This document shows positions 1 to 64,000 of a stretch of DNA of 64,000 nucleotides, one piece after another (within the stretch, counting starts at the first letter, position 1; each line of letters starts with the position of its first letter). The translations under genes were made by a program, and so were the position numbers. The stretch is from a plasmid. The notes under the pieces are model-generated. The model searched no databases. It was given only the letters and a program-made list of their open reading frames with translations, and was not told the DNA's origin. Location of the stretch: assembly GCF_054482595.1 (NCBI RefSeq), contig NZ_JBTHVH010000001.1. One strand, 5' to 3'.

Positions 1-386
1 AGGTTTTCATTTTTGATTACTTCGAACGCAAGCACCCTGACATCTATGAGCTGTTGCATGCAACGCCTAACGGAGGGAAGCGTTCAAAAGCAACCGCCGG
101 GAAAATGAAGGCTGAAGGGCAGAAAAAAGGTTATCCGGACATGAGTCTCGATAAAGCATGCGGTATTTATCACGGCATGCGAATTGAGCTTAAAGAACCA
201 AATGGTAAAGCCCCGACGAAAGAGCAGATCGCCTGGATGCGCAGGCTTAGAGAGGAAGGCTACTACGTTGTTCTTGCGTATGGTGCAGAACAAGCGATTA
301 CCGCCATCCTGGAATACATAAGTCTTAAAAAGGGTGAGGCTATTGAGCATGTATTGAACGGCGATAAGTGGTTGCATGCTGCTTAA
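1..386 (+). CDS. VRR-NUC-like nuclease domain protein, 5' partial (frame open to window start)
   Basis: ORF 54..386 stays open in frame back to position 3; motif region IELKEPNGKAPTKEQIAWMRRLREEGYYVVLAYG resembles VRR-NUC / PD-(D/E)xK fold. Confidence 0.5.
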   Translation, partial: VFIFDYFERKHPDIYELLHATPNGGKRSKATAGKMKAEGQKKGYPDMSLDKACGIYHGMRIELKEPNGKAPTKEQIAWMRRLREEGYYVVLAYGAEQAITAILEYISLKKGEAIEHVLNGDKWLHAA

Positions 387-549
387 AATAATAAATTAAT
401 TAGTGCATGTACGCTCTTTGTGGTAGTGCACTTTAACATCGGGAGAATAATCGTGTCATCCAAGGTTAATTATGAGTCGCTGGCATCGGTCATGCCGCGT
501 AATGAACAGGAAACAGATGCTGTAGTGGACCCTGTAATCGCTGAAATGA

Positions 550-1212
550 ATGCTCGCCTGGAGGCTGAATTTGCAGCTGAGAATGAACATACCACCCAGG
601 GCGACTAGGACTGTTTTTTGTGTCGGTAGCGGTCCGTCACTCACTCGTGAGGACTGTGCTGCTATAGAAAAAACTGGCTGTTCAATCATCGCGGTTAACA
701 ATTCCTGGCAGATGTTCGATGACATTTATGCCTTATACGCCGGTGATTTGTCATGGTGGAAGCAATACGGATCCACCATACCGGGAGGGAGATTCCGCAA
801 AGTGACAGCCAACCTGGCGGCGGCGAAATCATTTTCGTTGGAGTACAGGCGATATTGTGGACCGGCGGAAGGGGTAAATAGCGGCGCGCAGGCTATCAGT
901 CTGGCTGCTGAATCAGGGGCTGAAGTAGTGGTATTAGTCGGCTATGACTGTTCTCTGCAAAACGGCCTTCATTGGCATGGCGCGCACCCTCAAGCACTAC
1001 GGAATCCAACGCAGGTGTCTATTTCAAAATGGCAACAGCAGTTCCTGGATACCCGCAAAAAACACGCAGATTTACATATTTTGAATGCAAGTAGGAGCAG
1101 TGCAATTCAATGTTTCCCAAGAATAAATTTAGAGGCAGTGATCGCGTTATTATCGTCGGCAGTGGCCCAAGCGCCGCAAACTTTGTTGCGCCGCGCGGAG
1201 TGCCGATTATAG
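550..1212 (+). CDS. hypothetical protein with VGSGPS...IIAVNN motif (paralog of next gene); start uncertain
   Basis: 220-aa ORF; FCVGSGPSLTREDCAAIEKTGCSIIAVNNSW parallels the next ORF; pattern reminiscent of DUF115/MptE-like fold (from memory). Confidence 0.45.
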   Translation: MLAWRLNLQLRMNIPPRATRTVFCVGSGPSLTREDCAAIEKTGCSIIAVNNSWQMFDDIYALYAGDLSWWKQYGSTIPGGRFRKVTANLAAAKSFSLEYRRYCGPAEGVNSGAQAISLAAESGAEVVVLVGYDCSLQNGLHWHGAHPQALRNPTQVSISKWQQQFLDTRKKHADLHILNASRSSAIQCFPRINLEAVIALLSSAVAQAPQTLLRRAECRL

Positions 1213-1736
1213 CGGTCAATGGGGCCATCGACTGGCTTAACCGCGCTTCTTATTTTTTCACCCTTGATCCATCCCCAGACAATATGCGGCGCGTTGGTCG
1301 TGGCCGCCGTCGCCGTGGTGTTTGTTATTGCATGGCACTACCCGATGTTAAAGAACGTGAAGTCAGAGATGGCGTTCTGTGCTTCCGTCGTGTGGCTGAA
1401 CGCGGCATGGAGCCAAAAAATACGAATTCTCCCGAGTGGTGGGCGTGGCGCTGGTCCGCACATTTCGGCCTTTGCGAAGATGAGAATGAAATTGCCAGCG
1501 GCAATAGTGCATATGGTGCTCTGAACCTGGCTTTCCATATCGGATTCAAACATGTAGCTCTGGTGGGCGTTGACGCTACGCAAGAACTACGCGTTCACTC
1601 CGGCGGCACGCCAAAAAATCTAAGTCACCTGCCTTTGTTATTCCAGTCTGCGCGTGAACAGATTGACGTTGTTTCATGCGGGAAAATGGGAGGTATTCCG
1701 CAGATGACTCTTAAAGAATGGCTGAAGAATACATGA
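1110..1736 (+). CDS. hypothetical protein with VGSGPS...IIAVNG motif (paralog of previous gene)
   Basis: 208-aa ORF; [29 protein letters not shown]; overlaps the previous ORF by about 100 bp in another frame. Confidence 0.5.
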
Positions 1737-2410
1737 TGGCACCCACAATTTATCACCGTATCGACGGTACCAAATACAGGAATGTCTGGGTTGTTGGTGA
1801 TCTGCATGGTTGCTACACCAGACTGATGTCCGAACTCCATCGTGTGGATTTTGACCCGGCGCAGGATTTACTGATATCGGTCGGCGACCTTATCGATCGC
1901 GGTACTGAAAATGTCGAATGTCTGGAACTATTGCAGATGCCCTGGTTCAGGGCAGTGATGGGGAACCATGAGCGGCTGATGATTGATGCGTTAAGTCCAG
2001 ATGGCAACGTGAATAACTGGCTAATGAATGGCGGACAATGGTTCTTCATGCTGGACACTGATCAGGAAATATTAGCCTGGGCGCTGGTGGAGCTGGTAAA
2101 GCGTCTGCCCTATATCATTGAGTTGAACACGGGGCAAGAAACTATCGTTATAGCCCATGCCGACTATCCGGATAATGAATACCAATTCGGTAAGGAGGTG
2201 CCGCTTTTCAACGTTGTCTGGGCGCGCGAGCGTATCAGTGATTCGATGGATGATATTGGTGGCGAAATTTCGGGCGCAGATCGTTTTATCTTTGGTCACA
2301 CTCCGGTGAAAAGCCCGAAGACATTCTGGAATCAGCAGTATATCGACACTGGTGCCGTATTTTGCGGAAACCTGACATTGATGAAAGTGAAAGGTGATGG
2401 TGCAGCATGA
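1718..2410 (+). CDS. ppp: Ser/Thr protein phosphatase, lambda-PPase/calcineurin-like
   Basis: Metallophosphatase motifs GDLHG, GDLIDRG, GNHE; position matches P1 ppp as recalled; start could be 1733/1736. Confidence 0.8.
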
Positions 2411-3108
2411 AGATTGCTTTAGTTTTTCGCTCTGGTGGTGACTATAACGCTTCCGATGTGCAGTGGCTGGTTAATCAACTGCCAAAAGACTATGAAATTA
2501 TTTGCCTGACAGACCTGAAGTGTTTACATGTACCTGGCGTCAAAGTTATCCCATTGATCAACCAGTGGCAAAAGTGCCGTGGCTGGTGGGCGAAAATCGA
2601 GTTGTTCCGACCGGATATAACCGATGATCTGTTCTATCTGGATTTGGACACGGTTATTGCCGGTGATATACGCCCAATCCTAGAGCATCCACCAACCAGC
2701 TTCACCATGCTTAGGGATTTTTACCATCCACAATATCGTGGCAGCGGTGCCCTGTGGATACCAAATAGTGTTAAAGCGCATATCTGGAGTTCATTCTGGC
2801 AAGATCCGGAAGGTTGGATTTCTCGTTGTGTCACTACTGAGTGCTGGGGTGACCAGGGGTTCTTACGAAAGGTTATGGGCGATGATACACCAGCATTTCA
2901 GGATCTGTATCCAGGATGGTTTGTAAGTTACAAGGCCGATGTTGTGGAACCTGGTTCAAAATATGCGAGCGCGCGTTACTCCAGGGGGAATGGGGCATTA
3001 CCAAAAGACTGCCGAATAATCTTTTTCCACGGCAAACCGCGACCTCGCGAAGTGTCAGAGGATTGGCTTCCCCTTATCAGCTCATTTTTTGAGCGAGAAT
3101 CAGAATAA
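2407..3108 (+). CDS. hypothetical protein (233 aa)
   Basis: ORF with ATGA start/stop overlap to the phosphatase gene; DLD motif, fold not assigned. Confidence 0.55.
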
Positions 3109-3109
3109 T

Positions 3110-3126
3110 ATTGCTCTAATAATTCC
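3110..3126 (+). promoter_or_regulatory. C1 repressor operator-like site
   Basis: ATTGCTCTAATAATTCC vs P1 C1 operator consensus ATTGCTCTAATAAATTT. Confidence 0.6.
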
Positions 3127-3137
3127 ATATTTTTAAA

Positions 3138-3166
3138 ACGTGATGTACACTCATCACGTTTTTTAT
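3138..3166 (+). terminator. Rho-independent terminator-like hairpin
   Basis: stem acgtgatg / catcacgt with 7-nt loop followed by T-run. Confidence 0.5.
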
Positions 3167-3175
3167 TAGAGCAAT
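3159..3175 (-). promoter_or_regulatory. C1 operator-like site (inverted)
   Basis: ttttttattagagcaat, reverse complement resembles operator consensus; forms inverted pair with 3110..3126. Confidence 0.45.
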
Positions 3176-3189
3176 CTACAAGGTGCACT

Positions 3190-3408
3190 ATGTGGCCATT
3201 CCGACGGAAATATCACTACTGGCTGATCGCCTTTGTTACGCCGACCGGCGGTATCAGGCATGTCATCACCAGGTATCGCAACAAGAGACTCACCTTAGCC
3301 AGAATTTTACAGGCTGCCATAGGTGAGGGACTGGATACAAATTGCGTAGTCCTTCCTCCTTCATACTTAGGAAAAATGACCGAAGCACAAGCTAATACGG
3401 AACTTTGA
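3190..3408 (+). CDS. hypothetical small protein (72 aa)
   Basis: ORF directly downstream of operator pair; weak SD. Confidence 0.4.
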   Translation: MWPFRRKYHYWLIAFVTPTGGIRHVITRYRNKRLTLARILQAAIGEGLDTNCVVLPPSYLGKMTEAQANTEL

Positions 3409-3409
3409 A

Positions 3410-4672
3410 ATGAGCACTTCAGCACAAAACCAATCAATCGAAAATGTATGTATCCCTGATGTCCTGAATGCCGGTATCCCGGCCATTATCCAGAACATCC
3501 GGGCCGCGCAACGCCGCGTTAGTTGTGATGACCTCACAGCACGTTTTTTTGATAATGCGGTTCAGTCAGCGGAGATGCTTCACGCACAGCTTATTGATGT
3601 TTATAACGCAGAAGCTGATAGCCATAACTCCCTGGTAGATGCAGCTGAAAATATGCAGTTGGATCTCGGTCTGAAGGGTAAAGAAATTGAAGAGCTTCAG
3701 CTGCAAATTGAACATTTGAAACGCCAGCAACAGGACGCGATCGACGATGCGACGCATGACGCCAACCAGCGTGCTGATAATGCCGAACGTATAAGCATTG
3801 AGCTGGAAACAAAACTCAATGAAATGACCGCGATGGTTGAACTGCGGAACTCACAGATTTCAACGCTAAAATCTCAATATAAAGAGATCATGAAACTTGA
3901 TCCTTTTAACCTTGAGAAACGCTATAACAAAGCTAAAAGCGAGCGACAGGAACTGCGTAAGCAGGTCGCCGACCTTAACCAACAGCTCAAAAAAACTATT
4001 AAAGATGCAAGCGAAGCGCGCGTGGCATTTGCTAATAAAAAAGCAGAGGTTACCGCGCTGGTTAATGAGAATGCCAAATTTGCGACGCTCAAGAAGGAAA
4101 TGTATGGCATTACTGAGCGCCGTTTCCCTGCAAGCAAACTTCATCCGACGTTAGGGCAAATCTCCTTCTTCCCGCGCCTCCTGGCTTATGGGATCTCATC
4201 GCCTAAAGAGTTCAATAACGAGCGTCCTTATATCGTTTCTAAACTGGACTTTGCTTATCAGTTCTGCTGCGACATGGGCTATGCCATTGATATCCGAATC
4301 AACGAATGGTTGATGCCAAACTTCCAGCCGCTGGCCATTTTCCGCGAGTTCCAGCCGGAAGGTTGGGTAGAGTTCTTCCATGAATTGATCTGTAAAGAGA
4401 TGGAAAGCCGCCGCCCGGAACTGGTCCGCCGTGTCGAGTGGGCGCAAGAGGTTATGTTGGCAGATGCAGAGCTGCCGTTCGAACCGGAATTTATTGATGA
4501 TCTGGCAGCTAAAGGGCTGCATACCCTGTTTGATGTGGTTACCCGCCGTCATGAGCAGTTGGTTGTCGAATTGGGTTTAGAGGAAACAGCGGCAAGAAGA
4601 CTTCTCGATGTTTGCTATGCACGTAGCGATGCATGGGAAAAAGAGAACGGCGGCACTATTTACGTTCGCTGA
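3410..4672 (+). CDS. coiled-coil protein (420 aa)
   Basis: Long ORF, heptad-rich central region (EELQLQIEHLKRQQQ...), followed by terminator. Confidence 0.6.
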   Translation: MSTSAQNQSIENVCIPDVLNAGIPAIIQNIRAAQRRVSCDDLTARFFDNAVQSAEMLHAQLIDVYNAEADSHNSLVDAAENMQLDLGLKGKEIEELQLQIEHLKRQQQDAIDDATHDANQRADNAERISIELETKLNEMTAMVELRNSQISTLKSQYKEIMKLDPFNLEKRYNKAKSERQELRKQVADLNQQLKKTIKDASEARVAFANKKAEVTALVNENAKFATLKKEMYGITERRFPASKLHPTLGQISFFPRLLAYGISSPKEFNNERPYIVSKLDFAYQFCCDMGYAIDIRINEWLMPNFQPLAIFREFQPEGWVEFFHELICKEMESRRPELVRRVEWAQEVMLADAELPFEPEFIDDLAAKGLHTLFDVVTRRHEQLVVELGLEETAARRLLDVCYARSDAWEKENGGTIYVR

Positions 4673-4693
4673 CAGTTACAGTGTCACTTTTAA

Positions 4694-4728
4694 TGCTGGT
4701 GGAGTGCGCCCACCAGCATTTTTTTCGT
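4694..4728 (+). terminator. Rho-independent terminator
   Basis: gctggtgg agtgcgc ccaccagc hairpin followed by attttttt. Confidence 0.55.
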
Positions 4729-4744
4729 CCAATGAGGAGGGCAT

Positions 4745-5251
4745 TTGAGTATTTTCAATAAACACGCACACCAGGAACGTCCGTATATCGTCATAGTTGA
4801 TATTGATGGAACAATATCAGAGGCAACTGAAGACAGACTGCATTTGCTTCCGCCACCAGGTAAAGGTGCATTAACAAAGGACTGGAACGAGTTTAATCTC
4901 GCCTGTGACACCGATACTCCCATCACTCCAGTTATTGATATGGTGCGCCAGTTATTTAACGTTTACACGGTCTGGTTTGTAACCGGGCGCTGTGAGATCG
5001 CAAGGGATAAAACACGAGCCTGGCTGCGGAAGTACGTAACAAACGGGGCTGAGCCTTTGCTATCTATGCGTCCTGCCACCGATGACAGAAATGACGGCCC
5101 AGCAAAGATTGATCTCCTTAAGAAAATTGGTCTAAGTAAAATCGCGTTCGCGCTGGAAGATAAGATTGAAGTGGCGCGTGTTTTCAGGAGGCACGGCGTG
5201 CTTACGTTAATGGTCAGGGAGTATGAAAATGCGCTTCTTCATCAACAATGA
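4745..5251 (+). CDS. HAD-superfamily phosphatase/nucleotidase-like protein
   Basis: TTG start with AGGAGG SD; VDIDGTI (DxDGT) motif near N-terminus. Confidence 0.6.
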   Translation: MSIFNKHAHQERPYIVIVDIDGTISEATEDRLHLLPPPGKGALTKDWNEFNLACDTDTPITPVIDMVRQLFNVYTVWFVTGRCEIARDKTRAWLRKYVTNGAEPLLSMRPATDDRNDGPAKIDLLKKIGLSKIAFALEDKIEVARVFRRHGVLTLMVREYENALLHQQ

Positions 5252-5267
5252 TTGCTCTAATAAATCT
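5251..5267 (+). promoter_or_regulatory. C1 operator-like site
   Basis: ATTGCTCTAATAAATCT, 16/17 match to consensus. Confidence 0.65.
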
Positions 5268-5349
5268 TGATTTTTAAAACGGAGAAAGTGAAAATAAAAA
5301 CATGCCGCAAGGCGCGGCATGTATCCAATCAATCACAGGAGCTGAAAAT

Positions 5350-5436
5350 ATGAACACGGCATTCAAAATCATTATGGCCGCGATCTATTTCTGGCTGTTC
5401 TCTATCACTTTTGGCGGCATCGTCGCACATGGGTAA
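5350..5436 (+). CDS. candidate small hydrophobic peptide (28 aa)
   Basis: AGGAG SD 7 nt upstream of ATG; MNTAFKIIMAAIYFWLFSITFGGIVAHG; below the ORF-track size cutoff. Confidence 0.3.
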   Translation: MNTAFKIIMAAIYFWLFSITFGGIVAHG

Positions 5437-5445
5437 GGGGGATGC

Positions 5446-6174
5446 ATGAAAGGCGAAGTGAAAGAGCGCGGCATGATTTTCAACGATGAGATGGTCCGGG
5501 CCATCCTCGAAGGAAGGAAAACGCAGACGCGGCGGATAATGAAAAATCAGCCTGCGGAAGTTGGTCCAGAAGCACCAGTGATGGTTAGAAAAATTGGTGC
5601 AGGTTTTCAGTGGTACGGGGCTGATGGTGTAAGCAGTGTTTTCAATTGCCCATTTGGTATCGTCGGCGATCGAATTTGGGTTCGTGAAACATGGGCGATA
5701 TTAGGCAATGAGGATGGTTGCAGTGTGGACTGGAACGACAACCTTTGTCGTGGCGATGAGAAGAACGCAGCAAGGATTTATCGGGCCAGTTGCGAGCAAA
5801 AACCTGGTGATTACGGCTTATGGTCGATACCCGATGATGCCGACTGGAAACCTCACACTGTGAATGAAAAGTTTGATGGTGGGTGGCGTCCATCAATTCA
5901 CATGCCGCGATGGGCATCACGCATTCTGTTGGAAATTACCAACGTGCGCGTTGAACGGTTGAACGATATCAGCGAATGCGATGCAAGGGCTGAGGGCGTT
6001 CCGCCTGCTGGAAGTTTGCTTCCTGATCACCCGGGAACATTCCTTACTCCCAAGGGGGATTTCGCAATGGCCAAGGTTGCGTTCCAGCGCCTGTGGGAAT
6101 CCATCTATGGTGAAGAAAGCTGGAACGCTAATCCCTGGGTGTGGGTAATCGAGTTTAAGCGCATTCAGGAATAA
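5446..6174 (+). CDS. ASCH-like domain protein (242 aa)
   Basis: N-terminal FNDEMVRAILEGRKTQTRR resembles ASCH/PUA-like motif; good SD. Confidence 0.5.
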   Translation: MKGEVKERGMIFNDEMVRAILEGRKTQTRRIMKNQPAEVGPEAPVMVRKIGAGFQWYGADGVSSVFNCPFGIVGDRIWVRETWAILGNEDGCSVDWNDNLCRGDEKNAARIYRASCEQKPGDYGLWSIPDDADWKPHTVNEKFDGGWRPSIHMPRWASRILLEITNVRVERLNDISECDARAEGVPPAGSLLPDHPGTFLTPKGDFAMAKVAFQRLWESIYGEESWNANPWVWVIEFKRIQE

Positions 6175-6177
6175 ACC

Positions 6178-7056
6178 GTGAGTATGCATCAAGTCGTCAG
6201 CTTTTCAGGTGGACGAACATCGGCTTATCTCGTTCATCTGATGGAAGCACAGCGAAAAGCTGGCGCTAGCGTCCATTTCATTTTTATGGATACCGGCTGT
6301 GAACATCCTCTGACGTATCGCTTTATTCGTGAGGTTGTGAAGTTCTGGAACGTACCGCTAACGGTGTTGCAGGTCGATATAAATCCAGAACTTGGGCAGC
6401 CAAATGGTTATACGGAATGGGAACCAAAGGATATTCAGACGCGAATGCCGGTGCTTAAACCGTTTATGGACATGGTTAAAAAGTACGGTACGCCATACAT
6501 CGGCGGCGCGTTCTGTACCGACAGGCTAAAACTCACCCCTTTCACGAAATATTGCGATGACCATTTTGGGCGAGGGAATTACATCACATGGCTCGGTATT
6601 CGTGCGGACGAACCCCGTAGGCTGAAACCGAAACCGGGCGTCCGGTATCTTGCCGAACTGTCAGATTTTGATAAGTCGGATGTTATCCGGTGGTGGCGAA
6701 AACAACCTTTTGATTTGCAAATCCCGGAGCACCTCGGGAACTGTGTTTTTTGCATCAAAAAGTCAACGCAAAAGCTGGGGCTTGCATGTAAAGACGAACC
6801 AGGTCTGATGCGGGTTTTTAATGAACTGGTTACAGGCAAACACGTCAGGGATGGTCATCGCAGAACAGGTAAAGACGTTATGTACCGTGGCCACCTGACG
6901 CTTGACGGGATTGCCAGAATGTATGCCGACAGTGACTACAGAAATTTGTATCAGGCGATGGTGCTGGCCAAGCGGTTTGATACTGGTTCGTGTTCCGAAT
7001 CATGTGAAATCTGGGGTGACCAATTGGAGTTGAAATTCGAAGAGGTAGTGGAATGA
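6178..7056 (+). CDS. PAPS reductase-like PP-loop ATPase family protein
   Basis: SGGxxS PP-loop motif VSFSGGRTSAY; 292 aa. Confidence 0.75.
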   Translation: MSMHQVVSFSGGRTSAYLVHLMEAQRKAGASVHFIFMDTGCEHPLTYRFIREVVKFWNVPLTVLQVDINPELGQPNGYTEWEPKDIQTRMPVLKPFMDMVKKYGTPYIGGAFCTDRLKLTPFTKYCDDHFGRGNYITWLGIRADEPRRLKPKPGVRYLAELSDFDKSDVIRWWRKQPFDLQIPEHLGNCVFCIKKSTQKLGLACKDEPGLMRVFNELVTGKHVRDGHRRTGKDVMYRGHLTLDGIARMYADSDYRNLYQAMVLAKRFDTGSCSESCEIWGDQLELKFEEVVE

Positions 7057-7256
7057 CAATCGTAAAAACCCATACCGGTACCGTGATCACCAAAGATGGC
7101 CCGAAGGTAAAAAAACTGCACCAAACAGAGCGGATGTGGGTCGTTGGCAAAAACGAGTTTTACCACAAAGAAACTGGACGCCGCCACTTTGCAGAAAATA
7201 CGCGCCGTCGACTGCTGTTAGACACCATCAAGCCTATCGAGGTGAAGCATGTTTAA
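7053..7256 (+). CDS. hypothetical small protein (67 aa)
   Basis: ATGA overlap with upstream gene suggests translational coupling. Confidence 0.45.
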   Translation: MTIVKTHTGTVITKDGPKVKKLHQTERMWVVGKNEFYHKETGRRHFAENTRRRLLLDTIKPIEVKHV

Positions 7257-7488
7257 ACAGAACGAAAAGGCTATCGCTCAAATTGCTGATTATATCCCGC
7301 GTGCGTGCCGGGGTATGCAGTTGCAGGAAGCCAAAGCGCGCCTGGAGAAAAAAATTGCGCTCTATATTGATGACGGCTGTGATGCTGCTGTTCTTAACGC
7401 AGCGTTCGCGCCAGCTCTTAACAGTCATACGCGGGAGTCTTTTTTTTCGCGCATCGCAGCGCAGATCCGTAAAGGAGGCAACCAGTGA
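7249..7488 (+). CDS. hypothetical small protein (79 aa)
   Basis: ORF overlapping stop of previous gene. Confidence 0.45.
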   Translation: MFKQNEKAIAQIADYIPRACRGMQLQEAKARLEKKIALYIDDGCDAAVLNAAFAPALNSHTRESFFSRIAAQIRKGGNQ

Positions 7489-8132
7489 GCAAGATTGATT
7501 ATCAAAAGCTTCGTGAAATCGCTGAAAAAACAAAAATTGCTGGTGAAGCACCTGTAATGCCTTTCGATCAGCGAATTAATGCGCTTAACGATTTTATGAA
7601 GCACTTTTCGCCAGATATCGCGCTGGCATTGTTGGATGAACGGGAAAGAAACCAGCAATACATCAAACGCCGCGACCAGGAGAACGAGGAAATTGCGCTA
7701 ACGGTAGGGAAGCTGCGTGTTGAGCTGGAAGGCAAAGACAGCAAAATAGCCAATCTTACCGCCGAACGCGATGCTCTTCGTGAAGGTGAGATGGGCGACG
7801 CTAGGCATAGCAACACACGGGCCGCAGCTGATATCTACTTCCAACTGGTCGAGGAGTGCGAAATTCCTGCTGGCGGATCTCTGGTCGAGTACGTTGACGA
7901 TATGCGCGAGAAGCTGGAAGCCGCAGAGAAGCGCATTGCAGAGTTAGAAAGTGGTTCTCAGGCACAAAAGTTAGTTGAAGCAATCATTGTTGCGATAGAA
8001 AACGAACAGGAAAGGCTTTTTGATGAAGATTACCTAATGGATTCGAAAGAATGCATTGACGTAATTCGTGAAGAAGTAAAGCGATGGAATGATTCCCGTG
8101 CCGCTGGCATTCGCATCAACGGAGGTGAGTAG
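7485..8132 (+). CDS. coiled-coil protein (215 aa)
   Basis: GTG start with AGGAGG SD; heptad-rich. Confidence 0.55.
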   Translation: MSKIDYQKLREIAEKTKIAGEAPVMPFDQRINALNDFMKHFSPDIALALLDERERNQQYIKRRDQENEEIALTVGKLRVELEGKDSKIANLTAERDALREGEMGDARHSNTRAAADIYFQLVEECEIPAGGSLVEYVDDMREKLEAAEKRIAELESGSQAQKLVEAIIVAIENEQERLFDEDYLMDSKECIDVIREEVKRWNDSRAAGIRINGGE

Positions 8133-8304
8133 TGCGTGTGGCATGTATCGGCTTGTTACCGTACCCGACTCGTTTTTGGGCTTCTGCGCTAATTGCAAAG
8201 CCACATGTCCTGATGGCTGACAACATCATCCCGGCACCAAAGCGCCGCCATACCGGTATTGCAGCGGCACGACGAGCAGCAAAGAGACGCAGGAGAGCAA
8301 AGCG

Positions 8305-8493
8305 ATGAAAAACCGTAAAGCAAAGATTCTGTTAGTTCGTAGAAACGCTCCTGGCGTCTGGCAGTGGGTGAGACTCAGCAACCGACGGATGGGGTTAATG
8401 AAACATTACGGGATGATGGATTGTGGTTTTTGCAAAAAGCCCAGCGCGGCGCAAAACCGCTGGAAAAACCACTTGCGCACTAAAGGAGAGTGA
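8305..8493 (+). CDS. hypothetical small basic protein (62 aa)
   Basis: AGGAGA SD upstream of ATG. Confidence 0.35.
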   Translation: MKNRKAKILLVRRNAPGVWQWVRLSNRRMGLMKHYGMMDCGFCKKPSAAQNRWKNHLRTKGE

Positions 8494-8495
8494 TA

Positions 8496-9010
8496 TGGCG
8501 TTAACACACCGCGAACTCTGTCAGATTGCGTACAAGTTCCTTAAGCGCAACGGGTTCAAGGTTTGTTTTCATGACCGCTTTATAGCTGTAACCAGTACCG
8601 GAGAACAGCCAGATGCTATGGGATTCAGAAATTCAGCATCATGCCTGATAGAGGCGAAATGTTCTCGTGCTGACTTGTTGGCAGATAGAAAAAAGCGTTT
8701 TCGTAAAAATCCGTCTCTTGGAATGGGCGACTGGCGATTCTTTATTAGTGAGCCGGGAATTATTTCAATTGAGGATTTACCACCTGGCTGGGGATTACTT
8801 CACGTTGTTAACGGAAGAGTACGGAAAGTACATGGGTGGCCCAAGGGTAATTGCTGTTGGGGTAATCCTGACGATAAGCCATTTACTGGAAATAAGCAGG
8901 TTGAATGCGATTACATGTTATCTGCATTAAGGCGCATGGAGTTAAGAGGGCACCTTAATGAAATATATGACGGTGTAATTGTTAATAAGAAAGAAGGAAA
9001 CGCGGCATGA
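8496..9010 (+). CDS. hypothetical protein (171 aa), possible PD-(D/E)xK-like fold
   Basis: ATG with AAGGAGAG SD (ORF-track ORF 8423..9010 trimmed to this start); motif CLIEAKCSRAD. Confidence 0.5.
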
Positions 9011-9915
9011 TCACTATTACCAAAGAGCGACTACTGACAATCAAGCAGTGGCGCGAAACATACGGACCTGGTAGCAACGTTGTACTGCCAGCAGAAGAAG
9101 CGGAAGAACTGGCACGAATTGCTCTGGCATCGCTGGAGCAGAATGTACTATCGGGCAACTCTCCGCTTATTCCTGGTGAAGTGTTGTCCGCAATCCGGGA
9201 GGTTGCCAGGATTCGTGCCGATTTCGATGATTTTGACGGTGACAGGCGAGGTATCGGTGATTGTCTGGATGAGGCCGAGCAAGAGCTTATCGTTACCATT
9301 AACAAATATGCCAGTCAGTTGGCAGCAGAACCGATAGCGACTAATGACGTTCGAGAGCAAACAGCCGTTCCGCCAATACAGGCTGATGTCGCGCAAGCAA
9401 TTGAAAATCTCAAGCAGAAGTTAGTGGAATGCAATCGCTATAACTACTGCGCAGATGCAGTGAAGAACGTAGAGGATGCCTGCCGTGCTGTTAGCTATAG
9501 CCAAGCCGACAATCAGCCAGCATCTGGCAACCAGGCTGCCGAATCCAATCGCGGTAATGAGTGGACTGGCAATCCTGATATTGATAACGCCATCATCATG
9601 CTCGACCGCATAGATACGCTGGAAAATTGCGATGATGACCGTATTGAGGCTGTTAAGGCTGTTTTGCGTAGACTGGCTGGCAACTCTCCGGTAACTCCGG
9701 ATGGTTGGATAAGCTGTAGTGAGCGAATGCCGGATACCAAAACAGCCGTTCTTGTTGCCAGGGAGTTTGACAGGAAAGGTGACTGGCGAATGAAATGGGC
9801 GACTTACATCCCGGGGCATCCTGACGCTAATGATGGGTGGGTAATACCTGGTGCGTCGTGGATTCCATCACACTGGATGCCGCTACCAGAACCGCCGCAG
9901 GAGGTGAATCAATGA
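9007..9915 (+). CDS. hypothetical protein with DUF551-like C-terminus
   Basis: 302 aa; C-terminal DGWISCSERMPD...HWMPLPEPP resembles DUF551. Confidence 0.55.
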   Translation: MITITKERLLTIKQWRETYGPGSNVVLPAEEAEELARIALASLEQNVLSGNSPLIPGEVLSAIREVARIRADFDDFDGDRRGIGDCLDEAEQELIVTINKYASQLAAEPIATNDVREQTAVPPIQADVAQAIENLKQKLVECNRYNYCADAVKNVEDACRAVSYSQADNQPASGNQAAESNRGNEWTGNPDIDNAIIMLDRIDTLENCDDDRIEAVKAVLRRLAGNSPVTPDGWISCSERMPDTKTAVLVAREFDRKGDWRMKWATYIPGHPDANDGWVIPGASWIPSHWMPLPEPPQEVNQ

Positions 9916-9979
9916 GCTGGCCTGAAGCATTCACCACGGTAGGAATTGTGATGGCGGCAGCACTGGGTTTGTATTCAAT

Positions 9980-10231
9980 TTGTCGCTGGTGGTAACGATG
10001 GGAAAAATAACTTTTGTAGTCGAATTTGAGGATGGCAAAGAGCCACCTGTTAGCGCCAATCTTGATGTTGCTGGTGGCAGGCTTGTTTCGGTTCTATTTG
10101 GTGACTACCGAGATGACTTCTTCCAACCAGAAGAAGTTGATGTAGTGCGAGAGGCATTAAACGAGTTAAGTGTTGATAACGATGATGCTCATGCGGAAAT
10201 CATCCAAAAAATGGAACTGCTAACTCACTAA
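9980..10231 (+). CDS. hypothetical small acidic protein
   Basis: ORF only; start uncertain. Confidence 0.35.
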   Translation: MSLVVTMGKITFVVEFEDGKEPPVSANLDVAGGRLVSVLFGDYRDDFFQPEEVDVVREALNELSVDNDDAHAEIIQKMELLTH

Positions 10232-10279
10232 ATTATCAATTATGGTGCTATCACCTACGACACCGAGAGAAAATTTATA

Positions 10280-10402
10280 ATGTCAAAAGTAAATGTTTTG
10301 ATTTTTTCAGCAATTGTTGGCTTTGGTTTTACTGCCGGAGTGCAGATTTATATTACGTGGGAAAAAATCATCAACTACGCATGGAGTTGTTTTATTAAGT
10401 GA
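10280..10402 (+). CDS. candidate small membrane peptide (40 aa)
   Basis: MSKVNVLIFSAIVGFGFTAGVQIYITWEKIINYAWSCFIK; hydrophobic; below ORF-track cutoff. Confidence 0.25.
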   Translation: MSKVNVLIFSAIVGFGFTAGVQIYITWEKIINYAWSCFIK

Positions 10403-10409
10403 GGTAAGT

Positions 10410-10703
10410 ATGTGGAGAGGTAATAGTCATGGCAAAAGCCAGATGATACTTACCGAATATCAGTTTGACCATAAAACCAATAAATCACGTTCAGTATATT
10501 TGCTTCGGCACAATAGCCGCGTAAGGAATACCGTGCTGGAGCAAAATCTGACTGTTGAAATAGATAGTTACGGGGGCTTCAAGCCAACAATTTCGCTTGA
10601 TGATTTTCCTCGTGGTTTAAGCGAAAGAGAAGCAATGCTGAAATTAGCAGAATGGCTACAAAGATTAAGCATTGCTATTGAAGATAACTGGTCTGAACCT
10701 TAA
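10410..10703 (+). CDS. hypothetical protein
   Basis: ATG with GAGGTAAG SD inside ORF-track ORF 10314..10703. Confidence 0.4.
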   Translation: MWRGNSHGKSQMILTEYQFDHKTNKSRSVYLLRHNSRVRNTVLEQNLTVEIDSYGGFKPTISLDDFPRGLSEREAMLKLAEWLQRLSIAIEDNWSEP

Positions 10704-10709
10704 ATTTAT

Positions 10710-11084
10710 ATGATGACACTAAAACATTTTCTTGACCGCCCATTATGGGCGGCAGCCGCAGGCTATGACTTTAATTATATGGATTGCATGTCTTATACCG
10801 CCAATGCATACGACTATTCCTTCAGTCTGCTGCTTAATTCTTTAAGAATATTGCCGCAAACAGAAGTTGGAGAGCTTCATTTATGGCTATTGGGCTTTAT
10901 CGCGGCTGTCGTTGGTATTGCTGTATGGCCTTTTATTTTCTGGCTGGTGGCTGTTGTAGTGTGGTTTAAGTGCAAGACATACCGGAAAAAGTATTTCTTA
11001 GGTGATGGAATGACTGATATTGCCAAAATGAACATTGAAGAATGGACTAAGGAATGTGAAAAGAAATGGCGCAAAAAGAAATGA
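10710..11084 (+). CDS. putative membrane protein (124 aa)
   Basis: hydrophobic segment LWLLGFIAAVVGIAVWPFIFWLVAVVVWF. Confidence 0.5.
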   Translation: MMTLKHFLDRPLWAAAAGYDFNYMDCMSYTANAYDYSFSLLLNSLRILPQTEVGELHLWLLGFIAAVVGIAVWPFIFWLVAVVVWFKCKTYRKKYFLGDGMTDIAKMNIEEWTKECEKKWRKKK

Positions 11085-11923
11085 CCAGAATAACTGAAGA
11101 GCGCATATCAGAGATTATTTCCCGTATCGAAATGTATGGTCACGGTGCTGGATATACGGCAGATGAAGGATTGGAAATAGCCCAGCAGATGCTGGCCTTG
11201 AGACAAAAAGAGCAACATGAAAGTAATACGTGTAGATTGAATTTTGAGCATTGGCTGGAACAGCAACGCGGAAAAATCGATGTGGACTGTGGTTGTGTGT
11301 CCACTGAAACATTCATGCACTGGCTGTGGGTAGCTTACGAGGCTGGCAACTATCCGGATATTCCGGATAGTTCGGTGCCAGCGCCAGGAAAGGGCGTCAC
11401 CGGTGAACGTATCCGCATTAAGCCGCATGTTTATCGCGAACTGGTTAACCGTCTCCACGATACAGCGATCAAGTGTGCTGGCACCCAGCAATTACGAGAA
11501 AGAATTAGCCGTGTTTTGGGCGACGTTATTACACCAGATCATCATAAACAAGCCGAGAAAAGTGACCTGGAAAGGTGTCACCTTGAGGCGGCATTAAACA
11601 TTAAGCCGGGGCATACGCTTGGCATTATTGATGCACTATTGGTTCATAAGATGGCCAGGGCTTTATTGCCGCTGGTGGCTGAAAAAGAGAACGCGAGCCT
11701 CAAAAAAATGCTGTCGCGGGCGGAAAGGGAATTATCAGGCAAATTATTGCCAGAAGAACTGCCACCAGCAGATATACCAGATCGAGTGTCCCAGTGGATG
11801 AAGTCTTTTGGTTTGCCGTGGGAGGCTTTTTGGTGCTACGACCATCGCAGATGGTGTGATGAACTTGATAGCAATTTTCCCTACTTTGCGGAAGGGAACA
11901 CCTGCCCTCAATGCAGGGGATAG
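11066..11923 (+). CDS. hypothetical protein (285 aa)
   Basis: ORF; C-terminal CPQCRG Cys motif. Confidence 0.55.
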   Translation: MAQKEMTRITEERISEIISRIEMYGHGAGYTADEGLEIAQQMLALRQKEQHESNTCRLNFEHWLEQQRGKIDVDCGCVSTETFMHWLWVAYEAGNYPDIPDSSVPAPGKGVTGERIRIKPHVYRELVNRLHDTAIKCAGTQQLRERISRVLGDVITPDHHKQAEKSDLERCHLEAALNIKPGHTLGIIDALLVHKMARALLPLVAEKENASLKKMLSRAERELSGKLLPEELPPADIPDRVSQWMKSFGLPWEAFWCYDHRRWCDELDSNFPYFAEGNTCPQCRG

Positions 11924-12258
11924 CATTTGACGAAATCGATCACCCTATCCTGAACTTCAGAAAGAAGGTCTTTTTCACGCGCCAGGACGTCAGGATATTG
12001 ACGTTCTGGCCTTACCAGATGCCGGAGCTTCCCATTAAGCAGAATGGCCTCAGAAAACACTTTTACGCTGTGCTTTATCCCCTCTGTTTCACTTTTCAGC
12101 GTCAAAATAAAGCGCAATTGCTTATTAGCCTGATTCGGATTCAATACACGAATTTGCAGTTCGTCTATGCTGTTTCGCAATGGGATTGATGCCACCACAC
12201 TGGTGCAGTCTCTGATTGTCTGAATTGAACGGCTAACATTGAGAACGTTATTGTGCAT
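11908..12258 (-). CDS. hypothetical ORF (116 aa), uncertain
   Basis: Only minus-strand ORF in an otherwise plus-strand block; weak SD. Confidence 0.25.
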   Translation of the reverse strand: MHNNVLNVSRSIQTIRDCTSVVASIPLRNSIDELQIRVLNPNQANKQLRFILTLKSETEGIKHSVKVFSEAILLNGKLRHLVRPERQYPDVLAREKDLLSEVQDRVIDFVKCYPLH

Positions 12259-12290
12259 GTGCCTGATCCACTAACTCCTGGAGGTTTCTT

Positions 12291-12542
12291 GTGTCAGATC
12301 GAAATATAGCAGCTAAAAGCCAGGAAGAGCGAGACAAGGTGAACGTAGACCTTGCCGCCAGCGGCGTTGCTTACAAAGAACGGCTGAATATACCTGTGAT
12401 TGCAGAGCAGGTGGCCCGTGAGCAACCGGAAAACCTGCGCGCCTATTTCATGGAACGGCTACGGCACTACCGGCAGTTAAGCCTCCAGTTGCCAAAAGGG
12501 AGCGATCCGGTGTATCAGAACGAGGATGCACCAAAAAAATAA
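12291..12542 (+). CDS. hot: DNA polymerase III theta-subunit homolog
   Basis: [36 protein letters not shown] aligns with E. coli HolE; GTG start with GGAGG SD. Confidence 0.85.
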
Positions 12543-12629
12543 CGGCAAGATGGGGGAGAAATGTGATTAGCCCCCAGCGTGGCGCGCCTACAAACCCCGC
12601 TTTCACAAACTATGCCTTTTCAATGTATA

Positions 12630-12645
12630 CTGTATGAATAAACAG
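12630..12645 (+). promoter_or_regulatory. LexA (SOS) box upstream of humD
   Basis: CTGTATGAATAAACAG matches CTGT-N8-ACAG. Confidence 0.6.
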
Positions 12646-12665
12646 TATCATTGAGGTAAAACGCT

Positions 12666-13055
12666 ATGGGCTTCCCTTCTCCTGCGGCGGATTATGTTGA
12701 AAGCCGAATTTCTCTTGATCAGCAGATAATTAGACATCCTTCAGCGACCTACTTCATGCGGGCAGCTGATAGCCATCACCGTGAGGGAATATTGCAGGGT
12801 GCTTTGCTGGTGGTTGATTCCTCGCTTACTCCGGTTGATGGTTCTCTGCTTGTGTGCGCTATGGAGGGTGAATATCGCATAAAGAGATACAGGAAGTATC
12901 CGCGCCAGCACCTGGAGGACTTAAGCACCGGGAAGAAAGAGGCGTTACCAGTAGATGACGATGGATACACGGGCAGTAATGCTGTTTTTGGTGTGATCAC
13001 TCATGTCATCAATGATGCCCGAAGTGGGGAATTTGATGATTGTCCGGTTATTTAA
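12666..13055 (+). CDS. humD: UmuD'-like S24 peptidase-family SOS mutagenesis protein
   Basis: GFPSPAADYVE...HPSATYF... aligns with UmuD; 129 aa as P1 HumD. Confidence 0.85.
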   Translation: MGFPSPAADYVESRISLDQQIIRHPSATYFMRAADSHHREGILQGALLVVDSSLTPVDGSLLVCAMEGEYRIKRYRKYPRQHLEDLSTGKKEALPVDDDGYTGSNAVFGVITHVINDARSGEFDDCPVI

Positions 13056-13084
13056 GCTGCAAAGTGCTGGTGCTTTATGCCTGT

Positions 13085-13122
13085 GAAGTTTATAATTGTG
13101 TACACATAACGAGTACACGAGG
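13085..13122 (+). promoter_or_regulatory. phd-doc promoter/operator region
   Basis: TATAAT followed by palindromes TGTGTACACA and GAGTACACGAG. Confidence 0.5.
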
Positions 13123-13127
13123 TGTTT

Positions 13128-13349
13128 ATGCAATCCATTAACTTCCGTACCGCGCGTGGCAACCTTTCTGAAGTGCTCAACAATGTTGAAGCCGGGGAAG
13201 AGGTTGAAATCACCCGCAGAGGCCGTGAGCCAGCAGTAATTGTCAGCAAGGCTACTTTCGAAGCCTACAAAAAAGCGGCGCTGGATGCTGAATTTGCATC
13301 CCTGTTTGACACCCTGGACTCCACCAACAAGGAACTGGTTAACCGATAA
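13128..13349 (+). CDS. phd: Phd antitoxin
   Basis: 73-aa [17 protein letters not shown]... matches recalled P1 Phd; 1-nt overlap with doc. Confidence 0.9.
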
Positions 13350-13729
13350 TGAGGCATATATCACCGGAAGAACTTATTGCGCTTCATGATGCGAATATAA
13401 ACCGCTACGGCGGCCTGCCGGGAATGTCAGATCCGGGTAGGGCAGAGGCCATTATCGGGAGAGTTCAGGCCAGAGTTGCCTACGAAGAGATCACCGACCT
13501 TTTCGAAGTCTCCGCCACCTACCTGGTGGCTACAGCGAGAGGGCATATATTCAATGATGCCAATAAGCGTACCGCGCTAAACAGCGCGCTGCTATTTCTA
13601 CGCCGTAACGGGGTGCAGGTATTTGATTCACCTGAACTGGCAGACCTTACTGTAGGCGCTGCGACTGGCGAGATATCTGTATCTTCTGTCGCCGACACGT
13701 TACGTAGATTGTATGGTTCTGCGGAGTAG
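13349..13729 (+). CDS. doc: Doc toxin (Fic-fold kinase)
   Basis: 126 aa; Fic-like motif [11 protein letters not shown]. Confidence 0.9.
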
Positions 13730-13733
13730 ATTA

Positions 13734-13913
13734 ATGGCACGCAAATACAACAAATTGTCCCGTGAAGCGTTAAAGATGCTTCTTGATGGCGTGAGTCGCC
13801 GCAAGGTAAAGCAATACCTGGTTGGTAAGCAAATTGGAGTCAGGACCGCTATTGCTGTGTTATGCCGTCAGGAAATGGTTGTGCTTAAACAGAGAATGCC
13901 GGGCAGCAGATAA
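13734..13913 (+). CDS. hypothetical small protein downstream of doc
   Basis: ATG inside ORF-track ORF 13713..13913. Confidence 0.4.
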   Translation: MARKYNKLSREALKMLLDGVSRRKVKQYLVGKQIGVRTAIAVLCRQEMVVLKQRMPGSR

Positions 13914-13940
13914 AGCCCAATCAGTGATTAAAGGTGTGAT

Positions 13941-14984
13941 GTGAAAGCCGTAATTACTCCCTTTGTACAGAAAGAGCTTGGCCTCGCCACGTTCAAAGTG
14001 GATCAGGAGGTCAGAAAGCTGGTGGAGGCTGGCCGTAAATTTATTATGGAGCCGGTGCCGCGTGAGTTAATCGAGCACATGGAAGACGGCCTCGTTGTTA
14101 CCGAGCAAACCATGGCAACAAATGAGGCGTTGCAGCCGTTTTTTAACAGCGATGAACTGTTTCGCCGTATTGGTGGAATTGACGCGCTGGTGGCGTGGTT
14201 GCGTAGGAAAGAGAGTCAATGCCAGGCCGCAGATCGTAGTTGGTGTGACAACCATATTGTCCACGCTGAACGAGACAATAGCGCGGTGTTGTTGTGCTGG
14301 CATCACGATAACCATTACCGGATGCGTGGTTTTAATGAGCTGAAAGAAACGCTGCACAATAATCGCGTTAACTGGATACTGGATGTCGCCCGTCAGGAAA
14401 TGGGCCTTTCAAATAGCCATGATTTAAGTATTCAGGAGTTGTGCTGGTGGGCTTTCATGCGCAACATGATGCACCTGATGCCGGAAGAAGTCTGCCGCAT
14501 ATCAATAAATAAGATGAAGGCTACTCCGCAGGATAGCGGACCTCTGAAAGAGGCGGATATTCGCCCGTATGACGATCGCGCTACAGCATATGTTCAGATG
14601 ATGGAAGAACGCGCCGCGCCGATGCGTGCAAAAGTATGCCCTGTGGATGTTGACTCCGACCCTGGCATGGCGCATTTCAAAATACCAAAACTGCAATCGC
14701 TAAAATTACCTGAGTACATGGACTTTGTTGCTTCCCGTCCATGCTGTGGGTGTGGAGCGGCGGGAGCTGGCGCTCACATTACGCCTTATATCGTTCGTCA
14801 TAGTCGATTATGCGCGCATGACATTTACGCAATTCCTCTGTGCCAGTCATGCCAGCGTGATATTGAGCGTGACCGCGATAATTGGGAGAAGACGCACGGT
14901 AGGCTGGCGATGCATCAACGATTGTTCTTTGATTACGCGCTTGGAGTCGGCGCTATCACAAGTTACTCGTCGAGTGTTAGATAA
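13941..14984 (+). CDS. hypothetical Cys-rich protein (347 aa)
   Basis: ORF; C-terminal cluster CCGCG...CAHD...CQSCQ. Confidence 0.6.
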
Positions 14985-14985
14985 A

Positions 14986-15002
14986 ATTACTCTAATATAT
15001 TG
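14986..15002 (+). promoter_or_regulatory. C1 operator-like site upstream of lpa
   Basis: ATTACTCTAATATATTG, 14/17 to consensus. Confidence 0.5.
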
Positions 15003-15072
15003 CTATTTCTTTAATCGATGGTATTATATTCCACGTTGATTAGTTGACATGAGCTAATCAGTAGGTGACAGG

Positions 15073-15525
15073 ATGTTACTTAACTGGCAGGGACGCCACT
15101 TCATGGAAATAAATCACTCACGAATAACATCGTACGAGATTGCGGATTACATGATCCGCACTAAATCTCTTCTATCAGCGAAAGAACTCGCAGCAATTCT
15201 TGAAAAGGAATACCCGCATCTGGATGTCGATAAGCGCGATGTTTATCTGCGCTTAAAGGCTATCGCTGTGTCTAAGTATTCGTCTGTTTTGATTGATGAC
15301 AGTACACGCCCACGTAGATTTCAGATCCACTCTCTGAATCCTGAATTCTTTCGCCGTAGCCGCGCTCCGCGCCGGTTTGATGAAAAACTCCAGAACGAAC
15401 TCTATATGACGCAGGACGAAAAGGAACGCCGGGAGCACCAGCCTTGGGTAATGGCGCGTCAACTTTTCAATAAGGTGGCCCGTCAGCACCGTCATTACGG
15501 TAATGCCACATCCGCACGTATCTGA
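15073..15525 (+). CDS. lpa: late promoter activator-like protein
   Basis: 150-aa ORF immediately upstream of pacA, downstream of a C1 operator; assignment by synteny. Confidence 0.6.
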   Translation: MLLNWQGRHFMEINHSRITSYEIADYMIRTKSLLSAKELAAILEKEYPHLDVDKRDVYLRLKAIAVSKYSSVLIDDSTRPRRFQIHSLNPEFFRRSRAPRRFDEKLQNELYMTQDEKERREHQPWVMARQLFNKVARQHRHYGNATSARI

Positions 15526-15610
15526 TTGATTGCTTGCCCGTTCCGGGCCTTTTGACATGTGACTTTCGTTACCCTCGCGTCAAAAAGAGTTTTTACGAAA
15601 GGAAGCATAA

Positions 15611-16804
15611 GTGACCTGGGACGATCACAAGAAGAATTTTGCTCGCCTGGCGCGAGATGGTGGTTACACCATCGCACAGTATGCCGCCGAGTTTAATCTT
15701 AACCCTAATACTGCACGTCGTTATCTCCGTGCCTTCAAAGAAGACACCAGGACAGCGGACAGCCGCAAGCCAAATAAGCCAGTCAGGAAGCCACTAAAAA
15801 GCATGATCATTGATCACTCTAATGATCAACATGCAGGTGATCACATTGCGGCTGAAATAGCGGAAAAACAAAGGGTTAATGCCGTTGTCAGTGCCGCAGT
15901 CGAGAATGCGAAGCGCCAAAATAAGCGCATAAATGATCGTTCTGATGATCATGACGTGATCACCCGCGCCCACCGGACCTTACGTGATCGCCTGGAACGC
16001 GACACCCTGGATGATGATGGTGAACGCTTTGAATTCGAAGCTGGCGATTACCTGATAGATAACGTTGAAGCGCGGAAGGCCGCTCGCGCTATGTTGCGTC
16101 GGTCCGGGGCCGATGTTCTGGAAACCACTCTTCTGGAAAAGTCTCTTTCTCATCTCCTTATGCTGGAGAACGCCAGGGATACGTGTATTCGTCTGGTGCA
16201 GGAAATGCGCGATCAGCAAAAAGACGATGATGAAGGGACTCCGCCTGAATATCGTATCGCGAGCATGCTAAACAGCTGTTCCGCGCAGATAAGCAGCCTG
16301 ATCAACACCATTTACAGCATCCGGAATAACTATCGAAAAGAAAGCCGGGAGGCGGAAAAGCACGCTTTATCTATGGGGCAAGCTGGCATTGTTAAGCTGG
16401 CATACGAACGAAAGCGTGAAAATAACTGGTCAGTGCTGGAAGCAGCTGAATTCATCGAGGCGCATGGCGGAAAAGTGCCGCCCCTGATGCTGGAGCAAAT
16501 CAAAGCCGATCTGCGTGCTCCTAAGACCAATACCGATGATGAGGAAAGGCAAACAGCCGTCGGTGGCCCTTCTCTTGAAGATCTGGACAAAGTTGCGCGA
16601 GAACGGGCCGCCAACCGCCGCGCCGATGCCGCATTGTGGATTGAGCAGCGTAGGGAAGAAATCGCCGATATCGTTGATACAGGCGGTTATGGAGATGTTG
16701 ATACTGAAGGTGCATCAAACGACCCATGGCTGGAACAAGACCTGGACGAAGACGAGGAGGAAGACGAAGAAGTTACCCGCAAGCTATACGGGGATGATGA
16801 TTAA
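15611..16804 (+). CDS. pacA: terminase small subunit / pac recognition protein
   Basis: 397 aa; contains the hexanucleotide pac site; GTG start with AAGGAAG SD. Confidence 0.9.
15804..15962 (+). other. P1-type pac site (packaging cleavage region)
   Basis: Four TGATCA elements (15804, 15811, 15823, 15838) and three TGATCA/G elements (15934, 15946, 15957) flank a ~90-bp core. Confidence 0.8.
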
Positions 16805-18288
16805 TGGCCAGAAGTTGCGTAACGGATCCACGTTGGCGCGAGCTGGTGGCGCTATATCGTTATGACTGGATTGCTGCCGCTGATGTTTTGTTCGGCAAAA
16901 CACCTACCTGGCAGCAGGATCTGATTATTGAGTCTGTGCAGGAACAGGGTAGCAAGACATCTGTTTCGTCTGGTCACGGTACCGGGAAATCAGACATGAC
17001 TTCTATCATGATCATGTTGTTCATAATCATGTATCCCGGTGCCCGCGCCATTATCGTTGCGAACAAAATTCAGCAGGTAATGACCGGTATATTCAAGTAC
17101 ATCAAGATAAACTGGGCTACTGCCACCAGCCGTTTTCCATGGCTTGCTGATTATTTTGTTCTGACAGAAACCGCTTTCTATGAGGTTACTGGTAAAGGTG
17201 TATGGACTGTAGTACCGAAGGGCTTTCGTCTGGGAAGTGAAGAAGCTCTCGCCGGTGAACACGCAGATCATCTTCTGTATATTATCGATGAAGCCTCCGG
17301 TGTCAGTGATAGAGCTTTCGGTATCATCACCGGTGCTCTTACCGGACAGGATAACCGCATCTTATTACTGTCACAGCCTACACGCCCAAGCGGCTATTTC
17401 TACGATACTCATCATAAACTGGCCAAGCGTCCTGGTAACCCTGATGGCGTTTATACGGCGATCACGCTTAACAGTGAGGAATCACCGCTGGTAACGCCAG
17501 CATTTATCAAAATGAAGCTGGCGGAGTACGGCGGGCGCGATAACCCTATGTACATGATTAAGGTACGCGGCCTATTCCCTAAATCACAGGATGGCTTCCT
17601 TCTTGGACGTGATGAGGTTGAACGTGCAACGCGGCGGAAAGTCAAGATTGCCAAAGGATGGGGCTGGCTTGCATGTGTGGACGTTGCTGGTGGTACGGGA
17701 AGGGATAAGTCCGTTATCAATATCATGATGGTGTCCGGCCAGAGAAATAAACGCCGTGTAATCAACTATCGAATGCTGGAATACACAGACGTTACAGAAA
17801 CGCAGCTTGCCGCCAAAATTTTCGCAGAATGTAATCCTGAGCGATTCCCAAATATCACCATAGCGATAGACGGCGATGGGCTGGGTAAAGCAACAGCGGA
17901 TCTGATGTACGAGTATTATGGTATTACCGTACAGCGTATACGCTGGGGTAAAAAGATGCATAGCCGTGAAGATAAGAGCCTGTACTTTGATAAACGTGCT
18001 TATGCCAACGTTCAAGCCGCAGAGGCCGTAAAATCTGGTCGTATGAGACTGGATAAGGGTAATGAAACTATTGAGGAAGCGTCGAAAATCCCTGTAGGGA
18101 TTAACTCCGCAGGTCAATGGAAGGTGATGAGTAAGGAGGATATGAAGAAAAAACTCAACCTGCACTCACCAGACCATTGGGATACATATTGTTTCGCTAT
18201 GCTGGCGGATTATGTTCCCCAGGACGAAGTGCTTAGCGTCGAAGACGAAGCGCAGGTTGATGAAGCTCTGGCATGGCTTAATGAATGA
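16804..18288 (+). CDS. pacB: terminase large subunit
   Basis: 494 aa; ATG overlaps pacA stop. Confidence 0.9.
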
Positions 18289-18291
18289 ACA

Positions 18292-18308
18292 TTTGCTCTA
18301 ATAAATTG
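18292..18308 (+). promoter_or_regulatory. C1 operator-like site upstream of icd/ant module
   Basis: TTTGCTCTAATAAATTG, 15/17 to consensus. Confidence 0.6.
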
Positions 18309-18438
18309 TGTTTTTTAACTACCGATGTTACATTGAACCTGACCTCTTGCGCCTTGAGGCATTTTCGGTTTATGCTTATCAGGCACCTCAGTAAAACGGG
18401 TGCCGGGATTGGCCTCCCGCTTAAGTCTAAGGCGATAC

Positions 18439-18462
18439 AGACGCCGCTCGCGTCTTTTTTTT
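18439..18462 (+). terminator. terminator-like hairpin inside the ant leader
   Basis: agacgc cgctc gcgtct followed by T7 run. Confidence 0.45.
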
Positions 18463-18479
18463 GTATCGGCGTACACGCA

Positions 18480-18600
18480 CACCTCTACAATGGTGGGCTG
18501 TATGGGGCTACCTTCGGGTAGGCTGGTTACCTTGGACGCCAGTAAGGCCAACTCCGTACAGTCCACCGCCAGCAAGATTGGTCTCTTCTGCGGTGGTTAC
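18480..18600 (+). ncRNA. candidate c4-like antisense RNA region (boundaries not resolved)
   Basis: UUCG-loop hairpin ggctaccttcgggtaggc; CCTTGGACG (18530..18538) near-complementary to GTCTAAGG at the icd SD. Confidence 0.25.
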
Positions 18601-18627
18601 ATACCAACGTCTAAGGAGGCTGCCAAT

Positions 18628-18849
18628 ATGGCTACTATCCCTACCCCAACTCATCCTGAATTTATCTGGCGCTTTTACTCCTGCCAAAAACGTCACTATC
18701 ACTTCGTTATTGCACCGACAGAAGATGAGGCACGTTCTCAGCTTCCTGACGCCCCATGTATTTTCTCTGCCCGTTTTTCCACTGATTCACGCAATTCTCT
18801 CAGTTACTGGTGCCTCCCTGTTAACGCTTCTGCTCAGGAGGGACTATGA
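18628..18849 (+). CDS. icd: Icd-like small protein (73 aa)
   Basis: ORF whose stop overlaps ant start (ATGA); AGGAGG SD. Confidence 0.55.
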   Translation: MATIPTPTHPEFIWRFYSCQKRHYHFVIAPTEDEARSQLPDAPCIFSARFSTDSRNSLSYWCLPVNASAQEGL

Positions 18850-19964
18850 GAACATCGTTAGTTACCCGTGAAGAGATGATCGAGGCAATTGAACAGCACA
18901 CTGCCTGTATCAGTACCAGGGATATACCAGGCGTTATTGCCAACTACTTCATGATCACCAAACAACTTTACCGGAGAAAGGACAAGAACGCGGTTCACCG
19001 TATCCTGTTGTCTGATATCCGCGAATACCTGCTCGAACAGGGTCATCTGAATTACGCAACCGTCGCAGCCGAATCACGCAAGGAGGCACACAGAATGAAA
19101 GCAACTAACGTTAAATCAGAAAAAATTCATGCACCTTCAGTTCAGGAATCGGAGCTGGTGGTTGTTCAGAATCAGTCTGATGAAATTCCCGTTCTGGAAT
19201 GGCAGGGAGTGCGTGTAGTGACAACCGAGACTCTTGCTAGAGGGTATGGGACAGAAACAATCCGTATTCGCCAAAATCATCATGAGAACAAAGTACGCTT
19301 TGTTGAAGGGAAGCACTTTTTCAAAGTTGAAGGAGAATCATTGCGCGAGTTGAAGCACAGAGTAGCTTTAAACTACTCTGTAAAAATTGCTCGCAATGTT
19401 CGCTCACTCACCCTCTGGACAGAACGCGGCGCAGCCCGCCACGCTAAAATGCTCGAAACCGATCAGGCATGGGCATTCTTTGAAAAACTGGAAGACAGCT
19501 ACTTCCGACAAAAAGAACAGCAACCGATCGCAATCCCCCAAACATTACCAGAAGCCCTACGCCTGGCTGCCGAACTGGCTGAACAAAAGCAGCTTCTGGA
19601 ACAGAAAGCCCACCAGCTAAATCAGCAGCTGGTGGCCGCCGCTCCTAAGGTCGATTTTGCCGACCGGGTATCAGTAGCTAAAGGGATCCTGATTGGGAAT
19701 TTTGCAAAGGTTGTTGGACTTAAGCAAAACGCGCTGTTTGTCTGGTTACGGGAGAACGGCATCCTGATAGCGTCCGGTGGACGTAAAAATGTGCCGTTCC
19801 AGCAGTACATCAACGCGGGGTATTTCACGGTGAAAGAAGTGGTGCTGGATGATGAAGATGGCTACCAGATACGGTTGACGCCTCAATTAACGGGTAAAGG
19901 CCAGCAGTGGTTGACGCGTAAACTGCTCGATGCTGGCTTGTTAAAACCGGTGGCGGCTGAATAA
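18846..19964 (+). CDS. ant: antirepressor (central Rha/ORF6N-like domain, C-terminal KilAC-like domain)
   Basis: 372 aa; C-terminal FADRVSVAKGILIGNFAKVVGLKQNALF resembles KilAC/Ant C-terminal domain. Confidence 0.75.
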   Translation: MRTSLVTREEMIEAIEQHTACISTRDIPGVIANYFMITKQLYRRKDKNAVHRILLSDIREYLLEQGHLNYATVAAESRKEAHRMKATNVKSEKIHAPSVQESELVVVQNQSDEIPVLEWQGVRVVTTETLARGYGTETIRIRQNHHENKVRFVEGKHFFKVEGESLRELKHRVALNYSVKIARNVRSLTLWTERGAARHAKMLETDQAWAFFEKLEDSYFRQKEQQPIAIPQTLPEALRLAAELAEQKQLLEQKAHQLNQQLVAAAPKVDFADRVSVAKGILIGNFAKVVGLKQNALFVWLRENGILIASGGRKNVPFQQYINAGYFTVKEVVLDDEDGYQIRLTPQLTGKGQQWLTRKLLDAGLLKPVAAE

Positions 19965-19968
19965 TGGA

Positions 19969-19990
19969 AGAATGCCCGGTTGATGCCGGG
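19969..19990. terminator. palindromic hairpin between convergent ant and c1
   Basis: atgcccgg ttgatg ccgggcat perfect inverted repeat. Confidence 0.45.
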
Positions 19991-19996
19991 CATAAT

Positions 19997-20848
19997 TTAT
20001 TGCGCGCTTTCGGGGTTGTCGTTTACTGGCTGCCCCTTCTTGGTTTTACGGCTGCGCGTAACTGATGCGGCTGACTTAACCTTTTTCTCTTCGCGAGTGA
20101 TGGCAATTTGTTTTTTTACATTTTCAATATCTGCCAGGCGATATATTTTTGCTTGCGGCCAGCGGTCGCAGATGATCGGTTCTATGGAGTCATAAAGGCT
20201 AAATTTTGCTTTTTCGAATTCACCGTTGATGATAATTCCATCACGGAGAGTTTCATCGCAGATAAACACGCCACACAGTGGCACATGGTAACTAACTGAT
20301 TTACCATCATTGTAGTTAGGGCTACTGGAAATGTAGTGGACGCGCAGCATTGTTTCGCTAAAGCCGTGTACGCGCATACGGAATTTTTCATCCTCCGGGT
20401 ACTGCCTCATTAGCTCTTTTGTTGCTTCCAGGTTCTCTATGTATTTCGCACTGTGCTCATTGATCCCCGCGCTTTTTTGGATGCGAATGTCCTTATCAAT
20501 CAGATGAATAATGCGGCCAGCGGTCATGTTGACGCTGTTCACAGCTTCTGTCTGATAAGTTGTAACCTTGCGCACACCGCGAAGGATGTTAGGCACTGGA
20601 TATAAAATAGTCTTTGGGATATTGAGGTCTGGGTACTGTTCCAGTTCCCGCGCCATTAAAGTCCATTTATCAATTTCAGCCTGAATGCTGTCTGTTTCTT
20701 TGAACGGTAGAACGACAACCGGGCGTACAGGACGACCGTCGCTGGCGGCATCAACGTGTTGGGCGCGTGCAACAGCTTTTTTTAGAAAGAGATCCCTGAA
20801 GCTGACGAACTCCTGGTACAGTTGTTCGCCGTAGACATAATTTATCAT
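19997..20848 (-). CDS. c1: C1 master repressor
   Basis: 283 aa MINYVYGEQLYQEFVSFRDLF... matches recalled P1 C1. Confidence 0.9.
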   Translation of the reverse strand: MINYVYGEQLYQEFVSFRDLFLKKAVARAQHVDAASDGRPVRPVVVLPFKETDSIQAEIDKWTLMARELEQYPDLNIPKTILYPVPNILRGVRKVTTYQTEAVNSVNMTAGRIIHLIDKDIRIQKSAGINEHSAKYIENLEATKELMRQYPEDEKFRMRVHGFSETMLRVHYISSSPNYNDGKSVSYHVPLCGVFICDETLRDGIIINGEFEKAKFSLYDSIEPIICDRWPQAKIYRLADIENVKKQIAITREEKKVKSAASVTRSRKTKKGQPVNDNPESAQ

Positions 20849-20942
20849 TGATCCTCCTCCAGAATTGACATGGTCAATAACGCCCGGCTGAGAAAACCGG
20901 TCATTACTGACCTATATTATAGAGGGATCAAACAAAAATAAT

Positions 20943-20959
20943 AGATTTATTAGTGCATT
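20943..20959 (-). promoter_or_regulatory. weak C1 operator-like site
   Basis: agatttattagtgcatt, about 13/17 to reverse-complemented consensus. Confidence 0.35.
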
Positions 20960-21168
20960 TATTGTGAGTCTAACTGGTTAGTTGTCATGAGATATTCGAT
21001 TGTGTCAGTGAGGTCATCCAGGTCGTCTTGGGTGATGCGGTACTCCTGATTGGATATCTTTGAGTAGTGTTCAGCAATGGCGCGGGCAGCGTCGGTTTCG
21101 GCAGGGTCTACAGATAAAGCGTTAGAGCAATGTCTAACGTCGTCGATGGTTGGTTGAATGAAAGCCAT
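20959..21168 (-). CDS. coi: C1 inactivator
   Basis: 69-aa ORF directly upstream of c1 on same strand. Confidence 0.8.
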   Translation of the reverse strand: MAFIQPTIDDVRHCSNALSVDPAETDAARAIAEHYSKISNQEYRITQDDLDDLTDTIEYLMTTNQLDSQ

Positions 21169-21406
21169 AATTATGCCTCACTGTATTGACAACACAGAGC
21201 CCGAAGCTCTGACCTACTGTTTCACCCATGATCCATGCTGGGGTAATCTAACAACATTGCGCTGTGTGTAAGATGAGCAATGCATAGCTGTAATGCCGTT
21301 GTATAAGGTTTCCCTGTTTGCTCATTTCCTTCTGAGCCGCTCTACAACGCTGAAGACACATTAAATAGTGAATCCAAAGTCGTATTACGTAACGGCGGCA
21401 AAACTA

Positions 21407-21423
21407 TAATTTATTAGAGCAAT
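21407..21423 (-). promoter_or_regulatory. C1 operator (immC cluster)
   Basis: taatttattagagcaat, near-perfect reverse-complement of consensus. Confidence 0.6.
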
Positions 21424-21489
21424 TGTCAAACAACTATGAAAAACAATCCAGTTTTTAGCTGGTGGAGTGGGATTTTTCTCTCAAAATTT

Positions 21490-21506
21490 ATTGCTCTAAT
21501 AATTCT
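21490..21506 (+). promoter_or_regulatory. C1 operator (immC cluster)
   Basis: ATTGCTCTAATAATTCT. Confidence 0.65.
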
Positions 21507-21549
21507 TGATTTTTATGCGCAGCTGGACGTAAACTCCTCTTCGGATCTA

Positions 21550-21583
21550 ATAACTTCGTATAGCATACATTATACGAAGTTAT
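21550..21583 (+). other. loxP: loxP recombination site
   Basis: Exact ATAACTTCGTATA-GCATACAT-TATACGAAGTTAT. Confidence 0.98.
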
Positions 21584-21772
21584 ATTAAGGGTTATTGAAT
21601 ATGATCAATTTACCTGTAAATCCATACAGTTCAATACTGTAGCAGGTCAAATAGTGACCACTTGATCATTTGATCAAGGTTGCGCTACGTAAAATCTGTG
21701 AAAAATTGGCGGTGTTAGTCCTACAGATTTCGCGTAGCGCACTTAGCACCACCAATCAATCAGAGGTGAAAA

Positions 21773-21994
21773 ATGGGATATTCAACTGCTAAAGTGTCCA
21801 CTCATCTTGAGCTTGAGAAAAACCGTGGTTACTGGCGGGCAAAAGGGTTTGATCGTGATAGTTGCCAACTGTCATTATCGCGCGGTGAAGAGAAAATAGA
21901 ACGCACGCGCGGTCGCTGGCGTTTCTATGACGAGAACCATAAACAGGTAAAGGCAGAGCCGATCCTGTACACTTTACTTAAAACCATTATCTGA
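21773..21994 (+). CDS. hypothetical small ORF between loxP and cre (73 aa)
   Basis: GAGGTG SD upstream of ATG; may be chance ORF in cre promoter region. Confidence 0.3.
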   Translation: MGYSTAKVSTHLELEKNRGYWRAKGFDRDSCQLSLSRGEEKIERTRGRWRFYDENHKQVKAEPILYTLLKTII

Positions 21995-22001
21995 GTGTTA
22001 A

Positions 22002-23033
22002 ATGTCCAATTTACTGACCGTACACCAAAATTTGCCTGCATTACCGGTCGATGCAACGAGTGATGAGGTTCGCAAGAACCTGATGGACATGTTCAGGGAT
22101 CGCCAGGCGTTTTCTGAGCATACCTGGAAAATGCTTCTGTCCGTTTGCCGGTCGTGGGCGGCATGGTGCAAGTTGAATAACCGGAAATGGTTTCCCGCAG
22201 AACCTGAAGATGTTCGCGATTATCTTCTATATCTTCAGGCGCGCGGTCTGGCAGTAAAAACTATCCAGCAACATTTGGGCCAGCTAAACATGCTTCATCG
22301 TCGGTCCGGGCTGCCACGACCAAGTGACAGCAATGCTGTTTCACTGGTTATGCGGCGGATCCGAAAAGAAAACGTTGATGCCGGTGAACGTGCAAAACAG
22401 GCTCTAGCGTTCGAACGCACTGATTTCGACCAGGTTCGTTCACTCATGGAAAATAGCGATCGCTGCCAGGATATACGTAATCTGGCATTTCTGGGGATTG
22501 CTTATAACACCCTGTTACGTATAGCCGAAATTGCCAGGATCAGGGTTAAAGATATCTCACGTACTGACGGTGGGAGAATGTTAATCCATATTGGCAGAAC
22601 GAAAACGCTGGTTAGCACCGCAGGTGTAGAGAAGGCACTTAGCCTGGGGGTAACTAAACTAGTCGAGCGATGGATTTCTGTCTCTGGTGTGGCTGATGAT
22701 CCGAATAACTACTTGTTTTGCCGTGTCAGAAAAAATGGCGTAGCTGCGCCATCTGCCACCAGCCAGCTATCAACTCGCGCCCTGGAAGGGATTTTTGAAG
22801 CAACTCATCGATTGATTTACGGCGCTAAGGATGACTCTGGTCAGAGATACCTGGCCTGGTCTGGACACAGTGCCCGTGTCGGAGCCGCGCGAGATATGGC
22901 CCGCGCCGGAGTTTCAATACCGGAGATCATGCAAGCTGGTGGCTGGACCAACGTAAATATTGTCATGAACTATATCCGTAACCTGGATAGTGAAACAGGG
23001 GCAATGGTGCGCCTGCTGGAAGATGGCGATTAG
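22002..23033 (+). CDS. cre: Cre tyrosine recombinase
   Basis: 343-aa protein recognised as P1 Cre across its length. Confidence 0.98.
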   Translation: MSNLLTVHQNLPALPVDATSDEVRKNLMDMFRDRQAFSEHTWKMLLSVCRSWAAWCKLNNRKWFPAEPEDVRDYLLYLQARGLAVKTIQQHLGQLNMLHRRSGLPRPSDSNAVSLVMRRIRKENVDAGERAKQALAFERTDFDQVRSLMENSDRCQDIRNLAFLGIAYNTLLRIAEIARIRVKDISRTDGGRMLIHIGRTKTLVSTAGVEKALSLGVTKLVERWISVSGVADDPNNYLFCRVRKNGVAAPSATSQLSTRALEGIFEATHRLIYGAKDDSGQRYLAWSGHSARVGAARDMARAGVSIPEIMQAGGWTNVNIVMNYIRNLDSETGAMVRLLEDGD

Positions 23034-23050
23034 CCATTAACGCGTAAATG

Positions 23051-23067
23051 ATTGCTCTAATTCTTTG
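23051..23067 (+). promoter_or_regulatory. C1 operator-like site downstream of cre
   Basis: ATTGCTCTAATTCTTTG. Confidence 0.55.
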
Positions 23068-23083
23068 ATATTTATGGCGACAT

Positions 23084-23395
23084 ATGAGAAAGAATTTCAA
23101 CATCGACGGAAAATATGTAGTGCTGTCAGTGAGCACTAATATTCAGTCGCCAGCCGTCATTGTCACTGTAAAGCTGAGCGATAGAATGCCTGATATTGAC
23201 TCAATATCCGTTGCGTTCCCTGTCAGAAGTATGCGTAGTGCTGAACATTTCGTGATGAATGCCACCGAGGAAGAAGCACGGCGCGGTTTTGCTAAAGTGA
23301 TGTCTGAGTTTGGCGAATTTTTGGGGCACGTTGACAAAGCCCTCTCAATCAGTTCAGCAAGATCCAAAGCATTAACAGCTTCCATGATGAAATAA
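23084..23395 (+). CDS. hypothetical protein (103 aa), cre-adjacent
   Basis: ORF preceded by operator-like site. Confidence 0.5.
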   Translation: MRKNFNIDGKYVVLSVSTNIQSPAVIVTVKLSDRMPDIDSISVAFPVRSMRSAEHFVMNATEEEARRGFAKVMSEFGEFLGHVDKALSISSARSKALTASMMK

Positions 23396-23396
23396 A

Positions 23397-23420
23397 AAAA
23401 GCCTGGCAAGGAGCCAGGCT
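23397..23420 (-). terminator. terminator-like hairpin (minus-strand U-tract)
   Basis: gcctggc aagga gccaggc with A-run on plus strand (T-run on minus). Confidence 0.4.
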
Positions 23421-23526
23421 GCACAAAAGAGCGGGTTTGTATTCCGCATCCAATCAATCAAGAAGGAGTATAGCACACAGGTACTGACGTGAAAAAATAT
23501 GATTCGCGATAAACAAAATACCTATC

Positions 23527-23543
23527 ATTGCTCTAATTGAGCC
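23527..23543 (+). promoter_or_regulatory. C1 operator-like site
   Basis: ATTGCTCTAATTGAGCC. Confidence 0.45.
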
Positions 23544-23623
23544 GCAGTTTTTGTCAACTACGAAGACGTGGCCATTACCTACTCCTTTGAAATCATTGGC
23601 GACCATTAGGCCGCCTTTTTTAA

Positions 23624-24676
23624 TCATTCAGCCGCCACCGGTTTTAACAAGCCAGCATCAAGTAGCTTGCGAGTCAACCACTGCTGGCCTTTACCCGTTA
23701 ATTGGGGCGTCAGCCGTATCTGGTAGCCATTTTCATCATCCAGCACCACTTCTTTCACCGTGAAATACCCGGCGTTGATGTACTGTTGGCGCGGTACGTT
23801 TTTGCGCGCACCAAAAGCCATGAGAATGCCGTTCTGGCGCAACCATGAGAAAAGGGCGTTTTGCTTCAGTCCAACGACCTTTGCAAAGTTCCCGATCAGG
23901 ATTCCATTAGCCACTGATACCCGAACGGCAAAATCGACTTTAGGGGCTGCGGCCACCAGCTGCTGATTTAGCTGGTGGGCTTTCTGTTCCAGAAGTTGCT
24001 TTTGTTCAGCCAGCTCGGCAGCCAGGCGCAGAGCTTCGGGGAGTGTTTGGGGGAGCACTGGAGAAGCAGTGTTAGCCTGCTGCAATTCCTCCAGTTTGTC
24101 GATCAGCGAACGGCGGACCGCTTTTGACTCGCGCGCGGCAACTCGCAGGGCTTGTTTGTAGGTCATGGAGATAGTTTCAGATGTTGTGTTGTTTAATTTT
24201 TGCACTACGAAAATTTCGTAGTACTCACCATCCAGTTCATCCTTAACTCTGGCAATAAAATCATTATTGCGAACTGGTTTTTCGCTGCATAATTTCCGCG
24301 CTTCATTGACCATCTTCAACAATGTTTGGCTGTCTATTGTGTCGCCGCTGTTGGGGATAACATTCACGGCTGGTGCAGTTGTTCCCAAAGACTTCGTAAC
24401 TACAGCGTCTGGTTTGCTTGCTTTCATTCTGTGTGCCTCCTTGCGTGTTTCGGCTGCGACGGTTGCGTAATTCAGATGCCCCTGTTCGAGCAGGTATTCA
24501 CGGATATCGGTTAGCAGAATGCGGTGAACCGCGTGTTTGTCCTTTCTCCGGTAAAGTTGTTTGGTGATCATGAAGTAGTTGGCAATAACGCCTGGTATAT
24601 CCCTGGTACTGATACAGGCAGTGTGCTGTTCAATTGCCTCGATCATCTCTTCACGGGTGACTAATGACGTTCTCAT
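23624..24676 (-). CDS. antirepressor paralog with alternative central domain
   Basis: 350 aa; first ~85 aa and last ~110 aa nearly identical to 18846..19964 product, middle unrelated. Confidence 0.7.
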   Translation of the reverse strand: MRTSLVTREEMIEAIEQHTACISTRDIPGVIANYFMITKQLYRRKDKHAVHRILLTDIREYLLEQGHLNYATVAAETRKEAHRMKASKPDAVVTKSLGTTAPAVNVIPNSGDTIDSQTLLKMVNEARKLCSEKPVRNNDFIARVKDELDGEYYEIFVVQKLNNTTSETISMTYKQALRVAARESKAVRRSLIDKLEELQQANTASPVLPQTLPEALRLAAELAEQKQLLEQKAHQLNQQLVAAAPKVDFAVRVSVANGILIGNFAKVVGLKQNALFSWLRQNGILMAFGARKNVPRQQYINAGYFTVKEVVLDDENGYQIRLTPQLTGKGQQWLTRKLLDAGLLKPVAAE

Positions 24677-24894
24677 AGTCCCTCCTGAGCAGAAGCGTTA
24701 ACAGGGAGGCACCAGTAACTGAGAGAATTGCGCAAATCGGTAGAAAAGCGGGCAGAGAAAATACAGGGAGCATCCGGAAGCTGAGAACGTGCCTCATCTT
24801 CTGTTGGTGCGATAACGAAGTGATAGTGACGTTTCTGGCAGGAGTAAAAGCGCCAGATAAATTCAGGGCGTGCGCAAGGATTGGCATTAACCAT
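24673..24894 (-). CDS. Icd-like small protein, second copy (73 aa)
   Basis: Same architecture as 18628..18849; differs in first ~10 residues. Confidence 0.55.
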   Translation of the reverse strand: MVNANPCARPEFIWRFYSCQKRHYHFVIAPTEDEARSQLPDAPCIFSARFSTDLRNSLSYWCLPVNASAQEGL

Positions 24895-24899
24895 AGTTA

Positions 24900-25205
24900 C
24901 GGCCTCATGTACAGGTTTAACAACCTGCTATCCGCTGCTAAACGGGTGGCAGGACGTGACGGGGTTAGCAGACTGGCGTACATGAAACCAGCAGGCCGAA
25001 GCCTCCCCATCACGCCCCACCATAATTCGGGCGTAACGTGGTTTTACGGACACAAAAATACCGCAATATCGGATATCTGCGGTTGTCCGCATGTACATTC
25101 AGGCTGCTAAACCCGGTCGCAGAATTTGCTACGACGGCGGAACTATAAGCCTGAATGACAGGAAGATCAATAGTCTGGCGTTCAATGGTAGTATTTTTGC
25201 TCCAA
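24900..25205 (-). ncRNA. candidate c4-like antisense RNA region of second module (boundaries not resolved)
   Basis: Leader between operator and icd-like ORF; UUCG-loop hairpin gaggcttcggcct; sequence unrelated to forward-copy leader. Confidence 0.2.
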
Positions 25206-25211
25206 TAAATC

Positions 25212-25228
25212 AAATCTATTAGAGCAAT
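25212..25228 (-). promoter_or_regulatory. C1 operator-like site upstream of second icd/ant module
   Basis: aaatctattagagcaat. Confidence 0.6.
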
Positions 25229-25370
25229 AAATTATTATCCCAAGCTTTACAGTGCGCTGTAAAATTCAAACCTTCGGGTCAGTGGCGGAATCGTATTTCA
25301 CTCACGGAATGAGTATTATTAGTTTTGTCATACATAGCTAGGTAATGAATCACTTGAAGGAACTACGAAC

Positions 25371-26171
25371 ATGTCCGTGACCATTAGCGTCCTGCTGGAA
25401 AACAGACTTAAGCTTGGAGTTAAAAACTCGCTGCGTGCTAAAGCAGGACTTAGTCTGTTGATACAGGATGAAAACGATTCAATCCTGTTTGATACTGGGC
25501 CTGATGATAGCTTCATGTATAACGCAGGTTTAATGGGGGTCGATTTGACAAAACTGACCGCAGTTGTACTTTCCCATGGTCACTATGACCACTGCGGAGG
25601 TGTTCCGTGGATACCAGACACATGCAGGATAATATGCCATCCTATGGTGTCGGATGAGCGCTATTCGGCAATCAGGTTTTTAGGCTATACCGCCAGAATA
25701 AAAAAATTATCATTACATAATGATTTTTCACGTTTCCGCATGGAATACAGCAACACACCATTGCATATCAGTGAGCGTTTTATGTGGTCAGGAGAGATCC
25801 CTGTTGCCAGGCCACGCGCTTACGGTGTTATCGGGTGTAAGAATACGAAAGAAGATTACGTAAAAGATGAGGGGGTTTTAATTTATAAATCAGACTATGG
25901 GTTGATCATTTTTATCGGTTGTGGTCATTGCGGGGTAATTGATATTGTGCGCCACTGCCAAAATATAACCGGGATAAATCATATTCATGCAATTTTTGGT
26001 GGTCTTCATCTGCGCTGTGCGTCCCCTCTTATGCTCTGGAAGGTGAGACAGTTCTTACGCCTTCATAAACCAGATAAGATAATGGGGTGTCATTGTACTG
26101 GCAAATGGGGACGCTTGTGGTTACCGGAATCAACCTCTCCGGCAACAGGTGATGTTTATGTTCTTGGATAG
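25371..26171 (+). CDS. metallo-beta-lactamase-fold hydrolase (266 aa)
   Basis: HxHxDH motif SHGHYDHCGG preceded by ILFDTGPD; lower GC than backbone. Confidence 0.75.
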   Translation: MSVTISVLLENRLKLGVKNSLRAKAGLSLLIQDENDSILFDTGPDDSFMYNAGLMGVDLTKLTAVVLSHGHYDHCGGVPWIPDTCRIICHPMVSDERYSAIRFLGYTARIKKLSLHNDFSRFRMEYSNTPLHISERFMWSGEIPVARPRAYGVIGCKNTKEDYVKDEGVLIYKSDYGLIIFIGCGHCGVIDIVRHCQNITGINHIHAIFGGLHLRCASPLMLWKVRQFLRLHKPDKIMGCHCTGKWGRLWLPESTSPATGDVYVLG

Positions 26172-26488
26172 ACATGGTGCTGTTTCTGTTCATGTCGATT
26201 GTGTGGTTGGGGGCAAGAAAGAATTCACCTTGCTGAATAAGTCAGAGATGGAGTTGCTGGCTGACGCCTATGAGATGGCAAACGTCATGCACTAATAAAT
26301 ATATTATTTTTAATGATAAATGATTGACAACTGACAAGTGACTTCAGCCAGAATCATCACACGCCCGGTACGGATGGATCCCTTTTCAAATATTCCATGG
26401 ACGGCACAGTCTGAGTACCGGGCGCTACCTTCAGTTGTATGTATTGCTAAGCCGCCGCTGGTGGCTTTTCTTTTTTGTAGGGGGCGCT

Positions 26489-27130
26489 ATGGATAAGAAA
26501 ATATGCGTTGTTTCGATGAGCGTCGGCAAACCGGCGTCAATGACTGCTGCATGGATCAATAACGAGCTGATAATGGCTGAGCGGACCAGCTACCCTGAAC
26601 GCCGCCGCGATATGGAACTCCAGCTGCTGCGCGAATTGCGAGAAAAAGAGGAAAAGGGGTTTATCGTGCTGGTGGAAGAGGAAAACAGCTTTATTACTGG
26701 TCGAGTTGGCCAGCGTGTAAGGTTGCGCGATCCCTTCATGAACGGCAGGCCGGTACTAATTGAGGCAATGCAGATTTATAAGGAGTTGGAACGCCAGAAA
26801 GCAATCAAGTTACCGCGCAAGGAATCCGGCAAATACATCCTCCACCAAAGCATCTTCGATTCCGAACACGATAAAAAAGGCGATGAATTTTTCAACATCA
26901 ACTGGAGCGAAATAACGACAGAGCATGTTCTGACGTTACTATGTTGCTTTGCGACGGAATACAACAACGTTGCCAGCGCCGACTACATCAGGGCAATGGC
27001 TGGAGAAGTTGAGGCACGCCAGGAACCATCGTTACTAAGCCCTCTGATTAACATAATTCGCAGAACCCAAACACTGGCGCAAAAACAAGTACCACAAGGG
27101 GAATTGACGGGTAAAGGTAATTATCTCTGA
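26489..27130 (+). CDS. hypothetical protein (213 aa)
   Basis: ATG with AGGGGG SD inside ORF-track ORF 26435..27130; no recognisable motif. Confidence 0.55.
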   Translation: MDKKICVVSMSVGKPASMTAAWINNELIMAERTSYPERRRDMELQLLRELREKEEKGFIVLVEEENSFITGRVGQRVRLRDPFMNGRPVLIEAMQIYKELERQKAIKLPRKESGKYILHQSIFDSEHDKKGDEFFNINWSEITTEHVLTLLCCFATEYNNVASADYIRAMAGEVEARQEPSLLSPLINIIRRTQTLAQKQVPQGELTGKGNYL

Positions 27131-27169
27131 AAGATGCCCGGCGATAGACCGGGCAAAAGGGCGGAAAGT

Positions 27170-27418
27170 TTAATCAGCATTCAGGAGCAATGCGTTATCT
27201 ATGATGATCTGCTCCCATTCTTCGAATGCCCGATCGCGGACGCCCTGGGGAACACTGTTAGTTTTGAAATCGACGACCGTACGCCATTTCCCGTCCGGAC
27301 GGTACATGCGCAGAGCTTTACTTCCCCCTTCCCTGCGCACCTCAACGTTATGCTTGTCAGCAAACTCTTGTAATGCTCGTAACGTCCCATGCTTTACTGT
27401 GTAGTATCGCTTTTTCAA
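27170..27418 (-). CDS. lxc: Lxc/Bof-like C1 co-repressor modulator
   Basis: 82-aa ORF downstream of darB-ulx on same strand; assignment by size and synteny. Confidence 0.5.
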   Translation of the reverse strand: MKKRYYTVKHGTLRALQEFADKHNVEVRREGGSKALRMYRPDGKWRTVVDFKTNSVPQGVRDRAFEEWEQIIIDNALLLNAD

Positions 27419-27855
27419 GTTTTCTCTCCAGCCTGTGCCAAGGCTTCAACTTCCAAATCATAAGACTCAAACTCATAGTCCTGGTCGTCAACTTCTTCAG
27501 GCACTGGCAGTAAATGCCAGGCTGAGTATATCTGACCATTATCAAAACGCTCCTGGCTGTAGAGCGTAGCGGCTATGAGTGTTAGCGCCGGGCGGTCATA
27601 ACGGTAAATTTTGCGAACGTCACGGTCAACGAGACGACCGAAATTACCATAACCGCGCTCCAGTAATAATTTTTTAATTTCCGGCCAGTATGGACCATAG
27701 CTGCGGTACAGGCGGGGATTTTTCAGTAATCGCCCGCGTAGCCCTGACAGGAAGAAATCAACGTATTCGTCTTCTGTCTTTCCTAACAACGCCGTACGCA
27801 GTACCGCCTCAAGATATGTTTTATTCGGTTTTATTGTATCAGATAGTGTGGCCAT
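27415..27855 (-). CDS. ulx: Ulx-like protein (darB operon)
   Basis: 146-aa ORF between darB and lxc; synteny-based. Confidence 0.45.
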   Translation of the reverse strand: MATLSDTIKPNKTYLEAVLRTALLGKTEDEYVDFFLSGLRGRLLKNPRLYRSYGPYWPEIKKLLLERGYGNFGRLVDRDVRKIYRYDRPALTLIAATLYSQERFDNGQIYSAWHLLPVPEEVDDQDYEFESYDLEVEALAQAGEKT

Positions 27856-27888
27856 ATTATGCGACGCCCGGCGAACCGGGCGCTCCTG

Positions 27889-30800
27889 TTATGCGTATTG
27901 TTGGATGACGGCCAGAACGTCCGCCACGTTGTGTTTTGTCTCGATAATCCACCAGTTACCCGGGAAATCGCTGTTCTTTGCCTTCGCTGGCAGCCAGCGA
28001 GCGCCGAATTTCGCCTTGATTGCGTCTTTCGCACGGAAAAGAATGCCTTTCATGCCGGACGCCTCCTGAAGCCCAAATACCTCGCCAGCGGCGAATTTTG
28101 GTGCGTACATCATCTTCAGGTCGGCGGTGGATACGCGATAATTCAGACCAAGAGACTGAGCTATGCTGGTGGCATCACCCTGTATTGATGATAACTCTTC
28201 TTGTTTCTCGTTTCTGGCGGCAATTTCTTCCTCCGTGATGTTGCCAAGGGCCAGGTTTATCCGATCAGCGTCGGCCTGTTTCTCTTCATCGGTGCGCCCG
28301 GCAAGAACCGTGTTAATTCTCTGCAATATCTCCACATGATTCTTGCGCATGCTGAGCAATTCCGGCGTAACCTCGTTAAGATCCACCAGCCCAAGGATGG
28401 CAAGGTCGGAAAACATTGATACCAGGTTGTAGGTCATGCGATAGCTGAGTTGGCCATAGGCTGATGGCAACTGCACCGCATCCATTTTATAGGCATCCAT
28501 AAATTTAGAGCCGTCGTTTACGACATCCGCAATTGCCGGTGTGATTTTCCCTGTGGTGGCGGCCTCCCTGATTGCTGTTACCCACGATTGAGTCAGTGCG
28601 GCGACTGCATGATTCAGATTGGCTTCCCGTTCTGCTGCGATGCGCGCGCTTGCTGCGTCCATTGCCTGCTTGATCTCGGCTTTATTGCTGTAAATGCCAA
28701 TGGTGCCAAACTGTGCTGTGGTGATCTCATAATCTGACGCCCGGAACTCATGGGTACCGAAAATGGCATTGGTGACCTCAAGTTCAGAATCCCCGTTACG
28801 AGTAGCCCCCTGGCTTGTTTTCTCCGGCATTCTGGCGATCGCATCCGCTATTTTCTCCTGAATTGCTTCAGGGGATAGCGTATCTCCATATGACGCGATT
28901 ACATCGCCATAATTGGAGCCAAACAGTTCAGTCAGGAATACTTCTGCCAAACGGACCTGGCGGTTATTCCCTTCAGACATCATACCAAGCACCCATTTTG
29001 CAATTGACGACTTCAGCGCGCCGTCACGGCGATCCGGGTAAACCGCATGCTTCAGTGGGTCCGTATAGGTACCAACAAAATCAATGCTATAGCCTGACTC
29101 TGTAGTCTGAACGCCGTATGAGTCAGTGATTTTGATCATGCCGCGCTGCTGGAAACGGTAGAAATCGTCACAGGAAATGATGTCGTTAATCCCGGCGATG
29201 GAGACGCCACCACTGATTTTCTGCATAACAGCATCTTCATCGGGAGTTACATCCACCTGTTTATCCAGCGTCTTCACATCCCAGTTACCCGATTTGGTGC
29301 CTCTTAAGGTAAAGATGATCTCCACGTCTGCGCGCTGGCTGTCGAAGTCCAGCGACTTAATGCGAACGATATCACCGGCACAATCGTAGTATTGGCCTAC
29401 ACGCCATGAGCGATCGCCGATAACAAGGAACTCATTCGCATGGTTAACCAGATCAGGATCAACATCCAGAATGCCTTTATTTATTGCATCCTCCACCAGC
29501 GGGCGCAGGCGTTTGATATCCGTCGCGGCCTTCTGAGTACGGTTCAATAATTTCTCATAGCGGGAGATGGCCTGAGAGATATTAGCCTTGCGCTGAATGG
29601 CGCTTTTCAACGACGCGCGATACTGTGCTAACAACATACGGTCTGTGTGATGGACACTCCCCCAGCGGGCCTTCCAGTCTGCGTTATCCGCTGCCTTGGC
29701 CATTGCCGCCTGTTTGAATTTAGCTACCTCGGCGGTGGTCTTTTCAAGTTCCGCTTTGCTTCGCTCTAATTCAGCGGTAAGTACCTCCACATCCTCGCCA
29801 GCTGCGTGCTGCGCCTTGATGTAGTTCTGAAGGTCGATAGTAGCCTGTTCTTTCTGGCGAGCGCGTTTCGCAGCTTTCGCCTTATCCATTTGAACCTGCA
29901 TCATTGCCAGACGTTCGCCGTCATCCTTCGCGGTATACATCTGCATTTCGATCATGTCATTGGCGTCGGCGTTCTCCATTTCTGACTTATCTGAACGGAG
30001 GATATCGGAGATCCAGCCTGCTTTACGCTTCAGCGTCTTCAGTCGGTATTCATCGAAAGACCCCTTGCCGCAGTAGTAGTGAACGCGAACGCTTGCACGG
30101 TTGGAACCAACTCGGGCACCGCGACCGTTACGCTGTGCGATACTGGCTGGTGTCCACGGCAACGTCAGGTGGTGGATATCCGTCGTTCCTCGATGCAGGT
30201 TGATACCCACCTCTGCCTTTTTGTTGCAGATGATGATCGGAGTCCGGCCCTCCTGGAAGTCGGCTGCAATCTTTTCCAGACCGCCCAACGACATTTCATT
30301 TTGCTGCGCGATATAGGCGTCATACAGAGCCATTTGCTCGTTGTATTTCGCTATCTGTGCATCTGTTGGTTCATCCGGTAGCTCTTTCGGCGGTTTAACC
30401 GCTTTCAGTTTCTTACCGGTTTTACCTGCCTCGGCAACCGTCTGAGCATTCAGGATCCCCACCTTTGAAGGTTCAAGGTTTAGAGCATTGCAGATAATGC
30501 GCTTGAGCTTCTGGTGCTGCGTTTTTTCATCGGTGAAGATGATTTGCTTACCTTCCGGGAAAAACTCCTTCAGCGTGGCGATCAGCTTCGCGTATTTCGG
30601 CGTAACGGGGTGAGTTACGGTCTGTTCGTCAATGCCAAACCTGGCCAGGCGCTTATTCACTTCCTGCTCGAACGCTTCCGGAACCTGCAACTGAATAAAC
30701 TCGCCCTTATCTATCAGGGAGTATTGCGATTGCTGCGTGATTGAATCATCACTGTCGTCGTCTTCGCTGGTGGCTTGTTTAGGCAAACTGTCCGCCAGCT

Positions 30801-33800
30801 GCTGCACCGCATCGGCGTACTCCGGCAGGAAACGATAGGTGATCCGGCGATAGTACAGGTCCATGTCAGTACATACGCGGTCCATATCCCTGATTATTGA
30901 GAAGATCGGACGGGCTTTCTCGTGCTCAATCACGCCATCTTCATTGACCGAGGTCGTTACGCCATTGTTGGCTTTGGCCGCCGCTTCCGCCTGCTGACGC
31001 AATTCTTCATACGCCGCCAGTTGTTCTTCAGTAAGTGGTGCATCCTGCTGGTGTTCGTCCAGCTCCGGGATCTCCACGGTATCCTTAACGTCTTCCGCCG
31101 TTTTAAGCGTTACCCAGCGATGGAATATACCGCGCAGCGCATCAAGGTTTTCAAAGCCCACCAGCGCCATTTTTTCTTCAACTTCACCGCTAATTTTCTG
31201 TACCGTTTCCAGCCTGGTCTTGCCGAAGAATTTAACGAAGTCATCAGGACCGTAGATCCCCATGTTCTGCCAGTATTCCTTCGGCAGAACATGAGAAAGC
31301 ATGTTGTATGCATCGATCGGGGTGTTAACGACTGGCGTTGCAGTCAGGAGAACCGGCCCGCGCCCGCCATTCTTTTTCATCAGGTACGCGTTTTTAATTG
31401 CCATATCTCGCGCCGATTGCGCCACCGCGCTGGTGGGCAGATAGGCCAGTTGTGACGCTTCGCGACCATTTTTATAGCTATTGCGGTAGTTGTGACCTTC
31501 GTCAGCGATCACACTATCGAAGCCCATATCCTCAAAGTACGGATACTTCTCTGCTTTTTCGGTGCCGGTATCTGAATACTCCGACAATACCCGGCGACGC
31601 GCAGCCTCTTTGCGGTGGGAGTCGGAGTCCATTGCGCTGGCTACGCGCCCGGCGGCAACGAAGTCATAAAGCATATCCTGTGCATGCTCATCTACGGTGT
31701 CATCACGTAGCGGAATGCGGGCGTATTGTTCTTTGGTAAACACGACTGCACGGTAATTTGAGTGCGGGATCGCGTTCATCCGCGCCGTGATAGTGGCTTC
31801 ATCTGCCAGCTTAAGAGCATCGCGCATAACGGGAGTGCCATCTGCACCAACGACAGGTTTACCGTTCTCATCGAGCACCGGCACCAGGCGAATCTGATCG
31901 CCATCCATCAGCACATCAAGACCGACGAACAGGTAGTTACTGAATGCCTCTTCACTCAGAAACTCTTTTGCTTCGTAATACCAGTTTTCCAGCACTGATT
32001 TAGGCACTACATACGCAGTACGGGTGGAACGACCGTTCTCATAGTTGAACGCCTCAAGCGCCAGCGCGGTCGTGGTTTTACCCAGCCCGGTACCGAAGCC
32101 CAGGATGCCGCGCCCATCTTCGGACAGTCGGCGCACCTCGCTATTCTGGTAATCAAATGGCTGTCGCTTACCGCTTAATCCCTTCAACCCAAGCGGATCG
32201 CCAGAGTGTTCATACGGGATATTGCTATTGAACACATCGTTGTATTTGGCAACCAGCTCATCGTAGCGATCGTGCGTCTTGATCCACGTATTGAACTGGT
32301 CCTCAAGCAGTGCCATCTGCTCGCGGTAGCCGTTCGCCGTCGCGCTATCTTTGCCACCGATACGCGCACCATTGAGATACTTTTCCAGCTGTGCCGGGAA
32401 CCCGGTCGCGTTTTCACCTGATTTACGGTCCCACTCGTAGCGGATCTCGCCTGTTTCTTTATCCTTGCGCTGGACGACACCGTATCGGTGCCCGACGAAC
32501 AGACCATCACCACCGTGATAGGTGTCAGAAACCATTTCGTCGCCTTCCAGCTGCACTGACTGCACATAGCGCAGATCCGGATAGCCGTTTTCCTGCAAAA
32601 ATTCCAGAATCACGGAACGGTCGAACCAACGGCTATTGAGCTTAAACCGGATATTCTCTGCTGGCGTCTTGATGCGCTTCTCTTCGATCGCTGCCAGCTG
32701 ATTAAGGACGTTGTTCTTTACTGGACCGTCGGGGAGCGTGGCGAGGAATTCCTGTTTTGGAGCCACTATCTCGTTAATGTCGCCGCTGGTGGCGCGGGCG
32801 AACGGAACAATCCCGCCATACGGTGAAACCGCAATGCCAGGGGTGCTGGCCAATAAATTAAGCAACTCGTCATCACTGGCTGGCAGTTCGCCGGTAAACG
32901 CAAGGCGGAAATCATCGAGCTGGATTGGATCGCGGGTAAGATCGCTATAGAGATAACGCAGGGTGTCCTGATAGCTGGTGGAGTCATAACTGGCGCTGGA
33001 ATCATGCGTAACCAGCTTTCCTGTCAGCTCGTCAGAAATAGTGCCATCCAGCTTAATTGCACCACGGAAAGCAAACCAGGCGCGCGCACCGCTCCCCGAT
33101 AATTTCGCTATCGGACCGCGACCGGGGTTACCAAAACGGTCAATCTCTGCCTGCAAACGGGATACCAGAGAAAGGCGCTGCTGTTCGATTTGTTCAGCAC
33201 TATGCCCGGCGGCCTTCATGTCCTGATATTCAATTAACATCCGGCCAATCATCGCTCCGCGATACAAGCGTTCACGGTATTTTTCAGGCTGGCTGTTAAT
33301 CCAGTCCACCAGCTGCACCATATCGTCGCTGATTGATGTGGTGTACTTATCGCGGACATTTGCCATCTGGGTAAATGTCATACCGAGACGGCCTTCTGTT
33401 GTAGTCAGGTTACGCTGAAGAGCCTCCCAGCTATCCGCACCATAACTGGCAACCTCAATCTTCAGCTCCTTCCCGGCATCAGCTTCAATCCAGCGACCAC
33501 CAGCATATTTTTGCCATACGCCATTAATCAGGCGCATTTCCCCTTCATCAACAACATCTGCGGTCGGTGACGGTTCAGCCATATCGAGCAAAGACCAGTC
33601 GATACGACTTTCGAAACGATGAATCAGCTTCGCTTTAAGAGCCTGGTTATCAATCTGCCCGTCGGCACGAACCTCAATACGCCCCTGGAATCCCTTCTCC
33701 TGAGTGCCATGAACAAACCGGCGGCCGTCCTTTTCAAACCACTTGCCAGAAATAAACGTTGGCCAAAGCACATTTGCCGATTCAAGAGTGTCTTCATCCA

Positions 33801-34656
33801 CCAGGGGGATTTTCTCAGCCATCTCCGCCGGATGTTTGCGCATCAGCACCACGTCAACGACCGTACTGGTCCCGTTTGCGTCAAAAGTACCGGTAGGCAA
33901 GCGGTGGGCACCAAGAAATTCAGCTTTCCGTGATAGGCGCAGGCGTAACCGCTTCATGTTTGAACCTGAAACAATGGACGGCGGCACAATCACGCACATG
34001 AATCCGCCTGGCTTTATCTTGTCCAGCATGCGGAGCATGAAGTAAGAACCCATGTCCGTTTCTTCTGCGTAAGGCTTATCGATGTTGCGTGTGTTATCAC
34101 GACCACCGAACGGAACGTTACCCACAACATGGTCGAATGAATCGTTAGGCGTGCTTACAGCCAGTTGTTCGAACGGGGAAATCTGTACGCTGTCTTCCGG
34201 ATGTAACAGCTGGTTTATACGACCGGAAACACTGCTGATCTCAGTCGCGGTCATCACCGTACCAACCGGTTTTGTCTCATTAAAAACGCCGGTGCCCGCC
34301 GATGGTTCCAGAGTGTTACCTACGTCCGCGCCGTAGAGCTTCATGATCTCCCAGACACCTTCAGCGATCGGCTTTGGTGTGTAATATTCGGAGACGGACC
34401 CGCCAATGCCACCTTCACCGGTGTACCCAGCCAGGATCTGGCGCTGTTCATCTGTCAGTGTCGCGCCGTCCACCAGCGAATTAAGCAAATCTATCGCCTT
34501 CTGATTCGCCTCACGGCGCAGTCGGTCATAGCTTTTGCCTTCCACCTTTTCCACGCCGTATTTAATCGGCGCTCGGTGAGATGTTATTGCCCTAATGTAT
34601 TTCAATATTTCGCTGACACTTGAACAGCGAAACACCCCCATAGATAGCTTGTTCAT
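27889..34656 (-). CDS. darB: DarB antirestriction protein (methyltransferase + helicase domains)
   Basis: 2255-aa ORF; helicase motifs GFGTGLGKT and DEGHNYRN. Confidence 0.85.
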   Translation of the reverse strand: MNKLSMGVFRCSSVSEILKYIRAITSHRAPIKYGVEKVEGKSYDRLRREANQKAIDLLNSLVDGATLTDEQRQILAGYTGEGGIGGSVSEYYTPKPIAEGVWEIMKLYGADVGNTLEPSAGTGVFNETKPVGTVMTATEISSVSGRINQLLHPEDSVQISPFEQLAVSTPNDSFDHVVGNVPFGGRDNTRNIDKPYAEETDMGSYFMLRMLDKIKPGGFMCVIVPPSIVSGSNMKRLRLRLSRKAEFLGAHRLPTGTFDANGTSTVVDVVLMRKHPAEMAEKIPLVDEDTLESANVLWPTFISGKWFEKDGRRFVHGTQEKGFQGRIEVRADGQIDNQALKAKLIHRFESRIDWSLLDMAEPSPTADVVDEGEMRLINGVWQKYAGGRWIEADAGKELKIEVASYGADSWEALQRNLTTTEGRLGMTFTQMANVRDKYTTSISDDMVQLVDWINSQPEKYRERLYRGAMIGRMLIEYQDMKAAGHSAEQIEQQRLSLVSRLQAEIDRFGNPGRGPIAKLSGSGARAWFAFRGAIKLDGTISDELTGKLVTHDSSASYDSTSYQDTLRYLYSDLTRDPIQLDDFRLAFTGELPASDDELLNLLASTPGIAVSPYGGIVPFARATSGDINEIVAPKQEFLATLPDGPVKNNVLNQLAAIEEKRIKTPAENIRFKLNSRWFDRSVILEFLQENGYPDLRYVQSVQLEGDEMVSDTYHGGDGLFVGHRYGVVQRKDKETGEIRYEWDRKSGENATGFPAQLEKYLNGARIGGKDSATANGYREQMALLEDQFNTWIKTHDRYDELVAKYNDVFNSNIPYEHSGDPLGLKGLSGKRQPFDYQNSEVRRLSEDGRGILGFGTGLGKTTTALALEAFNYENGRSTRTAYVVPKSVLENWYYEAKEFLSEEAFSNYLFVGLDVLMDGDQIRLVPVLDENGKPVVGADGTPVMRDALKLADEATITARMNAIPHSNYRAVVFTKEQYARIPLRDDTVDEHAQDMLYDFVAAGRVASAMDSDSHRKEAARRRVLSEYSDTGTEKAEKYPYFEDMGFDSVIADEGHNYRNSYKNGREASQLAYLPTSAVAQSARDMAIKNAYLMKKNGGRGPVLLTATPVVNTPIDAYNMLSHVLPKEYWQNMGIYGPDDFVKFFGKTRLETVQKISGEVEEKMALVGFENLDALRGIFHRWVTLKTAEDVKDTVEIPELDEHQQDAPLTEEQLAAYEELRQQAEAAAKANNGVTTSVNEDGVIEHEKARPIFSIIRDMDRVCTDMDLYYRRITYRFLPEYADAVQQLADSLPKQATSEDDDSDDSITQQSQYSLIDKGEFIQLQVPEAFEQEVNKRLARFGIDEQTVTHPVTPKYAKLIATLKEFFPEGKQIIFTDEKTQHQKLKRIICNALNLEPSKVGILNAQTVAEAGKTGKKLKAVKPPKELPDEPTDAQIAKYNEQMALYDAYIAQQNEMSLGGLEKIAADFQEGRTPIIICNKKAEVGINLHRGTTDIHHLTLPWTPASIAQRNGRGARVGSNRASVRVHYYCGKGSFDEYRLKTLKRKAGWISDILRSDKSEMENADANDMIEMQMYTAKDDGERLAMMQVQMDKAKAAKRARQKEQATIDLQNYIKAQHAAGEDVEVLTAELERSKAELEKTTAEVAKFKQAAMAKAADNADWKARWGSVHHTDRMLLAQYRASLKSAIQRKANISQAISRYEKLLNRTQKAATDIKRLRPLVEDAINKGILDVDPDLVNHANEFLVIGDRSWRVGQYYDCAGDIVRIKSLDFDSQRADVEIIFTLRGTKSGNWDVKTLDKQVDVTPDEDAVMQKISGGVSIAGINDIISCDDFYRFQQRGMIKITDSYGVQTTESGYSIDFVGTYTDPLKHAVYPDRRDGALKSSIAKWVLGMMSEGNNRQVRLAEVFLTELFGSNYGDVIASYGDTLSPEAIQEKIADAIARMPEKTSQGATRNGDSELEVTNAIFGTHEFRASDYEITTAQFGTIGIYSNKAEIKQAMDAASARIAAEREANLNHAVAALTQSWVTAIREAATTGKITPAIADVVNDGSKFMDAYKMDAVQLPSAYGQLSYRMTYNLVSMFSDLAILGLVDLNEVTPELLSMRKNHVEILQRINTVLAGRTDEEKQADADRINLALGNITEEEIAARNEKQEELSSIQGDATSIAQSLGLNYRVSTADLKMMYAPKFAAGEVFGLQEASGMKGILFRAKDAIKAKFGARWLPAKAKNSDFPGNWWIIETKHNVADVLAVIQQYA

Positions 34657-34723
34657 TGGTAATCCTTAACAAGTGACTAGTGTTAAATTTCCGTTCAAAC
34701 ACGATGCGAATTATTCTAATTAA

Positions 34724-37454
<2,731 letters not shown>

Positions 37455-37498
37455 CCACCAAAAATAACCCCGGCGAGTGCCGGGGTTCTCGTTAACTA

Positions 37499-37753
37499 TT
37501 ATCGACTTCGCCTGCGTGCCATATATTTGCGCACCGCGCGGCGTGGACAATCTGAAGCGGTTTCTTTCTGCTGCATCAATCTCGCGGCCATGCTCAAAAA
37601 TGTCAGGCACAGCCGAAGCCCGGCATACAATAGCGGTTCCAGTGGCCACGTTTCATTAAGCACATATACCGCCATGAAAATCGAGTCGAAAACTATCGCT
37701 GCCAGCGATAACTTCATTGTCGAAAGTCTGCGGAGCTGCCGGAGTTTATTCAT
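37499..37753 (-). CDS. hypothetical membrane protein downstream of lyz
   Basis: 84-aa ORF with start overlapping lyz stop. Confidence 0.3.
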   Translation of the reverse strand: MNKLRQLRRLSTMKLSLAAIVFDSIFMAVYVLNETWPLEPLLYAGLRLCLTFLSMAARLMQQKETASDCPRRAVRKYMARRRSR

Positions 37754-38303
37754 TGACCAGTCCCGTCAGGCAAAGCTGGCGTTCTTTTTCACGGCGAATC
37801 TTTAAACCTCGCAGGGGCACGCCGTTACTGTTCACAAAATCAGGGAGATGGTTACACATATTCACCCATTCCCCTTTCTGCGCCCACTTGTGGATGGACG
37901 TTTCGACTCGCATGCCTCGCGCTTTGCTGTAGTAGGTCCGTAAGCTATTGCATCCCATATTGAATGCCGCGCTTGTCATTGCACTAAAGGCATTATCGGG
38001 CATGTCTTTGCCCCGGAAGTGCTGATTAATACAGCGTTCAGCGATCAGGATATTCTTTTCCCAATCAGCGGCGATTTGCTGGTCGGTTTTTCGCACACCC
38101 GGCGTTACCCCGTGTGTATTACCGATCCCGTCAGTCCATACCCCCGCCGGGCACATGTATGGATCACGTCGGCAACCTTCAGCGTTACCAATCAGCTCAA
38201 GCCCCGCCTGGTTGGTTCGCACATTGCCATTACCCATTACGATGGTAATCATCACCGCGATAGCGCAAATTGCACCGCCTCCTGCGGCTGTTTTTCCCTT
38301 CAT
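37746..38303 (-). CDS. lyz: SAR endolysin (T4-lysozyme family)
   Basis: 185 aa; N-terminal Gly/Ala-rich SAR segment AAGGGAICAIAVMITIVMG. Confidence 0.9.
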   Translation of the reverse strand: MKGKTAAGGGAICAIAVMITIVMGNGNVRTNQAGLELIGNAEGCRRDPYMCPAGVWTDGIGNTHGVTPGVRKTDQQIAADWEKNILIAERCINQHFRGKDMPDNAFSAMTSAAFNMGCNSLRTYYSKARGMRVETSIHKWAQKGEWVNMCNHLPDFVNSNGVPLRGLKIRREKERQLCLTGLVNE

Positions 38304-38435
38304 AAAGACCTCATAAGCGAATTTTTACGCTCCAGGACAAACACCCATTCACAGCCAATACCGACTGACTCGATCCCTTTAGAAGGCACAGGATAATGCA
38401 AATCACTTGTTAGCTACGTTTCAAAGATATACATT

Positions 38436-38452
38436 ATTGCTCTAATCATTTT
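38436..38452 (+). promoter_or_regulatory. C1 operator-like site upstream of ssb
   Basis: ATTGCTCTAATCATTTT. Confidence 0.55.
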
Positions 38453-38471
38453 ATTTTATTAGGTAAGATAA

Positions 38472-38960
38472 GTGGCACAACGCGGTGTAAACAAAGTCAT
38501 CCTGATTGGTACCCTGGGGCAAGACCCGGAGATCAGGTATATACCAAATGGCGGAGCGGTCGGAAGACTAAGCATCGCAACAAATGAATCATGGCGCGAC
38601 AAGCAAACGGGCCAACAGAAAGAGCAAACAGAATGGCATAGAGTCGTTTTGTTCGGGAAACTTGCTGAAATTGCGAGTGAGTATTTACGAAAAGGTTCTC
38701 AGGTCTACATCGAAGGGAAACTTAAAACCCGTAAGTGGACAGATGACGCCGGTGTAGAACGTTACACGACGGAAATTATCGTCAACCAGGGCGGCACCAT
38801 GCAAATGATCGGCGCTCGCCGTGACGATTCACAGTCCTCAAATGGCTGGGGGCAATCGAACCAACCTCAAAACCACCAGCAATACAGTGGTGGCGGTAAA
38901 CCTCAGAGCAACGCCAATAACGAACCTCCAATGGACTTTGACGACGATATTCCGTTTTAG
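38472..38960 (+). CDS. ssb: single-stranded DNA-binding protein
   Basis: [22 protein letters not shown]... OB-fold; C-terminal DFDDDIPF tail. Confidence 0.9.
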
Positions 38961-39162
38961 AGTTTATGAGTAAAAAACGACTGAAAGAAAAGCGGTGGTC
39001 AAGACGCCGACAAAAGCACGAACTCGCAAACAAACGCCAAAGTTGGCAATGGCACGCGCTTTTAACGAATAGAACACCCCGAGATATTGCTTTCGCTGGT
39101 GGGAAAACATTCCTAACCAACCTGAAGGCGCAATACATCAGTTTTTAAGCAGAGAAAAGACT

Positions 39163-39957
39163 ATGACAGCACAAAATACTAAAACCATTCAATACCGCCT
39201 GCGTAATGGCCAGAGTGTAGAAGTGACCATCAATAATGATGGTGTACCTGGCGAAAAGGTTTCGATCTCTGATCTGGCTATCGAAAAAACCATCATGTGC
39301 CACCTTGGCTTTACTGAAGAAGTGAGCAAAAAGCATGGTGTAGCTATCTGGCGCACAATGGATACTGGCATGCGCAGATTCATTACTGCTCGTACCCCTG
39401 GTATGACCATGATGGACCTCATACAGATTGCGCCGCTGTTTGAGTGTGAACCTTTGGATGTATTCAGCAATCCAGCTATCTGCCAGCAGTTATATGGTGA
39501 GATGAAACTCGCGGTTACCCCCATTGTGCTGCATGAAGGATCGCTTGCTGGCGTATGGAAAGTAGAGCGAATTTCAAGCTACATGCCATTCCACATCCAT
39601 GTCAACGGCGTAATCGCAGGTGAAAATCAACCTGTTTCCGTTATAAAGTCAGACCTCAATCGCGCAATTCTTGAAGCAAGTTGTCGAGTTATCGGCCTGG
39701 GCAAACAGTCTTATGTTTCCTTCCCGGCTGGTCCTGAAGGCCCGGCAGAAATTCTGATTATGGATGCTGATCTGCTCTGGCAAATACAGTTTCTGATTGG
39801 CAAAAGCATCATCCGTGCTGAAGAACTCGATCAGTACATTACCTGCACGATGACGGATGAAGTCAAAAGTGTGGCTATAGCCAATGCCCGGAACCTGTGT
39901 CGTGCTGCATTAACAGAACCGCAAGAAAACATTCCAGAAGAAACAGAAAGTGACTAA
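39163..39957 (+). CDS. hypothetical protein (264 aa)
   Basis: ORF with SD; followed by hairpin. Confidence 0.55.
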   Translation: MTAQNTKTIQYRLRNGQSVEVTINNDGVPGEKVSISDLAIEKTIMCHLGFTEEVSKKHGVAIWRTMDTGMRRFITARTPGMTMMDLIQIAPLFECEPLDVFSNPAICQQLYGEMKLAVTPIVLHEGSLAGVWKVERISSYMPFHIHVNGVIAGENQPVSVIKSDLNRAILEASCRVIGLGKQSYVSFPAGPEGPAEILIMDADLLWQIQFLIGKSIIRAEELDQYITCTMTDEVKSVAIANARNLCRAALTEPQENIPEETESD

Positions 39958-40154
39958 TAAAAACCCCGTCAGTTGGCGGGGAACTCCACGTCAAATGGCC
40001 AATTGTTATGTCAGCTAGCAGTTAAAGCGCCTAGTCATCATCTTTTAAAGAAGTCTTTTTAACTTACCTAAATTAGTGACACCTCCCGTTTTGCTTGCTA
40101 TTGTACGCATTCATGAATCTATTCATTAATCTATTCACAATAGTAATTAAAACT

Positions 40155-41459
40155 ATGGCTATACATGCAACAACAATCCGTAATTTGCTCAATCAAGGTC
40201 CTATGACACCAAGACAATTGGTTGAAAGACTAGGTGTTAGCCAACCAACGATATCTAGAGCATTAAGAGATCTTGGTGATGAAATCGTTAGGATCGGAAA
40301 TGGAAGATCTATTCAATATGCTTTACGAGACTCTTTTAGAGGATTCGAATCAGTCCCCATTTATCGTATAACTGAAGAGGGGTGTATTTGCGTTCTTGGT
40401 ACTCTCATTCCGGTGAGGCCAGAAGGCTATGTTATGGTTGAGGAAGGGAAAAATAACAGGCATAGCGATGGGTTACCTTGGTGGTTATTTGATATGCGTC
40501 CACAAGGCTTCCTTGGAAGAGCATATGCATCAGCATATGCTCTTGAACTTAACCTTCCCTCAAATCCAGAGCAATGGTCAGATACTGACGTGATCAAAGC
40601 CTTACTTAAGCATGGGCATGATGTTGTTGGTAATTTGTTAATTGGAGAGCAAGCACGCACGCATTTTTTAGAGATGCAGCCTCCTGTTCCTGTTAATCGT
40701 GAAAGTGAATATCCTGTATTAGCTTTAGCTGCTGGTGAAGGTGATGTGCCCGGTTCATCTGCTGGAGGTGAACAACCCAAATTTTGTACTTTCACAGAGC
40801 GTGGACATGTATTAGTGAAATTCTCTGCGCCTAACGACACCCCTATAAGTGAGCGTTGGAGAGATCTCTTGTTTGCTGAACATCTCGCATTAAAAGTTCT
40901 GGGGGTAGAAACAGAAGTTTTTGATTATAACGGTCAGAGATTCTTGGAAATTCCCCGATTTGATCGTGTTGGTCAACTAGGTCGGGTAGGTGTATTCTCA
41001 CTTCGTGCACTTGATGCAGAATTTGTTGGGAATGCAAGAGCAACATGGCCCTTGCTGGTTAAAGAGTTGGTAAAAAATAAGTGCGTCCATCCTGATGCGA
41101 TTATTATAGCAACAAGGCTATGGTCTTTTGGTTTGCTAATAGGCAATACCGATATGCATAATGGTAACCTATCGTTTATTAGTAGCCACGGACGCCCATA
41201 TCATATTGCTCCAGCCTATGACATGTTACCTATGGGTTTTGCTCCACGCTCTGGGGGAGCAATATCTAATGAGCTTAGAAAAACAGCACTACCAGACTTT
41301 GTAAGTCGAAAAATATGGGATGAATCTCTTGAATTGGCTGAAAAATTTTATGCATTGGCCTGTGAGTCCGACAAATTCTCAGCTAACTTTACTCCATGTT
41401 TAGAAGCGCTACGCATCCACCTAGATGATTGTAAGATACGCATAGCCCGCCTGGCATAA
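40155..41459 (+). CDS. HipA-family Ser/Thr kinase with N-terminal HTH (YjjJ/HipH-like architecture)
   Basis: HTH MTPRQLVERLGVSQPTISRALRDLG; catalytic-loop GNTDMHNGNLS; AT-rich; start could be 40095/40113. Confidence 0.7.
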   Translation: MAIHATTIRNLLNQGPMTPRQLVERLGVSQPTISRALRDLGDEIVRIGNGRSIQYALRDSFRGFESVPIYRITEEGCICVLGTLIPVRPEGYVMVEEGKNNRHSDGLPWWLFDMRPQGFLGRAYASAYALELNLPSNPEQWSDTDVIKALLKHGHDVVGNLLIGEQARTHFLEMQPPVPVNRESEYPVLALAAGEGDVPGSSAGGEQPKFCTFTERGHVLVKFSAPNDTPISERWRDLLFAEHLALKVLGVETEVFDYNGQRFLEIPRFDRVGQLGRVGVFSLRALDAEFVGNARATWPLLVKELVKNKCVHPDAIIIATRLWSFGLLIGNTDMHNGNLSFISSHGRPYHIAPAYDMLPMGFAPRSGGAISNELRKTALPDFVSRKIWDESLELAEKFYALACESDKFSANFTPCLEALRIHLDDCKIRIARLA

Positions 41460-41490
41460 ACAACAAATCCCGCCGATTGGCGGGATTTCT

Positions 41491-41799
41491 TCAATATACG
41501 ATCTGGTCTGCATGATCACCAAAATCATCGTCGTCGTCCTCATCGCCACCATCTACTGCTGGCCAATCAACAAACCAGCCAGCGTAAAGATGCAGCGTTC
41601 GGAGAACATCACTTGCGGGAGCATCAAGGGTGTTAACGAATCCCATATAGCTATTGGGATTTGCCCCAGCTATGGCTTCAGCGATCATGTCCTCGGTAAT
41701 GTCACCGGAGATAATGCTTAAACGCCCGGAAACTTCTTCATTATCATCAAATTCGATAATGGCATCTCCGCCTAATGGCGCTGCGATTTTAATCTGCAT
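41491..41799 (-). CDS. hypothetical acidic protein (102 aa), distal gene of dar operon
   Basis: ORF overlapping ddrB stop; poly-Asp C-terminus. Confidence 0.5.
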   Translation of the reverse strand: MQIKIAAPLGGDAIIEFDDNEEVSGRLSIISGDITEDMIAEAIAGANPNSYMGFVNTLDAPASDVLRTLHLYAGWFVDWPAVDGGDEDDDDDFGDHADQIVY

Positions 41800-44776
41800 T
41801 ATTTAGCTCCTTTGCCACACCTAATAACAGTTCCAGCAATCCGTCACCATTCATCAGTGATGCGGCAGCGGCCTCTTTGTCATGATACAACTGAAGAGCC
41901 ATAGAGAATACTTCCGTTGCTGACGTTTTGGAAATAGTCGGTGATTTCTGCCGAATTTTCCCGGTGTTACTTACTGAGGCTGGCGGGTATACCTTCGCCA
42001 TATAAATATTACTCAATCGAGATCTGAAGCACCATTCAGGCTTGCCACGCCCACCGATATTAACGAAAGATGGCTTATCCCCTTCAACATTGGCCTTCAG
42101 GAATGACCGGGCTTTCTCTAACAAACCAGGGTTACTGTACTCAAGATGATGACCCAGCTCGTGCCACAGTGCACTTGCATTTTCATCGTTCAAATTGACA
42201 GCAACAACACCATTAAGATTTGCATATGCCCTTCCCTGGTGGTGAACCACCTTTGATAAGGTCGATATTTTCCCGCCGGTCAGGCGATAAATATCAGCAA
42301 GTTCCTTGCGCAGGTCTATCCCACCACTCTGTCCAGCGCGGGCTTCTTCCACTTCTTCCGTGATAAAAGAGTCGGCCCACTCAAGAGCTTTTTCTTCAGA
42401 TACGGATGAGTTGGCTATCGCACTATTCATGGCAGATAACACTTTCTCGTGGACCGAACCCATACTTCGCTGATTCATTTGCCAGCGTGTCTGCGGGTTA
42501 TATGAGAATCGCTTAAGTAGTTGGTCAAGATGCTCAAGTTCTTCTTCGCTGACATACTTTTTAGCCTCACCAATAATGCCGGGGAGAATATTGCCGTTAG
42601 GATTAAACGCTCGCGAAAGGAAGAGTTTCAGCGCCCCCATGCCCTCCGATGCTTCAATATCACCAATAACACGGTTAACAATGGCCGCACTCTTCGGATT
42701 AGCATCCGCCAACGCTCTGGCTACGATTTGCAGGGACGATACGACCTCACGCTGCATATCAGTCCTGATCTCATCAATAAACTCTGGCGTTATGCCGTGC
42801 TCTTTAAGGATATCCCTGCCTTCCGCCGTTACCCCATCGATATCACCGACATGTTTATTAACCTGACTTTGCAATGCCTTAAATGCCTTCAGAATTCCAC
42901 GGGCATCATCAGCTTTACTAACGGCCTTCCTGAATGCTGGCAAGAAGTCAGAGTTAACCTCATTTTGTTGATCGGCCCACTGAATGGAGGCTTCTTTCAT
43001 CTCGTCCAGAGTCAGATCACCCAACGCGGTATGGTCTGTGAATATGAGCGACAACCTCTGAACCATTTCTGCCAATGGTGATGCCGAATGCGCCGCGCTA
43101 AGGAATGCTTTCACCCTGGTTGGGCGAATGGAAAACCAGTCAATAGCTGGTGGCATATCTCCGTTTTTTATCGCCTGCGCTATCTCGTCAAAGCCATCGC
43201 GCCCAAGGGAGGATGCGTGATTTAACAAGCCGCGAAGTAACGAATTGCTGATACCGAATAATCGGCACCATTTTTTCACGTCGGCAACAGGCATTCGAAC
43301 AAAATGCGCAAGCACTTGTACAAGCTGTTCATCCTGGGGATCTGTGCGGGAAAGCAGCCTGATCAGATGAATAATGTCTTTGATGCCGGATGCCCGATGT
43401 AATAGCAAACTGGTATACGGAGCAACACCGTTGTAACTACCGCCGGAAACGGACTCGAAAAGACCGCCGGATATCCCTTGCATGCCTTCGTTTTCCAGTT
43501 CCTGAGACACCTGGCGAAGGATATCCTGTAACGACACATCACCACCGCCAAACATATCCCCCAGCGCCTGGCCCTGGTGCTGTAACTCATCATTGATACG
43601 TTGAGCCATCAATTTAAAGGCGGTGGCCATACGCTTCGCGCTACGGTTATTCGCGACGATGAACAACGCGAGCGCTTTCACTTCCGGGGCTGTTTCGCTG
43701 AACATATCCCCCTGAGCAATAACATCGATAATATGTTGGCCTGACTCCTTCGATTGCCTTACCAGGTCTACCGCATCTTTCAATGCCGCCAGCGCCTTTT
43801 TATCGAGACTATCCGCTGTCTCAATACCATCAACAATAGTTGTCACAGCCTGCTTGTGCGCTTCTCCTGATAAAGCCTGCATCTGGACAAAATCATTGGC
43901 TGCCGCATTAAGCGCCGTCAGAACATTACGCATATCCGGATCAGGTTCTTCTGCAACCATCCTTACCAGGCGCGCATCCTTATATGCCTTGGCAAAGATC
44001 GCGTTTTGTATACGGTCTACAAGTTGCCGTGTTGGTCGCCCATCTTCCGTTACAAGGCCAGCAGCCTGTGTGGCACCAACTTGCGTCATGAATCCGCGAA
44101 TAAACGCGTCATTACTGCGGCTAAGCAGATCTCCGCTTTCTGATGGGTTAAACAGCGTCATCATCGCCGGAGTTATGCTGTCAGCATCAACAAAAGCCTT
44201 TTCACTGGCTGCCATTTCCTGAAGATCAGAAATATTTGAGTCCTTGGCAAACTGAACGCGGTCAACCTTAGTTAACCGGCGGCGCACCAGTACCGGAGCC
44301 GCCATTGATTCAACCTTTTCAGGTCGTATGCCGAATTCGGTCGCATGATCAATCAGGTACTCACGATACCGATCCGCATTGCCGTCCTGATAGGCTTTGA
44401 TGATCCCCATGGTCCGTCCATTACCTGACTCAACGGCATTGTCCTCACCAATTATCGGCGCGCCATGGCTGGATAAACCGGAATCGGTAAGCTGGGCAGG
44501 ACGCAAATCCTTGGATATCTGGTTGACCTGAAGAAGACTGGATGCGCGGGTCCGGTCGCGCGGCTGAAGTTCCTGGGGATAGTCAGGGTTAATTTTCCCG
44601 TCCAGAGTATTGGATACCAAAAGAGCTGAGGCATCGACGATATCAAACGCTGTTTTTACCTCGTCTCCCTTCGCTGTCACCACATACGAAACCCGCCCGT
44701 AATTGGGCAGGTTTTTTAGCAGCTCGATCAGCGTTTCTATGCTGGTGGCCATTACCACCTGATCGCTTAAGCTCAT
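41789..44776 (-). CDS. ddrB: DdrB-like capsid antirestriction component (995 aa)
   Basis: Large ORF downstream of darA-ddrA; contains HExxH-like WHELGHHLE motif; synteny-based. Confidence 0.5.
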   Translation of the reverse strand: MSLSDQVVMATSIETLIELLKNLPNYGRVSYVVTAKGDEVKTAFDIVDASALLVSNTLDGKINPDYPQELQPRDRTRASSLLQVNQISKDLRPAQLTDSGLSSHGAPIIGEDNAVESGNGRTMGIIKAYQDGNADRYREYLIDHATEFGIRPEKVESMAAPVLVRRRLTKVDRVQFAKDSNISDLQEMAASEKAFVDADSITPAMMTLFNPSESGDLLSRSNDAFIRGFMTQVGATQAAGLVTEDGRPTRQLVDRIQNAIFAKAYKDARLVRMVAEEPDPDMRNVLTALNAAANDFVQMQALSGEAHKQAVTTIVDGIETADSLDKKALAALKDAVDLVRQSKESGQHIIDVIAQGDMFSETAPEVKALALFIVANNRSAKRMATAFKLMAQRINDELQHQGQALGDMFGGGDVSLQDILRQVSQELENEGMQGISGGLFESVSGGSYNGVAPYTSLLLHRASGIKDIIHLIRLLSRTDPQDEQLVQVLAHFVRMPVADVKKWCRLFGISNSLLRGLLNHASSLGRDGFDEIAQAIKNGDMPPAIDWFSIRPTRVKAFLSAAHSASPLAEMVQRLSLIFTDHTALGDLTLDEMKEASIQWADQQNEVNSDFLPAFRKAVSKADDARGILKAFKALQSQVNKHVGDIDGVTAEGRDILKEHGITPEFIDEIRTDMQREVVSSLQIVARALADANPKSAAIVNRVIGDIEASEGMGALKLFLSRAFNPNGNILPGIIGEAKKYVSEEELEHLDQLLKRFSYNPQTRWQMNQRSMGSVHEKVLSAMNSAIANSSVSEEKALEWADSFITEEVEEARAGQSGGIDLRKELADIYRLTGGKISTLSKVVHHQGRAYANLNGVVAVNLNDENASALWHELGHHLEYSNPGLLEKARSFLKANVEGDKPSFVNIGGRGKPEWCFRSRLSNIYMAKVYPPASVSNTGKIRQKSPTISKTSATEVFSMALQLYHDKEAAAASLMNGDGLLELLLGVAKELNNAD

Positions 44777-44788
44777 CCCTGTTACGCC

Positions 44789-45154
44789 TTACTCTGCCTC
44801 TTTAATGTTGGCGGCTATCCATGCCGCCGTGTGCTGTTTAACCTGGTCCAGATCGATGTATGTGCCAACATATTGACTCAAGTCCTGCAACGTACCGATA
44901 AATGCATCGGTGCTCTGATCGACGAATTTATCAGCCAGGAAATCAGCAACCAGTTTTGGCACACCATCATGTACCGAAGGTTGTTTTTCCTCGCCACTAC
45001 TGCCGCCGGACACACCGTACCCCATCTGTTGCATGATCTGGTCAATTTCATCGCTGATATCCAGCAACTCCATGCCACTCGCGGTAGCCGCTTTGGACAT
45101 CAGAGCATCCAACTTATCGCTGAGATCCATTAACTCAATAGCTGATAGTGTCAT
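44789..45154 (-). CDS. ddrA: DdrA-like protein
   Basis: 121-aa ORF between darA and ddrB. Confidence 0.45.
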   Translation of the reverse strand: MTLSAIELMDLSDKLDALMSKAATASGMELLDISDEIDQIMQQMGYGVSGGSSGEEKQPSVHDGVPKLVADFLADKFVDQSTDAFIGTLQDLSQYVGTYIDLDQVKQHTAAWIAANIKEAE

Positions 45155-47070
45155 GCCGCTACCCCCGCTTTCTGGATTGCTACCAACAGATCAGCCAGGT
45201 GGCGAGCTGCGCCGTTAACCAGCTCTTCGTTTTCCTCAAAACGTCCGGCAGCCTGAAGGGCTGCAATCGCTTCCCGGACATTGCCCCGGGCGTTACGGAT
45301 CTCCGCCATGTCAGTGCTTTGTATATCCATCACGTTATTGAGATATTCAATGGCTTTATTAGCCTCTGCATCTGCTTCGCTAACCGTTTCATCAGGCTGT
45401 GCCGGGGCCGGTTCTGGCTGAGTAATCTCACCGACTTCGGCCTGCAATGCATTGATCATGCTCTGCACCATTTTCTCGGTGCCAGCGCCCCCAGGAAACG
45501 CAATATTGGGGAAAGTTTTTTGAAACTGAGTTTTCAGCATTACGCGGAACTCGTCTGGTGAGCTGGTGGCCAGCTCCAGAGCTTTTTGTGCATATTTGCC
45601 AAACGGACCATTAGTAAGTGTCTTCGCCAGGAAGTCGAAAGAATCCTCGCGAGGCAATAACTTCAGGTCGTACTCACTCATTTGCTGATCAGAAAGCGGG
45701 GTATCGTAAGTAGCAATGCCGTAGCGTGCATATTCATAATACGGGTCACCTTCATCAGGGCGCGGCAGAATTGCTTTGTTACCTTCAGGTATTGCGCCAG
45801 GGGCCGCCGGACGCATTTGCAAGGCATATCGATATGCACCTACAGAGACTTCTGGTTCAGGCGAAGAGCTACCGGTATCCTCCGCTGGTTCAGGTTCGAC
45901 GTTTTCCGGTTTATGTTCTTCTGGTTGGACCAGATATTCCGATACATTACCCGCTTTGTAGGCTTTAAACAGCTTGCCGATCGCATCTGCCATGTCCACA
46001 CCCTGTATGGATTTAGCCTTGATCATGTACACGCTGCCATCCGAATCGGTTAACTGGATATACCCTTCGCCGTCCTCAATGAATTGCTTCATTGATGCTC
46101 CATTACTGAGCGTCACTTCCCCGTTCATATGCATACGATTTTTGATACTGGCAAGGCGATCCGTCAGCGCGCGCGAGTGCCCACCAGTCATCCCCGCTGG
46201 ATCAATGGTATCGCGCCCACCTGTGCGATTGAGCTGATCAATCTCCGTCTGCAAACGCTCATTCTCTTCATAAAGAGAATCCGCTTCCGATGCAACAGCG
46301 TTAATTTTCTGCTCCAGATCTACCTTCTGCCCTTCTACCGCTGCCACCTGATCCGCGAGGTCGCTCATGGCATCCTCTTTCTGGTCACTGTCAGCCTGTA
46401 GTTGGGTTATTTCATCAACCAGGGCTTTTTTCTTCTTCTGCGCACGCTGGAATTTTGCCGAGTTTTTCTCTGCAAGGTTGGCAAGTTTCATGGTGACCTG
46501 CGCCAGCGTCATATCACGTCCACTCATCGGAGCAACGGTGTGAGTAACGTCTTTTTTATTCAGTAAGAACTGGAAAGCAACCAGCGTATCGCTATTGGTG
46601 ATCCGGTTTTCCGCTGTCGGGCTATGAAACAGAATGCTGATAGTCTGACCATCACTGAGCGGAATAATGGCTGGCAGGACCGGCAGCCCGTTAACGTTAC
46701 GTGCCCGGCCAATTTCAGCACCGCCGATCGCGCGCGCGCCGCTCTGGGCCACCTCCCCCGTTTTATCACTCCCCGCAGAGATTCCGGTACCATTCAGCTT
46801 CTGGTTCAATGCCCGGACAAATGCCTGCATGGTCCGGTGTAACTGCAAACGAGTAGAACTAATCGCCTCCAGTAAATCCGTAGCACACCAGTGGATCGGC
46901 GTGTCATAGAAGAACGTAGCCTCGATTTCCTCCAGGGTGTTGGATTCCGTCATCAGATAGCGGTCCTCACCGGCCATTAATGCGCGATATTCATCATCAG
47001 TCACTGGCGGGGGAAGCACGTCAAGCCCAGGCTTGATCGTCACCCCTTTATTGATATTTAACTGTTCCAT
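45151..47070 (-). CDS. darA: DarA-like antirestriction/head protein
   Basis: 639-aa ORF; assignment by size and operon context. Confidence 0.55.
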   Translation of the reverse strand: MEQLNINKGVTIKPGLDVLPPPVTDDEYRALMAGEDRYLMTESNTLEEIEATFFYDTPIHWCATDLLEAISSTRLQLHRTMQAFVRALNQKLNGTGISAGSDKTGEVAQSGARAIGGAEIGRARNVNGLPVLPAIIPLSDGQTISILFHSPTAENRITNSDTLVAFQFLLNKKDVTHTVAPMSGRDMTLAQVTMKLANLAEKNSAKFQRAQKKKKALVDEITQLQADSDQKEDAMSDLADQVAAVEGQKVDLEQKINAVASEADSLYEENERLQTEIDQLNRTGGRDTIDPAGMTGGHSRALTDRLASIKNRMHMNGEVTLSNGASMKQFIEDGEGYIQLTDSDGSVYMIKAKSIQGVDMADAIGKLFKAYKAGNVSEYLVQPEEHKPENVEPEPAEDTGSSSPEPEVSVGAYRYALQMRPAAPGAIPEGNKAILPRPDEGDPYYEYARYGIATYDTPLSDQQMSEYDLKLLPREDSFDFLAKTLTNGPFGKYAQKALELATSSPDEFRVMLKTQFQKTFPNIAFPGGAGTEKMVQSMINALQAEVGEITQPEPAPAQPDETVSEADAEANKAIEYLNNVMDIQSTDMAEIRNARGNVREAIAALQAAGRFEENEELVNGAARHLADLLVAIQKAGVAA

Positions 47071-47071
47071 G

Positions 47072-47683
47072 TTAATTTCCTGCTTTCAGTTGCTTAAGAC
47101 GACGTTTGAGTTCGCCATTCCGTGCCTTTTCGTTATTGAGTCGGCCCGTCTCCTTATCCAGCTTCGCCCGCAAATCAGTGATCTGCTGTTGATTGAAAGA
47201 CACCGAATTCTGCGCGGACTTATAAGCGGCAACCACCTGAGCATTCCGCTGTTTTGCTTCTTGCAGGCGCTGAAAGTTGGATTTAACTGCCGGTTTCTTG
47301 TCTACCGGATTGGCAACACGCTTCGCTTTGGCGATCAGTGATTTCTGGAATTTTGCGGAGTTTTTGCGGGCCGCCTGTCCCATGACGGTACCAAGCGTCT
47401 TGATATCCGGCGACTGAGCGTTAGGAATAGCTTTTCCATTCAGTTTCACAGACGATATATCGCCAGTATCGTTTACCTGTATGGCAAGAATTTGTCCGTC
47501 GTTAAGAACCAGCTTTGCGGTTTTAACTTTAACGCCATCTTTCGTTGTTGCGCGGTTGCTGGAGTCAACCTCAATTACCGTAACACCGGTTTTATTGATC
47601 GCCGCGATAAGGGATTTCAGCCCCTTTTCATTAACCTGGTCAAAATCGACCGTTGCATACTTATTTTTCGTCATCTGACACAT
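47072..47683 (-). CDS. hdf: Hdf-like protein (first gene of darA operon)
   Basis: 203-aa ORF immediately upstream of darA. Confidence 0.45.
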   Translation of the reverse strand: MCQMTKNKYATVDFDQVNEKGLKSLIAAINKTGVTVIEVDSSNRATTKDGVKVKTAKLVLNDGQILAIQVNDTGDISSVKLNGKAIPNAQSPDIKTLGTVMGQAARKNSAKFQKSLIAKAKRVANPVDKKPAVKSNFQRLQEAKQRNAQVVAAYKSAQNSVSFNQQQITDLRAKLDKETGRLNNEKARNGELKRRLKQLKAGN

Positions 47684-48104
47684 CCTGTGCGAGATTTATT
47701 ACGTAACTTCTGCGGATTTGCTGAGTAACAGGGAAAATCCGATACAACGGGTTAATGAACGAGTCGCCATGCGTAACCATGATGTTGAAATGCCACAGTC
47801 GCTCTCCTTTACCCATATATTCAGTGGGTATGTACAACCATTCACTGTTTTCGCCCTGTTCAGCCGACGTCAGACAACGTTGTTCACCTTCAATCACTGT
47901 CGTCGGCTTCTGAACATCGCGGATCCAATATCTGACCGTTGCGCCGCGCAAAAACGGGAATTTAGACCGGTACTTGAACGGCACCCGGATGAAACCCGGT
48001 TTAATTTCCACATCACCAAGTTCTAAATGCGTGATGTCCTTGCGTTTTAGCAAATAGCGATCGGCTAAGGCTAACGCAAGAACGCATACACCCCAGCCAA
48101 TCAT
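47661..48104 (-). CDS. lydB: antiholin-like protein
   Basis: 147-aa ORF downstream of holin; synteny-based. Confidence 0.4.
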   Translation of the reverse strand: MIGWGVCVLALALADRYLLKRKDITHLELGDVEIKPGFIRVPFKYRSKFPFLRGATVRYWIRDVQKPTTVIEGEQRCLTSAEQGENSEWLYIPTEYMGKGERLWHFNIMVTHGDSFINPLYRIFPVTQQIRRSYVINLAQDVSDDEK

Positions 48105-48430
48105 TTCCCGCCTCCCTTTTTCACCAAACTTGTAAGAACATTCAGAATGCTATCGATATTCACTCGTTTCATCCCTGAAATCACCTCATGACCGTTATTG
48201 CTGGCTATCGTTACCATTAAGTACGTAATTGATAACTCCCAGCCCTCGTGTTGCCCCAATAGGTACGCCACCGCGCCAGCTGTCACTGCAACAAAGATCT
48301 CCGTAACCAATCCCAACAAATTGCCAGACTGGCGACCGTCTCGGACATCCATCAGGAACGTGCCTATCCCACCAATTACTGAAAGCAGGAGCGCAATAGC
48401 AACTGGAGCTAATTCCTGTGTGTCAAGCAC
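48101..48430 (-). CDS. lydA: holin
   Basis: 109 aa with hydrophobic helices (VAIALLLSVIGGIGTFLM, IFVAVTAGAVAYLLG). Confidence 0.55.
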   Translation of the reverse strand: MLDTQELAPVAIALLLSVIGGIGTFLMDVRDGRQSGNLLGLVTEIFVAVTAGAVAYLLGQHEGWELSITYLMVTIASNNGHEVISGMKRVNIDSILNVLTSLVKKGGGK

Positions 48431-48497
48431 AAGTTCCCTCCTACGTTGTCAGGAGGTAATGGTATGCAAAGTAACTTCTCAACCGGTCATTTGTTGC

Positions 48498-48779
48498 TTA
48501 AGAGGCATTTCTATTGAGGTACGAATCGATAATCCTTTGTAACTTTTCAAGAATGAGCCTGTTATTGATGCTGCAAATAATAGTCACGCAATTCTGAAGA
48601 CTTTCATCCATACCCTTATATTCCGCGAAATACATGCCTATAAAGCCTGCAAGTACGGCAGCAATACACTCGGCCATCAATTGCCTGTATGACGCTTCGT
48701 AACGTTTTTCACGAACCCCATTCAGAAACGAATGCACCCCGCCAAGGATGGAGAGGAGCATTATTGTGAAATCACACAT
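48498..48779 (-). CDS. holin-like small membrane protein
   Basis: 93 aa with two hydrophobic segments. Confidence 0.45.
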   Translation of the reverse strand: MCDFTIMLLSILGGVHSFLNGVREKRYEASYRQLMAECIAAVLAGFIGMYFAEYKGMDESLQNCVTIICSINNRLILEKLQRIIDSYLNRNAS

Positions 48780-48906
48780 AACTATTTCCTTAATAGTGAA
48801 TTAAATATCATTGGGAAACGGTATGTACTTTGTGATTTCCACACATACTGGTTTTTGTTAATTAAAATCCGCAGCTTGCTATAAATAACGATAGTGAGCA
48901 GAAAAT

Positions 48907-49041
48907 ATGCTAATAGGCTATGTACGCGTATCAACAAATGAACAAAACACTGCTTTACAACGAAACGCTCTTGAAAGCGCAGGATGTGAGCTAATTTTTG
49001 AGGACAAGGCGAGTGGAAAAAAGGCTGAACGACCAGAGTGA
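48907..49041 (+). pseudogene. cin: truncated cin-like serine invertase (first ~44 codons only)
   Basis: [44 protein letters not shown]-stop matches Hin/Gin/Cin N-terminus with catalytic Ser; no resolvase core or HTH follows. Confidence 0.7.
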
Positions 49042-49214
49042 AAAAGGCTTTTGATAGGTAAACTCTGGTCGTATGAAAGTTAAATTTGCGTGGGTGCAGC
49101 ATGCGCTCACTCTTGAGGCATGAACGGTAATCATCTGATAACTTGTAGCTCGATTATCCGGACGCACTGGAACCAGTCGATGCTTCCAGCGATCCAGATA
49201 TTTCATTAAATGGA

Positions 49215-49625
49215 CTACGCCTCCGGGAACGCTGGCCAATTGACATCTGGTGCAGTGCTGGTATCCGTTGCGGTCACCGCATCGATATAATCCAGCACAG
49301 CGTTAAGACGGGTGGTTTCAGCCTGCGTAAGATTCCGCCCGGCCTGTAATTTCAGTTGAATAAGACTAATGGAAGCCATTGCGGTATCAATCAGCGACTG
49401 TTTTTTCTGTTCAGCGTCAGCTACCAGTTCATCATGAGAACGTTCCGGAGTGGGTGGCGCAGTAAATCCCCCGTCTGAATACACCCAGCCGATTCCGGGC
49501 TGCTCACTGATATCAGAAATATTAATGAGCTGCTGATTATCCGGCACTGTGAATTCAGCCTCGCCATCCCAGACAATGACATTCACAACCATCCCATTTT
49601 CAATAACTGCATATGATGTATTCAT
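49215..49625 (-). CDS. tail fibre assembly chaperone (U/Tfa-like)
   Basis: 136-aa ORF with TAATG overlap to tail fibre stop. Confidence 0.65.
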   Translation of the reverse strand: MNTSYAVIENGMVVNVIVWDGEAEFTVPDNQQLINISDISEQPGIGWVYSDGGFTAPPTPERSHDELVADAEQKKQSLIDTAMASISLIQLKLQAGRNLTQAETTRLNAVLDYIDAVTATDTSTAPDVNWPAFPEA

Positions 49626-52600
49626 TATGCAAACTCCTCGATAATACAAATCCCTGCAGCGCCTTTCCCGCCCGTCATACTGGTTCCGCTATAACCGGCA
49701 TCGTATGCACCACCGCCGCCCGAACCATATGCCCGACCGATAACGCCACCGCCAGCGCCTGCGCGACCACCGCCCCCCCAGAACGATGATCCTCCTTCAC
49801 CACTGACGCTGATATTTCCGGACTGACCGTCACCTCCATGCCCACCAATAATGCGGACATCACCAGTATTCGGCGCGCCTCCATTACCACCGTTCGTGTT
49901 TGTGACTCCTACTTTCCCGCCGCCTTCACCGCCAGGGGCTATTACCGTTCCGAACGAGCTATCACCGCCCTTGAGGCCGTTCGTCGCACCAACACCGCCG
50001 CCCCCACCTGCGCCGATAGTGACTGGATAACTATTCTGTGTCGGGGTCATTATTGAAATTATTGTCCCACCGGCCCCACCGCCAGCACCGAAAAACGTCT
50101 CGTTATTGGATGTAGCCTGGCAGCCACCACCTCCGCCACCGCCGCCCGTAATTGTGACCCTGATTCGTTTTGTTCCTGGCGTCGGGGTATACGTACCTGA
50201 TGAAGTGAAAACCCGGGTATTCACCAAACGCCCAACATATCCGCTTGAATCGCTCAGGCCAAGGTTAGCAGCAGTTAAAGTAATATTTGCAGAACCATCA
50301 AACTTAACACCGTTGATAGTGCGTGCAGTCTGTAGTTTCGTTGCGGTTGCGGCATTACCGGTAGTGCTCTGATTACCTGCTTTATTCACGCCCGGCAGGT
50401 CGATATTGGCACTACCATCGAATGACACTCCGCCTATTGTGCGTGCTGTTTGCAGTTTTGTTGCAGTTGCAGCATTGCCGGTAGTGCTCTGATTACCTGT
50501 TTTATTCACGCCCGGCAGGTCGATATTGGCACTACCATCAAATGACACCCCGCCGATTGTGCGTACTGTTTGCAGTTTCGTAGCGGTTGCAGCATTGCCG
50601 TTCAAACTACCATTGATGCCGCCAGTAACATTGAGTCCATTACCGATCGTAACAGTACCATTGGCATTGTTAATGATAAGCGGCCTTAAATTATTATAGG
50701 TTCCCAGGCTGTTACCCGAATTGGTCAACATGAAATATGTGTTTGAACCATCGTTTCGGATAAAGAATCCGTAGTTTCCGTAGGCAATGCGCAGACCATT
50801 CGCCGATTTTGAAATGATCTCACCAGTAGCCGTTAAACCGCCGTTGAGATTTCCTCCGGTTATTGGTAATGCGCCGACATCCGTGGCGGTCGGTTTAATG
50901 TGCGAACTGTAAATTACATATACAGTTCCATCTGTCAGGCCTGTTGGTTTATTCGCTGTATAAGATGGTGATGTATGAATCGTTACGCTGGCGTTACTGG
51001 TATAATCCCACTGAATATTAACACGTGTGGTGTAATTACCTATTTCAACATAAACATCATAGGTATCACCGGATGTATTCACCCATGCAAAATTAGTAAA
51101 TCCAACCGATGTCCGTCGCCATAACGCACCAGTAAGACCTTTTGGATTCCCATTTCCCGCACGAAGAACAAGTTCAGATATACCAGCCTGCATAGGGGAG
51201 TTAACATTATATCCAGAACCACCAATCAGGCTTATGTAAACCACGGAACTGGACTGTGGCATGGTTACAGTTGCCAGCTTGAACCATCCAGTACCACCAC
51301 TAAAAGACATTGTTGTTGAGTTGATCGTGCCTATAGACCTTGGAGTTAGCTCAATGTTTTTAGAACCGTCAAACAACACCCCATTTATAGTTCTAGCGGT
51401 TTGTAACTTGGTCGCTGTCGCTGCATTACCGGATGTATTCTGATTACCCGCAACGTTAACACCAGGTAAATTAATATTCGCAGTACCATCAAAGCTAACT
51501 CCGCCGATAGTTCTTGCCGTCTGTAGTTTTGTAGCAGTTGCCGCATTGCCAGTTGTATTCTGATTGCCAGTGGCATTCACACCAGGAATGGAGTCCCTTG
51601 ATGTATATACCTGCGCCCACGCTGACCATGCCGCATCAGTGTGATCTCTTCGGGAGCGAATGAAAACCGGCGCATGTGCACCGCTCGTACCACTCCAGCC
51701 AATAAGCAACTCGCCCTCACCAGCAGCACTCGCACCTTTCATGTGCAATACGTTGCCATACGCGGTCGGGTAGCTATTGTTGTACGCCTCATACATCTGC
51801 AATCCAGTAGAAGCACCTTGTGTTGTATCGGTGAGCGCAGTAACACGCCCTCTGGACGCAATTGTTGGTATCGAAATGTTCGCAGAACCATCAAACTTAA
51901 CACCGTTGATTGTGCGTGCTGTTTGCAGTTTTGTTGCAGTTGCGGCATTACCGGTAGTGCTCTGATTACCTGCTTTATTCACGCCCGGCAGGTCGATATT
52001 GGCACTACCATCAAATGACACCCCGCCGATTGTGCGTACTGTTTGCAGTTTCGTAGCGGTTGCAGCATTGCCGGTAGTGCTCTGATTACCTGCTTTATTC
52101 ACGCCCGGCAGGTCGATATTGGCACTACCATCGAACGACACTCCGCCGATTGTGCGTGCTGTTTGCAGTTTTGTGGCGGTGGATGCATTACCTGTCAAAG
52201 ATCCACTAAGAGCCACGGCACTAAGAGACTTAACACTTACATCCTGACCCCATCCGGAAACAACAACCTGACTCCACGCTGTCCAGTTTCCATTAACAAC
52301 AAAGCGAACGTATATACGTTTTGTGTCGCTGTTAATCAGCGTTTGCATGTTCGCATAATCTGATCCCGTAGTCTTACGAATCGACTCTACACGAACCAAA
52401 AAGTTACCGCTTACGCCGTCAGGCTTATTGGTAATATTTGCACCACCTGCGACAGTTTTGCATTGATAGTATTTAACGGATCCAGCTTCTGTATTAGCAA
52501 TAATCAAGTCGTTTAAATCAATAGCCCGGCCGTCAATGGCTTCCGGCTCGATGGCTCCTGCTATCCCGGCACTGAATGTAGCAGCGGCTGAAAACGCTGT

Positions 52601-54139
52601 CTTACCTTTGAAAGTCTGTTGAGAACTCCAGGTATTAGCTGTGCTCAACAGGGGGATCTTTTCGCCGCTGGTTCCGATTTCTCTTAAACCAAGGTATTGG
52701 ATAACAGCCAGTGTGCTTGTTTTAGCCAGGATATCGCGACCGACTGACGTTAAATCAGTCTGGGAAACAGTGTCTGTACCGGTAAAGTACGGCAATTTAT
52801 TTGCGCCTGTCGCAAGACCAGCAAGCGCGGTTAAAGTTGCATCCAGAGGCTGTTTGCCTGCCAGCGCATTTGTCATTGTTGTCGCAAAGTTCGGGTCATT
52901 GCCCAGTGCTGCTGCAAGCTCATTCAGGGTATCAAGAGCTTCAGGTGATGAGCCGACCAATGCAGAGATAGCAGCTCTTACATAAGCGGTCGTAGCAATC
53001 TGCGTGTTATTCGTACCCTGTGCAGCGGTAGGCGCAGTAGGTATTCCCGTTAATGCAGGACTTGCTAAAGGAGCTTTAAGAGCCAGAGCATTGTTGATAG
53101 TTGTGCTGAAATTCGGGTCGTTATTGATCGCAGCAGCTATTTCTTTAAGCGTATCCAGTGTGCCAGGTGCACCGTTGATAAGTGCCGTTACAGCTGCCTT
53201 AACAAAGGCTGTATTTGCGATCTGCGTGCTGTTTGTACCTTGCGCTGCCGTCGGCGCGGTTGGCGTTCCTGTCAGACTCGGGCTTTCTATTGGCGCTTTG
53301 GTATCAGCCAGCTCTTTTACAGACTTAACGGCTTTAGGGGTAGCCGCCATTGTTTCGCTGTCGCTGTTAGTTGCGCTACTGAGCTGAACTAATCCCTTTT
53401 GTGTTGTGCTTGCATCCTGCGCCGTATACTTGCTTTTAGCCAGATCGTAGGCTTTTTTAACCGCCAGCGAACTTGCAGCGACATCACTTCTGGTACTGGT
53501 TACAGAGTCGGAAATTTCAATGCCTATCGCGAGATCGATGCGGTCGGATACATCTATCATTTCCTTAGTAATAGCAGATACGCCAGCAGGGATATTCACC
53601 GTACAAACAAGCAGTTCCCCATCTCCTAACTGATATGAATCGGTATAGGTTCTGGCAACAAATTCAGCCGCATGAATATGTGACGCGGTATTAACCTGAT
53701 AAGAATCTTCTCCAAGGAGGTATCTTCCCTTCAGCACAATTGCATATTTCTTACCTGCGCTAAGTGCAAGAGAAATATCCTTACGCTGCTGAATAGTTAC
53801 CTGGTAGAATTCACCAATATTCACTGACGCCGCGCCAGCGGTTTTATCACCATCCACTGAGGTGATTAACAGGTTCATCCCACCGCCAGGCTTAGGAAAA
53901 AAACCGGCATAAAATCCAGGGTCAACAATTCCCCTGAATTTTCGGTTTAGCGCGGCTGACAGATATGGTTCGTGGTATTGCACATCAGCCACCAGAGCCA
54001 ACGACTCGGGTGATGGGTAAGTAACCGATGTGACAACTGTAACGTCATTCATCAAGCATATCCTTATGCTGTAGTCGTGTTTATGGCCATAACTGCGGTA
54101 TATGTTTTGCCCACATACAGCGAGTCTTCCTGGACACAA
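49625..54139 (-). CDS. tail fibre protein (S-like), repeat-rich shaft and Gly-rich C-terminal domain
   Basis: 1504 aa; ~38-aa repeats GNQSTTGNAATATKLQTARTIGGVSFDGSANIDLPGVN; followed by Tfa gene. Confidence 0.8.
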   Translation of the reverse strand: MCPGRLAVCGQNIYRSYGHKHDYSIRICLMNDVTVVTSVTYPSPESLALVADVQYHEPYLSAALNRKFRGIVDPGFYAGFFPKPGGGMNLLITSVDGDKTAGAASVNIGEFYQVTIQQRKDISLALSAGKKYAIVLKGRYLLGEDSYQVNTASHIHAAEFVARTYTDSYQLGDGELLVCTVNIPAGVSAITKEMIDVSDRIDLAIGIEISDSVTSTRSDVAASSLAVKKAYDLAKSKYTAQDASTTQKGLVQLSSATNSDSETMAATPKAVKSVKELADTKAPIESPSLTGTPTAPTAAQGTNSTQIANTAFVKAAVTALINGAPGTLDTLKEIAAAINNDPNFSTTINNALALKAPLASPALTGIPTAPTAAQGTNNTQIATTAYVRAAISALVGSSPEALDTLNELAAALGNDPNFATTMTNALAGKQPLDATLTALAGLATGANKLPYFTGTDTVSQTDLTSVGRDILAKTSTLAVIQYLGLREIGTSGEKIPLLSTANTWSSQQTFKGKTAFSAAATFSAGIAGAIEPEAIDGRAIDLNDLIIANTEAGSVKYYQCKTVAGGANITNKPDGVSGNFLVRVESIRKTTGSDYANMQTLINSDTKRIYVRFVVNGNWTAWSQVVVSGWGQDVSVKSLSAVALSGSLTGNASTATKLQTARTIGGVSFDGSANIDLPGVNKAGNQSTTGNAATATKLQTVRTIGGVSFDGSANIDLPGVNKAGNQSTTGNAATATKLQTARTINGVKFDGSANISIPTIASRGRVTALTDTTQGASTGLQMYEAYNNSYPTAYGNVLHMKGASAAGEGELLIGWSGTSGAHAPVFIRSRRDHTDAAWSAWAQVYTSRDSIPGVNATGNQNTTGNAATATKLQTARTIGGVSFDGTANINLPGVNVAGNQNTSGNAATATKLQTARTINGVLFDGSKNIELTPRSIGTINSTTMSFSGGTGWFKLATVTMPQSSSVVYISLIGGSGYNVNSPMQAGISELVLRAGNGNPKGLTGALWRRTSVGFTNFAWVNTSGDTYDVYVEIGNYTTRVNIQWDYTSNASVTIHTSPSYTANKPTGLTDGTVYVIYSSHIKPTATDVGALPITGGNLNGGLTATGEIISKSANGLRIAYGNYGFFIRNDGSNTYFMLTNSGNSLGTYNNLRPLIINNANGTVTIGNGLNVTGGINGSLNGNAATATKLQTVRTIGGVSFDGSANIDLPGVNKTGNQSTTGNAATATKLQTARTIGGVSFDGSANIDLPGVNKAGNQSTTGNAATATKLQTARTINGVKFDGSANITLTAANLGLSDSSGYVGRLVNTRVFTSSGTYTPTPGTKRIRVTITGGGGGGGGCQATSNNETFFGAGGGAGGTIISIMTPTQNSYPVTIGAGGGGGVGATNGLKGGDSSFGTVIAPGGEGGGKVGVTNTNGGNGGAPNTGDVRIIGGHGGDGQSGNISVSGEGGSSFWGGGGRAGAGGGVIGRAYGSGGGGAYDAGYSGTSMTGGKGAAGICIIEEFA
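50240..52200. repeat. three clusters of ~114-bp near-identical direct repeats inside the tail fibre gene
   Basis: gcattaccggtagtgctctgattacctgctttattcacgcccggcaggtcgatattggcactaccatc recurs around 50350, 50470, 51940, 52060, variant around 51420. Confidence 0.6.
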
Positions 54140-54498
54140 ATAATGGCGATTGGCTTGTTCTCGTTATCCAGAACAACCAGAGTGTTGAATGGGTAGTTTT
54201 TCCCTTTCTGCAACTGGCTTTGATCAAGGTCCATTCGGACAGTAATTATCCCGCCTGAGTAGGTTGGGACGAGGTTGATGGTGCAAAATTTACTGGTCAG
54301 TTCTGCCAGATCGAAAGCCTTTGGCAGTTCTCCAATCTCATAAGTGCCATCTCCTTTCTTAGTAACCAGTGAACTGGTACCGAAAACGGCCTTGCTGATT
54401 AAAAATCGAGAGCCTTTGTTAATGGACGATTCAGCGCGCCGCTGATAGTAATAGTCCAACAACTGACTCTTATAGAGGTTTGTTGAGACGTCAGACAT
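54064..54498 (-). CDS. tail fibre-associated structural protein (R-like)
   Basis: 144-aa ORF immediately upstream of tail fibre gene. Confidence 0.4.
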   Translation of the reverse strand: MSDVSTNLYKSQLLDYYYQRRAESSINKGSRFLISKAVFGTSSLVTKKGDGTYEIGELPKAFDLAELTSKFCTINLVPTYSGGIITVRMDLDQSQLQKGKNYPFNTLVVLDNENKPIAIICVQEDSLYVGKTYTAVMAINTTTA

Positions 54499-54576
54499 GA
54501 TTTTCCCTAATCAATGTTGTGAAGCCTCATTGTAAGAAAAGTAACTTGTCACCCCGCCCTGCGGACGGGGTGATTG

Positions 54577-55416
54577 TCAGGCGTCGCTATCCAGCAACAA
54601 ATCATCTGCGCGTGTGCGATCAAACGTAGGTGTCGCTTTCACAATAGTGCCACCAGGCGTTGCGGTGATCGGGGCGCTAATCGACGTAACTCCAGTAAGC
54701 GAAGTTGTATCCGAAGTTTCAAACCAGCAGTACGCTTTTTCGGTATCAGAAATCTCGTTCAAAGTGATCATGTCGGCCTGTTCATTCACAACAACCGACA
54801 AATAGAGCGTAAGCCCATCAAACACTATATGCAGTGGCAGTAGAGGCTTTACGAACTGATTAAACTTTCTGAGAATTTCTTCTGTAATTGCGGACTGATC
54901 TATCGTGCCAGTAATACCCATTGTCCGGGCCAGGTCGTTTATGGGAATACTGATCATCCCTCTGGAAGTCAGAAACATCTCACCGAATGTGCCGCCGGTA
55001 GTTTCCAGTGTGCTTTCTGGTATTAGAACTGTGCCATAGGGATGACGTTCAAGGTCCACCGGTGCATATATCGGATCCCATAAAACAGAAATACCATTAA
55101 ATTCGCGGTAAATTGTCTGGTTTATAGGGCGTTCAGTCCCCTTAAAGTGAATCTCATCAAGCCGCTGTTGTAACAACATCGGAACGGAAGATGAGTTTGA
55201 GGTTCTGATAGTAAAGAACTGGCCAAGTTCATTTGTCCTGGTCTCCAGATCCTCCTTGCTCATGGAAAAAATAGACTTCCGGTTGGTAATTCGCTCCAAC
55301 CATGGGTCAACAAAGGTGTCCATCATTGACTGAACCAAATCAGCCAATGATTTATAGAGCAATGACTTTTGCTTAGCTGATGTAAGCCGATTATTAAACC
55401 AGGAACGTTGCATCAC
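54577..55416 (-). CDS. baseplate protein
   Basis: 279-aa ORF in baseplate/tail-fibre cluster. Confidence 0.45.
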   Translation of the reverse strand: MMQRSWFNNRLTSAKQKSLLYKSLADLVQSMMDTFVDPWLERITNRKSIFSMSKEDLETRTNELGQFFTIRTSNSSSVPMLLQQRLDEIHFKGTERPINQTIYREFNGISVLWDPIYAPVDLERHPYGTVLIPESTLETTGGTFGEMFLTSRGMISIPINDLARTMGITGTIDQSAITEEILRKFNQFVKPLLPLHIVFDGLTLYLSVVVNEQADMITLNEISDTEKAYCWFETSDTTSLTGVTSISAPITATPGGTIVKATPTFDRTRADDLLLDSDA

Positions 55417-56846
55417 TCCTCCTCATACGAAATATTAAAGGTGGAGTTTTCTGTATCCAGATAAACGAAATCGTAAAAGCCGTTGGACTCATTCCACTCG
55501 ACAAATTCCAGATAAAAGTCGCGGAAATAACCCAGCGTTTCGATAAATGCCCAAACGTCTTTTTTCTTGATCAGGATGTACTTGCCGACACCGTTCGGAT
55601 CAAAGAAATTTGAGTCGCGCCCAAATTTTGTTTCCAGTGCCGACTTCAACTCATCAGTCACGTTCTCAATAGTCAGGCTTGCCGATATCCGCCCGGTGAT
55701 GGTTATCTTAAATGGTAGTTTTCTGACCTCTTTATAAGAGAATTTCTTGTTCAGTTCATTCGGTACCTTCTTAAAGGCAGTCAGGATCATTTCTTCAAGC
55801 TCTGACTGGCTTTTATTTGGATGCCATCCTGAAATAAATATCTTATTGATATTCTGAACATTATAAGCACCATCTAATTTCTCTTGCTGGCCTTCGCCCC
55901 ATGCCTTTACCCAGGACAGCCCCGGGATGTTACGAACCAGAAAATACGTATAGTCCCCGCCCCATACGACCTGATCATCATAGGCAAGGTAATATTGTGC
56001 ACGGTTACGTGTGATCTCCGTTGTTTCAGCATCGGTACCTGCGGTTATAGGTGTCGTTGTCTTAACTGAAATCAAATTAGCTAAATTAGCCGCAGAATCG
56101 ACAGGCGTCAGGTTTTGGCCAGCAACCAGGGTTATATCGCCGTTGGTGCACCATACCTTAAGCGTAATTGTCGAACCTTCTGGCGGTATTTGCCCAATTA
56201 GCCCATCGCCGAATCGAACCCCCAACTGCTCGGATGGTTTATAAAACTCAACGTAGACCTGGCTTTTACTACCGGCTAACCGGAACATAGTGCTGGAAGA
56301 CCACTGCGTGGTCTTACCATCGGTCGTCACGAATACTTCCAGCTTATAGCAGACAGCAGTAAGAGCCTTTGATAACACGACTTCCAGAAATTCTTTGGCT
56401 GCCGTAACGGTATATGTCACCTCCTGGATTTCCAACTGTGCCACTTCTACCGTACCGGTGCCGTCAACCAACCTGCATACATCCATAGTCATGTAAGGGT
56501 ACTGGTCGTCAGATATTAAAGGCATGTTTTTGGGGATTACCGCTGGGGCATCTTCACTTGTGGCGGTGATCTCAATCATCCCCGATGACGGTGTTGGCTT
56601 GGTACCAACGTAACTATTCGTTTCTGCCGCTGCCAGGATAGAGGAACGCCGCGTCGCGGTCGATATAAAGCCTTCAGCCAGCGCCGCATCGGCATACTGA
56701 AAGCACCTGTAGACAATCTGGGTAATAAACAATGTCAGCATCGAGACAAATTGAGAGCCGACAAACTTCGACCAGAATGAATCTTTCTCGACAAGCTCTT
56801 CAAACTCTGCACGAATACTGTCTTTAGTCGGTGTTGTTTTACTCAT
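55413..56846 (-). CDS. baseplate J-like protein
   Basis: 477-aa ORF; size and position typical of baseplate J family. Confidence 0.5.
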   Translation of the reverse strand: MSKTTPTKDSIRAEFEELVEKDSFWSKFVGSQFVSMLTLFITQIVYRCFQYADAALAEGFISTATRRSSILAAAETNSYVGTKPTPSSGMIEITATSEDAPAVIPKNMPLISDDQYPYMTMDVCRLVDGTGTVEVAQLEIQEVTYTVTAAKEFLEVVLSKALTAVCYKLEVFVTTDGKTTQWSSSTMFRLAGSKSQVYVEFYKPSEQLGVRFGDGLIGQIPPEGSTITLKVWCTNGDITLVAGQNLTPVDSAANLANLISVKTTTPITAGTDAETTEITRNRAQYYLAYDDQVVWGGDYTYFLVRNIPGLSWVKAWGEGQQEKLDGAYNVQNINKIFISGWHPNKSQSELEEMILTAFKKVPNELNKKFSYKEVRKLPFKITITGRISASLTIENVTDELKSALETKFGRDSNFFDPNGVGKYILIKKKDVWAFIETLGYFRDFYLEFVEWNESNGFYDFVYLDTENSTFNISYEEE

Positions 56847-57202
56847 AGCACCACGTCCTGTGTGATAGTTATATCCCTGATACGAATGGATATTTTCAAC
56901 TTATCAAAAGCATCTCCCTCGGCTACTGACAAGCCAGAAATCGGTATGTCAGGTAAATCTACCGTCAGTTTTTGCAACAGCATTGCCTCAACCGCAATTT
57001 GAACATGCGACAAGTTGGTCGGTTCGTGTTTAAACTGCGGTAAAACATTGCCCCATGACGGATCTCCGTATACCTCACCCTGATAAGTGTTTAGCCACTC
57101 ATATAAACGAGCGCCCCAGGCCTCCTCCTGGGACTCATACGTTTTTACGCCGGATAACTCCAGCGTCAGCAAAGGATCAATTTCGTTATTGTTGGCCATC
57201 AA
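56843..57202 (-). CDS. baseplate wedge (gp25/W-like) protein
   Basis: 119-aa ORF between sit and baseplate J-like gene. Confidence 0.4.
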   Translation of the reverse strand: MMANNNEIDPLLTLELSGVKTYESQEEAWGARLYEWLNTYQGEVYGDPSWGNVLPQFKHEPTNLSHVQIAVEAMLLQKLTVDLPDIPISGLSVAEGDAFDKLKISIRIRDITITQDVVL

Positions 57203-60200
57203 TCAACTCTCGCGTAGTCATTCATCAACGGATCATCAATTGACAGTGGTACCGTGCGCATAACGCCCGGCTGAGGCGTGCTGACCTTTACGACAGTTCC
57301 CTGGCCTTTCGCCGAGTCTTTGGTGTGCTCTTCAATCCTGGCAAGCAATGAGGTCATCTGCGCAAACAGCCGCTTCGTTTCACCATCAAGTGAAACGGTA
57401 TTATCAGCCAACTGCATTGTCGGCTTGGCACCGGAACCGCCAAGGTCACTAATAACCTGCCCGTCTATCTGCATACGACCGGTTGGTTGCTGCAAATCGT
57501 TGGCGGCAGTCGTCACCTTGGACGTGGAGGCTGGTTCAGGCGCATTATTTTTCCGCATCCCCGGCGAGTTGCGGAGTTTATCGAATAGTCCATCAATCCC
57601 CATTTGTGCGCCGAGTTGGTCAAAGTAACTTGAGTTGCTGGCCACCGGACGCGCCTCTTCAACTGGCATCGGAATATCAACATACACATTGCCAGCTGCT
57701 GTTGCGGTCCCCTTCCCTCGTGCACGTTCTTCGAGCGTTCCCTGAACGACTTCCCGACGCATACCCCGGCCATTCATGAATTTGTTGACCAGATCGTTAA
57801 CGCCAACAGCATTGCCGATTTTGTCTACCAGACCGCCTTTCTCAAACGGGCTATCACCAGGGGTAAACGCCAGGCCAGTAGACTGATCGATAACAGCGTT
57901 ATCAGGCAGTGGTCCCCTCACTCCATATTGCGCCCCACCCTGTGCTCCTGCTCCAGGTGTATAGATTTCACCACCTAAATAGCGAGCACGATGAGTATTG
58001 ACCTTGATCGCGTACTCACGGTTTTCTTTCGATAAGTCACCTGTGCCTTTTTTCCACTTATTGATAGTGCCAAACCCAGCGTTATATGCAGTGATGGCCT
58101 CGTTTAAGTCTCCATTGGCTTGCTTCAGATACTTGCTCATGAGAAGAGCCGCAGCTTCTGCCGATTTCACAGGATCAAACGATTCACCTTCAGCTAAGCC
58201 AGTCTCTTCACGAGCAATCCCCGTGAACTGAAACATTCCCAGAGCACCGGTTTGGGATTTTGCATACGGATTACCACCAGATTCAGTTGCAGCAATCGCG
58301 TAAAGAGTGCCTTCTGGAAGACCATATTTATTCTCTAGTTCAGCAAAATACGGAGCCAACTTATCGAGATTTGCCTTACCTTCAGATCCAAGACTTCCGA
58401 CTTTTACATCCAAGCGGCCATTGTTGTAGGTATCCGCAGCTTTCTGAATGTCACTCCTGGTGCCAGTGGTATTAAGCGACGATGATGACGAGCTATTTTG
58501 ACCAATAGCTTTATCAATTTTCTGCAACGCGCTATTGCCCGTTTCTACGGCATTTGCATTGATAATCTGATTCGCAGTTTCTTTAACTGTTTTATTGCTA
58601 TCTTTCGCCGTGTCCAGTGCCGCATTTATCACGCGGGTAACAATATTAGTCTGTTTGGCATCGGATTCAGTTTTAGAATCAGATGTCTCCTGGTGGCTAT
58701 TAACCGGAGCTTTTAACTCTGGAGTGATTTCTTTGGCATTAGCCTCGCTATTAACCGGAGCTTTTAACTGTGGAGCGATTTCTTTCGCATTAGCCTCGCT
58801 ATTAACCGGAGCTTTTAACTCTGGAGTGATTTCTTTCGCATTAGCCTCGCCGATCGGATTGGGTATTTTTGATACAATCATTGCCGCAGGGGTATTTTTA
58901 ACGGCATCAACCGCTGCATCTAATGCTTTACCAGGTAAATTTTTAACCCCATCCCAAATATTACCAGCCGCCTCTTTAATGTGTTTCCCTGGGTTCTTAA
59001 TGAAATCAATTGCACTATCAATTGCATCACTGAAAACCTGTTTCAGGTTATCAACAGTAAAGAAGTCTTTGATGGCATCCAGCTTTTCAAGCAGCTTATT
59101 AGATGTATCGCTAAACCATGCTGAAACAGCATCACCAATCTTTGCTGTGTAATCTTCGAACTTGGTAGAAATGGTGTCGCCAAGGTTAGAAATATATGTT
59201 TCTAAGTTGGTAATCCCACTATCAATGGCCTGGGCAATACTTTCCGTCGAAAATGATTGCAACATATTGCCGATATCCTCAAATCCAAGTGATTTGAGAA
59301 CCTCACCAATGGCGCTGCTAATACCAGATACCAGTCCCCCCATATCAAGAACATTGGCTAACGTATAAGCGGCTTTTTGCTGGAATGATGGATCTTGTCC
59401 TGATTTAAGCCCAAACGCTCGACGTTGCGCTTCTGTATCATTCCAACCGGTTACCGCATCATAAATACCTCCAGCCACTGTGCCGACTAAGGGAATTGCG
59501 CGTAACGCCCCTTTACCAACTGCCTTTAATCCAAGTTTACCTGCTGCCCGGGCAGCCAAATCTCCACCTTCATGGGCGATAGTCTTCTTGCCACCACCGC
59601 GTAGCATTCCTACAAGTTTCTTTGCCCCCAGAGCGCCAAAAGCGAGTGCTCCAGCTTTTTTCAGCATGCCACGCCCCATTAACAACGACGCGACGCCACC
59701 GGCCCCCTTCCCTAACAGGCTAAATAGTTTGGACAGCAAGCCGCCCTTCTTTTTCCCGGTGTTTTTGGCTATCTGATCAAGGGCGCTGAGAATCTTGTCA
59801 TTGCCCTCTTTAATTTCGCTGGTCTGCTCCTGAAGTTCCTGAACTGTCCGTTTTTGGGTGTTAACCTGAACGACATCGGCACTATTTTGCGATTTACGCC
59901 TAAAAAAACCTTTTCTACGGCTGTTATCGTCATTGCCACGAATCACATCGGCAATAGACTTTCTGGCACCATTAAGCGATCCACCAACTTCTTTTGATAT
60001 CCCGCCAAGCTCCTTCCCTGCTGCCCACAATGGACCAGCAACGGCATAACCTAACGCATCAACGGCACGAGTCTCTGAAGGGTTACCTATGCCTTCAGCT
60101 ACTTTTGACAGTTTTTTTAATAAACCTGATTCAGCATTTAGACGCTCATCATCCTCTTTACGCCTGGCCTTTTCAGCACGTTCAGCACGGGCATCTTCCG

Positions 60201-60990
60201 CTGCGGCCTTACTCCCTGACTTTCCAATAAAACGACCACGCGCATCGCGTTGGTTTTGGCTTTTTTGCGCACCGCCTTTTTGATCGAACATTTCGCGAGC
60301 GTGTTCGGCTGCTTCGGTCCGTTGTGCCTTTATATCCTCTGGTATAGCCTTCCTGCGTCGTTTTTTACCCTTTGGTGTAGTTGATTTGGCCTGCTGTTCC
60401 TGTTGAGCAATGCCCTCCTGAACTACACGAGAAACGTCCCCTAAATTAAGCCGTTTCATTGCGTCAACAATAGGGTCTACTGATGGCGCATTGGCCACAA
60501 AGTCTGGCCGGGAATTTTCGATTGTTCGATTTAATGCCGACACACTGCGAGATACTGGGTCAACCGTTGCAACGCGTTCCCCTTTCAAATCACGAGCGAG
60601 TTTAACCGTTTCTAACCGCTGTGCTTTAACATCCTCTGTTATTGCCTCTCTTCGTCTATTTGGGGGATTGTGCGCTGTTGGTGCAGCCTGCTGTGCACGG
60701 TTAGTGACTTTGTCCTCCCGTATACGAGAAACGTCCCCTAAATTAAGCCGTTTTATTGCGTCAACAATAGGGTCCACTGATGGCGCATTGGTCACAAAGT
60801 CAGGACGTGAATTTTCGATTGTGCGATTTAATGCCGACACACTGCGAGAGACAGGATCAACAGTTGCAACTCGTTCCCCTTTCAAATCTTCAACAGCTTC
60901 CCGAATACCTGCAAGCTCTTCCAGCTCTTTCGCGCTGGCGGTTTCAACTGTCCTTATAACATCGTCAATATTGGCGTTTTTTCTTTCCAT
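57199..60990 (-). CDS. sit: injection transglycosylase / tape-measure-like protein with SLT domain
   Basis: 1263 aa; lytic transglycosylase motif YAIAATESGGNPYAKSQTGALGMFQFT; internal tandem repeats. Confidence 0.7.
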   Translation of the reverse strand: MERKNANIDDVIRTVETASAKELEELAGIREAVEDLKGERVATVDPVSRSVSALNRTIENSRPDFVTNAPSVDPIVDAIKRLNLGDVSRIREDKVTNRAQQAAPTAHNPPNRRREAITEDVKAQRLETVKLARDLKGERVATVDPVSRSVSALNRTIENSRPDFVANAPSVDPIVDAMKRLNLGDVSRVVQEGIAQQEQQAKSTTPKGKKRRRKAIPEDIKAQRTEAAEHAREMFDQKGGAQKSQNQRDARGRFIGKSGSKAAAEDARAERAEKARRKEDDERLNAESGLLKKLSKVAEGIGNPSETRAVDALGYAVAGPLWAAGKELGGISKEVGGSLNGARKSIADVIRGNDDNSRRKGFFRRKSQNSADVVQVNTQKRTVQELQEQTSEIKEGNDKILSALDQIAKNTGKKKGGLLSKLFSLLGKGAGGVASLLMGRGMLKKAGALAFGALGAKKLVGMLRGGGKKTIAHEGGDLAARAAGKLGLKAVGKGALRAIPLVGTVAGGIYDAVTGWNDTEAQRRAFGLKSGQDPSFQQKAAYTLANVLDMGGLVSGISSAIGEVLKSLGFEDIGNMLQSFSTESIAQAIDSGITNLETYISNLGDTISTKFEDYTAKIGDAVSAWFSDTSNKLLEKLDAIKDFFTVDNLKQVFSDAIDSAIDFIKNPGKHIKEAAGNIWDGVKNLPGKALDAAVDAVKNTPAAMIVSKIPNPIGEANAKEITPELKAPVNSEANAKEIAPQLKAPVNSEANAKEITPELKAPVNSHQETSDSKTESDAKQTNIVTRVINAALDTAKDSNKTVKETANQIINANAVETGNSALQKIDKAIGQNSSSSSSLNTTGTRSDIQKAADTYNNGRLDVKVGSLGSEGKANLDKLAPYFAELENKYGLPEGTLYAIAATESGGNPYAKSQTGALGMFQFTGIAREETGLAEGESFDPVKSAEAAALLMSKYLKQANGDLNEAITAYNAGFGTINKWKKGTGDLSKENREYAIKVNTHRARYLGGEIYTPGAGAQGGAQYGVRGPLPDNAVIDQSTGLAFTPGDSPFEKGGLVDKIGNAVGVNDLVNKFMNGRGMRREVVQGTLEERARGKGTATAAGNVYVDIPMPVEEARPVASNSSYFDQLGAQMGIDGLFDKLRNSPGMRKNNAPEPASTSKVTTAANDLQQPTGRMQIDGQVISDLGGSGAKPTMQLADNTVSLDGETKRLFAQMTSLLARIEEHTKDSAKGQGTVVKVSTPQPGVMRTVPLSIDDPLMNDYARVD

Positions 60991-61071
60991 GATCTTATCG
61001 CCTACCGTTTCGGTTTAAGTTTTTCTTCCAGTTTCTCCAACAGGAAAAACGCATAGGATTCAGTAAGCCTT

Positions 61072-61953
61072 TCAGCGTCCTGAATCGGTATACCCCCATA
61101 CAAAACCAGGTTGGACACTAAGGTCTGATAGCTTTTCAATCCCCACCTGTGGAATGAAGTCGGTAGCCCGAAAGGGCACCCACAGACGGGTATATGCACC
61201 CTCTGTGGACTCCTTTTTATCCTGATTTGGGCATTTATGCGGCGGGAGACGAAGACGCATTTCACCTTTATCGATGTAGCACGGTAAACCATGTTCGAGC
61301 TTTTCATGAGCCAGTCGGATGTGTGCCGCCAGCTTCATAAATTCAGTATCAATGGCCATCCGTTTAATCGTTTCATAACGACGCTCAGCCTGATCTTCAC
61401 GAGTACCGCTAACATCGTTATAAAGCTCACACTGATAAGCGAATTCCCAAAAACGCAAATCAACGATCGCTTCTTTGAATTCCGCGTCGTCTTCAGCTGG
61501 CAATGCTGCACGGCGCATCTCCAGCATTTCCATTGCCCAACCATCAAGCGGCACGATACGCCATTGATAAGGTACTCCCTCTACAGACACCTCAATATCG
61601 TCAATGAAAGGTTCCACTTCCAGGACCTGGATATCTTCAGCCAGAGCATTCATATCGCAATCGTAATAATGCTCTTTACCGCAATGTTTACAGGTGTAGG
61701 TGAATGTCTCGACCGGTGTTTCACGGGAGCCGGTAAATATCCACCATAACGCGGTAATCCGGTCCTGCGCCGTCCATGTCAGGGGATCATGTTTCGCGGG
61801 TTCAGCCAGCAAGGCTTTTAAATACGCCGTTGTCTGTTGTTCTTGTTCCTCCGGTGTTATCGAGTTGAAACGCATCGCATCAGCAATATTTGGCTGACGG
61901 AACTGGATCAATTCAGTTGGCCGCGATGGTAGCGGGAAAAGGGGTAAAAGCAT
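61072..61953 (-). CDS. hypothetical tail-module protein (293 aa), full-length copy
   Basis: ORF downstream of tail-tube-like gene. Confidence 0.5.
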   Translation of the reverse strand: MLLPLFPLPSRPTELIQFRQPNIADAMRFNSITPEEQEQQTTAYLKALLAEPAKHDPLTWTAQDRITALWWIFTGSRETPVETFTYTCKHCGKEHYYDCDMNALAEDIQVLEVEPFIDDIEVSVEGVPYQWRIVPLDGWAMEMLEMRRAALPAEDDAEFKEAIVDLRFWEFAYQCELYNDVSGTREDQAERRYETIKRMAIDTEFMKLAAHIRLAHEKLEHGLPCYIDKGEMRLRLPPHKCPNQDKKESTEGAYTRLWVPFRATDFIPQVGIEKLSDLSVQPGFVWGYTDSGR

Positions 61954-61967
61954 CCTTGCTCCTTAAT

Positions 61968-62579
61968 TCAAAGAGAAAAACTAAAGCCCAGAAGGGAAGC
62001 CAAAGAACTTGAGGATTGGTTAAACGTGCTGTGCAATGCGAAGGTCATTGGGAATGACTTAAATTCCGTAACCTGATCCCGCGCATAGGTGACATCGCCG
62101 GTAGTGACCGGGAATACCGTCATCTCATTTTCCAGTTTGGTTAAGCCGGAAGACAGCAACCGATAAATACGCACATTGAGCAAATATTTAGACGGTATAT
62201 TCCCGGTACCGTCCGGATTGATCACCCGACTTTTTGCCGTCTTAAACCAGTCTAAAACGAGGCCATCAACGGTATCCCTGACCATCATTGTTATCTGCCC
62301 AGGCGAACGCTCCGTTGGTTGAAGGATATTCCCTCCGCCGATTTTAATCGTTTCATATTCGATGCTGTAATCGTGGTAGGTAATGTCTTTGGCAAAGAAG
62401 TCTGCCCCCTCCAGTCCATCAACTTCGACAGAGAACTGCCATCCTTGCGCGAACAGCATTTTGTTCATGATGATTGACGTCAGCTTACCAACTTCCCGCT
62501 CACCAACGCCGGAGCCAAATAATGTCGTCGTTAATGCCGAAGATACATAAGACTTTACTGAAGCAACATTAAGCCCCAT
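61968..62579 (-). CDS. tail tube-like protein (203 aa), copy 1
   Basis: ORF with GAGGGGG SD. Confidence 0.5.
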   Translation of the reverse strand: MGLNVASVKSYVSSALTTTLFGSGVGEREVGKLTSIIMNKMLFAQGWQFSVEVDGLEGADFFAKDITYHDYSIEYETIKIGGGNILQPTERSPGQITMMVRDTVDGLVLDWFKTAKSRVINPDGTGNIPSKYLLNVRIYRLLSSGLTKLENEMTVFPVTTGDVTYARDQVTEFKSFPMTFALHSTFNQSSSSLASLLGFSFSL

Positions 62580-62589
62580 ATCAGCCCCC

Positions 62590-63294
62590 TCACTTCAACA
62601 TGGATGAGAAAAGAACAATCCCCGGGATAATTGCCCTTGTTGCGCTCATTTTCTCTTCCATGTGTGCCGCCAGCTTCATAAATTCAGTATCAATGGCCAT
62701 CCGTTTAATCGTTTCATAACGACGCTCAGCCTGATCTTCACGAGTACCGCTAACATCGTTATAAAGCTCACACTGATAAGCGAATTCCCAAAAACGCAAA
62801 TCAACGATCGCTTCTTTGAATTCCGCGTCGTCTTCAGCTGGCAATGCTGCACGGCGCATCTCCAGCATTTCCATTGCCCAACCATCAAGCGGCACGATAC
62901 GCCATTGATAAGGTACTCCCTCTACAGACACCTCAATATCGTCAATGAAAGGTTCCACTTCCAGGACCTGGATATCTTCAGCCAGAGCATTCATATCGCA
63001 ATCGTAATAATGCTCTTTACCGCAATGTTTACAGGTGTAGGTGAATGTCTCGACCGGTGTTTCACGGGAGCCGGTAAATATCCACCATAACGCGGTAATC
63101 CGGTCCTGCGCCGTCCATGTCAGGGGATCATGTTTCGCGGGTTCAGCCAGCAAGGCTTTTAAATACGCCGTTGTCTGTTGTTCTTGTTCCTCCGGTGTTA
63201 TCGAGTTGAAACGCATCGCATCAGCAATATTTGGCTGACGGAACTGGATCAATTCAGTTGGCCGCGATGGTAGCGGGAAAAGGGGTAAAAGCAT
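62590..63294 (-). pseudogene. chimeric truncated duplicate of 61072..61953 gene created at duplication junction
   Basis: First ~212 codons identical to the 293-aa gene, then 22 unrelated codons read from the repeat-unit end. Confidence 0.5.
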
Positions 63295-63308
63295 CCTTGC
63301 TCCTTAAT

Positions 63309-63920
63309 TCAAAGAGAAAAACTAAAGCCCAGAAGGGAAGCCAAAGAACTTGAGGATTGGTTAAACGTGCTGTGCAATGCGAAGGTCATTGGGAATGACT
63401 TAAATTCCGTAACCTGATCCCGCGCATAGGTGACATCGCCGGTAGTGACCGGGAATACCGTCATCTCATTTTCCAGTTTGGTTAAGCCGGAAGACAGCAA
63501 CCGATAAATACGCACATTGAGCAAATATTTAGACGGTATATTCCCGGTACCGTCCGGATTGATCACCCGACTTTTTGCCGTCTTAAACCAGTCTAAAACG
63601 AGGCCATCAACGGTATCCCTGACCATCATTGTTATCTGCCCAGGCGAACGCTCCGTTGGTTGAAGGATATTCCCTCCGCCGATTTTAATCGTTTCATATT
63701 CGATGCTGTAATCGTGGTAGGTAATGTCTTTGGCAAAGAAGTCTGCCCCCTCCAGTCCATCAACTTCGACAGAGAACTGCCATCCTTGCGCGAACAGCAT
63801 TTTGTTCATGATGATTGACGTCAGCTTACCAACTTCCCGCTCACCAACGCCGGAGCCAAATAATGTCGTCGTTAATGCCGAAGATACATAAGACTTTACT
63901 GAAGCAACATTAAGCCCCAT
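63309..63920 (-). CDS. tail tube-like protein (203 aa), copy 2
   Basis: Identical to 61968..62579. Confidence 0.5.
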   Translation of the reverse strand: MGLNVASVKSYVSSALTTTLFGSGVGEREVGKLTSIIMNKMLFAQGWQFSVEVDGLEGADFFAKDITYHDYSIEYETIKIGGGNILQPTERSPGQITMMVRDTVDGLVLDWFKTAKSRVINPDGTGNIPSKYLLNVRIYRLLSSGLTKLENEMTVFPVTTGDVTYARDQVTEFKSFPMTFALHSTFNQSSSSLASLLGFSFSL

Positions 63921-64000
63921 ATCAGCCCCCTCACTTCAACATGGATGAGAAAAGAACAATCCCCGGGATAATTGCCCTTGTTGCGCTCATTTTCTCTTCC

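Follow-up and report, generated by a model that had tools for sequence, protein, structure and literature searches.

Variable in-frame units within the tape measure gene are known from several tailed phages, including lambda gpH, the tape measure protein (TMP) of TP901-1, and the TMPs built from 11-aa units (Belcaid et al. 2011, PMC3271669). In these tandem-repeat TMPs, close relatives differ in unit number through duplication and deletion, and tail length shifts by ∼0.145 to 0.15 nm per residue; for the TP901-1 TMP the value is 0.145 nm per aa, and a nonrepeat region of the protein also counts toward length. A second group of comparable proteins, represented by TM4 gp17 (motif 3) and T5 pb2, consists of long tape measures fused to a muralytic domain. 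In the TM4 TMP, a 114-aa deletion covering the nonhelical hydrolase motif shortens the tail by ∼20 nm, and the deletion mutant is viable. Gonzales et al. (PMC9024508) also drew the parallel between TMPs of the TM4 and T5 type and Sit of phage P1.

P1 sit carries the GenBank note [quoted passage not shown] and its product is treated as a TMP both by Gonzales et al. (2022; PMC9024508), who report virion proteomics and a domain analysis, and in a 2026 cryo-EM paper (PMC12810830), which locates Sit inside the lumen of the tail and baseplate, from which it is released upon contraction, with maps in which Sit itself is not resolved. The association with the virion and the helical character of the N-terminal two-thirds come from this literature on P1 Sit, an allele other than the one described here. 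The P1 tail has 53 rings with a rise of 40 Å, a sheath of 2100 Å, and a lumen of 40 Å, and measures 2450 Å as a whole.

The DNA analyzed here (the window) is a 64-kb stretch of a plasmid. It contains a long open reading frame (ORF) between the tube/chaperone genes and the baseplate genes of a tail operon whose order, pmgC-tub-pmgB-sit-pmgA-bplA-16-R, is identical to that of P1, and the BplA encoded there matches the gp6-like/Baseplate_J families. The ORF shares 96 to 98% nucleotide identity with the sit genes of P1, P7, and JL22, and by these sequence comparisons it is a homologue of P1 Sit, a TMP with a muralytic domain; the P1 annotation and both papers on the P1 protein (PMC9024508 and PMC12810830) bear out a preliminary description that had called it a tape-measure-like gene. 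The lytic transglycosylase (SLT) domain scores above its Pfam cutoff (Table 1), is modeled by AlphaFold2 with pLDDT of >90 over aa ∼849 to 1004, and retains the catalytic Glu-Ser of the TES motif (E304 and S305 in segment numbering), which is nearly invariant in the alignment. A PDB sequence search with Sit matched this domain alone, to MltC-type transglycosylases. The Sit proteins of P1 and P7 (1140 and 1130 aa) have the same gene, tail-operon position, SLT domain, and unit sequence as the window, and differ in carrying one 17-aa and one 99-aa unit, where the window Sit, at 1263 aa, has three of the former and two of the latter.

Table 1. Features of sit in the window, with the evidence for each
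Feature	Position	Strand	Residues of Sit	Details or evidence
sit ORF	57199..60990	minus	1263 aa + stop	ORF list, translation, alignment to P1 Sit
Two tandem 297-bp (99-aa) units	60295..60888	minus	35-133 and 134-232	Repeat search, alignment
Gly-rich, partly hydrophobic stretch	59281..59793	minus	∼400-570	Composition profile
Predicted disordered spacer holding the three units	58669..58866	minus	709-774	AlphaFold2
Tandem array	58696..58850	minus (coding)	715-765	3 x 51 bp + 2-nt GC
Codon-phased unit 1	58798-58848	minus		Encodes EANAKEITPELKAPVNS
Codon-phased unit 2 (middle)	58747-58797	minus		Encodes EANAKEIAPQLKAPVNS
Codon-phased unit 3	58696-58746	minus		Encodes EANAKEITPELKAPVNS
SLT lytic transglycosylase domain, PF01464	58021..58350	minus	881-990	Pfam, 95.7 bits (cutoff, 21.3)

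Tandem Repeats Finder recovered the whole array with a period of 51, 3.0 copies, 95% matches, no indels, and a score of 289, and a repeat search returned three copies at successive offsets of 51 bp, two of them matching the reference copy at 94% and 98% identity. Both confirm a tandem array inside sit within 58690-58860, where the preliminary description had placed it, and correct the 48-bp (16-aa) period given there to 51 bp (17 aa), the unit quoted in that description being itself 17 residues long. The same source had the unit occurring three times in near-identical DNA, which holds for the DNA copies at 94 to 98% identity but not for the protein, where the exact 17-aa unit is found only twice because the middle copy departs from the outer units by T-to-A and E-to-Q changes. 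The two outer units differ from each other by one synonymous change. The longest exact self-match in sit at lags of 30 to 120 nt is 39 nt, and 30 shuffles gave none longer than 12 nt, so the array is far beyond chance expectation, and the entire window holds only four tandem arrays scoring ≥50. The additional GC of the array is a 2-nt microhomology found both at the end of the unit and in the upstream flank, and the first duplication plausibly arose there.

The unit contains two prolines and no W, F, or Y, and a Pfam search for a known motif within it gave sub-threshold noise alone. We considered and rejected its assignment to the canonical 11-aa TMP repeat (Belcaid et al. 2011): the period is 17, the aromatic W/F marker of the 11-aa units is missing, the two prolines and the predicted coil contrast with a helix, and Sit has 1 to 5 copies within one spacer, as against the 19 to 29 repeats that form the ruler body of the 11-aa TMPs. 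Sit shares with the tandem-repeat TMPs the gain and loss of units by duplication and deletion among close relatives, but its host phage is contractile-tailed, unlike the tandem-repeat systems compared. TM4 and T5, which resemble it in the fusion of a long tape measure to a muralytic domain, are siphophages, and a natural variable-number tandem repeat (VNTR) spacer beside the hydrolase domain is not described for them.

Copy number among relatives was read from the match span in each record (253, 304, 355, and 404 nt for 1, 2, 3, and 4 copies) and not from BLAST coverage, because one target copy aligns to several query copies; a four-copy query was added to catch longer arrays, and the counts derived in this way from BLAST tables are approximate. 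P1, P7, and JL22 have one 17-aa unit each by alignment, and among the sequenced phage isolates of the collection none has more than one: all 16 phage records that match the array region have 253-nt spans. Among 393 PLSDB plasmids, ∼350 carry one copy, 26 carry two, 10 carry three, and a single complete plasmid (pVPS18EC0801-3; CP063718.1) carries four. Complete Escherichia coli genomes include 11 records with three copies. Plasmids with three copies include pE2-2 (NZ_CP048917.1) and that of strain H8 (NZ_CP010173.1). Protein database alleles of 1229, 1246, 1263, 1280, and 1297 aa correspond to 1, 2, 3, 4, and 5 units, with the unit counts of the 4- and 5-copy loci confirmed at the DNA level. 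Denoting the outer type T and the middle type A, the unit orders are T, T-A, T-A-T, T-A-A-T, and T-A-A-A-T, with T-T, A-A-T, T-A-T-A-T, and others also present in the protein database, and this variety of orders indicates repeated independent expansions and contractions. The flanks of the array are 95 to 100% identical across the 1- to 5-copy alleles. Comparison with other P1-like sit genes therefore gives a length-variable module, with 1 unit in P1 and P7 and 1 to 5 in natural relatives, and with a 51-bp period of exactly 17 codons, head-to-tail copies, conserved flanks, and variable copy number, the array is an in-frame coding VNTR that grows and shrinks by internal units. The pattern bears the signature of replication slippage or of unequal recombination between the 51-bp direct repeats.

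These same comparisons bear on whether the array could be an artifact of assembly or an element that acts as DNA, such as a set of binding sites, a promoter, or a terminator, or could encode an antisense protein, any of which we regard as extremely improbable. A 185-aa, TTG-started ORF on the plus strand (58595-59152) does span the array, and two weak hairpin-plus-T matches lie inside the units. An assembly artifact is rejected because the 355-nt stretch of the window is identical in two independent complete plasmids, and a further 9 to 10 complete records also have three copies. At the DNA level, every allele keeps the sit frame over >1,200 codons, promoter- and terminator-like matches occur at the level of shuffled sequence, no inverted repeats were found, and an iteron set can be dismissed because P1 itself has only one unit; a DNA-level or antisense role is effectively refuted on these grounds, and the plus-strand ORF, a TTG-started mirror image of a conserved coding frame, was judged spurious. 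The sit gene is annotated as split or as two coding sequences in 5 of the 11 three-copy complete E. coli records, and in pEC12-3, the sole such record inspected, it is a frameshifted pseudogene; some carriers may not be working phages.

Within the protein, the units are predicted to lie in a disordered, proline-punctuated spacer rich in Glu, Lys, and Ala, with 9 prolines between aa 701 and 762. In an AlphaFold2 model of the monomer, limited to aa 600 to 1010, the spacer (segment residues 110 to 175) is coil with pLDDT of 32 to 39, a low value that partly reflects a lack of information because the alignment over the array region is shallow, and it has helices on either side at modest confidence. 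The spacer is predicted to separate a helical and Gly-rich N-terminal two-thirds from a short helical stalk that leads into the SLT domain. The order along Sit is Gly-rich stretch, helical segment, and array, and the Gly-rich stretch is the best-conserved part of Sit in distant TMP-like relatives, many of which match the query at ∼360 to 520.

TonB offers a point of comparison for such a spacer, as its periplasm-spanning Pro-rich region is a proline-punctuated flexible linker that varies by unit number. The TonB linker and the Sit spacer have a similar Glu, Lys, Ala, and Pro composition and a predicted lack of fixed structure, and each has a membrane-active part on one side and a functional domain on the other, but they share no sequence homology, and the likeness is one of resemblance only. 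Another possibility is that selection acts, not on tail length, but on a flexible tether joining the membrane-inserting Gly-rich part of ejected Sit to the SLT domain, with copy number tuning the reach of that domain in the periplasm of different hosts, in keeping with the "injection-channel span" of the preliminary description. The array does sit between the Gly-rich hydrophobic region and the SLT domain, Sit is ejected on contraction, and Gonzales et al. (PMC9024508) argue that the SLT domain makes up for the missing tail lysozyme activity of P1 gp5. Against this, ∼85 further residues, predicted helices among them, already stand between the array and the SLT domain, whose Pfam match lies ∼115 residues downstream of the array, and no host-linked pattern was seen, the carriers of 1 to 4 copies all being E. 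coli IncY P1-like plasmids. We consider a function in tuning reach improbable.

We favor, at a probability of roughly 0.55, the reading that the array is an in-frame sit VNTR in a predicted disordered spacer whose extra units lengthen the tail according to the ruler rule. Sit would be threaded through the 40-Å lumen of the tail tube and would limit tube polymerization, so that each unit would add 17 residues to the thread, worth ∼2.5 to 3 nm by the ratios used here (1.45 to 1.75 Å per residue from other phages and ∼1.84 Å per residue implied for P1). Three units would then differ from one by ∼5 to 6 nm, or 1 to 2 extra 40-Å tube/sheath rings on the 53 of P1; by analogy, the three units of the window probably lengthen the tail slightly. 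Once Sit is ejected, its spacer would also determine how much slack separates the membrane-active part from the SLT domain. For P1, 1140 aa of Sit against 2100 Å of tube/sheath or 2450 Å of whole tail gives 1.84 to 2.1 Å per aa, the right order of magnitude but above the helical value. Scaling of tail length with the 17-aa unit is a reasonable inference from other TMPs. A literature search for tail lengths found none for multicopy alleles and no electron microscopy of isogenic P1 Sit mutants; for P1-like phages whose Sit is long, the phi456 paper reports no tail lengths, and neither the JL22 P1-like survey nor a 2025 phage-plasmid survey mentions sit.

The spacer is predicted to be disordered and could therefore compact, so that added residues might not become extra rings. 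The same slippage VNTR may instead be neutral slack, with extra units absorbed in the lumen, copy number drifting, and the number of rings, infectivity, and host range unchanged. Such slack is a less likely account, for which several observations can be cited: the array region is predicted coil of very low confidence; the SJ46/phi456-type Sit has a single, diverged unit; and the region is missing from more distant Sit relatives or, in those at 47 to 53% identity, replaced by unrelated sequence, which indicates that it is dispensable for basic TMP function. Moreover, with ∼90% of PLSDB carriers having one copy there is no sign of a sweep, and multicopy 17-aa alleles, as sampled via BLAST tables, occur in only one sub-lineage, on the background of the N-terminal duplication, as a rare founding duplication followed by easy slippage predicts. 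However, internal deletions in experimentally tested TMPs shorten tails approximately in proportion, even where nonhelical or nonrepeat parts are removed, and an all-helical Sit would be too short for the P1 tail (1140 aa x 1.5 Å = 1710 Å versus ≥2100 Å), so nonhelical segments must add length and not lie slack.

Lengthening by the ruler rule would also apply to a second variable module near the N terminus, a 99-aa unit present twice in the window (matching cores at 60677-60888 and 60380-60591, 84% identity). The second copy is absent from P1, P7, JL22, and SJ46 and present in phi456, and sit of pEC12-3 has three copies, for an overall range of 1 to 3. Taken together, the 99-aa duplication and the array would make a tail with the 1263-aa Sit ∼20 nm (5 to 6 rings) longer than that of P1. 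An extension of this reading, which we hold to be doubtful, is that P1-like phage-plasmids are naturally polymorphic for tail length through two independent VNTR dials, the 17-aa unit (1 to 5) and the 99-aa unit (1 to 3), both expanded in the same sub-lineage. If so, tails could be up to ∼30 to 40 nm (8 to 10 rings) longer than that of P1, selection might favor this, for instance for reach through thicker capsule or O-antigen layers, and the result would be a series of tail lengths that rises in natural steps within a model contractile phage.

The sit repeat adds one case to the length-variable tape measure repeats already known and is of modest interest in that respect; if copy number has no effect, the array is an ordinary slippage-prone linker. 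P1-like phage-plasmids often carry resistance genes, and for them the array is also a length-variable marker in a core gene and a site where short-read assemblies and annotation pipelines can err. The contractile tail of P1, a classic model phage, is unusually long at 53 rings, and relatives of P1 supply a natural Sit allelic series, from 1130 to at least 1307 aa, that differs by whole units at two sites only. This series bears on the question of whether, in a myophage, the residues of a disordered spacer add to the length of the ruler and on how a protein of 1140 residues measures a tube of 2100 Å.

The sit gene in the window, which encodes a P1-like phage's tail tape measure protein (TMP), carries an in-frame variable-number tandem repeat (VNTR; probability about 0.95). 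Tandem Repeats Finder reports a single array there (period 51, 3.0 copies, 95% matches, 0 indels, score 289), and a second repeat search returned 3 copies at spacings of 51 and 51 bp, two of them 94% and 98% identical to the one taken as reference. The preliminary description was right to place tandem repeats in this part of sit, but its 48-bp, 16-aa unit was an arithmetic slip: at a period of 51 bp a unit encodes 17 residues, the length of the one that it quoted. Its near-identical DNA holds for the three copies (94-98% identity), but the exact protein unit occurs twice: the middle unit is a variant (ACT to GCT and GAG to CAG), and the two outer units encode the same residues with a single synonymous difference (GCG versus GCC). 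Together the units form Sit residues 715-765; the array, at 155 nt, exceeds three units by 2 bases, a GC that the end of the unit has in common with the upstream flank. Chance is excluded as its source because exact self-matches in sit at lags of 30-120 nt reach 39 nt where those in 30 gene shuffles never exceeded 12 nt, and because only four arrays scoring ≥50 occur within the 64-kb window. Elsewhere, two separate 120-bp arrays with related consensus (2.4-2.5 copies, 87-89% matches) lie inside a tail-fibre ORF of 1504 aa (Pfam Phage_fiber_2, Gp34_trimer, Gly_rich_2).

Coordinates of sit, its repeat modules and other features in the window
Feature	Position	Strand	Basis or remark
sit ORF, 1263 codons	57199-60990	minus	carries array on coding strand
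51-bp array	58696-58850		Tandem Repeats Finder
Unit 1 (coding order), EANAKEITPELKAPVNS	58798-58848	minus	unit extraction
Unit 2, EANAKEIAPQLKAPVNS	58747-58797	minus	unit extraction
Unit 3, EANAKEITPELKAPVNS	58696-58746	minus	unit extraction
Tandem duplication of 99-aa (297-bp) N-terminal unit of sit	60295-60888	minus	repeat search and protein alignment
Six-serine run, QNSSSSSSLNTTG	58471-58488		aa 835-840
Site of 10-aa insertion in P1 Sit	~58227		aa ~920
Tail-fibre ORF	49625-54139	minus	Pfam
120-bp array	50315-50600		inside tail-fibre ORF
120-bp array	51887-52192		inside tail-fibre ORF

At the DNA level the ORF shares 96-98% identity with the sit genes of Punavirus genomes, among them P1, P7, JL22 and RCS47, and it has the same place in the operon as in P1 (pmgC-tub-pmgB-sit-pmgA-bplA-16-R), its neighbours having also been run against Pfam. 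We note that the homologue of the baseplate wedge protein BplA, downstream of pmgA, is named 'bleomycin hydrolase' by the NCBI pipeline in many P1-like plasmids, likely a propagated misannotation given its gp6-like/Baseplate_J Pfam assignment. The sole Pfam domain in the window's Sit is the C-terminal lytic transglycosylase domain SLT (PF01464; aa 881-990, 95.7 bits versus a cutoff of 21.3), and the top PHROG matches are to the families of Sit itself. The P1 record describes sit as 'putative structural injection transglycosylase; putative tail ruler'. Gonzales et al. 2022 (PMC9024508) detected Sit in P1 virions, argued that the tape measure is Sit and not gp6, and described its N-terminal two-thirds as helical and the C-terminal SLT as the source of tail lysozyme activity. 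A 2026 cryo-EM study (PMC12810830) names Sit as the TMP and places it in the cavity of the central baseplate and tail, could not resolve it there, and reports that contraction releases it.

The comparison of copy number among P1-like sit genes that had been proposed was run, and gave one unit in P1 and P7 and one to five in nature. In a protein alignment P1, P7 and JL22 have one 17-aa unit and the window three, while SJ46 and phi456 have a single diverged equivalent, KADAKEVTPELKTPAKES. For nucleotide searches we used a 355-nt query (the array plus 100-nt flanks) and read copies from the match span in the target record (253, 304 or 355 nt for 1, 2 or 3 copies). All 16 matching phage records had one copy and none had 2, 3 or 4, i.e., no multi-unit allele among them was sequenced as phage. 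The 393 matching PLSDB plasmids included 26 with two copies, 10 with three, one with four (CP063718.1, a plasmid recovered with a 4-copy query, with a sit product of 1280 aa) and about 350, the remainder, with one; an evenly spaced 60-row PLSDB sample gave 3, 2 and 1 copies in 2, 4 and 53 records. Complete E. coli genomes yielded 380 matching records, at least 33 with two copies, 11 with three and 0 with four, and among them pE2-2 (NZ_CP048917.1) and NZ_CP194955.1 are identical to the window over the 355 nt. In five of the 11 three-copy records (pEC12-3 and four related) the annotation splits sit or gives it two CDSs; in pEC12-3 (NZ_CP060935.1), the one inspected, sit is annotated as a pseudogene and is frameshifted by the loss of 1 nt at position ~1081 of the gene, which would reflect either faulty sequencing in one plasmid lineage or a phage function in decay.

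Among the best 120 matches in a 5.8-billion-protein collection, length classes lie exactly 17 aa apart, with Sit of 1229, 1246, 1263, 1280 and 1297 aa having 1, 2, 3, 4 and 5 units, and a second set of lengths, each 10 aa greater and reaching 1307 aa, has a P1-type insertion in the SLT domain. Arrays in the DNA of one 5-copy and two 4-copy loci (92-94-kb contigs) are exact multiples of 51 bp, and IMG/VR holds three more contigs with two or three copies. With T standing for units with ITPE and A for those with IAPE, arrays most often read T, T-A, T-A-T, T-A-A-T and T-A-A-A-T, with T-T, A-A-T, T-A-A, T-A-T-T, T-T-A-T, T-A-T-A-T and lone A units also found. This diversity implies repeated independent gains and losses, and the array behaves as a slippage or unequal-recombination VNTR and not as one old duplication. 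We propose that a rare first duplication of the unit, at the GC microhomology, would have been followed by homologous slippage among 51-bp units.

A second module of sit also varies. The 99-aa N-terminal unit is present twice in the window's Sit (aa 35-133 and 134-232; 84% DNA identity over 212-nt matching cores) and three times in pEC12-3; the duplication is present in phi456 and absent in P1, P7, JL22 and SJ46. A long query over both modules gave 45 informative rows among evenly spaced PLSDB rows: about 31 of the 45 had just one unit of each kind, N-terminal and 17-aa, 9 the duplication with one 17-aa unit, 5 the duplication with two or three, and none had multiple 17-aa units without the duplication. 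All directly inspected 2-, 3- and 4-copy loci have the duplication as well. The association has p ~0.002 by a naive hypergeometric test that ignores shared ancestry, and shared ancestry is its simplest explanation.

Within its SLT domain, P1 Sit carries 10 inserted residues (TLTRSPNGKL) with several substitutions close by, all absent from Sit of the window, P7, JL22 and phi456. Each of the two SLT types (length series 1229... and 1239...) is found with 1-5 17-aa units, suggesting that segments of sit are shuffled by recombination. SJ46 and phi456 have common diverged blocks relative to the window at aa ~430-500 (Gly-rich, with an 8-aa insertion) and ~690-780 (the repeat spacer), yet phi456 combines them with the N-terminal duplication and SLT type of the window, which makes sit a mosaic.

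By composition, the array overlaps a cluster of prolines (aa 701-762) where the disorder-type score is high. An AlphaFold2 monomer model of aa 600-1010, built on a 27-sequence alignment that included distant relatives, few of them spanning the spacer, predicts helices at aa ~601-704 (pLDDT 50-74), continuous coil at aa 709-774 with all three units inside (pLDDT 32-39), helices again at aa 775-832, and a confident SLT fold (pLDDT >90). The six-serine run lies in another linker of low confidence, immediately upstream of SLT. Searching 1.84 billion cluster representatives exhaustively with HMMER gave full-length Sit relatives, which were aligned; those at 33-36% identity (P0125, P0127-P0129) are without the entire ~160-residue stretch from helical body to SLT, and those at 47-53% identity have non-repeated, unrelated sequence there. 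As the unit also has no match to a Pfam family, it is a lineage-specific spacer element.

In the TMPs tested so far (lambda, TP901-1, TM4), tails become longer or shorter roughly in proportion to internal changes in TMP length. Lambda behaves in this way, as cited in the source for TM4; TP901-1 shows 0.145 nm per aa, with a non-repeat region counting too; and in TM4 a 114-aa deletion over a non-helical hydrolase motif left tails ~20 nm shorter. The P1 tail is 2450 Å long, with a 2100-Å sheath, a 40-Å tube lumen and 53 tube and 53 sheath rings at a rise of 40 Å (Yang et al. 2023, PMC10304247). At 1.5 Å per residue the 1140 aa of P1 Sit span 1710 Å, and because this falls well short of the 2100-Å tube, non-helical Sit segments must be extended, the effective ratio being ~1.84 Å per aa. 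One 17-aa unit would then correspond to ~2.5-3 nm of tail, the window's two extra units to ~5-6 nm (1-2 rings) and its full 123-aa excess over P1 Sit to ~20 nm (5-6 rings). By analogy with these TMPs, the chance that the 17-aa units alter tail length is close to even, if slightly short of it; the literature searched gave no tail measurements for multi-copy sit alleles. The main rival, that a disordered spacer of the kind predicted here absorbs the extra residues, we regard as rather unlikely, and it is improbable that the selected property is instead the length of a post-ejection tether from the Gly-rich membrane-active part to the SLT domain.

The 11-aa TMP repeats of Belcaid et al. 2011 (PMC3271669; e.g., SA3821, TP901-1) are helical and aromatic-marked, and the P1-type unit differs from them: with 17 aa, no aromatic residue and a predicted coil, it was rejected as an instance of that canonical repeat. 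Unlike textbook TMP repeats, it is a proline-containing, probably disordered spacer adjoining a muralytic domain, in a contractile phage with an ultra-long tail and a structurally unresolved TMP. We found no earlier report of this VNTR in P1-type sit in the literature searched, but tape measure genes are already known to gain and lose tandem repeats, so it represents no new mechanism. The effect of the 17-aa units is probably small and may be nil. The sit array itself is real, its polymorphism is clean, and with it the P1 ruler could be tested experimentally at little cost.

Follow-up and report, generated by a model that had tools for sequence, protein, structure and literature searches.

A 99-codon tandem unit of variable copy number near the 5' end of the P1-like tape measure gene sit

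The gene sit, which encodes the tail tape measure protein of the P1-like element analysed here (a 64,000-nt stretch of plasmid DNA, hereafter the window), holds two head-to-tail, contiguous and in-frame units of 297 nt, or 99 codons each, which showed up in a register scan with a 297-nt offset. Among relatives the same unit is present once, twice or three times. We consider it probable (roughly 60%) that the unit, a 55-aa core followed by a 44-aa basic and proline-interrupted tail, is a copy-variable cassette at the N-terminal end of Sit that is changed by unequal recombination and lengthens the ruler.

The gene and its repeats

The 3792-nt ORF that carries the repeat is sit, the orthologue of P1 Sit, as judged from identity, gene position and the SLT domain (Table 1). 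By megablast, 19 Punavirus records match it at 80% coverage or more, with 96-98% identity to P1, P7, RCS47, JL22 and other Punavirus genomes; its best family match is phrog_2533, and the SLT domain has weak PDB matches to MltC. The order tub-pmgB-sit-pmgA-bplA is that of P1 and, as expected of a tape measure gene, sit has the tail tube and chaperone genes on one side and those of the baseplate on the other. Of its neighbours, pmgB is a proposed tape-measure chaperone gene (PMC9024508), and the product of pmgA is a baseplate wedge protein, assigned as BW1 (PMC12810830). Window Sit thus resembles P1 and P7 Sit in gene, position, SLT domain and sequence (96-98% protein identity with indels excluded), but those proteins contain one 99-aa unit and one 17-aa repeat where the 1263-aa protein of the window contains two and three, and window Sit is without an insertion of 10 aa present in the SLT region of P1 Sit.

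Table 1. Coordinates of sit, its neighbours and its repeats in the window
Feature	Position	Strand	Remarks
tub	61968..62579	minus	ORF upstream of pmgB
pmgB	61072..61953	minus	directly upstream of sit; PmgB-like, phrog_1854, E = 2e-154; position as in P1
sit	57199..60990	minus	3792-nt ORF, 1263 aa; structural injection transglycosylase, tail tape measure protein
repeat unit 1	60592..60888	minus	aa 35-133; register scan and alignment; absent from P1, P7 and SJ46, a gap in P1 and P7 in the protein alignment
core c1 of unit 1	60724..60888	minus	55 aa, DLKGERV...NLGDVSR
tail t1 of unit 1	60592..60723	minus	44 aa, IREDKVTNRAQQAAPTAHNPPNRRREAITEDVKAQRLETVKLAR; marker of multi-unit alleles
repeat unit 2	60295..60591	minus	aa 134-232; aligns with the single unit of P1, P7 and SJ46
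core c2 of unit 2	60427..60591	minus	165 nt
tail t2 of unit 2	60295..60426	minus	VVQEGIAQQEQQAKSTTPKGKKRRRKAIPEDIKAQRTEAAEHAR
second repeat class in sit	58696..58850	minus	51 nt x 3, in frame, 17 aa, EANAKEITPELKAPVNS; one copy in P1 and P7
SLT lytic transglycosylase domain of Sit	58021..58350	minus	aa 881-990; Pfam PF01464, E = 1.8e-27
pmgA	56843..57202	minus	directly downstream of sit, overlapping its stop codon; phrog_1896; position as in P1

An earlier, sequence-only reading of this DNA had placed a tandem duplication towards the 5' end of sit, and both the register scan and the alignment bear it out: gene nucleotides 103-399 recur as nucleotides 400-696, the units being sharply delimited, at D35 and at D134, so that the gene holds exactly two consecutive units, as had been proposed. 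The period, put at ~295 bp (~98 aa), is exactly 297 nt or 99 codons, and the location, given as 60290-60900, needs only a small correction to 60295..60888, with the coding strand being the minus strand. Identity between the units starts at GATTTGAAAGG (D-L-K-G) and stops after ...GCTCG(T/C), the A-R codons, and the peptide quoted as duplicated in that reading (ERVATVDPVSRSVSALNRTIENSRPDFV...NAPSVDPIVDA.KRLNLGDVSR) does occur twice in the Sit translation. A second class of repeat in the same gene had also been noted, and is real: the three 51-nt copies listed in Table 1.

The two units are far from uniform in their likeness. In register they match at 232/297 nt (78%) and 71/99 aa (72%), and the high identity attributed to them applies only to the first 55% of each. 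This core, the first 165 nt, matches between units at 153 nt (93%) and at 53 of 55 aa, leaving 12 nt and 2 aa that differ, and reads DLKGERVATVDPVSRSVSALNRTIENSRPDFVxNAPSVDPIVDAxKRLNLGDVSR, where x differs between units. The tail, the last 132 nt, matches at only 79 nt (60%) and 18 of 44 aa, with 53 nt and 26 aa differing; t1 and t2 have in common only the motif RRRxAIxEDxKAQRxE...AR, and both are basic (net charge +4 and +5). An in-register match of 165 nt at 93% cannot have arisen by chance. A repeat search recovered 212 nt of the duplication at 84% identity and a spacing of 297, while Tandem Repeats Finder at a minimum score of 30 did not report the 297-nt repeat, because the diverged tails hold its score under the threshold. 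No third or degenerate copy of the 99-aa unit was found elsewhere in Sit, where charged segments are only weakly similar to it, and the unit itself is without internal repetition.

Copy number, recombination and age of the unit

Comparison with P1 sit, which the earlier reading had proposed as a check, shows that at the very place where the window carries two units P1 has just one, as do P7 and SJ46. Nor is the unit duplicated in all relatives, as an ancient and fixed duplication would be; most relatives have one. Single-unit proteins are those of P1 (1140 aa), P7 (1130 aa), SJ46 (1137 aa) and the alleles L010, L011, L017-L020 and L022; two units are present in the window, phi456, L006 and L013-L016; and three are present in L005, L007 (intact, 1340 aa) and L008 (intact, 1338 aa), with sampled Sit lengths ranging from 1124 to 1340 aa. 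The record NZ_CP041960 is an example with three units in a protein of 1340 aa. The tail of unit 2 differs from that of the P1 unit at 7 of 132 nt (7-12 of 132 for the single-unit tails of P1, P7 and SJ46).

Since megablast gives no cross-match between t1 and t2, t1 could be used as a marker of multi-unit alleles in larger collections. It is present in 137 of 479 sit-bearing PLSDB plasmid records (29%), eight of which have two t1 copies. Among complete E. coli genomes, t2 was found in 447 of 5426, and t1 in 197 of the 447 that bear sit (44%), nine of them with two copies. These counts correspond to allele shares of ~56-71% for one unit, 27-42% for two and ~2% for three, which are not population frequencies, as the PLSDB and E. 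coli collections overlap and are skewed towards clinical and antimicrobial-resistance isolates. One record, CP099053.1, has two units and is 100% identical to window sit over the first 800 nt. The two-unit form is therefore a widespread allele, neither private to this element nor recent. A two-unit N-terminus with a t1 tail is common to the window, phi456 and many IncY/IncHI1B-typed P1-like phage-plasmids (CP099053.1 and NZ_CP029117.1 among them), although what follows it differs: in phi456 and L006 the middle region is of SJ46 type, the 17-aa repeat is single and diverged, and the protein has 1231 aa, the length of the NZ_CP029117-type protein as well, whereas in window sit the middle region is P1-type and the 17-aa repeat is present three times.

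Outside this group the unit was not encountered. An HMM of the unit, built from six variants, gave three strong matches among 1.84 billion representative proteins, all of them P1-like Sit or fragments of it; when unit 1 was compared with 50,697 phage records by tblastn, only Punavirus came up, plus a chance match to an Agrobacterium sheath (E = 0.8); and a word-indexed protein search returned mainly partial Sit fragments. Across these 1.84 billion proteins and 50,697 phage records the 99-aa unit is without homologues beyond P1-like Sit and is lineage-specific.

The composition of individual alleles points to recurrent unequal homologous recombination, the evidence being chimeric middle units, converted cores and one unusual single-unit allele. 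In all the three-unit alleles the middle unit is chimeric, a c2-type core followed by a t1 tail, which matches the product expected if core 1 of one two-unit allele had crossed over with core 2 of another. The crossover point lies past core nucleotide 134 in L005 and between core nucleotides 103 and 113 in L007 and L008; since these points differ, expansion occurred at least twice, independently. A c2-type patch at core nucleotides 32-38 in unit 1 of both L005 and L014 indicates, from its sequence, gene conversion, and unit 1 of L016 joins a t1 tail to a core of the single-unit type. The single unit of L011 has a c1-type core and a t2 tail, making it a candidate deletion product, the reciprocal expected from unequal crossing-over. 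These sequence patterns show copy number moving among one, two and three through unequal homologous recombination, for which the near-identical 165-nt cores are the sites, with cores also swapped by gene conversion. The longest perfect in-register matches between unit 1 and unit 2 are 30, 26 and 20 nt, which appear short yet usable as recombination substrates; no Chi sites were found in the repeat region.

Under this mechanism, deletion from core to core would always drop t1 and retain t2, which may be why single-unit alleles always have t2. Consistent with that expectation, t1 was never found without another unit after it, and a synthetic junction joining t1 directly to post-repeat sequence had no match, either as DNA against PLSDB or as protein against a set of 5.8 billion clusters. 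The multi-unit N-terminus is joined to P1-type or SJ46-type middle regions and to P1-type or window-type t2 tails, and sit is therefore mosaic.

Both copies of the unit are maintained by purifying selection, which in the core is very strong. Between c1 and c2, dN is 0.017 and dS 0.28 (dN/dS ~0.06), a dS in the same range as that of allelic differences to the P1 core (0.15-0.25). The tails have a dS of ~1.06, saturated at synonymous sites, with dN/dS of ~0.16 in their conserved motif and of ~1 in their variable half. Because t1 is not near-identical to t2, the pair is not a recent duplication of a P1-type unit; and because t1 has diverged from t2 to synonymous saturation, we infer either that the architecture of two units far predates today's allelic diversity, with only the cores homogenised since, or that unit 1 was imported from a diverged relative. 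No donor lineage for t1 was found among the 1.84 billion representative proteins and 50,697 phage records. Core haplotypes from 21 alleles were compared with a view to duplication versus deletion: sampled single-unit cores, L011 excepted, share one haplotype that is c1-like in its 5' part and c2-like in its 3' part; this would fit one old deletion or crossover and an ancestral single unit equally well.

Predicted effect on the tail and competing explanations

In the literature Sit is the accepted or putative ruler of the P1 tail (PMC9024508, PMC12810830). LC-MS/MS has shown it to be present in P1 virions, and its N-terminal ~750 aa, two-thirds of its length, are predicted to be helical (PMC9024508); a cryo-EM study of P1 names Sit the TMP, and the protein is unresolved there save for low-resolution density at the centre of the baseplate (PMC12810830). 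The P1 tail comprises 53 sheath and tube rings with a rise of 40 Å, the sheath being 2100 Å long and the tail 2450 Å overall (PMC10304247). Spreading the 2100 Å sheath over the 1140 aa of P1 Sit gives 1.84 Å per residue, above the 1.5 Å of an alpha-helix, and because this exceeds the reach of a full alpha-helix of 1140 aa, little of Sit is likely to lie off the ruler.

On the ruler model, each unit would add ~149-182 Å (~15-18 nm), or ~3.7-4.6 rings. The Sit of this element is 123 aa longer than that of P1, extra 17-aa repeats included, and would accordingly specify ~5 extra rings (~58 versus 53), while three-unit alleles, ~200 aa longer, would specify ~8 extra rings, for a predicted ~61-62. 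A single-sequence AF2 model of residues 1-352 is almost wholly helix, each unit forming three helices parted by two proline-rich breaks, at a low-confidence mean pLDDT of 55; on such a model a unit folded back on itself into a compact bundle of helices, adding under 15 nm, is also conceivable. Genes with one, two and three units are intact, both copies are under purifying selection, and phi456, whose sequence carries two units, forms plaques (PMC10967188). The extra unit therefore belongs to a working protein, and a longer tail is probably the most likely effect of extra units.

The ruler reading has to be weighed against what is known of this end of the protein in other phages. The extreme N-terminus of other tape measure proteins is linked to contacts with chaperone and terminator more than to a pure ruler role, which counts against a ruler function for the cassette. 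The main rival, which we regard as unlikely, is that the cassette is a head-proximal docking or adaptor module (contacting, for example, PmgB, gp24 as the tail terminator or, via the basic RRR/KKRRRK motif, the DNA end) and that the tail stays at 53 rings, additional copies being tolerated or altering the efficiency of assembly or ejection. The cassette does begin at residue 35 of a protein of ~1200 aa, and the dN/dS of ~0.06 in its core suggests a specific binding surface over generic helical filler; this core constraint and the basic tails (+4 and +5) are compatible with docking, as are the restriction of the unit to P1-like Sit among 1.84 billion representative proteins and the prediction, at pLDDT 55, of three helices per unit with proline-rich breaks. 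Against docking, some 1.84 Å per residue are needed across the whole of P1 Sit, leaving scant room for segments outside the ruler, and multi-copy binding sites have no obvious benefit, even though alleles with two units are very common and those with three are intact. Less credible still is an effectively neutral polymorphism, in which the repeats recombine into one-, two- and three-unit forms with no adaptive meaning even if tail length shifts slightly. The pairing of the multi-unit N-terminus with varied downstream segments is as would be expected under free recombination, and every copy-number class is present in intact genes; but the cores are constrained in both copies and the t1 motif has a dN/dS of ~0.16 despite saturated dS, so the extra unit is not decaying. 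A frequency of 29-44% over many hosts and countries likewise does not indicate a deleterious variant.

Two further explanations fare poorly. That the repeated DNA serves something besides Sit, as an antisense gene, a regulatory DNA repeat or an RNA, is highly improbable. A stop-free plus-strand frame of 175 aa (60491..61018) overlaps unit 1, and extends to 274 aa in three-unit L005; however, it has a TTG start and meets stops in the tail of unit 2, it is only 84-99 aa in P1, P7 and SJ46, and the wobble position it has in common with sit deprives its substitution pattern of independent weight. We rejected this ORF as a gene and take it to be a by-product of the sit frame. No promoter-like sites were found in 60100..61200, a terminator scan of the region was also empty, and Rfam gave no match in the repeat region. 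That the repeat is an assembly artefact, or private to this element, we consider close to impossible. Repeats in general can be mis-assembled, and sit is frameshift-ridden in 673R5, 813R1 and L005; but the two-unit structure is present in well over 100 independent complete plasmids and genomes, including CP099053.1, and the units differ at 65 positions, so that an assembler cannot collapse or expand them.

Relation to other tape measures, and implications

Variation in tape-measure length through internal repeats is a known phenomenon, of which sit is a new example with a unit of a different kind. In-frame deletions and duplications in lambda gpH change tail length (Katsura 1987, as cited in PMC9022992 and PMC3271669). 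The case of sit is like that of gpH in being an in-frame internal duplication in a tail-length gene, from which a proportional change in length would be expected, but the gpH variants are engineered or selected mutants of a siphophage, whereas that in sit is a natural and frequent polymorphism in a phage with a contractile tail, its effect on length being predicted. In some tape measure genes, evolution has proceeded through units of 11 aa being duplicated and lost (Belcaid et al. 2011, PMC3271669). There, as in sit, the gain and loss of tandem units can be traced among close relatives; those units are short, whereas the sit unit is 99 aa, a composite of core and tail, and present in only one to three copies. 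Sit hydrophobicity has no 11-aa periodicity (p = 0.23-0.32), and a weak hydrophobic signal at 3.67 residues is not robust. In the searchable literature on P1 and phage-plasmids we found no prior description of the 99-aa repeat in sit, nor tail lengths for the two-unit phages phi456, 673R5 and 813R1, the phi456 paper (PMC10967188) stating none.

For generalised transduction P1 is the standard phage, and resistance genes in Enterobacteriaceae are often carried on P1-like phage-plasmids, for whose annotation and short-read assembly the repeat is a practical caveat. Taking the ruler reading a step further, one can imagine the cassette as a 'ruler module' by which recombination switches among tail-length morphs of ~53, 57 and 61 rings, kept at intermediate frequency by selection, for instance by matching the thickness of the host envelope, capsule or O-antigen; we think it improbable that all of this holds. 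Were it true, the tape measure would ancestrally have had two units, and the textbook P1 tail would be its short form, derived by deletion. In any case, alleles with one to three 99-aa blocks and one to three 17-aa blocks are a ready allelic series for the Sit ruler model in a contractile-tail phage, with the 53 rings of P1, known from cryo-EM, as its baseline, and this series would bear on whether tail length varies within one phage species and whether that affects infection.

Divergence across the 99-codon repeat

Allelic divergence between this sit, the tail tape measure gene, and that of P1 shifts abruptly across the 99-codon repeat: the 102 nt lying 5' of the repeat have a dS of 0.26 with zero amino-acid changes, versus a dS of only 0.05 in the 600 nt lying 3' of it. 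As read from the sequence, this step is consistent with a recombination boundary. The stop-free frame antisense to the first repeat unit was rejected as a gene, being opened by a TTG start, interrupted within the tail of the second unit, and short in P1, P7 and SJ46, which carry one unit each; in L005, a three-unit allele, the frame lengthens to 274 aa.

Positions of features in or overlapping sit
Feature	Window	Strand	Remark
sit 5' of the repeat	60889..60990		102 nt
sit 3' of the repeat	59695..60294		600 nt
Antisense stop-free frame	60491..61018	plus	175 aa; overlaps unit 1
51-nt x 3 tandem repeat	58696..58850	minus	in frame inside sit; 17 aa, EANAKEITPELKAPVNS
Region of the SLT-domain difference in P1	about 58150..58290		alignment columns 917-960

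Broken and fused copies

Frameshifts break sit in several deposited P1-like sequences (phages vB_EcoM-673R5 and vB_EcoM-813R1, and relatives L005 and L021), whose annotation splits the gene into several small 'hypothetical proteins'; the frameshifts probably reflect sequencing or assembly mistakes within or close to the repeats. The 813R1 gene appears to hold three units. Separately, a database protein of 1009 aa (P0022) joins Sit residues ~117 to 330, comprising the end of the first unit's tail, the whole second unit and the region following the repeat, to ~790 aa of unrelated C-terminal sequence, and its source is probably a rearranged P1-like element.

Length variation and mosaic structure

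Among the sit-bearing relatives compared (L001-L022), Sit measures 1124, 1130, 1137, 1140, 1142, 1199, 1231, 1246, 1263, 1338 or 1340 aa, a wide spread given that these P1-like elements are otherwise very similar. Extra copies of the 17-aa repeat, whose copies are 94-98% identical to one another, contribute 34 aa to the window's Sit in comparison with that of P7; P1, P7 and the three-unit allele L008 have one copy, and SJ46-type and phi456-type alleles a single, diverged one. Within the lytic transglycosylase (SLT) domain, it is P1 that has a 10-aa insertion (TLTRSPNGKL) and also a diverged patch, both absent from the window, P7 and phi456. As a gene sit is mosaic: P1-type and SJ46-type middle regions are freely paired with one-, two- or three-unit N-termini.

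Follow-up and report, generated by a model that had tools for sequence, protein, structure and literature searches.

The window, a 64,000-nt stretch of plasmid DNA, ends in two identical, adjacent copies of a 1341-nt segment that carries the tail tube gene of a P1-type phage-plasmid. The second of these, copy 2 (62660..64000), is probably not biological but a terminal re-copy that arose in contig-end handling, in assembly, or in construction of the window itself. We infer a technical cause as the most likely one from four observations: the perfect identity of the copies, the absence of their junction from the public sequences searched, the single copy present in a near-clonal relative, and the coincidence of the end of the repeat with the edge of the window.

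Extent, junction and gene content of the repeat

Direct comparison within the window revealed that 61319..62659 and 62660..64000 agree at 1341 of 1341 nucleotides, with 0 mismatches. A sequence-only reading of this DNA had reported that the two intervals appeared identical, and this is fully borne out. An exact repeat of 1341 nt rules out a chance origin. The pair (repeat family D2 of the window) is arranged head to tail with a period of 1341 and amounts to exactly 2.000 units (2682 nt), with no N's. To the left, the identity stops at once ('g' at 61318 versus 'c' at 62659); at the other end, the last base of copy 2 is the last base of the window, a 'c' at 64000. Copy 1 (61319..62659) lies in the usual P1 context, its left flank running into the remainder of pmgB and then into sit, and by alignment it is collinear with single-copy relatives as far as 62660. 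Copy 2 reads the same interval again: window 62660..64000 and 61320..62660 align to one and the same interval of contig DAODFQ010000014.1 (L017) and of a second close relative, L006. The left unique flank of the repeat is present; the right flank, which is the rest of pmgC, is absent, and the sequence stops at the end of copy 2.

At the copy-copy junction (62659..62660) the window reads ...ttctcttcc followed by atgtgtgccgcc..., whereas single-copy relatives at the same point read ...ttctcttcc followed by agatccagctt.... Spelled on either side of the breakpoint, the junction is ...TTCTCTTCC joined to ATGTGTGCCGCC..., and a further form of the spanning sequence is TGCGCTCATTTTCTCTTCC joined to ATGTGTGCCGCCAGCTTCATA. 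In register, microhomology at the junction is at most 1 bp ('a'), which makes a microhomology-mediated origin doubtful. The longest word common to the surroundings of the two breakpoints is 8 nt. The 8-mer CCAGCTTC occurs near both breakpoints but out of register, and it therefore cannot have generated the junction.

Read along the plus strand, the unit comprises the first 635 nt of the pmgB open reading frame (codons 1-211 and 2 further nt), then tub, set off by spacers of 14 nt on the pmgB side and 10 nt on the other, and finally the terminal 70 nt of pmgC. All of it lies within the late sit operon and has no promoter of its own. The genes in and around it are all on the minus strand. Intact pmgB (61072..61953; PHROG 1854 (phrog_1854), E=2e-154) encodes 293 aa and carries the substitution P153A. 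The first copy of tub (61968..62579) encodes a 203-aa tail tube protein, as assigned from PHROG 1842 (phrog_1842; E=1e-106) and the P1 annotation, and this Tub is identical to the Tub of L003, L006 and L008. From the list of open reading frames and the exact identity of the copies, the second tub (63309..63920) is the same gene again. The window thus does contain, as had been noted, two identical 203-aa tail-tube-like genes, and they can now be named as P1 tub. Between them, a 234-aa open reading frame (62590..63294) fuses residues 1-211 of PmgB in frame, through one junction codon (Met), to the C-terminal 22 residues of PmgC. Its earlier description as a chimeric, truncated copy of the neighbouring 293-aa gene agrees with our PHROGs comparison, in which the neighbour is PmgB and the 234-aa frame matches positions 1-213 only of the PmgB profile. 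The 70-nt end of pmgC (22 codons, the stop codon, and 1 nt) is found at 62590..62659 in copy 1 and at 63931..64000 in copy 2. In relatives pmgC encodes 188 aa; its other 497 nt fall outside the visible window, and if the source record were to run on past 64000, pmgC would be expected to continue as AGATCCAGCTT.... Tub, PmgB, and PmgC each match their own PHROG families over the full length.

Downstream in the same late operon, and outside the repeat, lies sit (57199..60990, minus strand), which encodes a 1263-aa tape measure protein and transglycosylase. Previous work reports that pmgB and pmgC are essential, and describes PmgB as a tail-morphogenesis protein and putative tape-measure chaperone, PmgC as a head-tail adaptor, Sit as the tape measure, and Tub as one of two tail-tube candidates (PMC9024508).

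Single-copy relatives and searches of public sequences

The closest relative of the window is NCBI contig DAODFQ010000014.1 (96,884 bp), which was reached via the exact 1475-aa tail fibre protein. It differs from window 39625..62660 by 1 SNP in 23,036 nt (99.996% identity over 23 kb), holds the unit in single copy, and continues as ...TTCTCTTCCA followed by GATCCAGCTTTCGC... into a full pmgC. The same arrangement was observed in more distant elements. The P1 late operon LPsit (NC_005856 46576..40988; 98.2% identity) and pEC18-3 (NZ_CP060916.1, IncY; 99.6% identity) share gene order and orientation with the window, and they, like DAODFQ010000014.1, carry the 1341-nt interval once and then proceed into pmgC; in the window, by contrast, the interval appears twice and the sequence then stops. 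All of the contigs with an identical 1263-aa Sit (10/10) also carry pmgC(188)-tub(203)-pmgB(293)-sit once.

The sole difference from the near-clone, at 61497 (62838 in copy 2), is private to the window and non-synonymous, producing PmgB P153A. The 31-mer of this SNP was absent from three contig collections. The exact PmgB-P153A protein was present in only two Logan contigs, both single copy and 98.9% identical to the window in DNA, and the exact Dmt methylase of the window returned no record. Because the private SNP is in both copies, there is zero divergence between them. A random SNP has a 5.8% chance of landing within the duplicated unit, and we found no explanation for the placement of P153A.

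For searches of the junction, we used a 201-nt query centred on the copy-copy boundary. A single match spanning the junction was found in 0 of 499 records of P1-like replicons in complete E. coli genomes and in 0 of 504 PLSDB plasmids, the two halves always matching apart, and none of 20 phage records showed the duplication, all being single copy. An exact match to a junction 40-mer was likewise absent from IMG/VR (viral_contigs), GTDB representative genomes (genome_contigs), and JGI metagenomes (metagenome_contigs). Exact look-up of the chimeric 234-aa protein, in either the A153 or the common P153 form, yielded no entry in an index of 153 billion genes. This last absence weighs little as evidence against a genuine duplication, since a short-read de Bruijn assembly (e.g. 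Logan) would not pass such a repeat and would miss the chimera. With the junction query, the junction 40-mer, and the chimera look-ups all empty, natural polymorphism was rejected for all the public data searched.

Surplus copies of the unit do occur in other records. Among 499 complete-genome records, the 1341-nt unit was found in 513 places (14 surplus), with a median of 1 and a maximum of 2 per genome. We inspected two of the two-place records. In NZ_CP016549.1 (L018-L020), the stretch 86456-126046 is a second version of 1-39615 (99.5-99.7% identity), in which the alignment shows 119 gap openings and the C-segment is flipped; in NZ_CP029117.1 (L021-L023), the first ~24 kb appear again at ~97-120.8 kb with many frameshifted CDS. 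Both are untrimmed long-read end overlaps (24-39 kb) rather than local duplications, and the true sizes are about 86.5 kb for NZ_CP016549.1 and about 97 kb for NZ_CP029117.1. The redundancy of the tub region in these two records came from assembly, not biology, and they were rejected as a natural precedent for a local tub duplication. They resemble the window in that redundancy at a sequence end mimics duplicated phage genes. They differ from it in that the overlaps are 24-39 kb, lie one genome length from their twin, and are rich in indels, whereas the repeat in the window is 1341 nt, adjacent to its twin, and error-free.

Origin of the second copy

For an independently placed window, the probability of ending on the last base of a real duplication is of the order of 1 in 64,000. 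With 2.000 units ending on base 64000, it follows that there is a causal link between the repeat and the sequence end. This pattern is explained, with no coincidence needed, if the final n bases were copied verbatim a second time. Under this explanation, the late operon pmgC-tub-pmgB-sit on the minus strand would be single copy in the true molecule, the true sequence from 62660 would run through the remaining 497 nt of pmgC, and the last 1341 bases would be a verbatim re-copy of the 1341 before them, added at the sequence end. Such a re-copy could have arisen by padding of the tail, or by the joining of overlapping pieces that were left unmerged, during assembly, contig-end handling, or window construction. 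The edge coincidence, the absent junction and chimera, the single-copy near-clone and contigs with identical Sit, microhomology of no more than 1 bp, the zero divergence of the copies, and the assembly origin of the surplus in the two records inspected all argue for an artefact. The sequence-only reading had proposed a very recent duplication, with a contig-end or assembly artefact as its alternative. The former finds no independent support, as every related sequence examined is single copy, including the near-clone; the latter fits better, given the edge coincidence, the exact 2.000 copies, and a junction with at most 1 bp of microhomology.

Several observations stand against an artefact. The sequence as it is allows a real duplication, in that each gene is intact in at least one copy (if pmgC follows) and the fusion is in frame. 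P1 headful packaging easily tolerates an additional 1.3 kb. In addition, none of the artefacts that are commonly met with yields a repeat of this pattern. A false loop in the assembly graph via a shared k-mer is impossible, as no word shared by the breakpoints exceeds 8 nt. Both possible continuations after copy 2 begin with 'a', and, if assemblers behave as we would expect, a de Bruijn contig ending at the branch of such a loop should hold this shared 'a' and measure 2x1341+1 nt; the observed repeat measures 2682 nt and its last base is 'c', which argues, weakly, against this route.

A genuine and very recent 1341-bp tandem duplication in one P1-like lineage, with the contig or assembler stopping at the end of copy 2, is unlikely. 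It would have required an illegitimate, essentially homology-free joining of pmgB codon 212 to a site 70 nt short of the pmgC end, and the resulting order of transcription would be pmgC - tub - pmgB(1-211)::pmgC(last 22 aa) - tub - pmgB - sit. The form of the repeat is in keeping with such an event: the copies are head to tail, the junction is clean, and the essential genes are all intact. As in spontaneous tandem segmental duplications of bacteria and phages, identical head-to-tail copies meet at a novel junction that holds a chimeric gene. It is also conceivable that an assembler faced with an unresolvable loop halted after its second pass, and a duplication younger than the private SNP would account for its presence in both copies. 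The window departs from spontaneous tandem duplications, however, in that its junction is unsupported, has no more than 1 bp of microhomology, and is followed by no downstream flank, the repeat ending at the sequence end. When duplications arise spontaneously and without RecA in E. coli, the microhomology at their junctions is usually, though not obligatorily, longer, and exact 1.3-kb direct repeats are quickly lost by homologous recombination. A genuine duplication is further opposed by the lack of any independent occurrence of its junction in the public sequences searched, by the single copy in the near-clone, by the exact match of repeat end and window edge, and by the extra base that a branch-ended contig would be expected to hold.

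Amplification of the tub unit to three or more copies that run on past the window, perhaps driven by selection or confined to a sub-population, is very improbable. Further copies would be compatible with an identity that reaches the very last base, but a cut of the window exactly at a unit boundary then needs a chance of about 1 in 1341. Moreover, the relatives show no amplification, the surplus in the two inspected cases being assembly overlap, the unit lacks its own promoter, and it offers no evident selective benefit.

Least probable of all is an effect of circularity or of a terminal repeat, whether wrap-around of the contig, an untrimmed overlap of its start and end, or a direct terminal repeat (DTR) of the phage: untrimmed end overlaps are common in the public records of P1-like plasmids, but the first 20-50 bases of the window occur once only, so that its tail does not wrap to its start, an overlap or DTR is expected one genome length (~90 kb) away rather than adjacent, and a fit would require the wrapped stretch to be, by chance, exactly as long as the overlap. 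P1, which packages its DNA by the headful starting at pac, lacks a fixed terminal repeat in the vicinity of tub.

The P1-type element and the meaning of the repeat

As judged from its sequence, the window is an ordinary P1-type (Punavirus) phage-plasmid. Its last 5 kb match P1, P7, RCS47, SJ46, and others at 97-98%, and the order pmgC-tub-pmgB-sit, all on the minus strand, is that of P1, in which, according to the annotation, the operon is driven by LPsit, a late promoter located upstream of pmgC. Collinearity with pEC18-3 extends over the entire window, from record position 72691 down to 15420, and pacA and pacB are found at about 15.6-18.3 kb in the window. The window begins inside a VRR-NUC gene and relatives extend to the left of it, indicating that the start is arbitrary and nothing special.

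Other repeats and variable segments were observed along the window. Sit has 1263 aa here, whereas its P1 counterpart has 1140 aa and that of NZ_CP029117.1 has 1231 aa, and sit contains repeats (58696-58850, 60380-60888): a tandem array of 3 x 51 nt, and a 212-nt segment present twice, 297 nt apart, with 84% identity. This suggests that variation in the length of the tail ruler among P1-like elements is driven by repeats. The 1475-aa tail-fibre protein S (49625-54052, minus strand) contains two clusters of 120-nt repeats (40 aa, '...GNAATATKLQTARTIGGVSFDGSANIDLPGVN...'), at 50162-50701 and 51353-52294. Differences between the window and L006 are concentrated in these S-gene repeats (50123, 51811-51950), and this clustering suggests recombination among them.

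Two pairs of inverted repeats, 18655-19104 with 24418-24867 (450 nt, 94%) and 19534-19975 with 23613-24054 (442 nt, 87%), correspond to two ant-like antirepressor genes (18846-19964, plus strand, and 23624-24676, minus strand), which face one another across c1 (19997-20848, minus strand) and a cre-like integrase gene (22002-23033, plus strand). The 3.6-5.3-kb segment between the ant-like arms could be invertible by homologous recombination. The window has both ant-like genes; in pEC18-3 they are represented by just a fragment of one. Two regions, 5436-11367 and 40095-41459, are accessory cargo when compared with pEC18-3 or P1. The first, a block often seen in other P1-like plasmids (213 index blocks), encodes a PAPS-reductase-like protein (6178-7056), an Ead/Ea22-like protein, and a DUF551 protein (9007-9915); the second contains a HipA-family (YjjJ-like) toxin gene.

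The repeat at the end of the window matters first for quality control. Taken at face value, its annotation gives a well-known phage a second tail-tube gene and a novel PmgB-PmgC fusion protein, and the evidence says that neither the second tub nor the fusion is to be believed without reads. The comparison also indicates that some 'complete' public records of P1-like plasmids contain large overlaps left untrimmed at their ends and so look bigger and richer in genes than the plasmids are. If the duplication were true, the tail-tube gene would be doubled and a PmgB(1-211)::PmgC(C-terminal 22 aa) chimera created, and this may be the start of an amplification; even then, for a P1-like plasmid, a tandem duplication that is young, neutral and 1.3 kb in size would be a routine, transient event.
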